From Lama guanicoe (taxonomy: Eukaryota), in the NCBI GenBank assembly GCA_013239625.1, contig MU053652.1:3399902-3463901 (forward strand): 64,000 nt of DNA, written 5' to 3'. The notes under the pieces were generated by a model. That model was not told the origin of the DNA. It ran no database searches and was given only the letters and a program-made list of their open reading frames with translations. Of the stretch, positions 1 through 64,000 are shown piece by piece. Each line of letters starts with the position of its first letter. The stretch's first letter is position 1. A program made the position numbers and the translations under genes.

Positions 1-771
1 TCCTTCCCATAATCAGTTACAATCTAAGCAGAGCCAACAAGCTTGTCAGTTTTGCCACTGCAGGATGTGTTGCCAGATCTAAGCCTGTGTGTCCTCCCCA
101 GATGCCCACCTCCTAGAACAATGTCCACCCTCTGCAGCCTCCCTACCACCCTCATAGGTGCAGCTCTCTGCAAAGCCCCCAGAGCACTTCAAAACCTAGG
201 GGAACATGGCTGCCTGGTAACACCAACTTCAGTGAGTCCTGGGCTGCCTGGTTTATTCATTCCTTCCAGGGGATGGGAACAGGGGAGGGGAGAGCCATAC
301 ATCATAACAGTTATTAGGAACCTGAGCCCCCATGCTAGGGGTAGGATCCTCCACTTGCACCACCCCTCCTCCCCCAGCACTGGCTTAAAGAAGATTTTCC
401 AGAGGGACATGGAGATAGCATGAGGTCCCGGAGGGCCTGAGGGACCTGGAAGGGACTGAAGGCAAAGCTTATCTGGGCTTTGATGCTGAAAGACTCTGTT
501 CCCTTCCTGCAGGGCTGACTATGGGTCAGTGTCTCAGGGCCACCTCTGTAGTTCATGAGCTTGCCTGCTGCCATGAACGCACTTTAGCATTTGGCCACAG
601 TGGCCCAACCACAGGGCTCTGATCTTTTATTTCTCTGATCAGAAAAGACCCCCAGCCTACTGTGTCTATGCAGAGTACTCTCCCACCTCATCCCGTGAGC
701 CCAGCCACATGGGACACTGCAGGGGCACCCCGGGCCCACCAGAATTCTCAGTTAATACCAGGAGACATAAC

Positions 772-876
772 CTTTCTCGCAGTCCAGATTGCTGTGGCCT
801 GTGAGATCCACTCCCGGGAATGGATGCCCGCGTTCAGCCAAATGGCCGGCCGCTGACTGCCTCTCCCAGTACTGAA
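772..876 (-). CDS. CPA4: CPA4 exon 6 (HxxE zinc ligands)
   Basis: [39 protein letters not shown]; 105 nt. Confidence 0.93.
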
Positions 877-3800
877 CTGTAGAAGGAAAAAGAGGCCAGA
901 AAATGACCCTCCTGCCCACCAGCATCTCCTCTCACCTCTCCTCTGCCCAGCTCGTTCCTATTCATTTAATCCATTGAAGATCATTCAGAGACTAAATGTT
1001 CCTGAGGGCACCATCTATTTACCAGGCTTCTCCAAGCTTAATTGGTTGGCTGGTGGGCCCAGCCACAGCTCTGGGTAGTTTGAGCCACTCCAGGGTTAGA
1101 AGCAAATGGGAAGGGGAAACAATTGGTATTGTGAATTATAATGCCAGTGTGATTAGAGATAATATTATGTCTCTTGAAAGACCTCAAATGGTATCCCAAC
1201 AGAGAGACAAAAGTGCATGAACCAGCCTGTTCTAGCTGATGCAATAAATGAAATCCATTTTAAAGTGAGGAACAGAGGGGTTCACTATAGCTCTTTGTAA
1301 ACAGCACGGAATGAATTCTGGCCGCTGCCATTCAGTGTGGGGCCTCCTTGGGTCAGAGCTTCGTGTTAATGAAGCCAGGGTCTCCATCAGTTGCTAAATA
1401 ATCTAAAGTTATGTAGATTACCATACAGCAACCAGCTCAGTGGAACATCTTCTCCCACTGGTAATTTTACCATTGGTATAAAACTGCGATCTTCAGGGCT
1501 TGTGTGGAGCTAAGGGTTTGACAAATTCTAGGCACCATCAGTTGTTCCATGGTTCGTATCTCCAAATTCCTTTTTATTCATTTGGCTGGATTATTTATGT
1601 AATTTATGTCACTGCCATAAATTCTCTACCTCTTTTGCCAATACAGACCTGAAATCTGTTAGAAATATCTGGAAATTAGGCTTTGTGCAGCCAAGGATCA
1701 TAGACCGGGCTTAAAATTACATCAAACCTAAAATTAGCTTCCTAGATTGCTTTTCCAATAAGCACCCCTAAAAAGCAGAATAGAATTTGCCCATTCCAAT
1801 TTGTCTTACTATTAACAGAAGATGGGAATGGAGGCAAAAGACTACAGCCACTTGAGAGCTTTCTGGAACACTAACTGCCTCTCCCCTCTTCTTGATCCTG
1901 CCTTTCAGTCAAAACTTGGAATGGGATGAGCTGCTTCTAACTCCCCACAAATCAGCAGAAGCAGGGGACTCTCTGTTAGACCACACTCGAACCCGGGTAG
2001 ACACCTCCCCACCACACTCCTCCCCTAAGTCAACGAGGTCCTAAAAAGCTGCTTCTTTCAGAGGTGTGAGAGCTGAGTCCTGGACACAGGAGCCAGGAGC
2101 CTGAGACCAGTCAGTCCCTTCAAATTGCATGGGGGTCTCACCTTCAGTACATACATCGACCGGTTTTCAAATGAATGCCCAATCTTCACCCTGCTCACCA
2201 AGCCAGAAAAATCTTGGGCAATGCTGTCCATCTCATGGTAAATCTGAAGCGTGAAAAAGTAAACACAGGAGCGTTTTAAAAATTTGCTCAGCTCCGGGTG
2301 GGTATCTGTGAACTTTGTCTTATTGATTTTCATGATTTCTTCCAGTCCTCTAACCTTGAGGTTGACAATATTATCAGAATGGAATGCTTATTTTTAAGGA
2401 ACTGCCTAAAGAATCCATTACAGTTTTCTAGAGAAAAACACATTTTGTCCACAAAATTATAGTCCATTAAACTAGAGTAGAGAGACTTGTACAGATACTC
2501 CTCCAACAATGTGGCCCTTTGCACCACAGGCTGGATAATCAGCAAGGGCCCATTTAGCCAAGGTTCTTGAAAGCACTGCTCTCCAGTGATCTTTTTTGAT
2601 CACTTTCTCCATCAGTAAAAAAAAAAAAAATCAGGATACACTATGAATATATATAATACCACACAATTATATTATGTACATTATAAAATAAAAAATAGAA
2701 ACAAAAATGTTACATTAATAATAAATACAAATATATGTAGAAATATAAATAGATGTTGCAATAGTTTCTTCCTCCATCCCAGGGGACTATCTTGCTTACA
2801 TCCTGCCATAAGGGTACCCTACTTTGGAGATGATCCCTCTTAAGGCTTTGAGAGAGCAAGTGAAGAGCTGTATAAATCATGACTATGAATGCTTCCATTT
2901 GCTTTCAGTGAAAAAAAAAAGATTTAAGTAGAGTTCATCCATCTTAGTTGTTCAACTTAGTTGAAGGTCAAAAAAAAAGAAATAAACAAATTTATATTTA
3001 GAGCTTAAAATTGAAAGAAGGAGCTTTACAGAGAAGGAAAATGTACAATCAATATAGAATAAAATCAAGCTTAAAGGGTTCGTCAGACTTGCAGCCAATA
3101 TGGCAGATTAAGTAGAAGCAAAAACTACCTCCCAAATATATAGGCAAGCCAGATAAAACACAATGAAAATGATTCCTAGCCAAATTTAAAAGCCAAAAAA
3201 GGAAAAATTGTGAGTGCCAGAAATGAAGAGGGAACCAGCTAGCAGAGGCGAGGGCAGAAGATGAAGTCCCAGCACCAGATATCTGTCTTAGGTGCTGAGG
3301 GTTTACAGCAACCAGGAACTGGAGTAGAGGGCTTTGGACCCAGTGTAGTAGGGCCAGGAGCTAGAAACTGAGAGCTGGGCACTGGTCATTCTGGCCATGA
3401 AAAGAGCCTGGAAACTACCCACCGTCCCTAGAAAGTCAAGCAAAAGCCAGATGCTTGCCCTGAACCAAGAGAGGAAAGAAAGTCACCCAAGAAAATTTAA
3501 AACACCAAGCTGTGTCCAGACGGGGGTCCAAATTTACACTGCCAACATCAGGGGGAAACTCACCCACGAAACTAACAAAAATAATGGCTACCACAACAAC
3601 ACACACAAAGGATCTGAAACCAGAAACCCTGGCAGAAACAAACATGATCCCTCTAGAGGTCTAAGAAGGCCTAAGTGGTTGTATGAGATGAGCTCTTAAA
3701 AGCTGTTTTTAGAAAGAACTGAGTATGATCAAGTCAGGAGGGAGATGGTGCACCAATCCACAGCAAAAGGCAGTGAATGAAAGATGGCCGTAAGCCAAAT

Positions 3801-6800
3801 GACAATGGCACCTAAAGCCAGAGAACAAAAGTGAGTGGATGAGAAAGTGAGACTCCCACAGCAGGCAGGGGAGGGGATGGAGTTTCCAGAGTGTTGGGTG
3901 ACATTTGCAACTAGTTGCCTCAGCTAGGGAGCACCCCAATGTTAATGAGGCTAATGTCATGGGTTGATCCCTGTGTGGGCCCTGAGCTCTGCTTTCGTCC
4001 ATGGCCCTGGACTGAACTCCTAACTTCTTCCAGCTGGTTTGCAGATGTATGTCATCGGTCACAAGCGGGATCAAGGGGCAATGCGGTTGGAAGTGTACAC
4101 AATAAACAAAGCTACTGACAATCCTGGGAAATAAGTGGAAATAGCTGGTCAAGCTCTGAAAAAATCCCTCATCTAGAAGAAAAATAATTCAAAGTATATG
4201 CCTCATGAAAAGTATGCCAGGAACTCTATCTTTGAATATAAAGAAGAGCATGTATTCAGCTATAGGAAGGAGAATACCAGTTTAGATGTGGGGTGTGTTC
4301 CTGAGCTAGTAGAGTTTCCAGACTAAGGAAGAAGACATTGAGGGACATAAAAAGACCGTGTAGTACGTGATGCAGTTCCATTCCAGTCCCTCTTGGTGCC
4401 TCAAATTCCTATTCCATATTAAATTATTCTGCTTCAAGTTTTTCATTTGAAGGGTTGGCTTACCTTGAAAGTCAGTCATCTATGTAAGCGATTTCTAACT
4501 AAACACAGCACCAAAATGCATTATGGAGTAAGTATATAAGTAGTAATGATAAATGAGTGGAAATATTTGGTTAACCTTGGAAATAATCACTTGTCTAGTT
4601 GCCTGAAATAAGTAACATTTTAATCTGGGTGAATAAAATACAGGGATTATGGTGGGGTACAAGAAGGTTGAATTACAAGGACTGTAAATGATTATAATTA
4701 TTTCATGGTTCTCTTTGAGGGGTTGCTTAAGAAAAGAGGGATGCACGTGGGAGAAAATGTTCAGTTTGTGTTTCACTATGCTCTTAAGTGCTGGTGGGAG
4801 ATAAACAACCCAAGAATTAGAAAAGAACTGAAGTATACACATTTTAGCCCCTCACTGTAGGGGTACTATGCTAAGGACTAACACCTCCTGGAAGTAAGGA
4901 TACGGGTTACAAAACCCAAGAGGCCAATGACTTTGATCTTAACCTGCTCTATAATACTTACAGCTTCCAGAGAATGGTAGGCCCCATAGTTGAAGTTATT
5001 ACTGTTCCGTTCTTGACCTTCATTGTGTTGCCTTTCTTTCTCTTCATTATCTAAAAGGGCCTAAAACAGACACGGCAACATTATGAAGTGATCTGCTGTT
5101 CCCACCACATTTTGGGACATGGGCTGGCCAAGATGGCAGCACCCTTGGCACACATATCAAGAAGCACAAATGTCAAGGTATAAAAGGGGGTCAGACTTCT
5201 TCCACAAATCTATAAAATCTTTCTTCTTAGAGCCCAATGTACATCACCCCATTCAAAACCCACTTACTCACTGGAAGCAACGTATGTGCTATTTGGTTAT
5301 TCTTTTACTACAAATTCTCTAGACATCAGTCTGCATCTGGTATCCAGTGCCTCTGAAATACACAGCTTGGGAAACCATTCAGAAACAAAGAAATTCTTAT
5401 AACCACTCATACTTTGAAGGTTCCTGGCAGATGTCTGTGACATGTGAGGATGATTAATAAGCTCACAGCTGCTCACGCCATCAGGAAACTCCCAGGCCAA
5501 ATCACCAATTAGTCCATAACCCACCTCAGTGAAGGAGAGAACATGAGCCAGACACTGTCCTGCTGTTCAGATATAGGTTTTGAGGCTGGAGTCTGGTTGG
5601 GAAATGATGTTCCCTCTGCTGGGAGCTGTTGGTGACATTCCCCCTTTCTCCAAGGATGCTTTTTATGATTGGTCTTCAGTATCTCCCCCCTGGCACCCCA
5701 CCCCCTTCCAACCACCACACGTTCTCTTATTCCCTCCTGACTTCAAATAAGAAAAGAGAGAGAGATACTTGTGGGGTACCTATAACATACCAGGCACTGC
5801 TAGATATTTTATGTAAATTTAATCACTTAATCTTCTCAATAAATCATATGATATAAATACAACTATTACCATTTTACTGATGAAGAAACAGAGTCTCAAG
5901 AGGTTAAAAGATGATCCAAAGTCACACAGCTAGTAGTTAGCAAAATCAGGATTTGGATCCAGATCTGTCTGGATCAACGTACACATGCGTGTTCTAGTAC
6001 AACATGTTCCTCGAACAAGCTGCTACACTTTACCTCCATATACCTCCATGTCTTAATCTGTTAAATGCAGAAGGGTAAGACCAAAACTTGAAAACATCTA
6101 AGGTCCACTCTGGCTGCTTGTTCCCATGCAAGACCAGTGAGGAACCTGGGCCTACCTGCAGGTCTTCAATAGTCACTGAGTACTCTAAGAGCTGGGACTT
6201 CAGGAAGGCTCTGACTGGCTGAAGACTGACAGAAGGGACGAGGACATCCACAGGATGACCAAAAGTAGAGGGAGATTTCCAGAAGCTGAGCTGAAGAGAA
6301 AAGAAATAAAACCAGGTTAAAGGACAGTTCAGGTAAAAGGCACAATGAATTCATTCTTCTAGGACAACTGAAAAGAGCCTGGGTGATCCCTGAGGGGCTG
6401 GTTTCTGCCCAAGGACAAACTTCAGCCACTTCACAATCATATCTGGTCAGGCCTGCCCAGCAGGCAACACTTGGCCAAACCCAAAAAGTAATAGTCAATG
6501 GATAGAAAGATGGAAAGATGGTGCCCACTGCTGAGGCCTCCCATCTCCCTCGCAGCACTGCCAGGATCTACAGCACTCTCCAGGACCAACCTCTCAGCAG
6601 TGTAAAGGCATGTTGACTAATACAGAATCATACACAGAAACTCTTCAGGAATAACAATGCCAGTTCTGCAAGAGTCTTCTCTCACCAAAGTTAACTGATA
6701 CCCAAGAGGACTAAGGAGAACTGGGTACCTTAAAGTTGTTTGAATTCACTAGCTGACTTATTTTGCTGATCTCATCTCCATTTCTGACGTTAATCCTGAA

Positions 6801-9800
6801 AACTTGGTCCCTGGAGGGAAAAAAAAAAAGCAAAAGATAATGGTGAGCTTTCAGCTGGCAAATAAACCCCAGGCCTACTATCCCAGACATAACCGGGCCA
6901 AATAAGAGGAAATGGTCTAGTCTTTGGTTATAATGTATAGCCATTAAAAATAAGACTACGTGGCAAATATGAAAAAGTGCTTATGGTATAACTTTAAGGG
7001 AAATATTAAGTGAAAGAGCAGGACACAAAATTGTATGTATGCCATGATTGCAAGTATGGAAAAAGCAGATGCATTGGAAGAAAAACAGACAACGGAAATA
7101 TAGCAAATGCTGACAGTGCTTATGTTCGGGTCATGGGATTATGGATGACTTACTTTTTTCCCTTTGTATCTGTTTTCTGTAATGTGGTCATATTACTTTA
7201 TAATGAAAAACATATATATTTTGCAGAAAGGAATGTTCCTGAGTTACACGCAAAGCTAACTCAAGGCATAAAGAAGCACTTCTTCACTGTCAGGGTCTAG
7301 GACTGAAACTCTGGCTGAATGTCCGTGCTGGAAAGAGCTAGAAAAGAGAACAGACCTTCCATCCTTGGAGGGTTAGCTATTTTTCCTCTTGGCAAAGAGG
7401 GGAGAGGCTGGGTGCTCTCTCAGCCCCTTCCAGTTCCAGAACCTTATACCAATGCGTGGTGCTGGGGCTGAACTTGGGATTCATCCCCTCAAGGGGGCCC
7501 TGATAGGGCCTAGAAGGGAGCCGGCCAGTCCCGAGCCCCCCTGTACTGCTCCTCCTGCACTTGTTTCCTATACACCATTTAACTCCTGCAGCAGCAGCAG
7601 GGGTAGAGGCCCCCAACGTCCTGTGTGTGGGTGGGAGAAGGCCGAGCCTGAAAAGCTGCCTTTGTGCTCTCAGCCGACTCAGAAAGCCAGGGGAGCCATT
7701 AGGCCGTTGCTAGGTGACGGCCCAAATGAATCCGCACTCGACGCTGTCACATGCGTCATCCCTTTGACACAAATGAATGCGGGAAGAGCTGCTGGAGAGG
7801 GCTGTGGGCTGAAGGACCTGTTGACGGAGAAAATGGTTCTGTCACAGGGAGCTAAACGTGCAGCCTCACGTGGCAGATCAGCATCTCCTCATCAGAAAAC
7901 CGGCTCACTCTGGACTCTCGGGGTTTAACTTTGTTCTGGGAGCTTCAAAGGATCTCAAGGGGTTTAGCCCAGCCCCAAGGAGGCAAGGTCCACTCTAGAG
8001 CTGCTTCTGTTACAGGTGGCAGGTCTGGAGGAAATGCCAGTACCAAAGCTTCACTTTCTTCCAACTAATCTGGTCTCCGAGGGTCCTAGGAGGTGAGCAT
8101 CTAACTGCATTCCATGGGAGCTGCTGAGGCCACAGGGGAGAAGCCACTGGCTGGGCAGGTCTCAGTCTAGATCCAACAGGTTTGCTAAGAGTTGGACAGT
8201 AGCCCTGGGAAGACAGGGAGTCAAACCACAATTTCCCTGATACAGGCAAGCAGCCTTACAAAAAAGGAACTGGTTTAGAACAGAAGGGAAATCCTTCCCC
8301 TTGGCTGACTACCAGGACCCACTATGAGGACTCAAGCTCTGTCACAACCTGCCCTCAATACTCCAGAAAAAGGGGTGTATTTTTAAAAATGAGTGTTTTA
8401 GAAAGTGCCTGTGCACTGACATTTCTGTTGAAAAATGAGGTATCTGTAAAATACAGAACTGACTAGAGTAATCACAAAGGAAAAGAGGAGGTAGCAGGAA
8501 CAGGAAGAGAAACAAAGAGGAACTTAAGAATAAGGAGCTCTTAAGAGTATGAAAATCATATTACACATTCACCCACAGAATGTGTTTTAATTCTCCCAAA
8601 GTGGTAACTTCACAACAGAACTTTCATACTCCTGGGTACAGTCCATGACAACAGAACACAGTGAGTCTAACTGGCCCTGACAATGATTAAACCCACAGCC
8701 CATTTCATTATGTCCTAATTTAGCCCAGCTCCAAAGGATAAAGACACATCTGTAGTGTGCAGAGAGGTAAGGTGGAAGGGCTGCTGCAGAACAGAGTCTT
8801 ACCCCATCTGTCTCTCCTTCACCTCTCCCTCCTATACACTCTTGGTTCCAGCCTTAAACCCAAAATTCACCATGGACTTCACCCTTCTTTGCCTTTGCAC
8901 ATGCTGTTCCCACTACTGGATGTCCAGCCCTTTTCCTTACCTGCCTAACCAATCTCCCACCCCGGCTTTAGGACCAACTTTCATCACTCATGAGGTTTTC
9001 TCCAACCAGAGTTGGCAAAGTTAGAGACAGTTTTCAGATAAAGCTAAAAGTAGTTGGGGGGTGGCAGGAGGGGGATCTAACATTATTCTCATGAGTGTAA
9101 GTCCATCAACACCTAGAAGAGAGAACATACACAGGTGCAGGGAGAAGGGCAGCCTTTCTCTTGCCCTCATTGTCCTTGTCTCTATTTGGAAAATGCCCTC
9201 CAAAGAGTGTGAGTGACTGAACACAACCTATCTCTACCATATGGAAATCCATTCAAAGACCTTAATTTAAGCTCTTTCTGAAGATGGAAGATTGGCCTGG
9301 GAAGAAGGATATGCTAGGGTTTGTAGGTTTCCATGTCACCCCTCCTAGTCCACACAGGTAGGTGTTCCTACAGCTCTTCTTAACTCTGGTCTTCTCCAAT
9401 ACCCAGGGCTGGCCAGCTGCTTCCCAACACAATGGCTGGTGATCTGCTCTCACTCACTCTCACGTTCATCCCATGTTCTAGACAGTCAATAGTCATCTTG
9501 TTGCTGAGCTCCTATCCCACCCCCTTTTGCCATGCGGGCATCCAAGTGCCTGTTCTTTGTACCTTTCTCACCTGCATCCCAGCCAGGTTTAGAAGTACCA
9601 CAAAAGATGATGTCACAGAACTCTTAAATGCCTACTGGTTGCTGCTGATGCTACAACCAGTTCTGCAACTACTTCTTGTTCTCTGCTTGTCCTGCACCTT
9701 TAGGCATCCTGGCCACCATCCCATCCTTAAGATGAGTAAAGACTGGGACAGATGACATCAGCCTAGTGAGAGAGACTGGGGAGGCAGATGAGTAGGTGGA

Positions 9801-11448
9801 AGGAACGGACTGGGGGTGGGGCAGAGAAACCACCATCATCATCTCAGTCAGCACCGTACCCACTCTCCAGGCCGACCTGCATCCTGGCTTCCCAACCACT
9901 TGAATGCTCAAAGGCCAGCTTCCCCTTGTTGTAAATGTTCACCAAGCTGGGTGTCAAGGACATGACTATGGACCTCCGGAGGAATTCCACCACCTTTGCT
10001 GGGCTCCCTATTATGAGGTGAGAACAGGTGTGGGGGTAGGGATGACACAATTGGTTAAAACCATCTATAATTAGCTCAGGTATATAGTGCTTTCTGTGCA
10101 AGCTCCTATGGTGAGCACTTCAGAGTCCAGCCCACCTGTCTCAACCCGGGTGTCAGCCACATTATAAGAGAAGTCTATATCTTGAGAAATAAAGATTTTT
10201 CAGCCACGTAAATAGCTACAGTGGGAGCCGGACAGCTCCATGCATCAGCCCACACAGCAGCAAGTGTAGTTATTACACAACTATTGCTAAGTTGCCTGTG
10301 GAAAATTCTCCTTCCCTGACCACCTGCTATGCCTATGTCCTCTGAGATATTTGGCAGCAGAGACCAGGTGTGAACAGAAGTCATCACCATAAAAATTACT
10401 CAATCACATATAAGTAATTATCTCAATAAACAATCCCAAAGTCCCTTTAGCCAGATAGTATAATGGAGAGTAAACTAACAGATATAGATAGATCAATGAG
10501 ATATAGGAGTCTACCTGGAGATTAACATGTTTTACAGCAAAAGTGTATGGGTTTTACATTAGAGCTTCAATTCCCCTGCTTATCAGCTAAGTGGCCTTGG
10601 GCAGATTCCTTAGCCTTTCTAAGGCTGAGTTTTTTCATGTTTAAATTGAGGAAAATAACACCCCTGCCTGGCAGAGTTGTTGTGTGATCCAAAAGATAAT
10701 GTACATAAAAGCTCTTTGCAAATGGCAAAGCATTATGCAGTAATGAGTTACTAGAATTCAACCTTTTAGCACAGTAGCATGGCATACTTTCAGCTCTCCC
10801 ACCTCCAAATGTCCTCTCCTTTGCAAACCCCAAAGCATTCTGTGTGGAGCATGTGTATAGGTGTATCCATGCATGTCAATTTTCATAGCCGTGGCTAGAA
10901 AAGACCTATCAAATCTCCATGTGCCAGATGCTGACAAGAAAGCTCCGCTCCACTAAACCTTCACCATTAACAGAGAGGTAAAGCCAAATAGCCTATGACC
11001 CAGGCTTTCCCTTAAGTGTGGCAGAAATTAGAAACAATTTCTGGTAATTCTTAGTAATTCATAATATAGGAGTAAGAAAGCAGGAGATGTCTCGAACTGA
11101 CCTTACAAATAAGAACTAGGAAGGAAAAGAATTGGCAAGAGATTAGGGAGCTGGGGAGGGACTGTGGGGACTACTTAGTCCTGATATCTCAGATAAAACT
11201 GAGCCTGAGAGAGAACTGGTCCAAGATGACAAAGAGGCAGAGCTGGGACAGGAGACCAGGTCTTCTATCCTAATGCCATTCTGCTTGAGGTATAATCAGC
11301 CATTCATTTCCAAATCCATTTTGTTCCCATCTCTCTGAACTAACCAAGTAAAAATAATACCAAGTCCAAAAAGAACTTACCCAAAACACTTTTCTCGGCC
11401 ACTGATGCCAGACCCAATAAGGGCCCCAAAGAACAGTATCCACTTCAT
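772..11448 (-). CDS. CPA4: Carboxypeptidase A4, coding exons 1-6 (3' part outside the window)
   Basis: Six GT-AG exons of 68/82/135/99/102/105 nt splice in frame: [14 protein letters not shown]...[14 protein letters not shown]...LSFWKSPS...[21 protein letters not shown]...[13 protein letters not shown]. This matches CPA4 and includes the HxxE zinc motif. Confidence 0.95.
2142..2243 (-). CDS. CPA4: CPA4 exon 5
   Basis: [38 protein letters not shown]; 102 nt. Confidence 0.93.
4962..5060 (-). CDS. CPA4: CPA4 exon 4
   Basis: [37 protein letters not shown]; 99 nt. Confidence 0.93.
6156..6290 (-). CDS. CPA4: CPA4 exon 3
   Basis: [49 protein letters not shown]; 135 nt. Confidence 0.93.
6729..6810 (-). 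CDS. CPA4: CPA4 exon 2
   Basis: CAG acceptor; [29 protein letters not shown] donor; 82 nt. Confidence 0.93.
11381..11448 (-). CDS. CPA4: CPA4 exon 1 (signal peptide)
   Basis: ATG at 11448; [22 protein letters not shown](G); donor GTAAGT. Confidence 0.93.
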
Positions 11449-11476
11449 GTCCCAAGGGTTTCAGTCACACAGTGGC

Positions 11477-11496
11477 TGAGTCAAGCTGTATTTATA
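11477..11496 (-). promoter_or_regulatory. CPA4 core promoter: TATA box and AP-1 site
   Basis: TATAAATA on the minus strand at 11489-11496, about 45 nt upstream of the ATG; TGAGTCA at 11477-11483. Confidence 0.65.
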
Positions 11497-11814
11497 AGAA
11501 GCCCGAGGCAGACTCATGTCCTCAAAAATGTTAATGTGATTCCCAAGCACCCTTGCAACTCTGACAGTACATCAGGTGGGCCCCTACCAGTGCCTCTTCC
11601 ATTCCTTTTGGGTGATAAAGGCCATGCCTCTTGATTTACATGGTCAGACATTTGCTCCTCAAGCTGGAAAAGTCTGTGCTAAGGGTGCCATATTGCTCTG
11701 CACTTGGTATTTTAACAGTTTTTTTTTTTGAGTAAATAGTAAAGTCCCATAGTGCTGGATAGAATTTATACAGCTAGAGAGGCCAGACTGTAAATCAAAG
11801 ATGAAGTTACTTCG

Positions 11815-11860
11815 AGAGAGAGAGAGAGGAAAAAGAAAGAAAGAAAGAAAGAAAGAAGGA

Positions 11861-11895
<35 letters not shown>

Positions 11896-12173
11896 GAAGG
11901 AAGGAAGGAAGGAAGGAAGGAAGGAAGGAAGGAAGAGAGAGAGAGAGGAAGGAAGAGAGAGAGGAAGAAAGGAAGAAAGAGAAAAAGGAAGGAAGAGAGA
12001 GAAAGGAAGAGAGAGGAAGAAAGAGAGAGAGGGAGAGAAAGAAAGAAAGAGAGAGAGAGGGAGAGAAAGAAAGAGAGGAAGGAAGATAGGAAAGAAGGAA
12101 GGAAGGAAGGGAGGAAAGAAGGAAGGAAGGAAGGGGAAAAGGGTGGAAGGAAGGAAGGAAGGGAGGAAGAAAA
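11815..12173. repeat. Purine-rich compound microsatellite (GA)n/(GAAA)n/(GGAA)n
   Basis: About 360 nt of almost pure A/G on the plus strand. Confidence 0.95.
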
Positions 12174-12452
12174 ACAGATTCAAAGAAACCCCAAGCCAAC
12201 TCCAAGGCCACACACATCACACAGTTGACAAATTCTGCCAGAGAAGTTCACCAGAGCAGATCATAATGATGAGAGTTTGTGGCTTCTGTTAGGAATCTGA
12301 CACCTAACTCTTATAACTCCACTAAAAAAAAGTAGAAATATATGACGTAAGTTGTATAGGAGGGATGTGTTAGTCTGAATAAATTACCAGTTTTCCTTGG
12401 AATCTGAGCTAAAAGTAAGGCTTAATGGTATTATTAATAAAAAGACTTTCTT

Positions 12453-12840
12453 GAGAAAGAAAAGTACCATACCATATGATATCATATGATACGTGGAATC
12501 TGAAAAAAAGACGAACTTATTTACAAAACAGAAACGGACTCACAAACATAGAAAACAAACTTATGGTTACCAGGGGAGGAAGGTGATGAGAAGGGACAAA
12601 TTAGGAGTTTGAGATTTGCAGATACTAACTAATATATATAAAATAGATAAACAAGAAGTTTATACTGTATAGCAGAGGGAATTATATTCAATATCTTGTA
12701 GAAACTTATGGTGAAAAAGAATATGAAAATGAATATATCTATGTTCACACATGACTAAAGCATTATGCTGTACATCAGAAATTGACACAAAATTGTAAAC
12801 TGACTATACATCTATAAAATATATATACACCAAAAACATG
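12453..12840 (+). mobile_element. 5'-truncated LINE-1 3' end
   Basis: L1 3'UTR-like text (gaaaacaaacttatggttacc...gggaattatattcaatatctt); flanking direct repeat agactttctt at 12443-12452 and 12841-12850. Confidence 0.8.
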
Positions 12841-13024
12841 AGACTTTCTTATATTTCCTAGACTCTGAGTCTGGTGTCCTTCCCACCAAGTCACAGTAGA
12901 ACAACTGGAAGACACTCATGACCTCCGTGACTTCTTCAAGGACTCTGGGACATTTCAGTCTGTCCCAGGAACCTCAAATCCTGCAACTCTCCCCCACTTC
13001 CTGCAACTCTCCCCCACCTCCCTG

Positions 13025-13414
13025 TCCTCACAATCTGTATTCTTTCTGCACTTGGATACAACCAAGATTACTGCAATAGAAATCATACAATAGGAGAGAA
13101 TAATTATGTTCAACTTGGAATATAGTAAAGTCAGCAGAGCAAGGAAGTTGGTGGATTGAAAATTGCTACAAGGGGTCTTCAAGGGTAGTTGGGATTCTTG
13201 TTTAACTGGCCTAACAGGATTCTTGCTAAACAAAGGCAAAGCAAGGACTTAGACATTAATGGTGGAAGATAAAAAACTTGATCAGATCAAGGATTGGGGG
13301 ATGACTCAGCAGGATTCTTTTGCTAAGACTAACTTAGGGCCTAAGGACAAGACTTAGTAGAAAAGAGGGCTCAGAGAAGCCTGCCTAAAGTTTGGTCAAG
13401 AAGAATCTTTGTCA
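13025..13414 (-). mobile_element. ERV1-type solo LTR (MER31/MER67-like)
   Basis: Minus strand begins TGACAAAGATTCTTCTTGACCAAACTTTAG; similar to the element at 51.6-52.0 kb; family assigned from memory. Confidence 0.6.
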
Positions 13415-13954
13415 GGACTTGTGGAGCTGGGGGCCTCCATCAGGGCTCTTTTGTCCTTCCAATACAAACTGAACTCCTAGGCCCACTCTGGTCCATCACA
13501 AAGGATGGACTCTATTTCATTAAGATAGATTTCAGCTTTGAAATTAGTAACAAGAGAAGCTGAGACCTGAATCTACAAGAAATGTGAACTAAAGAATCAA
13601 GTACCCAGAATTCTAGGCAAGTTGAAATTCACCCAACACCCTTTTCTCCCAGGGAAAGCCATCAACATGAAGAAAATCTAAATCCCTAATGGAAATAAAT
13701 ATCTAAAGATAAACTATATGGAATCTTGAGACCCAGACTTGGGGCAACAAGGAGGAAGGAGTGTCATTGGTCTGGCTCTCCACTAGTTCTTATAATGCAG
13801 CATACCAGAAATGGAAAAGCAAAAGACAGCAATGGAACCAGAGGATACAGCACCTAGCATGATGCTTGGCACAATGAAATTGCTTAATTAGTATTTACTG
13901 AATAAATAAACTCAAAAGTCCCTTTCTAGCTCTCAAATGCTACTCTATTAAGAT

Positions 13955-14300
13955 GAAGGAGCTGACACATGCCACAACACGGGTGAATCTTGAAAACATT
14001 ATGCTAAGTGAAATAAGCCAGTCATAAAAGGACAAATACTGAATGATTCCATTTACACGAGATACTTAGAATAGGCAAATTCATAGAGACAAAAGTAGAA
14101 CAAAGATTACCAGGGGCTGGAGAGAGGGAGAACAGGGAGTTATTGCTTAATGGGTACAGAGTTCAGTTTGGATGATGGAAAATTTCTGGAGATGGATACT
14201 GGAAATGATTGCACAACACTGTGAATGTACACTCAAAATGGTTAAAATGTAAACTTCATGATATGTGTATTTTACCACGATTTTTTTTTATTTTTAAAGG
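13955..14300 (+). mobile_element. Old L1M (L1MB-like) 3' fragment
   Basis: gaatcttgaaaacattatgctaagtgaaataagccagtca...ttaccaggggctgg... Confidence 0.75.
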
Positions 14301-14472
14301 ATGTTGGGAGCATTTTGCTCAGAATGGGATTTAAGAAAAAGAAAAAGATAAAGGGGTACATCTCAGTGATCTACTGTGTTTTAGGGCAACATAAATCAAA
14401 GAAATAATGCTCCTAGATTAGGATTAGAAAAAGGAATGAGGCCAACCCAACTTTGCTTCAAACCAAAGAGCT

Positions 14473-14488
14473 TTTAATGTTATTTATT
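14473..14488 (-). terminator. CPA2 polyadenylation signals
   Basis: AATAAA (14483-14488) and ATTAAA (14473-14478) on the minus strand just after the TAG. Confidence 0.5.
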
Positions 14489-14498
14489 TTCCAGATCC

Positions 14499-14686
14499 CT
14501 AGTAAGGATGGTCTTGAATATGCTCCATGATTGTCTTCAAGCCAAGCCAGGTCCCTTTTGCTGTGGGCAAGGTCTGATTGGCCAGCAGGAGGAAGCCATA
14601 TAGACCTGTATTTCTCAGTGCAAAGACAAACGAGTATTTGATGCCAGAGTCATTGAACCAGTCGATGCTTCCTCCACTGCCTTGGT
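14499..14686 (-). pseudogene. CPA2: CPA2 exon 11 (E270A)
   Basis: [33 protein letters not shown]...[10 protein letters not shown]; canonical FELRD is FALRN here. Confidence 0.9.
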
Positions 14687-17600
14687 CTGAAGGGCAAATG
14701 AAGATAAAATCCGGTTATGCTATTCCTACTGGCCTCTCATAGCTATGTAACCTCTATTAAGTTCCACCATTATCTAAAATAAGTCAGGCCCCTATCTGCA
14801 TGGACCTGAGCACAGGAATAGCTTGGTAGAGGGCCGTGCTTATGAAAAACTACAAGATTAATTTGAAAAGCAAAAGGTGTTATTCAAATAGAGACTATAC
14901 TTAGCCTTCCCTTGGTGTTCTTAGGAGCCTCTGGCTTCACCCACCCATTTGGAATCCTGTCTGCTCTCCTAATTGGCATCTTCTACACCTTAGGGAGGCC
15001 ACACCACTTCCTTCTTTAGTTGAGTGCTAGGCATAGACACCGTTTTCTCTAGTGGGAGAGGATGGATTACAAATAGAAGAGAGTTTGTCCCTACTCTCAG
15101 GGGACTTTTAACATAAGCGTGGAGCAGGCTTTGTTCTTATATTGAATAACATGCCCAGCACCTATACATAATGGATTAAACAGAGTAATGTGCACCTGTG
15201 TAATGAATGTGTGGCCACTGACATGACAGATGATAAAAGAAGGTAGTATTAGCCTAAAGGACTTGTGGCAATCATGACTCAGAAGAGCTGAGCAATGGAC
15301 CATCTCTGAGGCCGCTCCCAGGGAGGGCAGGTAGAGGCCAAATGGACGAGGTGGATGGGGCAGAGATGGAGGAAGTCACCTAGTCCCAAATAATGGAGCT
15401 GAGCAAAGGGGAAGACAGGCAGGTTGTACCAGGGAAAAGTAGGACTAATGGTTAATACTGGGAATTAACAATAAGAATTCTTGTGTCTGTGTCTTTGCTT
15501 TCACCCACAGGAGCACTGGTAGCACCTGGTAAACCAAATGGTTGATGACTTGAACTGAATCTTCCTGGGTACCAAAATTACTAACCTATACCTCTGGTGC
15601 GGCTACACGACACAGAGGATCCCACTAAGAGGTCGACAGTGAACCAAATACTGGCTTCAGATTGAATCCTGACTCTGCAAATCATTAGTGTCCTAAGGCA
15701 GTCACTTACCTGAGTCCCAGATGCTTCTTCCATCAAACAGGGATAATAATATTACTTATTTCACAGGGCAGTGAGAATTAGATGGGATAATATAATGCTT
15801 ATGATTCTGCCCCTTGTTGAGTGCTTCTGCTAAATATGTTAGACATTATGCTAAAATTGGATCATTTAATCCCCACCTGGGTCACGAGATAGATTCCAGT
15901 ATTATTCTTATTTTACAGATGAGGAAACTGAGAGACTAAGTGAAGGAGCTAGACATTACTCTAATGTCTGTAGAGTAAGCATTCAGTAAATGTCGGTTAT
16001 GATTATAATCATCATTATGAATAAATGACTGAAAAAGTTGGGCCACATTAAGGATCAGAGGTATCTGGAGGAGAGTAGCTCACCAGGAATCTAATGAGAA
16101 ACATTTATATAGTGCCTTAGAGTTAGAAAAACTCTTTTACTCTATATTCTATCTTTAGAGCCTCTCAACAATCCATTTCACAAGTGAAGAAACCAAGGGA
16201 AGATGAGTAACCTACCCAAGGTTACTTGGTTCCAAAGTGACAGAGCTGTAACTCAAACCCAGACTTCTCACCCAAGGTCTGTGTTTTTCCCCCCACACCT
16301 CTCTGAGAAAGAACTCACATAACAATTTTTCTTGGACCAAACACCTGCTGTGGTGCAGCTCCTCATAGCCCTTACTAAATAAGAAACTTCCCAGAAATGT
16401 CTCATCCACCACAGAAGTTCAGTCACCTCTTGAGGAGTGAAGCAAATATTTAGCCCAGAGCTGCATACCAATCCAGGGCAGGAAGCAAAACGTCCTTGTT
16501 CTTTGCAGTGCTTGTCTAAGCTGGAATGAGGCCAGGATTAAGGATAACTGATCAGCTGTGGACAGAAATGCAGCCACGACCTGCCTGGCCATTAAAGGGC
16601 AGGTTACAAAAGATCAGACAGCAAACCCTATACTTAACCTGACATTTGCTTAATAGAACTATCTTGAACATCTATGACTTTACCAAGAAAAACATACTAA
16701 ATGTCAGCCTTTTGAGGTCTACTTTACTTGTGAATACCTCAGACAAGAGAAGTGGAGAACTAGATTTCTTGTAATAAAATGGCTGAGTGTGGGTCTCAAG
16801 GGCAAGTGATATCATTCTGCTGACATTCTGAACTCTAGCCTCCATTCATAGGTGGCCAACCAGAGAAAACATGTATTTCCCAGCCTCAAGTGACTATCAT
16901 GGCCTTCCTCCCCACTGCCATCACTCAGAGGGCCCTTCTCCTGGAGGTCCTCCCACCAAAAGGGAAGACAATCTCACTTGGAACACAGTTTAAAAGGTAT
17001 GGACAATTGTAAGCAGATCTTCCCAGAAAATAGCCTAAAAATTTTGTAGCAAGAGCTCCAAAGCTGTTCACTACCTTTGACTTGAGAATCATCTAAAAGA
17101 AAAAGGAGACTATATCAATGTGTTCATAGTAGCACTATTTAGCAAAAAGTCAAAATAATCCAAAGGCCCTGTAACTGGGATATAGCCATATCATGGAATA
17201 ACAAATACCTAGAGTGGAAATACATAAAACTATACAGGAAATGATGTTAAACGAAAAAGGCTGGACACAAAATAGAACACAGACATTGACAACAACTAGA
17301 TAAATACATTGCTGTAAATATATTGCTGTTTAATGAAGTTGAAACTGACAATAAAGTGTGATTATTACTAGATTGTTTTTTCTATGAAGTTTTCAAATCC
17401 ATCGTAATAGCAAGAGAGAGAGAGAGAGTGAAAACCATAACCTCAAAGAAAAAGAAACTTTCATGGTCTGAAATATTACCAAATCAGTAGTTTTGGGGTT
17501 TCCATTAGGTGTTTTAGATGTGGTGAGTAAACGATTACTCCTCTGCTCTCCAAGACTCCTATTAAGAAAATCATGACTAACAAGTGTGCATTCTGTTAGA

Positions 17601-17879
17601 TTCCCACCACCACCCTTCTAAAGATAGTGCTATGTTGGTGCCCCCAGCATGTCTGCAGACTCTCTTCTCTTGATCAAGCCTGATCTGGCCACCTCTGTTT
17701 GTTCCGTTCTTGCCCCTCCTCCCCCCTTTCTAGAACGGCACTGCCTCAGTCATTTCTCTCTCCTGTATCTTCCACCTCTCTACCTCTATTGGTCCTTTTC
17801 CCACAGCCAATAAACAAATCTCTCAGCTCAAAAACAAAACTCTCCATTCCTCCTTCTCCTTCCTTTCTCATCCAAGCTC

Positions 17880-19130
17880 CTCACCCGGCCTCCCTTCTCC
17901 CTCATCCCTTGTACTCTTCCAGTTACCCTCACCACTCTTCTGAAACTGCTCTGGTTAAGGTCACCATAAGCTAGGGATGAAAATCCGATGGTAAATGTTT
18001 TGTCCTTGTCATATCTGACCTTTTGTGGCCTTTTGGTCATTGTTAACCACTGCCTCCTTTCCAACAATTGCTGCTTTCCAGGTTTCTAAAATCCAAGGTT
18101 CTCGGCCTCTCTGCCTAGCCGTGTTGTGTGTCTTTCCTCACTGCTAACCCCTTCTGCTGTCTAACAGCTCCCCTTCTCCACCCAGGGCTCTTCCCGCTCT
18201 AAACGATCTCCTTACTCACCTGTTTCAACCATCCTCTGTATGTCAACTACTCTTAAATCTCAATCTCAATCTCTCTCTCTCTCTCTCTCTCTCTTTGCAG
18301 AATCCCAGGGCCATGTAGACCAAAGCCTGCAGGACATCTCCACTTGAAAACACCACAGTTATCTCAACTTCAATATGTCCAGAGCTGAAGTCATTTTCTT
18401 TTCAAGCCCACCCCTCTGTCACCTTCCTGGATGCCTCCCTCAGTTAATGGCACCATTCAGGGACCATCGATGAGAAACTCCTCCCTCCTAATAAATGACA
18501 AAAAGCCTCCTAAATATCTCCCTTCCATCCTCACTGGCACTGCTGTAGTATGGGCCATCACCTCTCCTCTGAACTCTCCCTACACTTCCTGTGGAATGTT
18601 CCTACTTCTAGTCCATCCTCATCCCATCCTCCACACTGCTGCTAATGTGTTTTATCTAAAACATGATGCCTCAGTGCACTCACTGACCTGCTGAGAACTC
18701 TCCAACAGCTTCCAGAATCCTTTCAGTTAAAACCTAAATTCTTTAATACGGCACACAAAAATGTGAACTCCCTCCACTCCCCTTCTTAACACTTTTCATT
18801 CCTCCTTGTAGTTCACAGAGCCCCTCATGCAGTTTCACATGTCTGTGCTTTTGCATGTGCTGTTAACGAGTCAGAATCCTCCATTCCTCTTCCCTTTCTC
18901 TAGCCTTCAAAATCCTGCCTTCAAAATTCTGCCCTCTTCCTGGATGAAATCAAATCCCCCCAACTTTCTATAACTTTTGTACCATGAGCCTATTATTGCA
19001 CATATCATACTAAAGTTTGTTTGTCTTCCCATTCATCTTCCATATTAAACAGTGGGCTCTCGATGGGTTCATTATGTCTTGGCATAATGATTAGCACATA
19101 GTATATGCTCAATAAAAGTGTGCTGAACAC
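17880..19130 (+). mobile_element. LINE-2 fragments
   Basis: gaaactgctctggttaaggtcacca..., ctcaacttcaatatgtcca..., and a 3' end gcacatagtatatgctcaataaa. Confidence 0.65.
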
Positions 19131-19914
19131 AGTGGGTGCCTATAAGAGGCATTTGTTTCCAAAGGATCCATGGGCATGGGAGCATCAGGGAACTGAGCAT
19201 TCAAGTGTGGGGTCCTGAGTTTCTGGCTTTGTCCATAAGGAAGTAGGGGGATTCCTTTGGGGGACTAAGAATATGCAGGAAGGTGCATTAGGATTTCTCA
19301 TAGCATTGCAACTGTTTCTTGTTTTTATACTGATTCACTCTGGGAGACAAGAGCCTCAGAAAGTCTGACTGCAGGCTCCCCAGCTTTATTCCTGCCACTG
19401 CCATTATTCCTAACTTGTCCTCCTCTTTGTCTCCCCAAACTCTTCCTGGGCAGGTGGCTGCAACACAGTCTATCCACTGAAATCTCTGGATCCTCTTAAA
19501 GAGTCACACCCATTCTGTCCCTACACACAGTCCATGGGTCCACTTAGGGTGTGAGCCCCTCTTAGCCAAGAAACTGGGTAATTAATAAAAGTGGTGACTT
19601 AGGAACAAGACTTAATAAAGGCCCATTTTCAGGCAAAGAGATTCTACATAATGAGAGTGAGCTGTAAGGATCAAAATAAGCAGAGTAGAGAGCAGATAAC
19701 TCAAATATGTAAGGAAGTTCTTTGTTGTAGGTATCACATTGGAAGTATCTCATGGAAGAGATCTAGCCTTACTGAGGAAAATTGGGTAAAGCTGGGTTCC
19801 ATGCATTGCTACGGCCTATCCATTTTACATCTTGGCATTTAAAGGCTTTGACCCAAAATCACATGGTGCCTGCTATCTTACTGGGTCATTTGTGACAACA
19901 CACTAGATACTTAC

Positions 19915-19999
19915 AGATGACTAAACAGACAGGTCCCATTTTGTACATGGTGCCGTGCAGGCTTGTCAGAGATTGGGCATTCTCTTGGGCCACTTCATT
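19915..19999 (-). pseudogene. CPA2: CPA2 exon 10
   Basis: NEVAQENAQSLTSLHGTMYKMGPVCLVI; 85 nt; AG/GT. Confidence 0.88.
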
Positions 20000-20519
20000 C
20001 TTTACTGAGAGAAACAATGAAAGGTGGGTAGATAATGCTTGTCTCTCGGAAGAACAGAAGCCCAAAGGCAGAATGTAGAATGGGACAGTCTAATGAACTG
20101 GACTCTCTGGTTAATTAAGTAAAAGCCCTTTTAGTTTCAATCATTTTCACTGAAAAGTAAGCACAAATTCACTTCTTCTGGCTCTGAAAATACAACATGA
20201 AGACCCTCATTGTTTATTTGATCATTCATGTGTTTGCAATAAATACACAAGGGTCATTACTTTGCCATCAGCTCTCCCTGTAGAAGGAAACTGGGTGAGA
20301 GTAAGGGGCTAAAGAGGATGTGTACTGACCCAAGGATGTACCCAGGAAGTTGTTGGGGTTTTGGGGGATTTGTTTTTGTTTTTGATTTTGTTTTTGTTTT
20401 TTTACTGGATCCCTACATTGACTTACTTCCCTATGACTGTCTCTTTTTCCAAGCAGTAGAGCTCAGGAAAATATTTTCCATTATTTGAAGGTTCCAATTT
20501 TGACTGACTGAGGCTTTAC

Positions 20520-21160
20520 TGTCCTTGCTAGGGATAAATGTAAGGTCTTGAACTTGGGTCCAGGAAAACAACTGTACAATTACCAGATGGGGGAAAACTG
20601 GCTCAGCAGAATCCTCAGAGAGCCTGGGGGTTTCGCTTGTCAATAAGCCCAGCATGAGTCAACAGCACAACACCAGTGCCAAAAACTAATGTGACCCTCA
20701 ACTGTACAAGCAGAAGTCCACAGTCGGGATGAGGACAGTTATGGTCACGCTCTGCTCTGTGCTTGTTAACCCACAACACAAGTTTTACATTCACTTCTGG
20801 GTGCTGCCCTTAAAGAACACAGAAAAACCAAAGCATGTTTGGAAAACAGCAACCAGAATGAGGGAAGTTGGGAGCATATTCTGAGTGCTTAAAGGGATGA
20901 AGGTATTTACCAGGAATAAGGAAAAATCTAGGAGAAGTAGGTTACTAATCTTCAAGTAATTAATAAATTTGCCTCTCAGAGGGAAATAAACTTGCTCTCT
21001 GTAGCAAGACAATAAACCAGGGCTGGTAAATAAGGAGAAGGTTTGGGCTCTCTATAAAAAAGAACTCAAACAATCAAATCTGCCCCAAAATGGAATGGGC
21101 TCCCTTGGAGGTAGAGAGCTATCCAATCATAGGCTGGATGACTATCTGGCAGAGATTTAA
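20520..21160 (+). mobile_element. CR1/L3 LINE 3' fragment
   Basis: atgagtcaacagc...gccaaaaactaatg...ctctgctctgtgcttgtt...ttctgggtgc resembles the CR1 ORF2 end. Confidence 0.6.
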
Positions 21161-22086
21161 GCACCAGGTTTGGATAATTTAAGGATATCCAAATCTACTA
21201 AAACTACTTTTGACATTCAGCCCTGATATTCTTTTTCCCCTAATTCAACTCTGAGTGATAATATTCACCATCAAAACACTGAAAACTGCCTTATGGGAGC
21301 TAAAATCCAACTAATGAGATGAAAGATACACCTGAATTGGAATAATCTATTCCATTTCTGCTAGCTGCTGACAACAATCTGCTTGAGAGTAAACTGACCA
21401 AAAGGTTCTACCTCAGGGCTTATCTCTAACATATGGGTTTCAAAACCAAGCCTCAAAGCCAAATTGGAAATATTTGCACATTCTCCTCAGCTGGGGATTG
21501 CTCTTGCTCAATTGTAAGCAGTCTCCTGAGATGTCACCATCTGATTTAAGGCTGCCACCAGTTGACTCATTCCTGAAACAGAAGAGATGATGGAGGGTAT
21601 CAAGTGATACCTTAGGGAAGTGAGTGTTTCATGCCCAACATATTCCAGTGCAGCATGATGATAGATCACAGAGCCAAAGACACCAGGAAGGTATGAGTCA
21701 AAGAGCTGGAAGGAAGCATTGCTTAGCATAGAGCAACTGACTACAGATCCAACAACCTCAAGTCCAAATCCAAGTGGTCATTTCCTAAGCAATGGAAAAC
21801 ACATCTTGAGAATTTATGGTCAAATGAGGTTCCTGCTTATCTAGATTAAGGCAACAATAATCTCATGAATTCTATTTCCCAAGGAAATTTAATTTAGTAA
21901 CGTCCATGACCAGTCTTTCAAACCTTTGTCTGTGTCACAGTCTTCTCAGTGGCTGAATATATTATGTCTCACTTATCTTTGTAACCAGTCACTAGTACAC
22001 CCCATCTCAACACCTACCTTTATAAAACTTACTTGTCCACACCATGGACATTGTGGCTGAGCTGAAATGAAGTTTCAGAAACTTTC

Positions 22087-22286
22087 CAACTCATCAAAGT
22101 TATGTGACTCGGCACATGCATACACCCAGGGGAACAGGAAGAGCTGGGAATAGCTGTGGAGAGTAATGATGGCCTTGACTTCTCCATGACTCTTGGTGAA
22201 GTCCTCTAAGGATTTCACTTCAACTTCAGAGTTGGCACTGGGTCTATGGTATGAATTAGAGCAAGAGTTGTTGTTAGCCCCAGGTC
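22087..22286 (-). pseudogene. CPA2: CPA2 exon 9 (donor lost)
   Basis: PGANNNSCSNSYHRPSANSEVEVKSL...ITLHSYSQLFLFPW...FDEL|GAAAGT; 200 nt. Confidence 0.9.
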
Positions 22287-23822
22287 CTGACCAGATGCAG
22301 AAGCGGCCCAGTGAGAACAGTGAGCTTTAAGGAGACACTGTATGGAGGCAGTTACCATGTGTCACTCAATTCCTCCTCTGGAAATCAAATCAAGATCATC
22401 ATTGTATTAGGTTGAGTTGCTACCTAAAGACATAGTCAGGAGACCTAACGGGAAGAGTGTGGACACATCTCTCTTCTTTGAAAACATGGTTCCACTATAT
22501 GGCAGAAAGAGCTGTCAAATTAGATCATCTCCCCTCTGTGGGAGTTGTTGGAAGAAAAGCTAGATTTAATATTATAGATGGAATTCCTGCCTTGGGTGGG
22601 AGTTGAGCAAGCTCATTTTCTGGGATTTCTTCCAATTCTTAGAGCCCAAGAGTAGAAGATTCTATGTATCTGTACTTCTAAGTCACAAAGCCACAAATGC
22701 AAGGAAGCTCTGATATTCTTTCTGCAATGAGGAAGTCACAACAGGGCTATCTTTGGCCTTTATTTTCTCAGCAACTAGAGTTACTCATGAACACTAAAGT
22801 GGGCCCACTGTGCCTGGTCAGGGCTCCGAATGCTAGAGAAACTCCAAGGGGATGAGTAGAGGTTGGGATTCCCCAGGGTCTCTAAATGATATGAACAAAG
22901 TATATATACAATCTGTTGTATTATTTAATAAGAACACTATTCCAGGAAAAAATCTGAATTTGAATTGCTAAAAATTGTTCTATATTTTGAATCTGATGCT
23001 TTGATTTTTTTTCTTACACTAAAAAAAAAAACCTATTATAAAAACAATGAATGAAGTTGCCATTCATCCATATCCTGTCACAGTTCCCTAATGTCTCCTT
23101 TCTTGGCTCAGTGACTCATTAATTCATTTGTCTTACAAATATTTAGTGACTGCCTTCTATGTGCCAGACACTGTGCTAGGCGTTAGGACTACTATAGCGA
23201 AAAAGACAGTTTCTAGCCTCACTGTTATCATACCTAATGAGGAAAAACCAAATAAATTTCAATTCTGTGATTACAGAAACATGAGATTTTAACTGATGCC
23301 TGAAAGTATAAAGGAGCACTCCCCTCATCAGCCTTGTACTAGACCCTGAAAAATCAGAGCTGCAAGTCAACAAAGGCAGAGAAGCAAGTATTTTCTCTTT
23401 GAATTTATTTGAAAATCAATTTCTTAATCTTATTTGTACTTCATTCTAGTTTTCTTTCTCGAAGCATCCATAGATGATGTAATGCTTCTCCTCCAACTAG
23501 ATCCCAACCCCCTCTAGTGGTTGGTTCAGGACTTCCTGAGGCCGCCCGCCGCAGCGCAAAGTCTTGCTCTGGAAGCTCAGAAGCTGAGCCAAGATACAGC
23601 TTGTGGGAAAACCAAAATGTGAGACAAAAACTATTAAATGCCCCTCAGAGCTCAGTGACAGCACCGTGTGCCTGTGAAGGGAATTTAGAGTCTTTCAAAT
23701 AGGTTCTTAAATGGCTTCAATCATGAATGGACTTAGCAGGCTGACAGCACTGCAGAGCCATGCAAATAGTTTGTTGGCCAGACAACATCTGACTGTCTTT
23801 GGGGGCAAGTCCCTGTGCCCAC

Positions 23823-23913
23823 CTCCAAAACCTGTGTCCCAGTTCCAGTTAGGATCAACACCAACACAGAGGCTTCCAGATAACTTGGATCGGGTCTTCC
23901 GGTACATATGAGT
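23823..23913 (-). pseudogene. CPA2: CPA2 exon 8 (R145W)
   Basis: [30 protein letters not shown]; canonical NRN is NWN here; 91 nt. Confidence 0.9.
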
Positions 23914-23943
23914 CTTTAAAATACAACAGAAAGAGAATACATT

Positions 23944-23987
23944 AAAAAAAAAAAAAAAAAAAAAAAAATAAAAAAAAAAAAAAAAAA
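23944..23987 (+). repeat. Poly(A) run of about 44 nt
   Basis: A-run with a single T; reads as poly(T) upstream of the CPA2 exon 8 acceptor. Confidence 0.9.
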
Positions 23988-25091
23988 GACGGCCATTCAG
24001 TCTGATGAGCAGGTTCCTTTAGAATTCTGTTCATTTCCCTCTCTGTCTCCCACGAAGGCCCCTTCAGAATTGCGCTGATTTCCCTTGCCCACAGAGGGAC
24101 CAGCAGTCCTCAGACAGCATTCTGCTTGGAGTTTCTCAGCTGTCTCACCAGGGTGAGAAGTAAATAAACCCCCATCTCCTCAAATGAATACCTGCCAAAC
24201 CATTTTCCATAGAACCCCATTCCTGTTAAATGTTAACAATAACAAACAAAAACAAAAACAAAACAAAATAAATGCGGGGAGAGAGCGAGGGTTCTGTGAC
24301 AGAATTTTGGGGGGGAAGTAACAGGGTTAAATTGGGTAATTTACTTCAGAACTTCTAAGGGGTTTTGGGTTTTTTTTTTTAATACTTAATGTTTTTTATG
24401 AAGCTTCAAGAGAGGAATACAGTGGGTGTTATTTCCCAAACTTGACTATGAAATCCTTTATTCATAGGGTATCTCATGAGATGAGTACTAGCATTTGTAC
24501 AAGTTCCTTTTGATCACACGTTGAAAAATGTCATCGTAGTAGGCTCTCTCCAAAAATAAATTTGAAGTTCTGATACATTTTGAATATATGTGGGGTCACA
24601 GTTGCCATAATGGTGTTTTGTAATGAGATTTTAAAAGAAAAAAATACTTCATAACTCCTTTTTGTGATATTACAGAGGATTGCTTCTACAGATTGTAAGT
24701 AGAATGCCAGATGCGTTGCACTGCCTACCTAAATCCTACAGCAATCTAATTGTCAGCAGGTAACGTCCGCCTCCGCTTTTCTATCAATCCTACCACAAAA
24801 ACGCAAAGATAATTGGAACAAATCTCCTAGGTGACTCACGGTGAACACTGAACACGAATAGCCCAGCATAACAGCTAAAATGGGCTCTGACCGAGGGAAT
24901 ACAGAAACATATCGTGTGTTGGAAAAAGAAGTGATTATAAATTCCACTATATGCCTCAATTCAGGGCCACTACTGAGAGATTAAGCATTCCGTTTAGGAT
25001 AAATCAAGAACAGAAAGATTGCTTTTATTCTGTTTTGAAGTTCCGACACATCTCCTCAGATGCCTCTTGAAGAGAAAAAGTCCAGGCTTAC

Positions 25092-25202
25092 TTTGGTTTG
25101 AGAGAGCACATAGCCATCCGGGTTGGTGACTGGCAACAGGAAGACATCCATTATATCCAAAATCAAAGTAATGGATGGATCATTTCCATAATCAGAGGCA
25201 AT
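25092..25202 (-). pseudogene. CPA2: CPA2 exon 7
   Basis: IASDYGNDPSITLILDIMDVFLLPVTNPDGYVLSQTK; 111 nt. Confidence 0.9.
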
Positions 25203-26545
25203 CTGAGCAGAGACAACAACATATATGTCAACCTCATACTCCCTTTTTGCCAGGAAACACTGGAGCGAATATTAAGTCAATGTGTTTTTTCAAAACATGA
25301 ACTAGGTATCACTCACTGCTGGAAAATGGGAGTCCTCCAGCCCAATCTCCTGTTAATGTGTTTAATATGCCAATGTTGATACTTTTACTTCCAGTCGTAA
25401 TAATTTACTTATATTAAACAAAAATCAGATATCACTTACCCATTCCCTCTCAAGGGCAGGTTTCTTCCTATTAATTCTGGTGAGGGATTTTGCAATGGTG
25501 TGCAATGGTGTACGTGGCTTAGAGGGATCTATGAACCAGGGAAATTTTTTCAGTTCCTTAATCACCACACAGGCTATGTAGCTTTCTAAAAGTACTCACA
25601 ACCAACATCAGATTACTTAAATATGCAGAGACTTTTCTAAAGATCCAGAGAACCGGTTAAATTCCATTTGGGGAACTGCATTTCTACTTGCGATCAATTG
25701 CAGTAGAGTTGAAGTTTCCGCTGGATTAAAATTTATTCATTTCCTGTGCTCAGCCATCCTAAGGCATTATTATTCAACTGTTAAATATCCATTTCATAAT
25801 ACCCTAAAGGTAACCGCATTTTAATTGAAGGGCAAAATGTATCAGCCAGTATGCACGTGGTTGCACAAGCTTGAATGATCTGATGTGGATTGATTTCCTT
25901 TGCTCATGAATTAACATTCTGATTTATAGTGTGTCACTTCTGAATTACTAAAGAAATACCAGACTAGGTCACACCTAGTGCAGTGTCCTGACTCTAATTC
26001 CAACGAACATGTGGAAGAGAGGTATCGCTACACCCTAACTTCAAAATCGGATTTGGAAAATTTTCAGAACCACCCGAAAATCCTTAACAAGTTCCACTTT
26101 GGATCTATGGGTCAAAGTAAACTCTCCTAGCACCTGCTTATGTTTGCTATGAGTCCCTTCTGCGATTTTACAGATTTCTAGTACATCGTGCCTCAGCCCT
26201 CGGAGCTCCAGGCAGCAAAGTGATTTTTCTCTAGTCTGTTCTTATGCTGAAATCTGACTCCTGGGGTCCTTACCTGCCACCCTCTCAAACTCTTCCAGCT
26301 CTTGGAATCTTTTAACAGAGCACACAGTGGCCAGCAGGCCAGGGGAGGGGAGCCTGTGTCAGGGTTCTGGGGGCGGGTTGGGGGATACTAAAAAAGGTTT
26401 GAATGGGTCCATTTCCTGCCTGTGTAACAAAAGAAGGGCTTGGGCTGAGAGCGTTAGCCATTAGGACCACAGGGACTGCTGTGTGGGTAGACAGGGCCTG
26501 ACCCCAGAAAGACAAAACAATCAGGGAATTTGGGGCAAAAACGAC

Positions 26546-26644
26546 CTTACTTGCTGTCCACAGCGAACTAAGTTGTGTAACCCACTCCCGGGCATGGATC
26601 CCGGCCCCTCGCCAGATGGCCAGCTTGTCTCCTCCAGTGCTGAA
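26546..26644 (-). pseudogene. CPA2: CPA2 exon 6
   Basis: [33 protein letters not shown]; 99 nt; HARE motif retained. Confidence 0.9.
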
Positions 26645-26994
26645 CTGCAAAACAAGCATGGAAATGTGAACGGCTACACCACCGCAGACCCCTCGTCCCC
26701 TCTCTTTTCCCTGAGGCCTTGTCGGTCCCTTTTTTGGTACTTGATGTGGTTGAGAAGGAGGGGGTGTAGACAGTAATGCTGTCGATTAACTCTTCTCATT
26801 TAACATGATTTTTCTGGTCCTCTTAATGCAAACTTAAATGCAGGCTAACAAGAGGGGCATGCTTTGATGTTTGTTAAAAAAAAATCACTGCGGATAACGT
26901 GATGACATGAAAATATGTTCATCATATGTTGCAGATTTTTAAAAATACTACAGAATAGTATGATGCCGTTTTTATTTTTGAAAAGGCTAGCTCA

Positions 26995-27010
26995 TGTGTA
27001 TATATATATA

Positions 27011-27046
<36 letters not shown>
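26995..27046. repeat. (TA)n(TG)n(TA)n microsatellite
   Basis: Directly visible. Confidence 0.9.
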
Positions 27047-28257
27047 AGTACACACAAACAGGAGAAAAAGAGAGGGGGAGGAAAAGATACAAGCTAGAAA
27101 GATAAACAACAAAATGTTAATAGCTATCATCTCATACTTGCGGAATTATAAAATGGGAATGTTTTTCATTTTTTGTTTGTTTCTCTGTTTTCCATTTTTT
27201 GCAATGATTGTATTTTTTTAATAAAAAGGCTTGTGATAACCTTTTGAGTCTTTCATAAAAACAGGATGGTAGGCTCTGGAGGTGCTTTCCAGAGTTTAAA
27301 TTTTATGATCTAAGTGACTCAGTTTTATTTGGAACAGTGGCTTTGCCAATTGGATCAGTAAATGGGGAGGAAAAGATTATTTTTGCACCATCAACTTCTA
27401 TCTTTGTGCAGCATTCTAAACATCGCAGATAAGGTAAATGAGAAATGAAAATCCTTGCTAAAAATTACATTTCATGCGTTTTGAGAGTTTTAGTTTAATG
27501 TCTTTCCCACTTTTTCCTTCAAAGAGCTCAAATGTAGAAAAGTGGGGAACTTTGGAAAACAACATTCTCAACCACAAACCACCTGGGAGAAGGAAAGGCC
27601 AGGAAATCCAAGGGTAAGGAGAATCTGGGGTTTCCTGACCCAGCTGTAGGAGAAAACGGGAAAAGGAAATAGAAAGAAAATAAGGTAGTAAATATGAGCA
27701 AACGTGCCACGGTGTCATGAAGTAGGCGAACCACTCCTCCCAGACCTGCTTTGGGAAAACCGCTCCGGAAAAATCCATCTGTCCCAGCAAGTCCGTTGGT
27801 TCTCAGCCATAACGTTTCCAAATTTAGCAGGGAGTTGTGACATTATTTTTTTTTCCTTAACAAACTCTTTCTAGGAAATCTGGGGAAATAACTTTCACTC
27901 TTTTTCAATGCAAGGTGAAAAAGCCTGAAACTATCAGCATTAAAACTGTTGTCAGAAGTTTGAAGTTGGAGTAAAACCCTAACCTTTTCCGGTTAGCACC
28001 TTTAAAATACCTGCGTTTATGGACATTAGCCTCTGACGGTTAGCTGCCCCTGGCATTTACTTGCCTGTCACCCTGCTCACTGTGAGAACTCTGGGTTTTA
28101 AACGCGGCTCCGGCAAGTACTTGGAGCTTTTTCTTTTCTTTTTTCTTTTCCTTTTTCTTTTCACTCGGTTTTAAAACGAGAAAAAGAAAAACAAGGCACA
28201 GAACTCCTACCTTGATTAATTACAGAAAACCTGCCCCCCACCCCCGTGCTCACTCTG

Positions 28258-28459
28258 NNNNNNNNNNNNNNNNNNNNNNNNNNNNNNNNNNNNNNNNNNN
28301 NNNNNNNNNNNNNNNNNNNNNNNNNNNNNNNNNNNNNNNNNNNNNNNNNNNNNNNNNNNNNNNNNNNNNNNNNNNNNNNNNNNNNNNNNNNNNNNNNNNN
28401 NNNNNNNNNNNNNNNNNNNNNNNNNNNNNNNNNNNNNNNNNNNNNNNNNNNNNNNNNNN
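28258..28459. other. Assembly gap (202 N)
   Basis: N run with GC-rich flanks in CPA2 intron 5. Confidence 0.99.
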
Positions 28460-28777
28460 CGACCCTGGGGCCCGCACCGCCTCCCCCTTCCTCTGTTCCT
28501 ATTGGCGCATACGCCTGTTTTCCTGCGAGCAAATCTATCAAGATGAGAGCATTAATTCACTCCTGCAGACCTGCGTCAGCTTGCGCAGTTAAGAGAAAAA
28601 GAAAAGAAAGAAGGGTGGGGGTAGTGGGGAGGTGGATACTCAAAACCAGCAAGGACCGGTTAGGAAAGGGAAGGAAAAAGGAACTGCTCTGCAGCCAGAG
28701 CTGGGACAGACGGCCCGCCTGGGAGGAGCAGGTTTCTAGAAGCATCGAGAGGAAAAACCAGCACTGCACCTGTGTAC

Positions 28778-28879
28778 CTTGAGTACGTTCATGAGCTGGT
28801 TTTCAAAAGGATAGCCAATGTTCACCTTGCTCCCTAGACCAGGGTGCTCAGCAACGAGGTTATTCATTTCTTGAGAAAT
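28778..28879 (-). pseudogene. CPA2: CPA2 exon 5 (acceptor lost)
   Basis: ISQEMNNLVAEHPGLGSKVNIGYPFENQLMNVLK; preceded by CAT instead of CAG. Confidence 0.9.
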
Positions 28880-30501
28880 ATGGAATGTTTAAAATGAAAT
28901 AGACATTTGCAGATGAATAATCTGATGCATCCATTAGTGACTTTTCTCTCTCCTCCATTTCCATTCCCTTGGGGACTGGAGAGGGCAGCCCGGCAGATGC
29001 TGTGGGACTGGGGACGCTGGAGTCAAAGCTAACAGATGATGAGTCCCTGGGCAACTACAGGGGCTGGAAAAGAGGAAGCCATTTTGCAGCAGGGGAGCTG
29101 GCTCTTTACAGTTTTGTGATTCAAATAAAATGGAACTGATCTGGCTTGCCTCTGGCTTGCCTCAGCCCAGCTATGAGAAGGAACTTCCCCAGCCAGAAAG
29201 CTGCTTGCCTTCACTAGCAGAGGAACACAAATGGTAGTGGTACAGAAAACCAAACAAACAAGTGTATTTAGAGGCAGGCACTACAAAACACAGAAGGGCA
29301 GTTACGGCCAGGACAACCTGGGTGTCTGCCTCAGAGGCACTTCGGCTACCTGCTACTCTGGCTCCTATTTGCAGGGCTGATTGAAATGCTGTGCAGCTGG
29401 GGCACCCAAGCTGTGTCCATTGCTGGTATCGAGACATGTCTGGGCGTGTCTGGAGAGTGAACGGCTCCTCCAGCTGTTGCCAGCATTTGCTCTCGGCAAG
29501 AGACAGACACCAATTTGTAAGGCCAGGCAAAGGAGAGAGAGCATTTTGTTTCCATCACTCTCTTTTCTCCCTCACTCTCTGTACGGGTCCACTATCCTTT
29601 ATCTGAAATCCTTAGGGGCCATACCTACTTCAAATTAAGAAAGGTAGGAAGGTACACTGTATATTACATACGGGCAGTGCTCCATATTCAACTATGTTAG
29701 TATTTCTGACAGTGAAACACATGAGCAGCAAGTTAGTTCAGGTCAGATTTTGCCCCTAAATGAGTTTAGGTCAGCTCAGAGTTTGCCACAAAACAAATTC
29801 AAATTTTTTTTTTCAGAGTTATTTGTGTTTTAGAATTGCTGGTTTGGGGGAATTAGGATTCACCAGATATCTGCTCTCTGGCTCTTTCCTACTCCCCCAC
29901 CTCTCCCCTTAACCTCCCAACCCCCATCTCCTCAATCCTTCCCCTCCCCTGCCCCTCTCCAAATCAATGCAAATACACCCCCGTGGCCCCCAAGAAAAGC
30001 TGTGTGTCGCAGAGGCAAGTGCAGCACTGTCCAGGTGACCCAGGTGGAGGAAGGGGGCATTCTTCACACTAACAAAACAGGAAAGACAGAAGAGACAGTG
30101 CACAAGACTTTGCTGCCATGAGGTCTGAGAGCATTTGGCAGGTTGAGGGGTATCAAGGTGTCCCCTGATTCCATCATCAGTGGCAGCCATGAAACACAGC
30201 TCTCAAATGCCTTTGTGGGTGGCACAGGTCAGAAATCAGCATGAGCATAAGGCTGTTTTGTGCTCACTTAAGCCACTTCTGGACACTTCCAAATGAGGTG
30301 CCTGCTGGGATGGACAGGTGGGCTTCGGGGCCTGCCTTAAGGCAGTGACACTGATACTGACTGTGAAATCCTAGAGAAACTGTAAGAAGTTAGGAAATAA
30401 TGTGAGAATAATTTCCATTAAATCACCAAGTTTAAGTATAGGCCTTGTTATCAGAAGAAGAGAATGCCCTGTTTCTTTGATGTTCATTTTGAAATACCTA
30501 C

Positions 30502-30597
30502 CTCTTCCAAGATACGATAAGCCTCAAAGTTGAAACTACCATTCCATTCTCTTCTCTGATTAAGTAACATTTCTTCATTCTTCTTGTCCAACAGAAC
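30502..30597 (-). pseudogene. CPA2: CPA2 exon 4
   Basis: VLLDKKNEEMLLNQRREWNGSFNFEAYRILEE; 96 nt. Confidence 0.9.
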
Positions 30598-31202
30598 CTA
30601 AGATAAATCAATCATACCTATGATTAGTTTACAGTGATGCATTTGAACTGATAATAGTGAAGGAAATGATGATTCTCAAGTTCCCAGTCCCAAGCATTCC
30701 TCTCCCTCTTCTATAGGCTTTGGGGTGATGCCTTTCCCTTATTCTGGCAGCACCCTGAAAGGGGATGGGGCATAAACAGATTTCTGGCCAGGCAGATGCT
30801 GCAAATGTAGGACGATATTCATGTGGCTGTCTTACGGCTCATTCTTCCTTTCTGGGAACCCCAGGTCTGAGGTAACCTCCAATTAAAAAGTAAATGAATA
30901 ACATCTTACTTTTACCTACTTTGACTAACACTCTTCAGTTTGTACTTGGTATTTCATGCCAGAGACTCTCTTTCGCCGTTTCCATTACATTTTTTATTAC
31001 CATATCTCACTTGTGCCAACTGCAAAAAAGAGAGGGACAGAGGCTTCCTACTCACTCTGCGGGGGTAGCCCAGCCTGCAGGAAGGCCCTGGTAGCACCCA
31101 CAGGTCCCTTCTCTGGCAAGGGTACCCAAGGATAAAAGAGGATGGACCTTCAGTTCATATGGACCAGCAAGCCTCTGGAAGGGTACGCTGAGGGATAATC
31201 AC

Positions 31203-31339
31203 CTGAACACTTCCCATCATGATGAAATAAACAATTCCCTGGGACTCTTTAAGAAAACTTTGACTGCCTGGATGCTGACAAAGGGAACTCGGACATGGGT
31301 TGTCTCTCCTGGGATGGTGGGTGATTTCCAGAAATTAAG
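31203..31339 (-). pseudogene. CPA2: CPA2 exon 3 (+2 frameshift)
   Basis: [30 protein letters not shown] +[15 protein letters not shown]; 137 nt versus 135 nt for CPA4 exon 3. Confidence 0.9.
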
Positions 31340-31997
31340 CTGTAAGGGATAAAAGGCCAAGGCAATGAGTGGGTCATTCAAGGAAAATGGACAGCTCAGC
31401 ATGGGTATATTTCAAGAAATCAATTTGTATCTATTTTACCTCAAGCCTATAAGGCTAGAATCATTGTGGAATTACTATGATATTGCTGGAAGGGTTTTTA
31501 AATATCCAAGCATCAGCATATGTGTAATATTATTTTCCCCTTATATGGTTAGATATTAAAACTGGCAGAAGGTAAAGATTATTTAAAACTGTAGCAGTTT
31601 TTTTAACAGTTGACATTCAAGTGATCCAATTCATTTCATAACATAATATTAATTCTGTAAATTATTTTAAAGGGAAATAATGCATTAAAAGTGTTCAACA
31701 ATTTTTCTGAATGACTTTCACATTCAATTTCTCTTTTCATTTTTACAAAACACCTGTGAGACAGAGACTGGTATATTTATCCTCATCAAATGAGACACAG
31801 GGAAGATAGGTGACTTGCCCAATGTCACATAGCTGCGACTAAAGCCCAGGTTTTCTGTATCCCAGCTCCATGAGTTAGCATTCCACACTTCTCATCAGAG
31901 AAGACAAGATACAATCCAAAGTAAGAGACCACAATCATGTCTATTTATGGAGTATTCACTCTGGGGGGAAAAAAAAGGTCCCCTCTAGGACAGATAC

Positions 31998-32079
31998 CTG
32001 AAGATGTTCTTTAGCCTCCAATTCCACAAGATTTTTTATTTGTTCTTCATTCCTTGGTATGATCTCAAGGATCTGACCT
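31998..32079 (-). pseudogene. CPA2: CPA2 exon 2
   Basis: [27 protein letters not shown]; 82 nt; AG/GT intact. Confidence 0.9.
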
Positions 32080-32100
32080 CTAAAGAATAGTAACCCCAGA

Positions 32101-32234
32101 GAAGGTATAGCTCAGTGGAAGAGCACATGCTTAGCATAACATGAAGTCCTGGGTTCAATCCCCAGTACCTCCATTAAATAAATAAATAAATAAACATAAT
32201 TCCCCCCGCCGAAAAAAAAGTGGTTTAAAAAAAG
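32101..32234 (+). mobile_element. tRNA-derived SINE (camelid Vic-1-like)
   Basis: A box tagctcagtgg, B box ggttcaatccc, (TAAA)n, A tail; diverged 17-bp TSD at 32084-32100 and 32235-32251. Confidence 0.85.
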
Positions 32235-34105
32235 AGAATGTTAACCACAGACATGACCTTAAAAAAAAAGCCTGGGCACTGTTTCTGTTGCTTTCTGCTC
32301 CTGTCAGTCTCCACATGTAAAAGGTTAATACAGCAGTCAATAATCTCTTTAACAATCAAGAAACTAATAAATAGTATACTGACCCACATCCCCAGGAGGA
32401 GTTGATATAATGGCTTTACTTCCCCCAGGGAACTATTATCTAAATAATAATTAACAGCTGTACCTGCTCCTAGCAGGAAGTTTGCCAGTAAAGTTACCCT
32501 TCCTTTAGCTAATGATTATTTATCAAGTAACACTTGCTGCTCATAAAGCATTGGCTTTTAAAACTTATCTGTTCCTGTTTTTCAGAATAAGGTTTTTAAA
32601 AAGTAGAATAATTAATTTGGTGCTTAAAAGTCCTCAAAAGAGGAATTAAATTTACATCTGGGTAGACCTAGGGTGTTTTTGTTGTTGTTAGCTAAAGTGT
32701 ATCAGAGTTCCATCTCCAAACCCCATTCATGTGGCCCAAACTTGGGGTATGGCTAGGGAAAATTGGGACCCAGATAAATCATGGTGTCTCTCTCTCTATA
32801 TATACACACACACACACATACACATCCCCACAATGAGGAATAAAGGATATCAAGGACACCTTGGCAGGAAAGAGAAGTTGCAAATCAAGCAAACACATAT
32901 CCTTAGAAAAAAGTCGAGTAGTAGAGCTGGATTCTTATAGCCCTTCCTTGGTGACAGAGGTTTTTCCTCTCTCCCTTTCACTGAGTAGGCTGACTTCCTG
33001 AATCACTGCCCTGCTCATTTGTGCAGTGGGGAAGGGATTGATACAGAGAGCTGTAATGAAGGACCAGAACCAGGTCTCCTGAAATCAAGTACCATCCAAT
33101 TTCCATTTAACTCCACTAGAATATATAAGTGATAGAATGTATGCTCTTGAAGTCTCTGCTGCCTTCCGGTACCACCAGCCATAGATGGTCTGAAAATTCT
33201 TCCATTTGAGTCTCATTCCTTTTGGGTAATCCATAGATTCCCTTTAAAATGGGAAGGCATTGGGAAAAGTAATACATTGATTGGGTTAATATTTCCTGGT
33301 GTGTTTTCTAAGACCTTTTGAGTTGCTCAGCATAAAAAAAAAAAACGGTGGGAAGGAGTTTGATGATCAAAATAAACGGATAGATGCAGCAACCTAGATC
33401 CCCCCTCTTATAGATTTACAATGTACACTAATTTAGTAAAAGTTCCTAGAAATTCCATAATTTGTTTAACCCTCTGATTCCCAAATTTATTTGACTGCCT
33501 ATTTTGTAGGCCAAATTTATTTGGCTACGTTGCTAGTTCCCTGCAACACTCTTCAAGAAATGCTGCTCTTCACAGAATCTTGAAACCAAAGTACTTTGGA
33601 ACAGAGATGGATCCTGCAGATCCATGATAGTTGGATTTGGGCTGAAGTCTGCAGCCTTGGGCCTCCCACCTCATGAGGTTCCAATGTCTAAGCACTTGAT
33701 CTGAAGATAGGAAGGACTTGGGCTGACATGGAGGAAGTGGGAGAGTAACCTGTCACTTACTGAGATGGCACTGAGACAAATGACCGAACAGCTTTATTTT
33801 CACTGATGTCTGTTATCCCTACCTTCTGAGCATCAGCAGGGAGGATGATTAAGAATAGAGAGAAATAGGGTGCATGTGTTCAGTTTTCACTTCTTGTTTT
33901 TCTCCTTTAAATATCATTCCTCTCTCTCTCTCTCTCTCTCTCTCTTTTGATCACAAATTCCTATTATCCCAGTATCCCCTCTCCAAATCTAAAAGAACTC
34001 TGAAAATGCTGAACACTTAACACTCATTATTCTGCAACAATCCAGTGAGAGACTCTGTGAATCGTGTAAGCAAAATTCAAACAGGCACCAGAAAGCATAA
34101 CTTAT

Positions 34106-34171
34106 CCTACAAATGTTTCTTGACAGTAGATATGACCAAAAGGGGCACCAAAAAAACAGGATCAGTCTTAT
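34106..34171 (-). pseudogene. CPA2: CPA2 exon 1 (disrupted)
   Basis: ATA AGA CTG ATC CTG T7 GGT GCC...TAC TGT CAA GAA ACA TTT GTA GG|ATAAGT: no ATG, one extra T, dead donor. Confidence 0.88.
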
Positions 34172-34217
34172 AGTTAAGGGTCTTCCAAGAGTCCAGAATT
34201 CAATGTCACTCCTGCAC

Positions 34218-34337
34218 TTTATTTATAGGGACCACGGCTGCAGCTGATGTGCTGGCAGTCTAAGAACTCAAGTGAATTCCCACATAGTAAAATTCCCACC
34301 TACATGTCAAATTCTCAAGGTTGTAGACACCCACCTG
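34218..34337 (-). promoter_or_regulatory. Relic CPA2 promoter: TATA, E-boxes, RBPJ-like TC boxes
   Basis: TATAAATAAA at 34218-34227 (minus); CAGCTG at 34241; CACCTG at 34332; TTCCCAC at 34277 and 34293. Confidence 0.55.
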
Positions 34338-36509
34338 TGTGATATCACCAATCCATACATTTCCATTCCTATGATGAGATAACAAACTTTGATAGAAAGA
34401 AAACAAACTTGCTAGAGCATATCAAGGCTAAATCACGCATTTATGGTTTAGAACATAAAGTGCCACTAACTCCAACCAGTGATAGAAGCCAGATTAATAG
34501 ACCTAGAGGTTAAAGTCGTTTCTGGGTCTCTGACCAAAAACAAAAAAGGGCACAGCATTTATAGTAATTACTCATGCATCCTGTCTATCACATTCCATTA
34601 GTTTGCTCATTTGTTTATTTTTATAATGTTTACCCAGAAACACTGCAATCACTTAGTCCACATCTGCTGAATCTCCCTATAGATATGGCCCATTCCAGTC
34701 CTCACTCCATATTAAAATGAAACAGAAGGCCTTTTAATATTCAAGTTTGGGCTGTTTCTGAAGTGATCCATCTGCATTTGTATCAAATTGATGTCCCTGT
34801 TCCTGTGCTTTTTCCCAAAATGAAAATGACTTTCTAATTATGACAACGAAATTCTTGTTATAGGAAGTTTGGATAAAAAGGAAGTGTTTTATTTAATCAC
34901 CAATAAATCCTCCACCCAAAGAAAACCATTTAGTGTCTATCTTTCCAGCCTTCTTTCTATGTTTTAGAGGTTTTTCTTAAACAAAGATTAAATTATAACA
35001 TACATTTTGATTTTTAAACAAGGTTTTTTAAACAAAGGTGGTATTTCCTTGTCTGTGTACATTAATCTGACTTTGTTCTTCATTGCAAAAGGAGAAAATA
35101 CACCTATCTATTTTTAGGAATCAAACTTTATCTCATTTTAGTCATTTATATACATTATATTCACCCTAGCAAGAATTAACCAACAGAAACAAGGAAATTT
35201 TCAACTTTCCTCTGTGTGTCAAATTCTTCATCTGCACACACTTTAAATTGCTGAATTAGAATTCTCAAGTACCTACATTAAGAGGAAATGTATATATGTG
35301 GTGTTTTGGGGTTTTTCATTCTCTTGGGTGTCAGGAAGAAGAAAGAAACCAAGAGGCAAAAGCTATAGTTCACCCTCATGTCCCCAGCACGTATCAAGTA
35401 GACAGTGTTCATATGAAGTGAAATTAATGTACTTGGAGAGTCAGTAAAAGCTTCTTGGAAAAGATGGGGTCTGAGCTGAGTCTTAGGACATAGGATTTGC
35501 TGAGGAGAGCATGGATTTCTGGTGTTTGGGAAACATGATTAAGGTAGAGAACAAGGAAAATAATGGCACACGACTGGGTTGGGAGGAAATTTGCAGAGCT
35601 GACCCTGGACGTGATGGGGAAGGTAGAATATAAGAAGATATGAGAAGGGCTAGATGGTGGAGGGCCTCACAGTCCAAGCAGAAGAGTTTATACCTGATGA
35701 AATGGGCAAGTGGAGAGCTTCAGGCTTCTGAGCTGGTAAGTGATGGATGAAGGTGATGTCGAGAATGACGAATCTTGCAGGGTGGTAGCAGGACAGAGAT
35801 ACAAGCAGGCAGCCAAATAAGGAGCTTCCTGGAGAAATTCCGATTAAAAATGGTGCATCTGGACTGGGTGGTGGCAGAGGGAATGTACGAGATAGGCTCA
35901 AAGAGCTATTTCAGTGGAAGAATCACGAGTCTGTGGTGAATGACTGGTGCCTGACTGGTTATAGGAGAAGTCAGGGAAAGAGGACTTACCAGCAGGTGTG
36001 AAAGGAAGGGCAGATAGCCACCTCCACGGCAGCCTCCCAGCACTTCCTCACCCAACTGTCATAATGCATGAAGTTCATTGTAAGAATTTGTTTTATCCCC
36101 CTTACAATATGCTTTCAAAGAGGAATTTTTGCTGAGAAGTACTACCCAATGAGTTGAGTTCACGGTAAGTGTTAGGTATGTAATGGCTCTCTTTTCTTCC
36201 TGAAAAAGATGGTGCAAATGAGTCTAGAGCTGGAGTGGTTCAGGCAGTCCAAAGAAGGGAGAGGACTCTGGGGTGATGCCTGAGATGAAGAAAATGAACA
36301 TTTCCCGAAATAGATGAAAATAGTCATTTTAAAAGATGAATAGAAGTTGGAGGAGGAGAAAGCCTTAGTAGGAGCCTGTAGGGAAAACTCCAGAAATCAC
36401 CTCTTGTTTCTCTCTGTTACTGACAATATAAACAGATCCTTATCAGAATAGAGTACCATTCTTTTTACTGCCTCACAATTCTAAAAGCTGGATAAAATCA
36501 GCTTTTTAG

Positions 36510-36650
36510 ATAGCTGTATTGAGATATACATATTGTAGACATACAATAAAGTACATATATTTAAAATATGCTGTTTGAAAATTTTTGACATATGTATATA
36601 CCATGAAACCATCATCACAATCCACATCATGAACAATATAATCATCAGCT
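36510..36650 (-). mobile_element. Old L1M 3'-end fragment
   Basis: tattgagatata...ttttgacatatgtata..ccatgaaaccatcatcacaat. Confidence 0.55.
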
Positions 36651-37476
36651 CCAATAAAATCTGTTTTTGAGAATCACTGAGAAAATCTCCAGATGGAGAG
36701 AGATCACTGAAGTCCCCTTGCTTTGCAGATGAGGAAATGAGGCCCCAAAAGGGGAAGTGACTTACACAAAGCCCCAGGGGTGATCAGGGGTAGAGCAGGC
36801 ATCCTCAGACCCTGGGTCATGGATCTGATACTCTGGATTGTCCAGTCATTCAAGGCATTTCCACTGAGCTTAGGAAAAGTTCATTTTCGACCAACCACCT
36901 CTTTATCAGCCTATCCCTGGGGAAGCTATAATTCAGAAAGAGAAAGATGATAGCTTTCTTTTAAAAAGTGCCCTACTGGCATGTTACTTCTTATTACTGA
37001 TGATGTTAGGCACACTTCTCACTTTTGCCCTTTAATCCCAGAAGTGACTAGCCTAATAGTAGGGAGAGTAAGACACTGAACGGAACCATGGGAGACAGGA
37101 CTACAAATTAAATCCTTCTGTAGAGTTACCAGACTCCAAATCACTTCCAAATCAAAACTCTGAATGCCTTTGCACACAGAAACATTATTATTCATAGTAC
37201 AATGAGTTCTACAGCTCTATTAGTAAACTATTAATGATATATTTGAGAACATGGATTACAGACTTCTGTGTTCTGACTGGGAAATACACAAAATCACAGT
37301 GTCTGGGGGAAAAAAATGTGCTCCAAATTTCAGTCAACCAAATTTTAAACCTAATTTTCCATCAAAGGAAGGTAAAGATTACATCAGAGTTGCTCCATTC
37401 TCTGCCGCACATGAGCAAGGCAACTTTAAAACCTTATGGTATTGCTTTGTTTTGACAGATATTCAATGGTTATGTA

Positions 37477-38298
37477 CAATAGTCCCCCCTTATCTGTAGT
37501 TTTGCTTTCCTGGGTTTCAGTTACCCAAGGTCAACCGAGGCCCAAAAATATTATATGGAAGTTTCCAGAAACAAACAGTTTATAATTTTAAATCGCATGC
37601 CATTCAGAGCAGCCAGATGAAACCTCTTGTCATTCTGTTCCATCCCATTCAAGCCAAAGATAATCCTTTCGTCCAACGCATCTCAACCATTAGTCACTGA
37701 GTAGCCATCTCAGTTATACTTTCGCAGTATCTCCTTGCTTGTGTTCAAGTATCCCTTATTTTACTTAATAATGGCCTCAGTGCAAGAGTAGTGAAGCTGG
37801 CAACTTGCATAAGCCAAAGCAAAGCCATAAAGTGCTTCCTTTAGGGGAAACTGTGAAAGTTCTCCACCTAATAAGGAAAGAAAAAATACTGTATGCTGAG
37901 GTTTCTCAGATTCACAGCAAGAATGAATCTTCTGTGAAATTGTGAAGGAAGAAAATTGTGCTAGTTTTGTTGTAGCACCTCAAACTCCAGAAGTTACAGC
38001 TACAGTGATTGGTAAGGGCTTAGTTGAGATGGAAAGGTATTAAATCTATACAAGATATTTTGAGAACGATCACATCCACAAAACTTTTATTACAGTATGT
38101 TATTGTAGCTGTTCTATTTTGTTATTAATTATTGTTGTTAATCTCTTACTGTGCCTAATTTGTGAATAGAACTTTATCATAGGTATGTATATATAGGAAA
38201 AATCATACTATATAAAGGGTTGGGTACTATCTGCAGTTTCGGGCATCCACTGGGGGGTCTTAGAGCATATCCCCCATGGATAATGGGGGGGAGTACTG
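37477..38298 (+). mobile_element. TcMar-Tigger element (MER44/Tigger7-like)
   Basis: Ends caatagtccccccttatc and ggataatgggggggagtactg are inverted repeats, each flanked by TA. Confidence 0.8.
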
Positions 38299-39943
38299 TA
38301 AGATGTTAACCTCAGAGCAAGTGGCGTGAAAGGTATAAAGGAACTCTCCCTCTTCTATCTTGGCAACTTTTCTTTTAATCTAATATTGTTCCAAAAATTA
38401 TGCTCCCCCCCAAAAAAAGTTAAAAAAAATGTTCTGGGAAGCCATATGCAAAAACAATAAAAAGGCAAACAGTGTAAAAGTGGAAAATATTTGCAGCATA
38501 TATTTTGATAGTTTAATATCCTTACTATGTAAACAGCATTTATAAAACTCTACAAAAAAATATCTTGTAGAAAATGGAAACTAACAAAAACAGGCAGGTC
38601 AAACACACACACACACACAACCAAATTTAGAAGAAAAAAAAATCCAACATCCATAGTAGTAACCAAAGAAATGTTACTGCCATTTTTTTTCACCAATCAA
38701 GTTGGCAAAATTGATGGGGTTTTTTTGGTTGCACTGGATGCTGTTTGTTTGCCTGTTATTAATATTACCCAGAATTGATGAGGGTGTGGGGAAATGGGCA
38801 CTAGAGGAAGAGGGTAAGCTGTTAAAGCCTTCCAAGAGAGGGATTTAGCAATTTAAATCTGAAACCTTATAGATATGGACCTCTGCACCTGTCACTCTAC
38901 TTCTAGGAATTTAAGGATATGTATAAAGATTTACATGGTATTTATGTTGTTTCGAATGGTGAAGAATTAGAAAAATCCTAGTCTCTACAGTGGGCAATTG
39001 GTTAAATCAAGCAGAGCAAATCTACTCCAACCAAAGATGAGGGGACCACTAAAAATGATGCATAAGAATGCTAAGAATATGTAAGGACATGGAAAGATGT
39101 TTACAGAATATTAATCTTTTTTAAACCACTCACAAAACATGCATTCAAAATAATGACTATATATAGGAAGGAAATACACCAAAAATTTAAATCAGTGATT
39201 TGGCTATGCACTTTTGTGTGGTTAACAGTAATTTTAATTTTCTTCAATTTTCTTATACTTTACATAAAACGAAAGAAAAGACCAAACATCTCTCTGAGGT
39301 GGGATGGGTAGATGCTGGCATCTTTCCTTATACCTTGGTCCCAACCTGGTTTGGCATCCCTCTTAATGCTGTGCCTTCTAGCGGCTTTCTTTTTGGTCTG
39401 TGAGTTCCTGATTTGGGTTCACCCTAATAGTTCATTTTCCCACTTACCCATACTTTGGGGCTCCCCAGAGCTCACCACCCTGGCAGCTCTCTGCTGCTCT
39501 CACCTGCTACCAGCAGACAACCATTGTGTCAATCCAGTGGGCCCCAGTTTACACTGGGACCTGGCTTTCTTCCAAAGATAGTCTTTGCACTTGCTTGGGT
39601 CTAAAAGTCCATTACACAAATTCTTGTTTATATTAAGTAAGTTGGGAAGAACGAACAGAATCCATAGATTGTTTCCTGTTTGCAACACCAAGTCCAAAAG
39701 ACCTCCGGTATGATAACTATTTGTCCTTCCTCAGCTGGAAGATAACCATCTAACACCATATTGTGACAATCTGTTTTCCCATCCTTCTCTTTCTGCATCA
39801 GGTTTCATTTATGATTCACCTCAGTTCAGGTTCCATAAATGGATCCCTCATTTATGGAATACCTACTATGTGACAGGCACTGTTAAACTGTAGTACTCCA
39901 AAGATTAATAAGATTTTATTAGCCAAGAGTTCAATGTCTAGAC

Positions 39944-40681
39944 TAGCACTCTCCAATAGAACTTTCTGTGATGATGGAAATGTTCTATATCTGCACTATT
40001 CAAGAACGTAGCCACCAAACTGGGAGTTTGAGATTTGCAGATACCAACTGCTATATATAAAATAGATAAACAACAAGTATCTTCTGTATAGCACAGGGAA
40101 CTATGTTCAATATCTTGTAGTAACCTATAATGAAAAAGAATATGAAAAGGAATATATGTATGTATATGTATGACTGAACTATTATGACTATACTTCAATA
40201 AATAAAAATTAATCAATTAATTAATTATTTTTAAAAAAGAATGTCGCCACCAGCAACATGTGGCTATTGATTACTTGAAATATGACTCACGTGACCAGGG
40301 AACTGAATTTTTTATTTTATTTTAATTAATTGTAACTTAAATTTAAAAACTGAAGCAGTGTAAAATATTTTTCCTTTAAAAACAATTTACTATTTTGGTA
40401 GAACATTTTAACTGTTGAAAATTTAGCATCCAAATTGAGATATTCTGCAAGTGTAAAATACATATATGGTTTCAAAGACTTAGTATGAAAAGTAGAATGT
40501 AAAAGATGTCATTAATAATTTTTATATTCATTATATGTCAAATTTTGGATATATTGAGTTAACAAACTATACTATGAAAATTAATTGCACCTGTTTCCTT
40601 TTACCTTTTTAAAAAATGTAGTTACTAGTTAATTTAAAATGACATATGTGGCTTACATTAAATTTCTATTGGATAGCACTG
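39944..40681 (+). mobile_element. hAT-Charlie1 family element (MER3/MER33-like), interrupted by L1
   Basis: TIRs tagcactctccaatagaa and ttctattggatagcactg; 8-bp TSD gtctagac/gtctagag. Confidence 0.8.
40018..40236 (+). mobile_element. LINE-1 3' end nested in the hAT element
   Basis: Same subfamily text as the 12.6-12.8 kb element; 16-bp TSD at 40002-40017 and 40237-40252 (2 mismatches). Confidence 0.8.
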
Positions 40682-42645
40682 GTCTAGAGAAAGAAAGGAA
40701 AGTAGTATCTAAAACAGTCTCCTACTAAAATACATTATAGGTTCCAAGAAATGTGTGCAAAAGTCTAATGCATGAAAGTTAAACAATAGACTTACCTGAT
40801 ATAATAGAGTGGGGTAGTTAATTCTCAAGAGCTAAAAAATATTATAAAATCCCTAATTTAAATGTACATGAAATAAGAGCCCTTTATCCCAATTTCAAAA
40901 ATAATTCATGCTGGTCATCAAGAATAAACATTACAGAAGTAACTCAGGATATTATTGTATTGTCATATGTGGAGAAGACTGGGCTCAGGGGAGATGTCAT
41001 ATGTACTCAAACAGAAGATGCAGTGTTTTAGGCTATTTCCCCTGAGGAAATCCAAAGAATGTGTTTTTAATTTTTTGACTAAGCTCTCACCTATACTCTC
41101 CAGATGAGACTGTCAAATGTTGGTAATATGTGTGTAATTTTAAAAGCTGTGGAATTTAGCAGTTGCTTCATTTGTATATAAAGTTTACAGAATCAAAAAT
41201 TTTTTAAAGATGACAGTGACATTACTTGCAATTAGAAAGTTCCCTTGAAGATTTTCATCAGATTTTTTTTTAGTATCATGAAACCTGATATGGAAGAATA
41301 AAAAACCTCCTGATTTTCTAAAAAAAAAAATATATATATATATATAATTATTATTATTATTTGAGCAAAGGAGATTAAAAGGTAAAAAGAAAAAAACTAC
41401 AATTGATGTAAAAGAGACATACAAATTCTGAAGCATATTCAAAATTTAAATTTAACTTATTAAAAGAGTGGATTGCTGAGTCAAAAGGTAACTCTATGTT
41501 CAACTTTTTTAGGATCTGCCAAACTGTTTTTCCAAAGTAAGCGCCCAACACATTTTGGAAGACACAGAAGTAAAGATAATCCCTCATTCCAAAGAGCTTA
41601 CAATTTATAGTAGGTGGAGAGATGTGATTAACATGTATACATTAAAAGTATAATTACATTGTGGCTTATAATTAAGAGCCAAACCACGCAGCTCTAAATT
41701 AAAAGTGGATCTACACACAGTCATACATTCTTAGAGCTGGAAGGGAAGAGAAGAGAAATACATATACATTTGGACACATTTCCATGTCAGTACATATACT
41801 TTTATGATAAATGCTCATCAATAAGAAGCTCTTTCAATAAATTATGATATAACTATACAACGGAATACTATGTGACCATTAAAAACATGTAAGATAGGTC
41901 TTTATGAACTAACATGGAATGATGTCAAAAATACATTTATAAGCAAAAAAGGCAAGTTGCTGAATAGTATATATTACAATTCAATTTTAATTTTAAAAAA
42001 TTTGTACAATTTTGTACAATTTGGCTATCCAAATTTATTTATTTCTAAATTCAGACAGCAAGAGTTAAAGTTTGGGTAGTAAATTCAGATAGTGAAGGAT
42101 ATTAAGTTTTCTGAATGTATTCAGCTCCTAAGTTTCAGATTGCGCCTAAGAGTTGGGATGAGAAGAAATATATCTCAAAATATTTATCTGAATTTATCCA
42201 GTTCCTAGGTTTAGAAAGAAATAGTTCAGCTTGTTATATGTGTTTATGCACAAAAATGGTCTGGAAATAATATGCATTTGAACTGCTAGCAGCAATCATC
42301 TTTGAGGTAGTATTTTCTTTCTATTTTAACATAATTGTGTTATTTGAATTTCTTACAATACATGTGAGTACTTCTAATCAGAAAACAACACAATAGAAAT
42401 GTCATTTTAAAAAAGCAGATTCTGGGAACCTGGCAACCTAAGCAGAGACACTACTTCAGTGAGTAGTCTTAAGTATGTATCTGCATTTTTTTTGTACATC
42501 TGAAAAGATATTTCTTTTGGACCAATTCTTAAAAATGGAACTGCTAGGTCACAGAGTGTGAACATTTTTTATATTCCCAGGTTGCTCTCCAAAAAAATTA
42601 TACCAATTTTCTTTCCCACCAACATTGCTTTGAAAGGGCCTGCTT

Positions 42646-42890
42646 TAGACCCACAGATATAAAGAACAAACTACTGGTTGCCAGTGGGGAGGGAGGAGAC
42701 AGGCAGTATAGGGGTGGGGGAGTGGAAGATACAAACTGTTGGGTGTAAGATAGGCTCAAGGATGTATTGTACAACACAGAGAATATACAACACAGCCAAT
42801 ATTTTGTAATAACTGTAAATGGAAAGTAACCTTTAAAAACTGTGCAAAAAAATTAAAAATTAAAATACAAAAAAAAAAAAAAGGAAAAAA
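42646..42890 (+). mobile_element. LINE-1 3' end with poly(A) tail
   Basis: Perfect 14-bp TSD gaaagggcctgctt at 42632-42645 and 42891-42904; sits within an older antisense L1M fragment. Confidence 0.85.
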
Positions 42891-44788
42891 GAAAGGGCCT
42901 GCTTCCCACAGCTTCCCAATACTGGTATCACTAAACAGTGGACTTATACCAATCTAAGGAAAAATATTTCATTGTTTTACTTTTATTTCTTTAATTCTTT
43001 AGGAATTTGAGCACTTTTTTTTTTTTGTCATTTGGCATTCCTCTTCTGTGAACTTTCTATTAATATATTCTGACCATTTTTCTACCAACTTGTTTGGCTT
43101 TACCTTATTTTTAAAACTCTTTATGTATTGGGGATATTACAGTTTGCCCCAATTTTGTGTTGCAAAATTTTCCCCAGTTTGTCTTTTCACTTTACATTTT
43201 TTTTAATCCTCTCTCTCTACAAAAGGTTAAATATTTTTATTCAGTCCAAATATCAGTCTTCTCTTTTAAGTCTTCTGGATTTTATTTATATTGTGCTTGG
43301 AAAAGTCTTCCCTACTTTAAGATTAGGAAACTTTTTACTAGTGCTTTTTTCTAGTACTTTTATGGTTTCCTTGTTTTATCTTTCAATTTTGTTCCATCTG
43401 GAATTAATTTTTATAAAAGGAAGTAGTTCACATCACCTTTCAAATATATTCTTCAGGAATATATTTTTCAGCATTTTATTTGTGTCTCTAATTTTGATCT
43501 TTTTTTCCACAAATAAGCAGAGTCAACAGGTTTAAGTCCAAATATGTGACTGATGCTAAAACGCATCCCTTCCAGCACGTCTAATAATTTCCAGCTTTGT
43601 CTCAAATGAACTAAATTTATAAAATCTACTCTTATCACTAACATCAACATATTCATTTCTCTGTGTATAAATGTCAAAAGACTAACTATTCATATAGATG
43701 TACACACACCAGTGCACAAAGATACTGATGCCACTGAAACTAAACAAGGCTGTCGTTTGAAATGTTCGTTCCATGAGTTCAAGTACGAAAACCCAAGTTC
43801 TGGGATTTAGGAGTATCTATGAATAACGTCCCCAAATTACAGTTACTTGAACATCAAACATATGAGAGGAAGGATTGGGGTACATGACAGCAAGATAAGA
43901 TGGGCTACAACAGGGCGACAGCAGGGGTCTCAACTGTAGGGACCCAACTTTCCCGGGAGGTCCACAGAAAATGTTAGAGGGGCGATCTTTGAGACAGGTC
44001 TTAAAATTGAGGGGTGGTTCAACATTTGAAGAGTCCAACATTTGAAGATTTGGTGAGTGGCATTTCAGACAGAGGAATCAAGTGTGGGCAGGTGGCTAGA
44101 CTGGAAGGGGCATCTTAAAGTCCTGATATCATCTTTCTTCACCCCTCCCAACTTCCCCTCTTCAAAGGAGGGAAAGATCTGACGTCAGACTTGCTGATTG
44201 ATTATTTGACCTCATTCACAATAAATGTATTTCTCTAAGCCTGCATATACATTTTATACTTTCTTATCTTATCTTTAATTGTGTAATAAAAGACTTTTCC
44301 CTCTTTGAAGGAACTTCAGATAAAAGCAAAGCAGACCAGGAGATTTTATAGGAGATAGCTGAATGACCTAACTTAATCCTTTGTTGATGTGGTGGCCTCG
44401 GGCACCAGGTAGCCTTGGCTTCTTACCCCTAGAATGCCCCTCCTCCCCTGCAGAAGGTGATACTCTCCTTTTGGTCAAGGCCTGGACTTGGCCTCACACA
44501 GGTCACCTTTTTCTATACTTTCCAGCCTCTTTCCCTTCCTCAGTCCAAGCTCCCTACCTCTCACCTAGTCCCAATACACCCAAATCATTATTATACTGAA
44601 AAAAGTATTTTTTCGATATTTAAAAACTTAATCCTACTTCCTCTGGTCCCTGAGTCCCACCACTCTGCACATTTTGAAATTAATTAAAAGATTTTAATAC
44701 CAGAATTCCCAACTTAGCAGTCATCAGTATATATCCCTGAACCTCTCTTTAACGTGGATATTCTGAAAAGCATGCTGTGTCTATAAGG

Positions 44789-44992
44789 CAGTGGTGTGCT
44801 GGAGCCATCTCAGACTAGCTCACCAGAGCCAATGTGTTCATTTCTTCCCAACTCCATGTTCAGTGATGTCACTTTGGTAGCTCAAAATAAGCAATGGTGG
44901 GAGTATTTATATCATAGAAATCAGCAAGTGCTAAAAAATCAGGGCTTTCAACAATCAGAGACGATTGTTAAACGTTTACCAGCACACCACTG
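44789..44992. mobile_element. hAT-Tip100-like MITE
   Basis: Perfect 14-bp TIR CAGTGGTGTGCTGG...CCAGCACACCACTG. Confidence 0.8.
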
Positions 44993-47900
44993 TTTTAAGA
45001 ATTCTTTTAGTTTCCACTAATAGAAATTTGCTTGAACTAGCATAAGCAAAAAGGGAAGCTTATAATAAGAATCTGCTAGTGATGTGCTGTGATGCCTGAG
45101 TGGGTAAACAGATGGGCCTGAGGAATTAACTGGAACCAGAGACTTGAAAACCAACAGGACTTTCCATTGCAACTCTCTGCCCTTCTCTGTTTTCATTCTT
45201 TTCTTCTTGTTACAACCTGCTTTCTCTGGTTCCCAATCTACATGAAGGGAAATGTGAAAACCTGCTGAAGAAAATGATCTCTTTCCTGGTCCTAATTCCA
45301 AATTCTCAGGAAGGAACTCCGATTGGAAGAAAGTCCTACTGACATCAGTGCCTGGACAGGGTGAAGGGATGGGAACAGGCAGGATTACACTGTAACAACA
45401 TGCATGAGAATCAGGGGAAAAAAGAGGCTCCTAGAAAAGAAAAGGGCTGAGGCAGTCAAACCAAAAAGGTCCACAACACTTATAAAGACCTTCTCTCATC
45501 TATTAATAGCTCTCACCATCACCTTGACAGGCCCTATCAAAGGCGTACATGCACCTTATTCAGTACATTAACCTCCTAGGCAAAAGGAGCTGCCCTAAAA
45601 ATTATAGAGAGGAAGATGGCTAAGACCCTTTACTGGCGGCAAGTAACAGAAATGCTGAATAAGGGAAATTTTCTTGCCCAACAAGAAGTCCACAAGCAGA
45701 ATTTGTTAATTCAGCAGCTCAGGGTCTAGACTCTTCCATATTCTCACTCTGATATGTTTAAACTAACACCCTTATGGACAACAGGTCGCTGTCACAGTTG
45801 CAGTCATCATGTGCAGATTCAGTATCATCCACCAAACGAAAAAGGACCATTTTATTCCTGGGCAGGTCTTTTTTAAGACTGAAGAAACTTTTCTCAGAAT
45901 GCCCCCACCAGCAAACATCCCTTTCCAGAATTAGATCACATGTCCATGAATAAACCATTCACTGACACAGGGGAATGGCACCACCCTGGCTGAGACCACC
46001 TGGGACTTAAGTCTTGTAAGGGAAGAACAACAGAGTAAAATGGGCATCTGCTGGAAAAGAAGAGAAACAATCAGTGGAGGTTATCACAGACCCTCGCTGC
46101 ATCTGAAGGGGTACAACCAGAGAAAAGAGACAAGAAGACTCTGGCCCTGAGTAGCATTTCTCCGAGCCCTTTTGTCTCACTCAACTCTCTGACCTGCCAG
46201 TCGGTCTTACTAACCCTGGCTGCAGACCCTTCCACTGGGACATGCTTCCCCCTTTTGATTTACACTAATTAGTGGCAGAGTTGGCTCCCTGCCTGATGGT
46301 CTCACTGCTAAATCAAGATTTTGGACATGAAACTTCATGGTGACACAGGGCCCTGATAAACAAAGACAATTACAGACAACAGGCCCCTGTAATAAGGCAG
46401 CTTGAGAATCTGCCCGTGAGAGAGGCCAAGCTCCGAAGACAGAAGATAAGAACTAGAAAACAGTATTGCCTGGGATTATAACATTTTTGTTTTTGTTTTT
46501 CTTAAAGTATTTCATGCATTTCCTTTTGTACACAGAGTGAGAATCTGCAATGAGAAATAAGTTATGCAAAAAAGGACAAGTATAATTCTTTTCATAATAC
46601 ATCTTTTTCCCAACTTCTCTGGCCCTCTCTAATAACTTCCAGTCTACATACAAAAAAGCTCCATTTTCTGTTTTCATCTGTAGCATTGTTAAAGGTAAAT
46701 ATAAAATGCAGCCCTTCTTTACACTGAGGCCTGTCTATAAATGTACTATTCAGTTGATAACATATTAGATACTAAAAACAAAAGGGAGAGGCATTTTCTA
46801 CCTTTTGTCTCCTTCACTACCCCTGCCTGTTTGTGCCTGATTTGTGTTTCCTCTAACCCTCCCATGCACCTCTGTGACCACATGTTTCTGACAGAAAGAG
46901 AATATCCAGGTGGCCTGGTACTTGGAAACTTGTCAGACGTTATTCAAAGCAATAAAGAACACATCATACAAGTCTTTGGTATATTGTTACAGGGAAACCC
47001 TGTTTAGAATTCACTAATTGGGAATTTGTGATAATTTGAGGAAGGGCTGGCTGAAGTTAACCTCTGTACTATCTCTGGAAAAAAAAAGGGTTCACTGCAG
47101 TTCTGAATAGTGTAAACAAGATTGGAAAGGAATAATTATCTACTTAAAAGAACCAGTTGTTTCGAAAAGCTTTAGAAGTATCCTTTTACATACAAACAGG
47201 GTAATTATGATTTAAACAAAGGCTGGCCTGTTTCTAAGGCTTCTTTGAAATGTCAATTACAAATTACTCTTGTTTATTCACCAAGGAAAAACCCACCCCT
47301 ATGTACCAGGCAACAGTTGGTTAGCTCGCTTCCACTTATTCTATTTGAAAATAATAAACCTAAGTTCTTTTAAAGCTGTATAATTTAATTCAGGCTTTTC
47401 ACTAATCTAGACAGTTGGTCCATCCTGCAGTGTGGGTGAAGCTTTACTAATTACTAGCATACAACAATCAGGAATGCTTGGAGTGACACCTGCCTTCACT
47501 AACTTAGTGGAATAGCCGGCTAATACAGAAAACCGACAAAGAAAACTACTCCAGTGGCTTTTATTTTCTATCCTACCACAGTAAAAACCACATTTTGCAT
47601 TGACTGCAACTCAGTACACACATACTGAAACAAAAACAATACTTATCCTTATTATGTGTGATACTGTGTTATTTCCTATTTATTTTTTAATAAATGCTAG
47701 TCACAACCCCCTAAATTGGTTTCACAATCTATTAATGGGTCGCTGTTTTGAAAACATCACCCTAGAATTTGTTGGGAGATGGTACTGCTTTGTGAGAGAA
47801 CGGGGGTGGTGGTGGTGGCCTTGTCCGCGGCAAAGCACATTAAAAAATTCCAGGAAATAAAAATAGAATCTGGGTAATAAAATAAAGTCTAACCTTTTCT

Positions 47901-48004
47901 TTCTTTTCCTCTGCGCTTAGTCTAGTTTCACTTGCTCATAGGGTGTCAAGTGCAGAGACCTCACACAGGGCACTTCAGCCGAGACTGCCTAGTGCAAAAT
48001 CCAC

Positions 48005-48250
48005 CTCAGCTTGGCGGGCGACACTGCGACTCAAGATGGCGGCGGCGGGTCACACTGTGACTCAAGATGGCGGCGGCGGGCCGTGTGCAGACGCGCCCAG
48101 CGGCGCACTGCGATCTGGCGCTGTGAGTGGAGAGGCTGAGCACGCGCAAGTACTCCGCCCCTCCCCTCTGAGGAGAAATGTGCAAAGCAGCCCCGCCCTT
48201 GGCGAGTTGGGAAGAGCCTGCGCTCTGCAGCCTGAGTTCGCACATCTCCG
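48005..48250. promoter_or_regulatory. Orphan CpG island with tandem YY1 motifs
   Basis: CpG-dense; CAAGATGGCGGC at 48032 and 48063 within a 31-bp tandem duplication; GC boxes (CCGCCC) nearby. Confidence 0.65.
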
Positions 48251-48287
48251 TTCTTTGAGCAATGATATAAAGCTTTCCTTTGCTTCT

Positions 48288-48422
48288 TTTTGTTTGTTTG
48301 TTTTATGAGGGGGAGGTAATTAGGTTTGTTTATTTATTTGAATTTGGAGGAGGTACTGCGGATTGAACCCAGGACTTCGTGCATGCTAAGCATGTGCTAT
48401 ACTACTTAAGCTATACCCTCCC
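48288..48422 (-). mobile_element. tRNA-derived SINE (camelid Vic-1-like)
   Basis: Minus strand GGGAGGGTATAGCTTAAGT...GGGTTCAATCC...AAACCTAATTACCTCCCCC; perfect 16-bp TSD gctttcctttgcttct at 48272 and 48423. Confidence 0.88.
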
Positions 48423-49049
48423 GCTTTCCTTTGCTTCTGAACCAAACTCAGTCTCTTTCTGTTGACTCCAATGACACTGGGCAGGAGGACCCTTGTTGGG
48501 CTTCAGAATCGGGAGGGTCGGTAACTGGGGGAAGAGCTGTAGCTATCTGCTTTTCTTGATGGCGTCCTCTCCCATTCTCTCAAATCCTTGGCCATCAACC
48601 TCACTGCACTGGTCACTACTGCCCCTTGTACCTCAACATTCAGTACAAAGCTCATTCCTACCTTCACCAACCTTTACAACTAAGTTTCCATTTCCCATCT
48701 TTTCTTCAAAAAAAGTTTTGAAGTTTCAGACTCTTGAGTTTTCTGAGTTTCTGCCTGATCTACTGATAGTTGGCCAGCCTTAGTCACTGCAGATGAGACA
48801 AGAGGATGCTGTAAGGTCTCTCCACTCAATAGTGTGAGCCCTCCCTTGCTTTACTTAACTGCTCCCTTCTCTGCTCAGTTTCTGATTCTTGGCTCCATTT
48901 TCCATTAACAGTCCTTCTCTGCTCTCTGGACTCAGTTTGGTTTTTGGTACTTGGTGTTTGGTCTCTCAAGTTCTTATCTAATTGCTGTCCATTAAGAACA
49001 TTGATAATGCATTGTCATCATAGTAAAAAGAACATCTCTGCGATCAGAC

Positions 49050-49260
49050 AAAACCCAAGGCCCAGCTCCCCAACACTCACCAGCTATATGACCTTGTGTA
49101 TATCATCTGATTTCCCTGAGCCTCAGTTCCATCACCCATACAATTGGAAAAATACCTGTTTTGCAGGCTTGTGAATTAATCCTTATAAATTAATCCTTAT
49201 AAAATGCTTACTTCAGTGCCTGGCATATAGCAAGCACTCTCTAAATGTCACTTATTATCA
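49050..49260. mobile_element. MIR SINE
   Basis: ctgagcctcagtt...cagtgcctggcatatagcaagcactc MIR-like core; similar cores near 5.8-6.0, 10.6, 15.7-16.0 and 36.7 kb. Confidence 0.7.
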
Positions 49261-51562
49261 GTATATTGTTACTGTTATTACTGGCTTAATTTAACCTACT
49301 GGCTCATCTCTCCTCCCAACTAAACACCACCCAATCATGGAGGGCAGAGGTTCCAAGTTTGAGACTGTCTACCATGTAGCCATAGCTCCCAGTTTTCCCT
49401 ATTCACCAAACCTTCTCCAAACACCTCCTATGTATATACTTTCATTCTTCACCACATTCATCTCAGTTAGACCCTTCCCTGTACCCACAGTTCCCGCCTC
49501 ACAGTTCCTAACAAGAATTGTCATGTTTGACGTAGGTGGACACTGCCACAAAAGTCAGTTCTGATCATTTAGTTGTGTGGATGGACCACAGATAGGAATC
49601 AAGCCCAAGAATTCCATGACTCCCCTCAAGCAAGCTACACAAACAGTTTCCAATCTTCTATCACAAAACCCAGAGGTGGTCCAGCTTGTCCCATCCAGCA
49701 AGGAGAGACCAAAGGAGGGACTGTTATGCAGCCCAGCGACCCGACCCTGACAGCTCACACCAGGCTCTGCATTCAACCAACACCAAGCCACGACTAGTGT
49801 TTGCAGCCCCAGTTTCATGAACTATCTCCCACCTCATGTGTTCTGTACCTCGCTCATTAATCCAGTTTCGATTTGCCTGGCCATGATTTTGCTCTTTATC
49901 CTACCATGTCCTTGTCCTATTCCTTTCAGTGTATTTCTCTCCATGGCTTTGGCTGTCCTCCCAACTGTGTTTGGGTCTGTTTTCAGTTTAATGTACTTAC
50001 AAATTACCCTAGTTAATCCCTTCATATTTATAGCCCCTGGTTTAATTCATCCCTGTTTCCTTCTTCCAGTGGGCAGCTATCTCCCACTCCCCCAACTCTG
50101 ATCCATTCTAGCTCCGTGGATGAGACCATGAAAAGTAGCAATCTTTGACATAAATTACTTTTTGGAGAATAATTCATTGGTTATATTCTAGATCCACAAT
50201 CAAAAAATTTGGGGCATGGTCTCTTACTCTATTATCTGGAAAATAGTCATTGTCCTTTTCCTGATGAGATTATATCAGCTTGGATATCATTTATGGCTGT
50301 GTGGGTGGTCATAACTGACTTACCTTGAAATTGGGATCTTCCATCTTCAGAGAGTAATACTAAGATCACAGTAATTAAAAGCCTAAATTTGAAATCAGAC
50401 AGCTTAGGTCTAAACTGTGCCCTGCAACTTACTACTATATTTTGAGCTTGTTTTTGTTTTTGTTTTTTTAGTTTGGGGTTCTTCATTGTTTGTTCTGGTG
50501 CTATTTAAACAAACAAGCATCTCGATCATATCAAATTAGACATATCAGAATCATTCACTAAATTTTAGATATTGGTACCTGCCCTGCTTTCACTGCCTCT
50601 GCTCTCCTCAGTTCCTCCCATTTGCATTCAGGAATCTTTGCATATTGATTCCACTGCATTATATATCTGTCATATTGTCTGGCACTGTGCTGGGTCACAG
50701 AGATGCAGATAACAAGTCGTGGACTCTACTTTGAAGGGTGGGTAAATATATATATATAAAACTTTCAAATAAATACGTTCATTAAAGTGTTAAGGGTGCC
50801 AAGATAGAGAATGTTTCAAGCATTATGCTGCTTATCCCTGGAGCACAAGGGAAGGCATAGTGAGTTCTGCCTGGGGGGATAAACTGGAGGAGGGTATCAG
50901 AAGTAAAGGAAATCATGGAAAAGGTTAATGCTTGAGTTGAATATTGAAGTTGTTCTGCTATCACTAGCAGCCTCAGACCTGTTCCAATCTGGAGGAAGTC
51001 TAAATAAGACAGTCTCCACAAATAGGCTCAGAAATGTCACCCCATGTCCTGGATTCTGCTGGCCTAGTTCTGATTGCTGGGGCTCCCACATTACCTCCTG
51101 GATCTTTTTGTTGCCAACACTTAAGGAACTTGAAATTATCAGGAGTGACTCCTGAGCCCAATCATAGCTCTGTGGTATCTCTCCCAATACACCATAAAAG
51201 GCTCAGTTCTTAGTATTAAGCTGAAGTCTTTATCAATGTAGTATTCAAGTCCTTCCCCAACACTTAAGCCTTTCTTTGAACTCCAGCCCGGTTACCAGAG
51301 GCCCTGCTTCTTATCTTGTCCTTGCCAGCCCCCTTCTCTGGGATCTGGGCCTTGTTTTATATCCCAGCTGGGGTTCTGCCACCCATCTAGAGAATGATCT
51401 CCAGAATGGCCACCCATCTACTGGGCCTGCTTGAATTCCTCACTGCTGGGGTCCCCACTTAACTGGAAAGCCCAACCCCAGCTATGTCTGGATGGTGGCT
51501 AACTTTCTTTTTTTTTTTAATTTTATTTTTTATTGAAGTGTAATTAATTTACAATAACTTTA

Positions 51563-52039
51563 AATAAAGACTGTTTCTTGGCCCAAATTGTCATCAGGTT
51601 CCTCTGAGCCCTCTGCTCAGCCAGATCTCAACCTTTGTCCCCATCCTGTCTTTGGCTGCCCAGCCCAGTTTTAGCAAGAATCCCGTAAAGTAAGTTTAAT
51701 GAGAGTCCTCCACTCTTAATATCTGATCATCCTTGACATCTGATCAAGTTCCTCATCCTCCACCTTTGATGTATAAGCCCTTGGTCTGCCTTTAGCAAGA
51801 ATTCTGCTAGGTTGATTTAGCAGAAATTCCCCTACCCTTAATCATTCCTCTTAGTAATTTTCCATCCACTGACCCCCTCATCCTGCTCTTTGGCTATAAA
51901 TCCCCATTTGTCTTGCTGTATTTGGAGCTGAACTTGATTCCTCTTCCTAACTGCAACAGATTGGACCCCTGTTATAAAAGTCTTGAATCAAGTCTTCTTT
52001 ACCATTTTAACATGTGTCAGAATAATTTTTTCTTTAACA
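51563..52039 (+). mobile_element. ERV1-type solo LTR (MER31/MER67-like)
   Basis: ctctgagccctct...ttttagcaagaatcc...tgatcaagttcctcatcctccacc..., ends ttctttaaca; related to the 13.0-13.4 kb element. Confidence 0.6.
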
Positions 52040-52624
52040 TTATCATGCTCTTTGGGCAGTAACCACAGACAGCCCATGGTCCAGATGCCGTTTGGTCTAC
52101 TCTAGGAATCAGGTCTCATTCCAGGCTCTTGAGCTCCTCCTCACCAGCCCCAAGCTGACACATGTACATCAATACAGTTCAGGTAGAGTCATCTTATGGA
52201 TCTATAAAATAGGGGTAAATTCTAGTCCAACCAACATTACCTAATTCAGTCAATCAGATAGTCAAAACATATGAATAAATTTAAATGGTTTCTAAACATA
52301 AATATATTTTCAAAGAGCTTCCTTACTTGTATTACAGACATACACAAAATACTCAAGGCATAAAATATCTGTCTTGTGCTCTTTTGAATAAAAGATCGCA
52401 GTGGATGCAGATCTTTGATGTTCCAGTGTTGCCATAAAAAAATTCACTGGCCTGTTCTTGGACAAAGAATTAGCTGAAATTTTACTGCTGGGGTTCCAAG
52501 TATGTTTTTGTTGTTAGCAGAGAGACGTTATTGTAAAAGCCTCCTCACCTAGAGCTCTGGTGACTTTTCATGTTTTATTCATCTCTTTCATTTGGCTTCA
52601 AGTAAGGTAAGGACTTCATAAAAT

Positions 52625-53121
52625 TCAAAATTTACTGAATTTTGTGTTAATCTCAGGTCCAGAATTTTCCTCTTGAATATCTCCCTTCATTGGGGTTGTT
52701 ATTGAAGCGCTTTGAAGGAAATGGCGGGTCAACCATTCATTGGTTCTCATGGCTTTGCAGTGGAGGCAGGGCCTTTCCCTGATTTGGTAACCTCCCATAC
52801 TCCTTTGCCTCTGAGCTATTTTTCTCTTCTTAATACTGGCTGGTGATGGGTGGTGTTCACTTTCACTCTCCTTCCATGAGGAGGCTCCTGAGTTGGATTC
52901 TTCACTGTCACACTCAGTAGTATCACTGTCATGTTGGGTCTGATTCACCTGGCTGAATTCAGAATGGCGCCTTGCTCGTCTTTGTTCAAGATAGGCACTG
53001 ACCAAAGCCACTTCTGAGTCAGTTACAGGGGTAAGTTGGCTCTGCTTTGGCTTTTTCAGCACTTGCAAGGAATCCCAGGCAACATCTTTGCTTTGCCGCT
53101 TATAGAAAATATCTTTGCTTG
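52625..53121 (-). CDS. SSMEM1: SSMEM1 exon 3
   Basis: TAG acceptor; [10 protein letters not shown]...[14 protein letters not shown] at 52574-52579 (minus). Confidence 0.92.
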
Positions 53122-56100
53122 CTAACAACAATGAAACAAATCAACAAGTTAGGCATGCTGTTGGTTACTATAACTTCATATTACCTAAGGAAGCCTATGA
53201 TGTAGGCTCACTCTTTGCTGCCATTTGCCAAGTCACCACTTTTCTCCACTCATTTGCAAGTGTTGGCAGCTAATTTCACTTCCCAGTACCATACCAGAAC
53301 TCCTAAAGACCAGAAAGGTCAAATAGATGCTTGACATACTATTTTTGAAGTTTCATGGACCCCTGAAATAAGATCAAAGGAAAGGTCAACAAACCTTTCC
53401 AGAGAAGGATCTTTTTACGTTTGTCTTGACATCTTAACAATTCGAGCGTGTATATGAATGTGATTTGGATAGCAGAAAATTTAAAAGGATCTTCCCTTTA
53501 TACACTGGTGTGCTGGAGTTGGCTCATACCAGCCAGCTTGCAAGAACTGATAAACTTTCAGTGATTTGCAAGATGGTTGTTAAACACACAGGTTAGTAAA
53601 AATTAAGTTGTACAAACTTACCACTAAATCCATTTGTTACAAATAAACAGAATAAGTACTCAAAACTCCTCACTTCCTAAATAATTTTACTATGTTTATT
53701 ATGAGGTATGTGCTTGAAACTACTATTTATGTCTGTTGTCTATGGATACTGGAAGTACTATGTAATGATGTGCTACTGTGTGTCTCTTTCCAACTCCCAC
53801 GTTCAGTGACATCAATGTTGGCAACCTGAAATTAGTTTTGGGGGGATAAAAACCAACAAGCACTAAAAATCAGGTCTTCATTTCTGGTTCTGTTGATTGC
53901 CTAGACTTAGAGTAATGGAGAACATGTTACTAACATAGATTACATTTAAATGTGTCATGACTATAGCCACTGTATTGTGAATAGCACACAAAAATGAGGA
54001 AATATTCTTCCAGAGTATGCTAAAACTATTATCCAACTCAGCAAAGAAGTCTTTCACATCATTAACAACCAAGTTAAGTTCCATCATACACCTTCTAGTT
54101 TCTTTCATCTTATTCCTTAACTTAAAGGACAGTTACATTCATATAGGAACTACACTCATTCATCAATTGCAGCTATAGGTTGGCTAAGGATGAAAGGGTC
54201 TGGCAAAAATCAAGGAAAGTATTTTGTAAGAATCAGTGGTCTATATGGAATTTACCATAAAGTGTATTATATATTGTATTACTTGTAAATCATGTGATAT
54301 ACATCATTTATATTAATAAAATTTTTAAAACAATATACACACATATACACACACATTTTTGGAGAGCCAGTTCTTAAACATTTATCAGCACACCACTGCT
54401 TATAGGTTCTTGGAAAAGATGTCACATATAACTCATAGTCCTGAGGTACCACTAACGATAAATGTGTGTGAAAGGCAAGCTCTGAGAAGACAGGTTGCTG
54501 AGGAATGAAAGAGAGCTTGATTTCTACCTACCAGTAATTTGTACCCTCTCTCACAGCTCTGCAGAAGTAACTTAGCTAGCCTTTTGAACCAAAGCAAGCT
54601 GCTCTGGGAAGGCTGCGAAGGCTCTATAACACTCTTGGCTGTTTATCTCTGCTTTTTGCTTTCCACACACAGCACGTATTTCTCTCATCATAGTCCAATA
54701 TCAAATATGCATTGGCTCTCACCTTTACTTAGTGAAGTGCTTGTCCCATTGTCTTCATCCTTTTTCTTCTCAGACATCTGTTTCAGAAATATAGATTAGT
54801 AATAGTCATCTCAGTTGGTTGTTTTTCGCTCACATTTACTTGTTAAGAAACACTACTGCCTTAGGCCCTTTGACAATGTCTAATTTTAAAGTCAGTGCAG
54901 TTCAATAAATACTTATTGAATTCCTATTACAGTGGTCCAACGTCTGCTGCCCATTAAGAAGCCCGTGCTTTGATAGCAGGATCTACCAAAATGTTTTGAA
55001 CCAAGCAAAATGAAACAAAGATTGAGAGAAAGTAATACTGATGAGAAGCTATAGGTTATAAAGTTCTCCTATACTCACTGACATTATAGAGAAATACCAT
55101 TTAAATATCACTTAAAAACAGATGTGATAGCATACTAGGATTAGTTTTAAATTAGTTTTTAAAGGACATTTTATCACGTCACTTTATGATAATTCTTTAA
55201 GATCTTTATCTGAATTCATAGACTTACTATATCCTAAATCCTTCGGAAACTTTCCTCCAAAATGCAACCATAATATATTATATGTGAATATGGCAATCAG
55301 AAGAAATACATTTTTTAAAAATAATTCCAGTTTCAAATATTCTGCCTCAATACTCCATAAATATATATTTGTCCCATTTTTCAGATGAGCAGACCACTTT
55401 TTTATACTGAAAATGGTTTTGCCAAAAGATACAAATACAAAGAAAGCAACTCTTTCAGAACATATCAAATACTTTAGAAATATTCATAACACTTTGGGCA
55501 CATCATAATTCTGGGAATCTATCACCAGGAAATAAACCCCAAAAGAGAGAAAGTTTTGTGTACAGAAATATTCATTCCAGTGTAGTTAAGATAATATAAA
55601 TACAAAATTCAAAAGTAGGCAATGGTTAAATTATGGCAGAATCATACAGTCATATAATATATAGTTGTAAAAATTATTATAATAAAAGTACATCATAACA
55701 TGACATAATAAATGTTATCATGCTAAGTTAAAAATCAAGATGCAAATTCATATATACACTTACTAAGTTAGCTAAAAATATGAAAAGAAAAAAGGCTAAG
55801 GGATGTATACAAGTGTTAGCAATGGCTGCCTTTGAGCGGTGAAACTGATTTTTTTTCCCTTCTAATTCTTCAAATTCCCTATAATCAGGGAAAAATTGAA
55901 TTTATGTAGAAAGTCAAACTGCCTTTAGGTCGAAAACTGCCACATATGGGTTTTTATAACTGCAAACTAAGATCCTTGCCTCATTCCTTTTCTAGTATCG
56001 GTTCTCCACAATGGTAGGCACGTTTCTCTAACAAGGTACCTTTTTGCTTTTAGGGTTACTGAAATATTCTCTGAAAACTTTCAGAGTGGAGTCTTCTTTT

Positions 56101-58718
56101 GGGTTACCTCTTTTAAAAAACTATTTTGGGGGGCTTTATTTTAAATTTAATATGTATAGGGGTGATTATTAAAAGATTAGAAGTTTATAAACCTAAAAAG
56201 TTAATAGTAGCTTATTTCTATACAATTTGGAGTGGTTTTTATTTTATTTTTTCTACTTTCCTATAATGTCCACATTTTCTATAATGGGTACTTTTGTCAT
56301 TGAGAAGGGAAAGTGTTTTAAGACACTTACTAGGTTTTTATCTTTTTCATGGAAAGCTTCCATATTTGACTTGATGTCAAATAAAAATATAATCACAAAA
56401 TCAAAAGAAAGATTTTGCATCAAGCTAAGTGGACTCATATGAACTGTGGTTACCAAAAGCATTTCAATAACCGTCTTTGCATGTGACTCAGTTGAGTCAG
56501 AATAACAGCAGTGCCTGCCCTGAGGGGTAGCGTAGAACAGTGGAAAGATATGGGCTATGGCTCTGCATTTCTGCCATTATACAACCCTGATTCTGCCGAG
56601 CCACTGAACACCTCCTAAGCTCAGTTTCCACGTATGCAAAAAGAGGAGCTTGGACTGGTATTGTCTGGGAAAATTCCAGCACTAGCAGACTAAATAAATA
56701 TTAAGCAGATATATGAACTAAATATAGCATATATAATTTCTGAAAGCAAAAGGGTAAATGCATCTTTAAAAGTGGCAAATCCAGAGATCAGTGTGCTTTG
56801 TGTTTGAGGATAATTACCACCATATTTCCATCACGCTTTTACCATTACTTCAAGGTTTGTAAATAAAGGTTCATAGTTTAGCAGAGAAAATGTAGTTCAA
56901 AGTGAAGGAATAATTCCATCCTTTTTGACTAGCTCTCATATGGTTCTCAGATTTCAAATCTGGGACTCTTCAGAAGCTACCATAAGGGTAAAAAGTGAAA
57001 GATGAAACCTCTAAGATAATTAAGGTTTTAATCAGCACTGAATAGATATAGTTCAACATTTCAACTATGCGATGAAGCAAAAAAAATATGGCAGGAAACC
57101 TGGATCTATTCTCCTTTGTGTCATAACCACTCATGTGACATTGGACAAGTCACTTAATTTCTTTGGGCTTTATCAGTTAAAAAAAAAGGAAAGATACTGA
57201 AATCTTACTTGCCTACAAGGAGGCTGGATGGTATGCTCTCCTAAGGTCCTTGAACCTCGGGGTTCTATGACTCCAAAGAGCTGATGCAAGCAAGGGAGCA
57301 GAGAAACAGCTTAGACCTCTTAAGTGGTCTTCATGATGAAATTGCCAAGAATCAATTTCAATTTTTTGTTAATTTTTTAAAGTAGCTTTTCTTGCCAGAC
57401 CAGACAAATTCAATGTACTTAGCTAGGGAGACTAAGACATGTATAAGCTATCACTATTCTAAATCTCCTTTTGGCAAAGTGTCTACCTTAAGCATTTAGA
57501 CTTAGATGAAACTTCTTCTTAGGCAAAGGGGGTGATGAGGGGAAGAGTCTTTGATTATTATAATGGAATCCAGCTGGCACAGACATAACAAACCTCCTCC
57601 TCTCCATCTAGAGCTGATACAGCACTCAGTCTAGCTGACCACTGGCAGCACAGAGCTCTGGCTATAATGCTAAATGGTGGTGGTTTTATTAATCATCAGC
57701 CTGGTATTAATAGCCAGCAAGGATTCCATGTCAGCAATTTAGAAGAGCTTCGTTACTTATAATATGTTGGAGCATCATAGCCCTGATTAAGTGGGCAATC
57801 TCATTCCTTAGAGGATGACATTTTCTTCTGCTAGTAGGTGGTCTCGAGTGGTGACAGTAGTTCTGTTATAGTTCTGCATCTTATTCTATGTGGAGAGTGT
57901 ATTGCCTCATTCTAAAAACCCAAAATCCTACAACATGTATCTATAAATACAACAGCTTCTATATCTTTGATTAGAATTACGTGGCTGCAAAAGGAACTTG
58001 GATATCATTAACCAGTAGGGAAGTTTTTTCCAGCATTATGTAGCATATGGACAAACCGCAAAAAAACCTAAATGTCTCAGAATTGCAGATTTGTTATGGT
58101 GCAACCACAAGACAAAATTATGCAGTCATTAAGAGTGCTGCTGTGTGAATATAATTTGAGAAGTCTTACAATACAATATTAAGCTGAAGAAAAGCAGGAT
58201 ATGAAAACATATACAATATAATGCCAACCATCTAAGATTAAAGATAGAGAGATGAAAAGAGATATACTGGGATAGAGAAAAAGAAAAAAAAATAGAAGAA
58301 TACACTCCAAAATGTTAACAGTGGTTATCTCTAGGAAATAGGATTATAGCGGTTTAAACTTTCTTTTTCATCCTTTTCTATCTTCTTGGATTCTCTAGAA
58401 TGAGACTGCATTATTTTTAAAACCAGAAAACAAACTTTTAAAAAGTATTTTCATCAAAGTAAAGTGAATTTATTTTATAGAAAATCCCCTAGTATACAAT
58501 AAATATATTATTTAAAATGAAAAAGGATATCCTACCCAGACAGAAGCCCGAGAGAAGAACATCAGGACCAATATAATGACAAAATACCAAAGCAGGAAGT
58601 TCCCTATTGTCCCACAAGAGTCATCCTTCCGGCATTCATAATCTTGATTTGGAATGGTAAAACTTATAGGTATGGGGGGAGGATCCACCTCCCAAAATAA
58701 GGAAAAAAGGTCTCCCAT
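52625..58718 (-). CDS. SSMEM1: Serine-rich single-pass membrane protein 1, complete (244 aa)
   Basis: Three GT-AG exons (183+55+497 = 735 nt): [17 protein letters not shown]...[14 protein letters not shown] (transmembrane segment)...Ser-rich region...[16 protein letters not shown]; located between TMEM209 and CPA2. Confidence 0.93.
53503..54398. mobile_element. hAT-Tip100-like element in SSMEM1 intron 2
   Basis: TIRs cactggtgtgctgg and tcagcacaccactg; shares internal text with 44789-44992. Confidence 0.75.
54723..54777 (-). CDS. SSMEM1: SSMEM1 exon 2
   Basis: [27 protein letters not shown]; 55 nt. Confidence 0.88.
58536..58718 (-). CDS. SSMEM1: SSMEM1 coding exon 1
   Basis: GCCATCATGG Kozak context; 61 codons; donor GTAGGA. 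Confidence 0.92.
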
Positions 58719-59116
58719 GATGGCTTCTTGCTTTGAAAATAAAACATGCTCAAAGGGATGAAGATGACCGGGAAGGACTTCACTCCGTGTTTATGACAAC
58801 TTCCTTGGCAACGTATTATGACCTATACTTCAGTAACTGTGACAGGAACTGACAAACATTTCTTGGATTTCTAAGTTTTTGGAAGATTTATCTAAATTAC
58901 TTCTATGAGAGTTTAAGGTATTTTCCCCATACCTCAATATGGTGCATTCTGCTTCAATTTTTTGGGGGGGGGGTCCTGAAACTTGTATATGCTTATATCT
59001 TCTTTAAATACCCTATTTTAATGTCTTTAAAATATGTCTTTGAGGTATCCATTCTTTTTTTCAGTCTCTTTGATATCTACTATATCACTGCAGATTCACA
59101 TACATAGTTCTAATGT

Positions 59117-59503
59117 GTTATAGGAGGAATTATGTTCCCCCAAATGCATATGTTAAAGCCCTAACCCCCAATCTGACTCCATTTGGAGATACAGCCTTTA
59201 TAGAGGTATTTAAGGTTAAATGAGGTCATGAGGATAGAGCCCTAATCCAATATGACTGGTGTCCTAATGAAAAAAGGAAGACACACCAGGGATGCCCAAG
59301 CACAGGGGGAAAAAGCCATGTGAGGACACAGATAGAAGGTGGCCATCAGCAAACCAAAGGAGACAAGCCTCCTCAGGAGAAACCAATCCTGCTGGCACCT
59401 TGATCTTAGACTTCAACCTCCAAAACTGTGAAAAAATTAATTTCCCTTTTCTAAGCCACCTAATCTGTGGTATTTTGCTGTGGCAACCCTAGCAAACATA
59501 ATG
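59117..59503 (+). mobile_element. MaLR MLT1-type solo LTR
   Basis: tgttatagg...cccccaaatgcatatgttaaagccctaacc...gctggcaccttgatcttagacttc...tgtggtattttg. Confidence 0.85.
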
Positions 59504-59999
59504 CCAACAATACGTCTAATTTAGGCAGTAGAAATATTCCTTTTTAATCCTTCAATAAACGTAGTAATTTATAGATTATATTAAGAAGGAAAACATAGAT
59601 GTGCTTCTTGTGAATTACATCAAAGGTACAATTTCTTCTTGAGAAAGAGTCAGACATGGGTTGGAGAGGAATCTGCTATTCAAATTTTGACTGTACATTT
59701 GAACAATTTTCAAGTTCATCTCTAAATCTAAACTAGAGCAAAATGCCATTGTTGCTAAGGCAATCTAAAAATTATAAAAATTCCACTTTAAAAAATCGGT
59801 TGGATCTTTACGAGCATAGCATACCTGTGGATTTTCATTAATACGCAATACCACAAGGAAACTTTATTCTCTTCTGTTTGACCTTAGAAGCATTTTAGGA
59901 AAAATTTTGGCCATTGGGACTTACATAATGTAACAATCCACTAGCTTATTATGACATGGCGTTATGCTTTTATTAGAAATACAGTTCTCTGCATCCCCC

Positions 60000-61010
60000 A
60001 TGAGCAAGTCCCCGGACCCTGCCCTCCTAGACCTTGCCTGTCTGCTGTAGGCCCGCGACGCCTCTTCCAGGAAGCTCGCGGGGATCCAGGCTGGGCCCGT
60101 CGCGCCTCCTCGGGGTTCACTGCGCCCCCATCGCCTGCCTTTCTCTGCACCTGCCAGCCTCCCCGGGGCTGAGCTCCTCGAGGCAGTAACCAGGGAAGCT
60201 TTTAATTTCATATTCCCGTGCGTGGTTCAGCGGCACATTCGTAGGCGTTTGTATTTGTTAAATAAAACCAAACTTAACTCCCTAATGAACCTTTTCCTCA
60301 GGATTATAAGTTCTTCCAAAGAATATTCAGAAGTAAAGATCTTTTTTTAAAAAACCTCAAAACCACTAACAGCTTTAACAAAACATTTTTTGGTTTTTCT
60401 TGTCAGTGCTGCACCTTCGTTACACGGATATTTAAGAATTTACATCGGGTCAGACATCTAATTTTTTTTTTTAACACAGTGGTGTGAGAAATGCTTTGTC
60501 ATTGCTGATGGTGTCTGGACACATACGAAGTATCCTGTATCCTACAATTAGCCACTCTGCTTAATAAAAATCTGCTTTAAAATGTGAGCCCCTAAATGCC
60601 CTAAGAAAGTTAAAATCATATTAAAATATAGAAATTCAGCTTGTTATAGTTATTACTTTTTACTGCAGGTTCAGAGCCTGGTCTGAATTTTTGTTGCTCA
60701 GCCTTCTCCTGGCACCTGAGTGGGAGCCACAACTCCGAGAGCTGTTTCCCTGGTAACGCTCCTAGCCCGTGTCCCTCCCCAACCTTTCTCTTCTCGCGAG
60801 AAGAGATAGTCCCGTCCTTCCGGTAACTGAAGCCCCGCAAGCCAGTCGCCTTCACGGTAGCGCGGGGCTTCGCGCATGTGCAGTGGAGAGTGGCGCGAGC
60901 CAGCCGCTTCCGGCCAAAGACACGGTGCGTTTTCGGGGTCATCTTTGTGCTTCCTGGACGCAGAGTCCGCGCGGGCTGTGGGAGTTCCGCGCCTGCAGAG
61001 TTGCGGAGGG
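60000..61010. promoter_or_regulatory. CpG-rich divergent promoter region of TMEM209/SSMEM1
   Basis: Two CpG patches (60.0-60.25 and 60.73-61.0 kb); TCTCGCGAGA at 60792; ETS CTTCCGG at 60817 and 60907; NRF1-like GCGCATGTGC at 60872; exon 1 donor GTGCGT at 60925. Confidence 0.8.
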
Positions 61011-61834
61011 TTCAGCCAAGGGGAATGTGGCCAGACCTCCCACTGCCTGTAATGGAAGGGAGGAAAGAAGGAATAGGAGTTGCTAAAGTTTGTACTGGGA
61101 CAGCCAGGGAGGGAAACTCTCCCCAGACTCGGGGTAGGGTTGCGGGAAGGCTACTGCTCTCTGTGGGATACGATTCCATATAGCTGGAACAGTTCTTAAA
61201 CTTGTTTGCAAGAGATGAGGCTTAGCAGAACAAAGGAAATACAAATTCAAGTGGGAACCCAAACTGCACACTCTCCCCACTCACCCTTATCCCTTTCCCA
61301 CCATAAGTACTTGCCCTTATAAAATTTAAATTCTTATACTATATCAGCAGCACAAATGGAGATCTCTGGCGTACAGAGTTGTTTAAGATCATAGTTAATG
61401 GCTTCTGCACGAGGACATAGGAGGAGAGTAATGCTTAAATGTTACTAGGAATATTTTCTCCCCAAAGCTGAGTATTTTGAGGTTTTTTTTTATAGCCCTT
61501 GGCATAGTCCTTGTGACATATTACAAAAACACAATACAGCATTATTGCAAACAACCTCTAACCCTTAAATCTCAAACTAAGGTATTTTTATTTATTACCA
61601 GTTCTCTGCTGATTACAGTGTGGTGCCAATGAAATTATAACTTAGGGTTTCCTTTTCATATTCTAATATTAAAATGTAAAAAAAACTTGAAAAGACTTTT
61701 TAAAAATGAGGGAAAGTATATGCAATTTTTAGTTAGTTTTAGTGGACATAAGTTTGATAAATGGAGAAGTGGGGTTGTTTTGTTTTGTTTTGTTTTGTTT
61801 TTTACTAATTTTTGTGCTTTTTGTTTTTGAGTAG

Positions 61835-63784
<1,950 letters not shown>

Positions 63785-64000
63785 TAACTATTTTAGAATT
63801 GGGAGTTTTGAATTGAAAATCATCTAGTGAGTGGAAACTCCTCTTTTATCAATGCAGCATCCCAGGAACTGTGGTAAATTGATTTGCCCAAAGCACCTAT
63901 TTAAGAGCTGAAAATGGAACCCAGATTTCCTGACAATAGTTAGAAGTTCTTTATACCACATCTTAAAATGAAAGAAAAGATTTGGATTTTGCAAAGATAA

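What the first reader, a model, noticed from the sequence alone, without database searches (positions are those of the whole stretch)
14499..34171. CPA2 is a unitary pseudogene: loss of a pancreatic protease in a probable camelid
Seen: all 11 exons sit at the syntenic position but carry six structural lesions. These are ATG>ATA (34169-34171), +1 T (34150-34156), exon 1 donor AT (34104-34105), +2 in exon 3 (about 31249, giving a TGA at 31217), exon 5 acceptor AT (28880-28881) and exon 9 donor GA (22085-22086). The neighbouring genes are clean, so sequencing error is unlikely. Known: CPA2 is the pancreatic carboxypeptidase that prefers bulky aromatic C-termini; as I recall, cattle are classically described as having no separate A2 form. 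Inference: this may be a diet-related, possibly convergent loss in foregut fermenters.
Basis: partly seen in the sequence, partly recalled or inferred. Interest (0 to 1): 0.8.

Follow-up and report, generated by a model that had tools for sequence, protein, structure and literature searches.

The report
Dead CPA2 gene in camelids
The gene for the pancreatic digestive enzyme carboxypeptidase A2 is broken in many places in this New World camelid, and most of the damage likely predates the split between llamas and camels; this is an ordinary lineage-specific gene loss of a kind already reported for whales.

Summary
They are ATG>ATA, a +1 T, an exon 1 donor AT, a +2 in exon 3 that gives a TGA, an exon 5 acceptor AT and an exon 9 donor GA.

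I also found R145W and E270A at the substrate-anchoring and catalytic residues. At 198 columns invariant in 30 intact placental CPA2 proteins, the window differs at 38. Intact species differ at 0-5.

The locus sits between SSMEM1-like and CPA4 genes, keeps all 11 exons, and is the only CPA2 copy found in the assembly. The neighbouring CPA4 has its ATG, 20 of 20 canonical splice dinucleotides and an open frame, so a poor-assembly explanation is unlikely.

The conceptual protein differs at 3 of 396 residues from NCBI's alpaca "LOW QUALITY PROTEIN: carboxypeptidase A2". Models from three Camelus species share the lost start codon, R145W, E270A and 35 of the 38 deviations, so the decay is old.

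The diet and foregut-fermenter reading is not supported by what I could test. Pig and humpback CPA2 models are equally decayed, and CPA2 loss is already published for whales, a howler monkey and a vampire bat.

Only one lesion could be checked in read-derived contigs. Ruminant DNA could not be examined.

Verdict: a real, fixed unitary pseudogene of moderate to low novelty.

The parts
14499..34171 (-). CPA2 unitary pseudogene: 11 exons from the former start codon to the TAG stop
   Evidence: tblastn with intact CPA2 proteins. Exon ends and splice dinucleotides.
34169..34171 (-). Former start codon, now ATA (Ile)
   Evidence: All 5 full-length Camelus models read I here (LTIRLILFF) and borrow an upstream Met.
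34150..34156 (-). T7 run with one extra T: +1 frameshift in the signal-peptide codons
   Evidence: the match to CPA2 changes frame across this run. Not covered by the contigs laid.
34104..34105 (-). Exon 1 splice donor AT instead of GT
   Evidence: Homologous CPA4 boundary is GG|GTAAGT.
31248..31250 (-). AAA run holding two extra A: +2 frameshift in exon 3 (pro-segment)
   Evidence: Also present in the X3 contig spanning 29334-32133.
31217..31219 (-). TGA reached in the frame that enters exon 3 from its normal start
28880..28881 (-). Exon 5 splice acceptor AT instead of AG
   Evidence: The alpaca model skips the first residues of exon 5 (EEV--EMNN), while the 5 Camelus models read EEISQEMNN, so this lesion is likely private to New World camelids (inferred).
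23845..23847 (-). TGG codon: Arg145 to Trp (bovine CPA numbering)
   Evidence: Offset to bovine CPA chains is query 2-30 = residues 124-152. Shared by all camelid models.
22085..22086 (-). Exon 9 splice donor GA instead of GT
   Evidence: All 6 full-length camelid models insert EIK here, which fits a cryptic donor 4 bases downstream joined to an acceptor 5 bases upstream of exon 10. That this splice is used is inferred.
14619..14621 (-). GCA codon: catalytic Glu270 to Ala
   Evidence: Offset to bovine CPA chains is query 1-56 = residues 249-304. Shared by all camelid models.
14483..14488 (-). AATAAA poly(A) signal just after the stop codon
   Evidence: Sequence only; use not tested.
34220..34227 (-). 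TATAAATA, a TATA-like box about 50 bases before the former start codon
   Evidence: Sequence only; activity not tested.

Best explanation
This locus is a dead copy of the pancreatic carboxypeptidase A2 gene, lying in its ancestral place, that cannot encode an active enzyme, and its inactivation likely predates the split of New World and Old World camelids.

Shown directly:
- The start codon is lost.
- A +1 and a +2 frameshift put about 75 codons of the signal peptide and pro-segment out of frame, with 4 stop codons.
- Three of 20 splice dinucleotides are non-canonical.
- Arg145, which holds the substrate's C-terminal carboxylate, is Trp. Glu270, the catalytic base, is Ala.

Inferred:
- No secreted proenzyme is made.
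- A-type pancreatic carboxypeptidase activity would then rest on CPA1. Exons 3 to 11 of CPA1 are open here and carry the active-site motifs GIHSREW, WRKTRS, DANRNW, IHSYSQ and FELRD (the residue numbers are my reading of these motifs).
- The loss became fixed under relaxed selection in or before the camelid stem lineage.
For: - Lesions read in the sequence.
- Residue numbering checked against bovine CPA chains.
- Relaxed constraint: the window differs at 38 of 198 columns invariant in 30 intact placental CPA2s. Leave-one-out controls differ at 0-5, median 1. 67 residues are seen in none of the 30, against a control median of 7 and maximum of 15.
- Only copy: own-genome searches with exon 9 and exon 11 give self at 100% and otherwise known paralogues at up to 51% and 66%.
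- Synteny: DUF4636 (SSMEM1-like) and TMEM209-like ORFs on one side; CPA4, then CPA5 and CPA1 on the other.
- Not an assembly fault: CPA4, 3 kb away, is flawless. The +2 is seen in a read-derived contig. 15 runs of 4 coded organisms hold 0.93-0.98 of the sampled words of 14400-24300.
- Age: NCBI lists LOW QUALITY PROTEIN carboxypeptidase A2 for alpaca, dromedary, Bactrian and wild camel. All Camelus models have Ile at the start position, R145W and E270A. All 6 full-length models have the EIK insertion at the exon 9/10 joint. 35 of the window's 38 deviations are shared with the dromedary, with the same residue.
- CPA1 exons 3 to 11 are open with the catalytic motifs.
Against: - NCBI still annotates the locus as protein-coding (with corrections) in four camelids, so it may be transcribed. 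Expression was not tested.
- Exon 1 and the exon 5 acceptor were not covered by any laid contig, so 5 of the 6 lesions rest on this assembly plus indirect support from other species' protein models.
- The two frameshifts add to +3, 338 codons after the second are open, and there is no nonsense codon in the corrected frame. About 3.7-4 would be expected if all unique changes were neutral, P about 0.02. Part of the fast protein change may therefore have happened while the frame was still kept.
- The exon 9 donor lesion may be bypassed by an in-frame cryptic splice pair.
- Whether the two frameshifts are shared with Camelus cannot be told from protein models.
- CPA1 exons 1-2 were not found with the CPA2 query.
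Confidence: 0.9

Rival explanations
1. CPA2 lost its constraint at or near the base of Cetartiodactyla (camelids, pigs, whales, ruminants). On this view the camelid pseudogene is one remnant of a clade-wide loss, not a camelid-specific or diet-driven event.
For: - Pig models (4 UniProt entries in one cluster) and the humpback LOW QUALITY model deviate at 38 and 36 of the same 198 invariant columns, as much as the camelids.
- Among the best 120 hits of two searches, the only cetartiodactyl CPA2 proteins are these decayed ones, and no ruminant appears.
- Bowhead and minke whale CPA2 are published pseudogenes (passage read).
- 35 of the window's 38 deviations are shared with the dromedary against 3-4 private ones, which points to a very old start of decay.
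Against: - Positions hit in two lineages number 8 (camelid and whale), 10 (camelid and pig) and 7 (whale and pig), against about 7 expected by chance. The same residue occurs at only 2, 1 and 2 of them. There is thus no sign of shared decay.
- No shared disabling lesion could be examined, because no DNA of the other lineages was on hand.
- Absence of ruminant proteins from a capped, clustered list is weak evidence.
Confidence: 0.3
2. One reading: an adaptive or diet-linked loss that arose convergently in foregut fermenters (camelids and ruminants).
For: - Camelids are foregut fermenters (established knowledge).
- A 2026 paper reports CPA2 among seven lost pancreatic-secretion genes in the folivorous howler monkey (passage read).
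- No ruminant CPA2 protein was seen.
Against: - Equal decay in pig and in a baleen whale.
- Loss also in one blood-feeding bat (passage read).
- Nothing links the loss to benefit rather than to redundancy with CPA1.
- Ruminants were not examined at the DNA level.
Confidence: 0.12
3. The locus still makes a product, as the protein-coding annotation implies. This would be a protein started from an upstream Met and spliced through cryptic sites, acting as a catalytically dead pseudo-enzyme.
For: - NCBI models in four species.
- A long open frame after exon 3 and no nonsense codon.
- The zinc ligands His69, Glu72 and His196 are kept in the window.
Against: - The signal peptide is out of frame, with 4 stops before the frame is restored.
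- The models need corrections (LOW QUALITY).
- 19% of invariant positions are replaced.
- Decay continues separately in each lineage: R71W in Camelus only, the exon 5 acceptor in the alpaca-like lineage only.
Confidence: 0.04
4. The lesions are sequencing or assembly errors in an otherwise intact gene.
For: One lesion lies in a homopolymer (T7). There is a 202-N gap in intron 5. Five of the six lesions were not covered by laid contigs.
Against: - Six lesions of three kinds plus two active-site changes.
- The flawless neighbour CPA4.
- The +2 is present in an independent contig.
- The start-codon loss, R145W and E270A appear in independent assemblies of three Camelus species.
Confidence: 0.02

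Closest known systems
CPA2 pseudogenes of bowhead and minke whales (Keane et al. 2015, Cell Rep, PMC4536333; one passage read)
   Same: The same gene, a unitary loss in a cetartiodactyl lineage. A humpback model in the protein collection is flagged LOW QUALITY and is as decayed as the camelid one.
   Different: A different lineage. Only 2 identical replacements are shared at invariant columns. The lesions themselves could not be compared.
CPA2 loss in the howler monkey (Genome Biol 2026, PMC13651202) and in the vampire bat Diphylla (bioRxiv 10.64898/2026.07.24.740446); one passage of each read
   Same: Loss of the same pancreatic protease, discussed in the context of diet.
   Different: Independent lineages with unlike diets (leaves, blood). 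This weakens any single dietary explanation.
CPA3 inactivation in Old World camels (iScience 2025, PMC12127551; passages read)
   Same: A carboxypeptidase A paralogue inactivated in camelids, found with TOGA.
   Different: That loss is specific to Old World camels. The paper's main text does not mention CPA2 (0 occurrences, listing). Its supplements were not read.
Functional human and rat CPA2 (PDB 1AYE, 1DTD)
   Same: Best sequence match for exons 8, 9 and 11, with the same 417-codon length after frame correction.
   Different: Start codon, frame, three splice sites, Arg145 and Glu270 are lost here.

Membership tests
CPA2 orthologue (M14A metallocarboxypeptidase gene cluster) | Closer to CPA2 than to CPA1, CPA4 or CPA5 | tested here: met
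   Exon 9: human CPA2 E 1.7e-26 against CPA4 4.5e-18 and CPA1 1.1e-17. Exon 11: CPA2 2.2e-25 against CPA4 8.5e-23. Named CPA2 proteins of many mammalian orders reach 70-75% identity to the dromedary model.
CPA2 orthologue (M14A metallocarboxypeptidase gene cluster) | Syntenic place: TMEM209 - SSMEM1 - CPA2 - CPA4 - CPA5 - CPA1 (order recalled from the human genome) | tested here: met
   PF09786 ORFs at 62844-63784 (+), both just below Pfam's curated cut-off, and PF15468 ORFs at 52628-58790 (-). CPA4 exons 1-6 and the start of exon 7 at 11448 down to the window's first base, the rest beyond it. Two further paralogues lie on the same contig; the one at 3334101-3339570 reads as CPA1 by its motifs and its fused exon 3+4, and the name CPA5 for the other comes from its place in the recalled human order.
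Active M14A carboxypeptidase | Zinc ligands His69, Glu72, His196 | tested here: met
   GIHAREW and TLHSYSQ are kept in the window. Camelus models have R71W beside them.
Active M14A carboxypeptidase | Arg145 (binds the substrate carboxylate) and Glu270 (catalytic base); roles recalled from the bovine CPA literature | tested here: not met
   Trp at 145 and Ala at 270, by offsets to bovine CPA chains.
Active M14A carboxypeptidase | Start codon, signal peptide and pro-segment in frame | tested here: not met
   ATA, +1 and +2 shifts, with 4 stops between them.
Unitary pseudogene | Intact orthologues in other species and no intact copy in the same genome | tested here: met
   30 intact placental CPA2 proteins were used. 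Own-genome searches with two exons found only itself and paralogues. Only two of the 11 exons were used as queries.
Unitary pseudogene | Signs of relaxed selection | tested here: met
   38 of 198 invariant columns changed against 0-5 in controls. dN/dS could not be computed because no orthologous DNA was available.
Unitary pseudogene | No functional transcript or protein | not tested

The most novel reading that the evidence does not exclude
CPA2 stopped being needed at or near the origin of Cetartiodactyla. Camelids, pigs and whales each carry an equally decayed remnant, and ruminants have none that is annotated as a protein. That would be a clade-wide loss of one of the three classical pancreatic carboxypeptidases. 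It would explain why only an A1-type enzyme was ever purified from cattle and pig pancreas (recalled), and it is unrelated to foregut fermentation.
Probability: 0.3. Interest if true: 0.5.

Novelty: new member of a known kind. Interest (0 to 1): 0.3.

Why it matters
It corrects the public annotation: four camelid genomes list this locus as a "LOW QUALITY PROTEIN" rather than as a pseudogene. It adds camelids to the mammals known to have lost CPA2. With equally decayed pig and whale copies, it also raises a testable question: did even-toed ungulates as a whole give up this enzyme early, independent of diet? For digestive physiology it predicts that camelid pancreatic juice has no A2-type activity, which prefers bulky aromatic C-termini, and relies on CPA1.

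Tried and rejected
I repeated it with exon 11.
- on 28800-34260, only run X3 gave long pieces. The other three runs covered little beyond a repeat at 32094-32825 and scattered bins. Exon 1 and the exon 5 acceptor had no cover in any run, which proves nothing either way.
- The RNA-Seq runs X16 and X17 hold 0.34 and 0.31 of the sampled words of a mostly intronic 10-kb stretch.
- a scan of metagenome contigs for stray host CPA2 (hoping for ruminant remnants) gave 185 pattern matches, none confirmed.
- the scan's earlier findings held nothing on this gene. The CPA2 hits were antiporters and fungal genes.
- Literature searches found no paper on CPA2 loss in camelids or ruminants, and none stating that cattle lack an A2 form. 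Subscription journals and supplements were not searched.
- A constant-rate dating of the loss was abandoned. The shared-to-private ratio of changes (35 against 3-4) would place it before the lineage existed.
Full report
**What is there.** The window is G000:C1339:3399902-3463901 of a 2.05-Gb assembly. tblastn with intact CPA2 proteins of Pan (P0008) and a horseshoe bat (P0009) finds all 11 exons of a CPA2-type gene on the minus strand between 34171 and 14499. I read every exon with its flanks and fixed the exon ends. The exon lengths are 66, 82, 137, 96, 102, 99, 111, 91, 200, 85 and 188 bases.

**The six lesions.**
- ATA for ATG at 34171-34169.
- A T7 run at 34156-34150, across which the match to CPA2 changes frame.
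- Exon 1 donor AT at 34105-34104.
- Two extra A at 31250-31248, which lead to TGA at 31219-31217.
- Exon 5 acceptor AT at 28881-28880.
- Exon 9 donor GA at 22086-22085.

The remaining 17 of 20 splice dinucleotides are canonical.

**Further damage.**
- By offsets to bovine carboxypeptidase A chains, the Trp codon at 23847-23845 stands at Arg145 and the Ala codon at 14621-14619 stands at Glu270. His196 was placed the same way. The roles of these residues (carboxylate anchor, catalytic base, zinc ligand) are recalled from the bovine CPA literature.
- I made a frame-corrected conceptual translation and aligned it with 30 intact placental CPA2 proteins. It differs at 38 of the 198 columns that are invariant in those 30. 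Each intact species, left out in turn, differs at 0-5 such columns, median 1.
- 67 residues occur in none of the 30 intact proteins. The control median is 7 and the maximum 15.

**Is it an artefact?**
- The paralogue CPA4 ends 3 kb from CPA2. It has its ATG, 20 of 20 canonical splice dinucleotides, no frameshift and all active-site motifs.
- The SSMEM1-like ORFs on the other side are open with strong Pfam matches.
- Fifteen sequencing runs of four coded organisms hold 0.93-0.98 of the sampled words of 14400-24300.
- Laying contigs gave little.
- In the second call, one contig of X3 spans 29334-32133 with no difference in exons 2-4, so it carries the +2. X3 may be the source sample. Exon 1 and the exon 5 acceptor were uncovered in all 4 runs.
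- There is a 202-N gap at 28258-28459 in intron 5, but no exon is missing.

**Identity, place and copy number.**
- Exons 8, 9 and 11 match human CPA2 best among solved structures, ahead of CPA4 and CPA1.
- The order TMEM209-like, SSMEM1-like, CPA2, CPA4 and then two more paralogues on the same contig fits the human order, which I recall.
- Own-genome searches with exon 9 and exon 11 return the locus itself at 100%. Otherwise they return only paralogues, at up to 51% and 66% identity.
- It is therefore a unitary pseudogene, not a duplicate or a retrocopy.

**Which animal, and how old is the loss?**
- The protein collection holds "LOW QUALITY PROTEIN: carboxypeptidase A2" for Vicugna pacos, Camelus dromedarius, C. 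bactrianus and C. ferus.
- The window's reading differs at 3 of 396 aligned residues from the alpaca model and at 16 of 416 from each of five Camelus models. The window is thus from a New World camelid or a very near relative.
- All five full-length Camelus models read Ile at the former start codon and borrow an upstream Met. All carry R145W and E270A.
- All six full-length camelid models insert Glu-Ile-Lys at the exon 9/10 joint. This is what a cryptic donor 4 bases past the broken one, joined to an acceptor 5 bases before exon 10, would give.
- 35 of the window's 38 deviations at invariant columns are shared with the dromedary, with the same residue.
- I infer that the start-codon loss, the exon 9 donor change and both active-site changes predate the split of the two camelid tribes.
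- The exon 5 acceptor lesion seems private to the alpaca-like lineage, and R71W private to Camelus. Decay therefore went on separately after the split.
- Protein models cannot show whether the two frameshifts are shared.

**How it works.** It does not. Without the start codon, with the signal peptide and pro-segment out of frame (4 stops) and without Arg145 and Glu270, no active secreted carboxypeptidase can be made. CPA1 on the same contig has open exons 3 to 11 carrying the active-site motifs GIHSREW, WRKTRS, DANRNW, IHSYSQ and FELRD, which I read as His69, Arg71, Glu72, Arg127, Asn144, Arg145, His196 and Glu270. Its first two exons were not found with the CPA2 query. Redundancy with CPA1 is my inferred reason that the loss was tolerated.

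**Two oddities.**
- The +1 and +2 shifts add to +3, so the frame is restored and 338 codons stay open. The corrected frame has no nonsense codon, although about 3.7-4 would be expected if all 67 unique changes were neutral, P about 0.02.
- The ratio of shared to private changes (35 against 3-4) is too high for a constant rate.
- Both would fit an early phase of fast protein change, or a later slowdown of the mutation rate. I cannot tell which.

**The dietary reading.**
- Published CPA2 losses include bowhead and minke whales, a howler monkey and one vampire bat. I read one passage of each paper.
- In my alignment, pig models and a humpback model deviate at 38 and 36 of the same 198 columns.
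- The positions they share with camelids (10 and 8) are about what chance gives (about 7), and identical residues are few (1 and 2). The decay looks independent, or it stems from a very short common branch.
- No ruminant CPA2 protein is among the best 120 of two searches, nor among the 15 of 85 members listed for the largest laurasiatherian cluster. This is weak evidence of absence.
- A link to foregut fermentation is therefore not supported. A clade-wide early loss in even-toed ungulates remains possible.

**Novelty.**
- Seven literature searches found nothing on CPA2 in camelids.
- A 2025 paper on camelid gene inactivation reports CPA3, not CPA2, in its main text. I did not read its supplements or the large gene-loss tables.
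- I rate this a new member of a known kind.

Noticed in passing
window 28258-28459: An assembly gap of 202 N inside CPA2 intron 5. No exon is lost to it.
   Followed up: yes
window 1-11448 (-) and G000:C1339:3391785-3399901: CPA4, the neighbouring paralogue, is fully intact: ATG at 11448, 11 exons, 20 of 20 canonical splice dinucleotides and all catalytic motifs.
   Followed up: yes
window 52628-53140 and 58515-58790 (-); 62844-63784 (+): Two open exons of a DUF4636 (SSMEM1-like) gene (E 5e-93 and 6e-37) and the first exons of a TMEM209-like gene (PF09786, just under Pfam's cut-off). They confirm the syntenic setting.
   Followed up: partly
window 34150-31248 (-): The +1 and +2 frameshifts add to +3, so the frame is restored after about 75 codons. 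The corrected frame of 417 codons holds no nonsense codon, where about 4 would be expected under pure drift (P about 0.02).
   Followed up: partly
window 32094-32276: A very high-copy repeat in intron 1. Summed contig depth is about 27,000-107,000 in four runs, and the loose ends read like a tRNA-derived SINE.
   Followed up: no
proteins P0082, P0130-P0132 (pig) and P0061 (humpback): Pig CPA2 models (382-398 aa, UniProt) and the humpback model are as decayed as the camelid one. They lack or replace residues at 38 and 36 of 198 invariant columns. The pig models also skip the end of exon 9 and lack Tyr248.
   Followed up: partly
runs X16, X17 on window 14400-24300: Two RNA-Seq runs labelled as a reproductive-system metagenome hold about a third of the sampled words of this mostly intronic stretch. 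This could be host DNA, unspliced RNA or another transcript.
   Followed up: no
proteins P0002, P0123, P0124, P0127, P0128: Old World camel models carry a further active-site change, R71W (IHAWEW), that the window lacks. The Bactrian and wild camel models also lack a residue near the C-terminus (TI-KHIQ).
   Followed up: no
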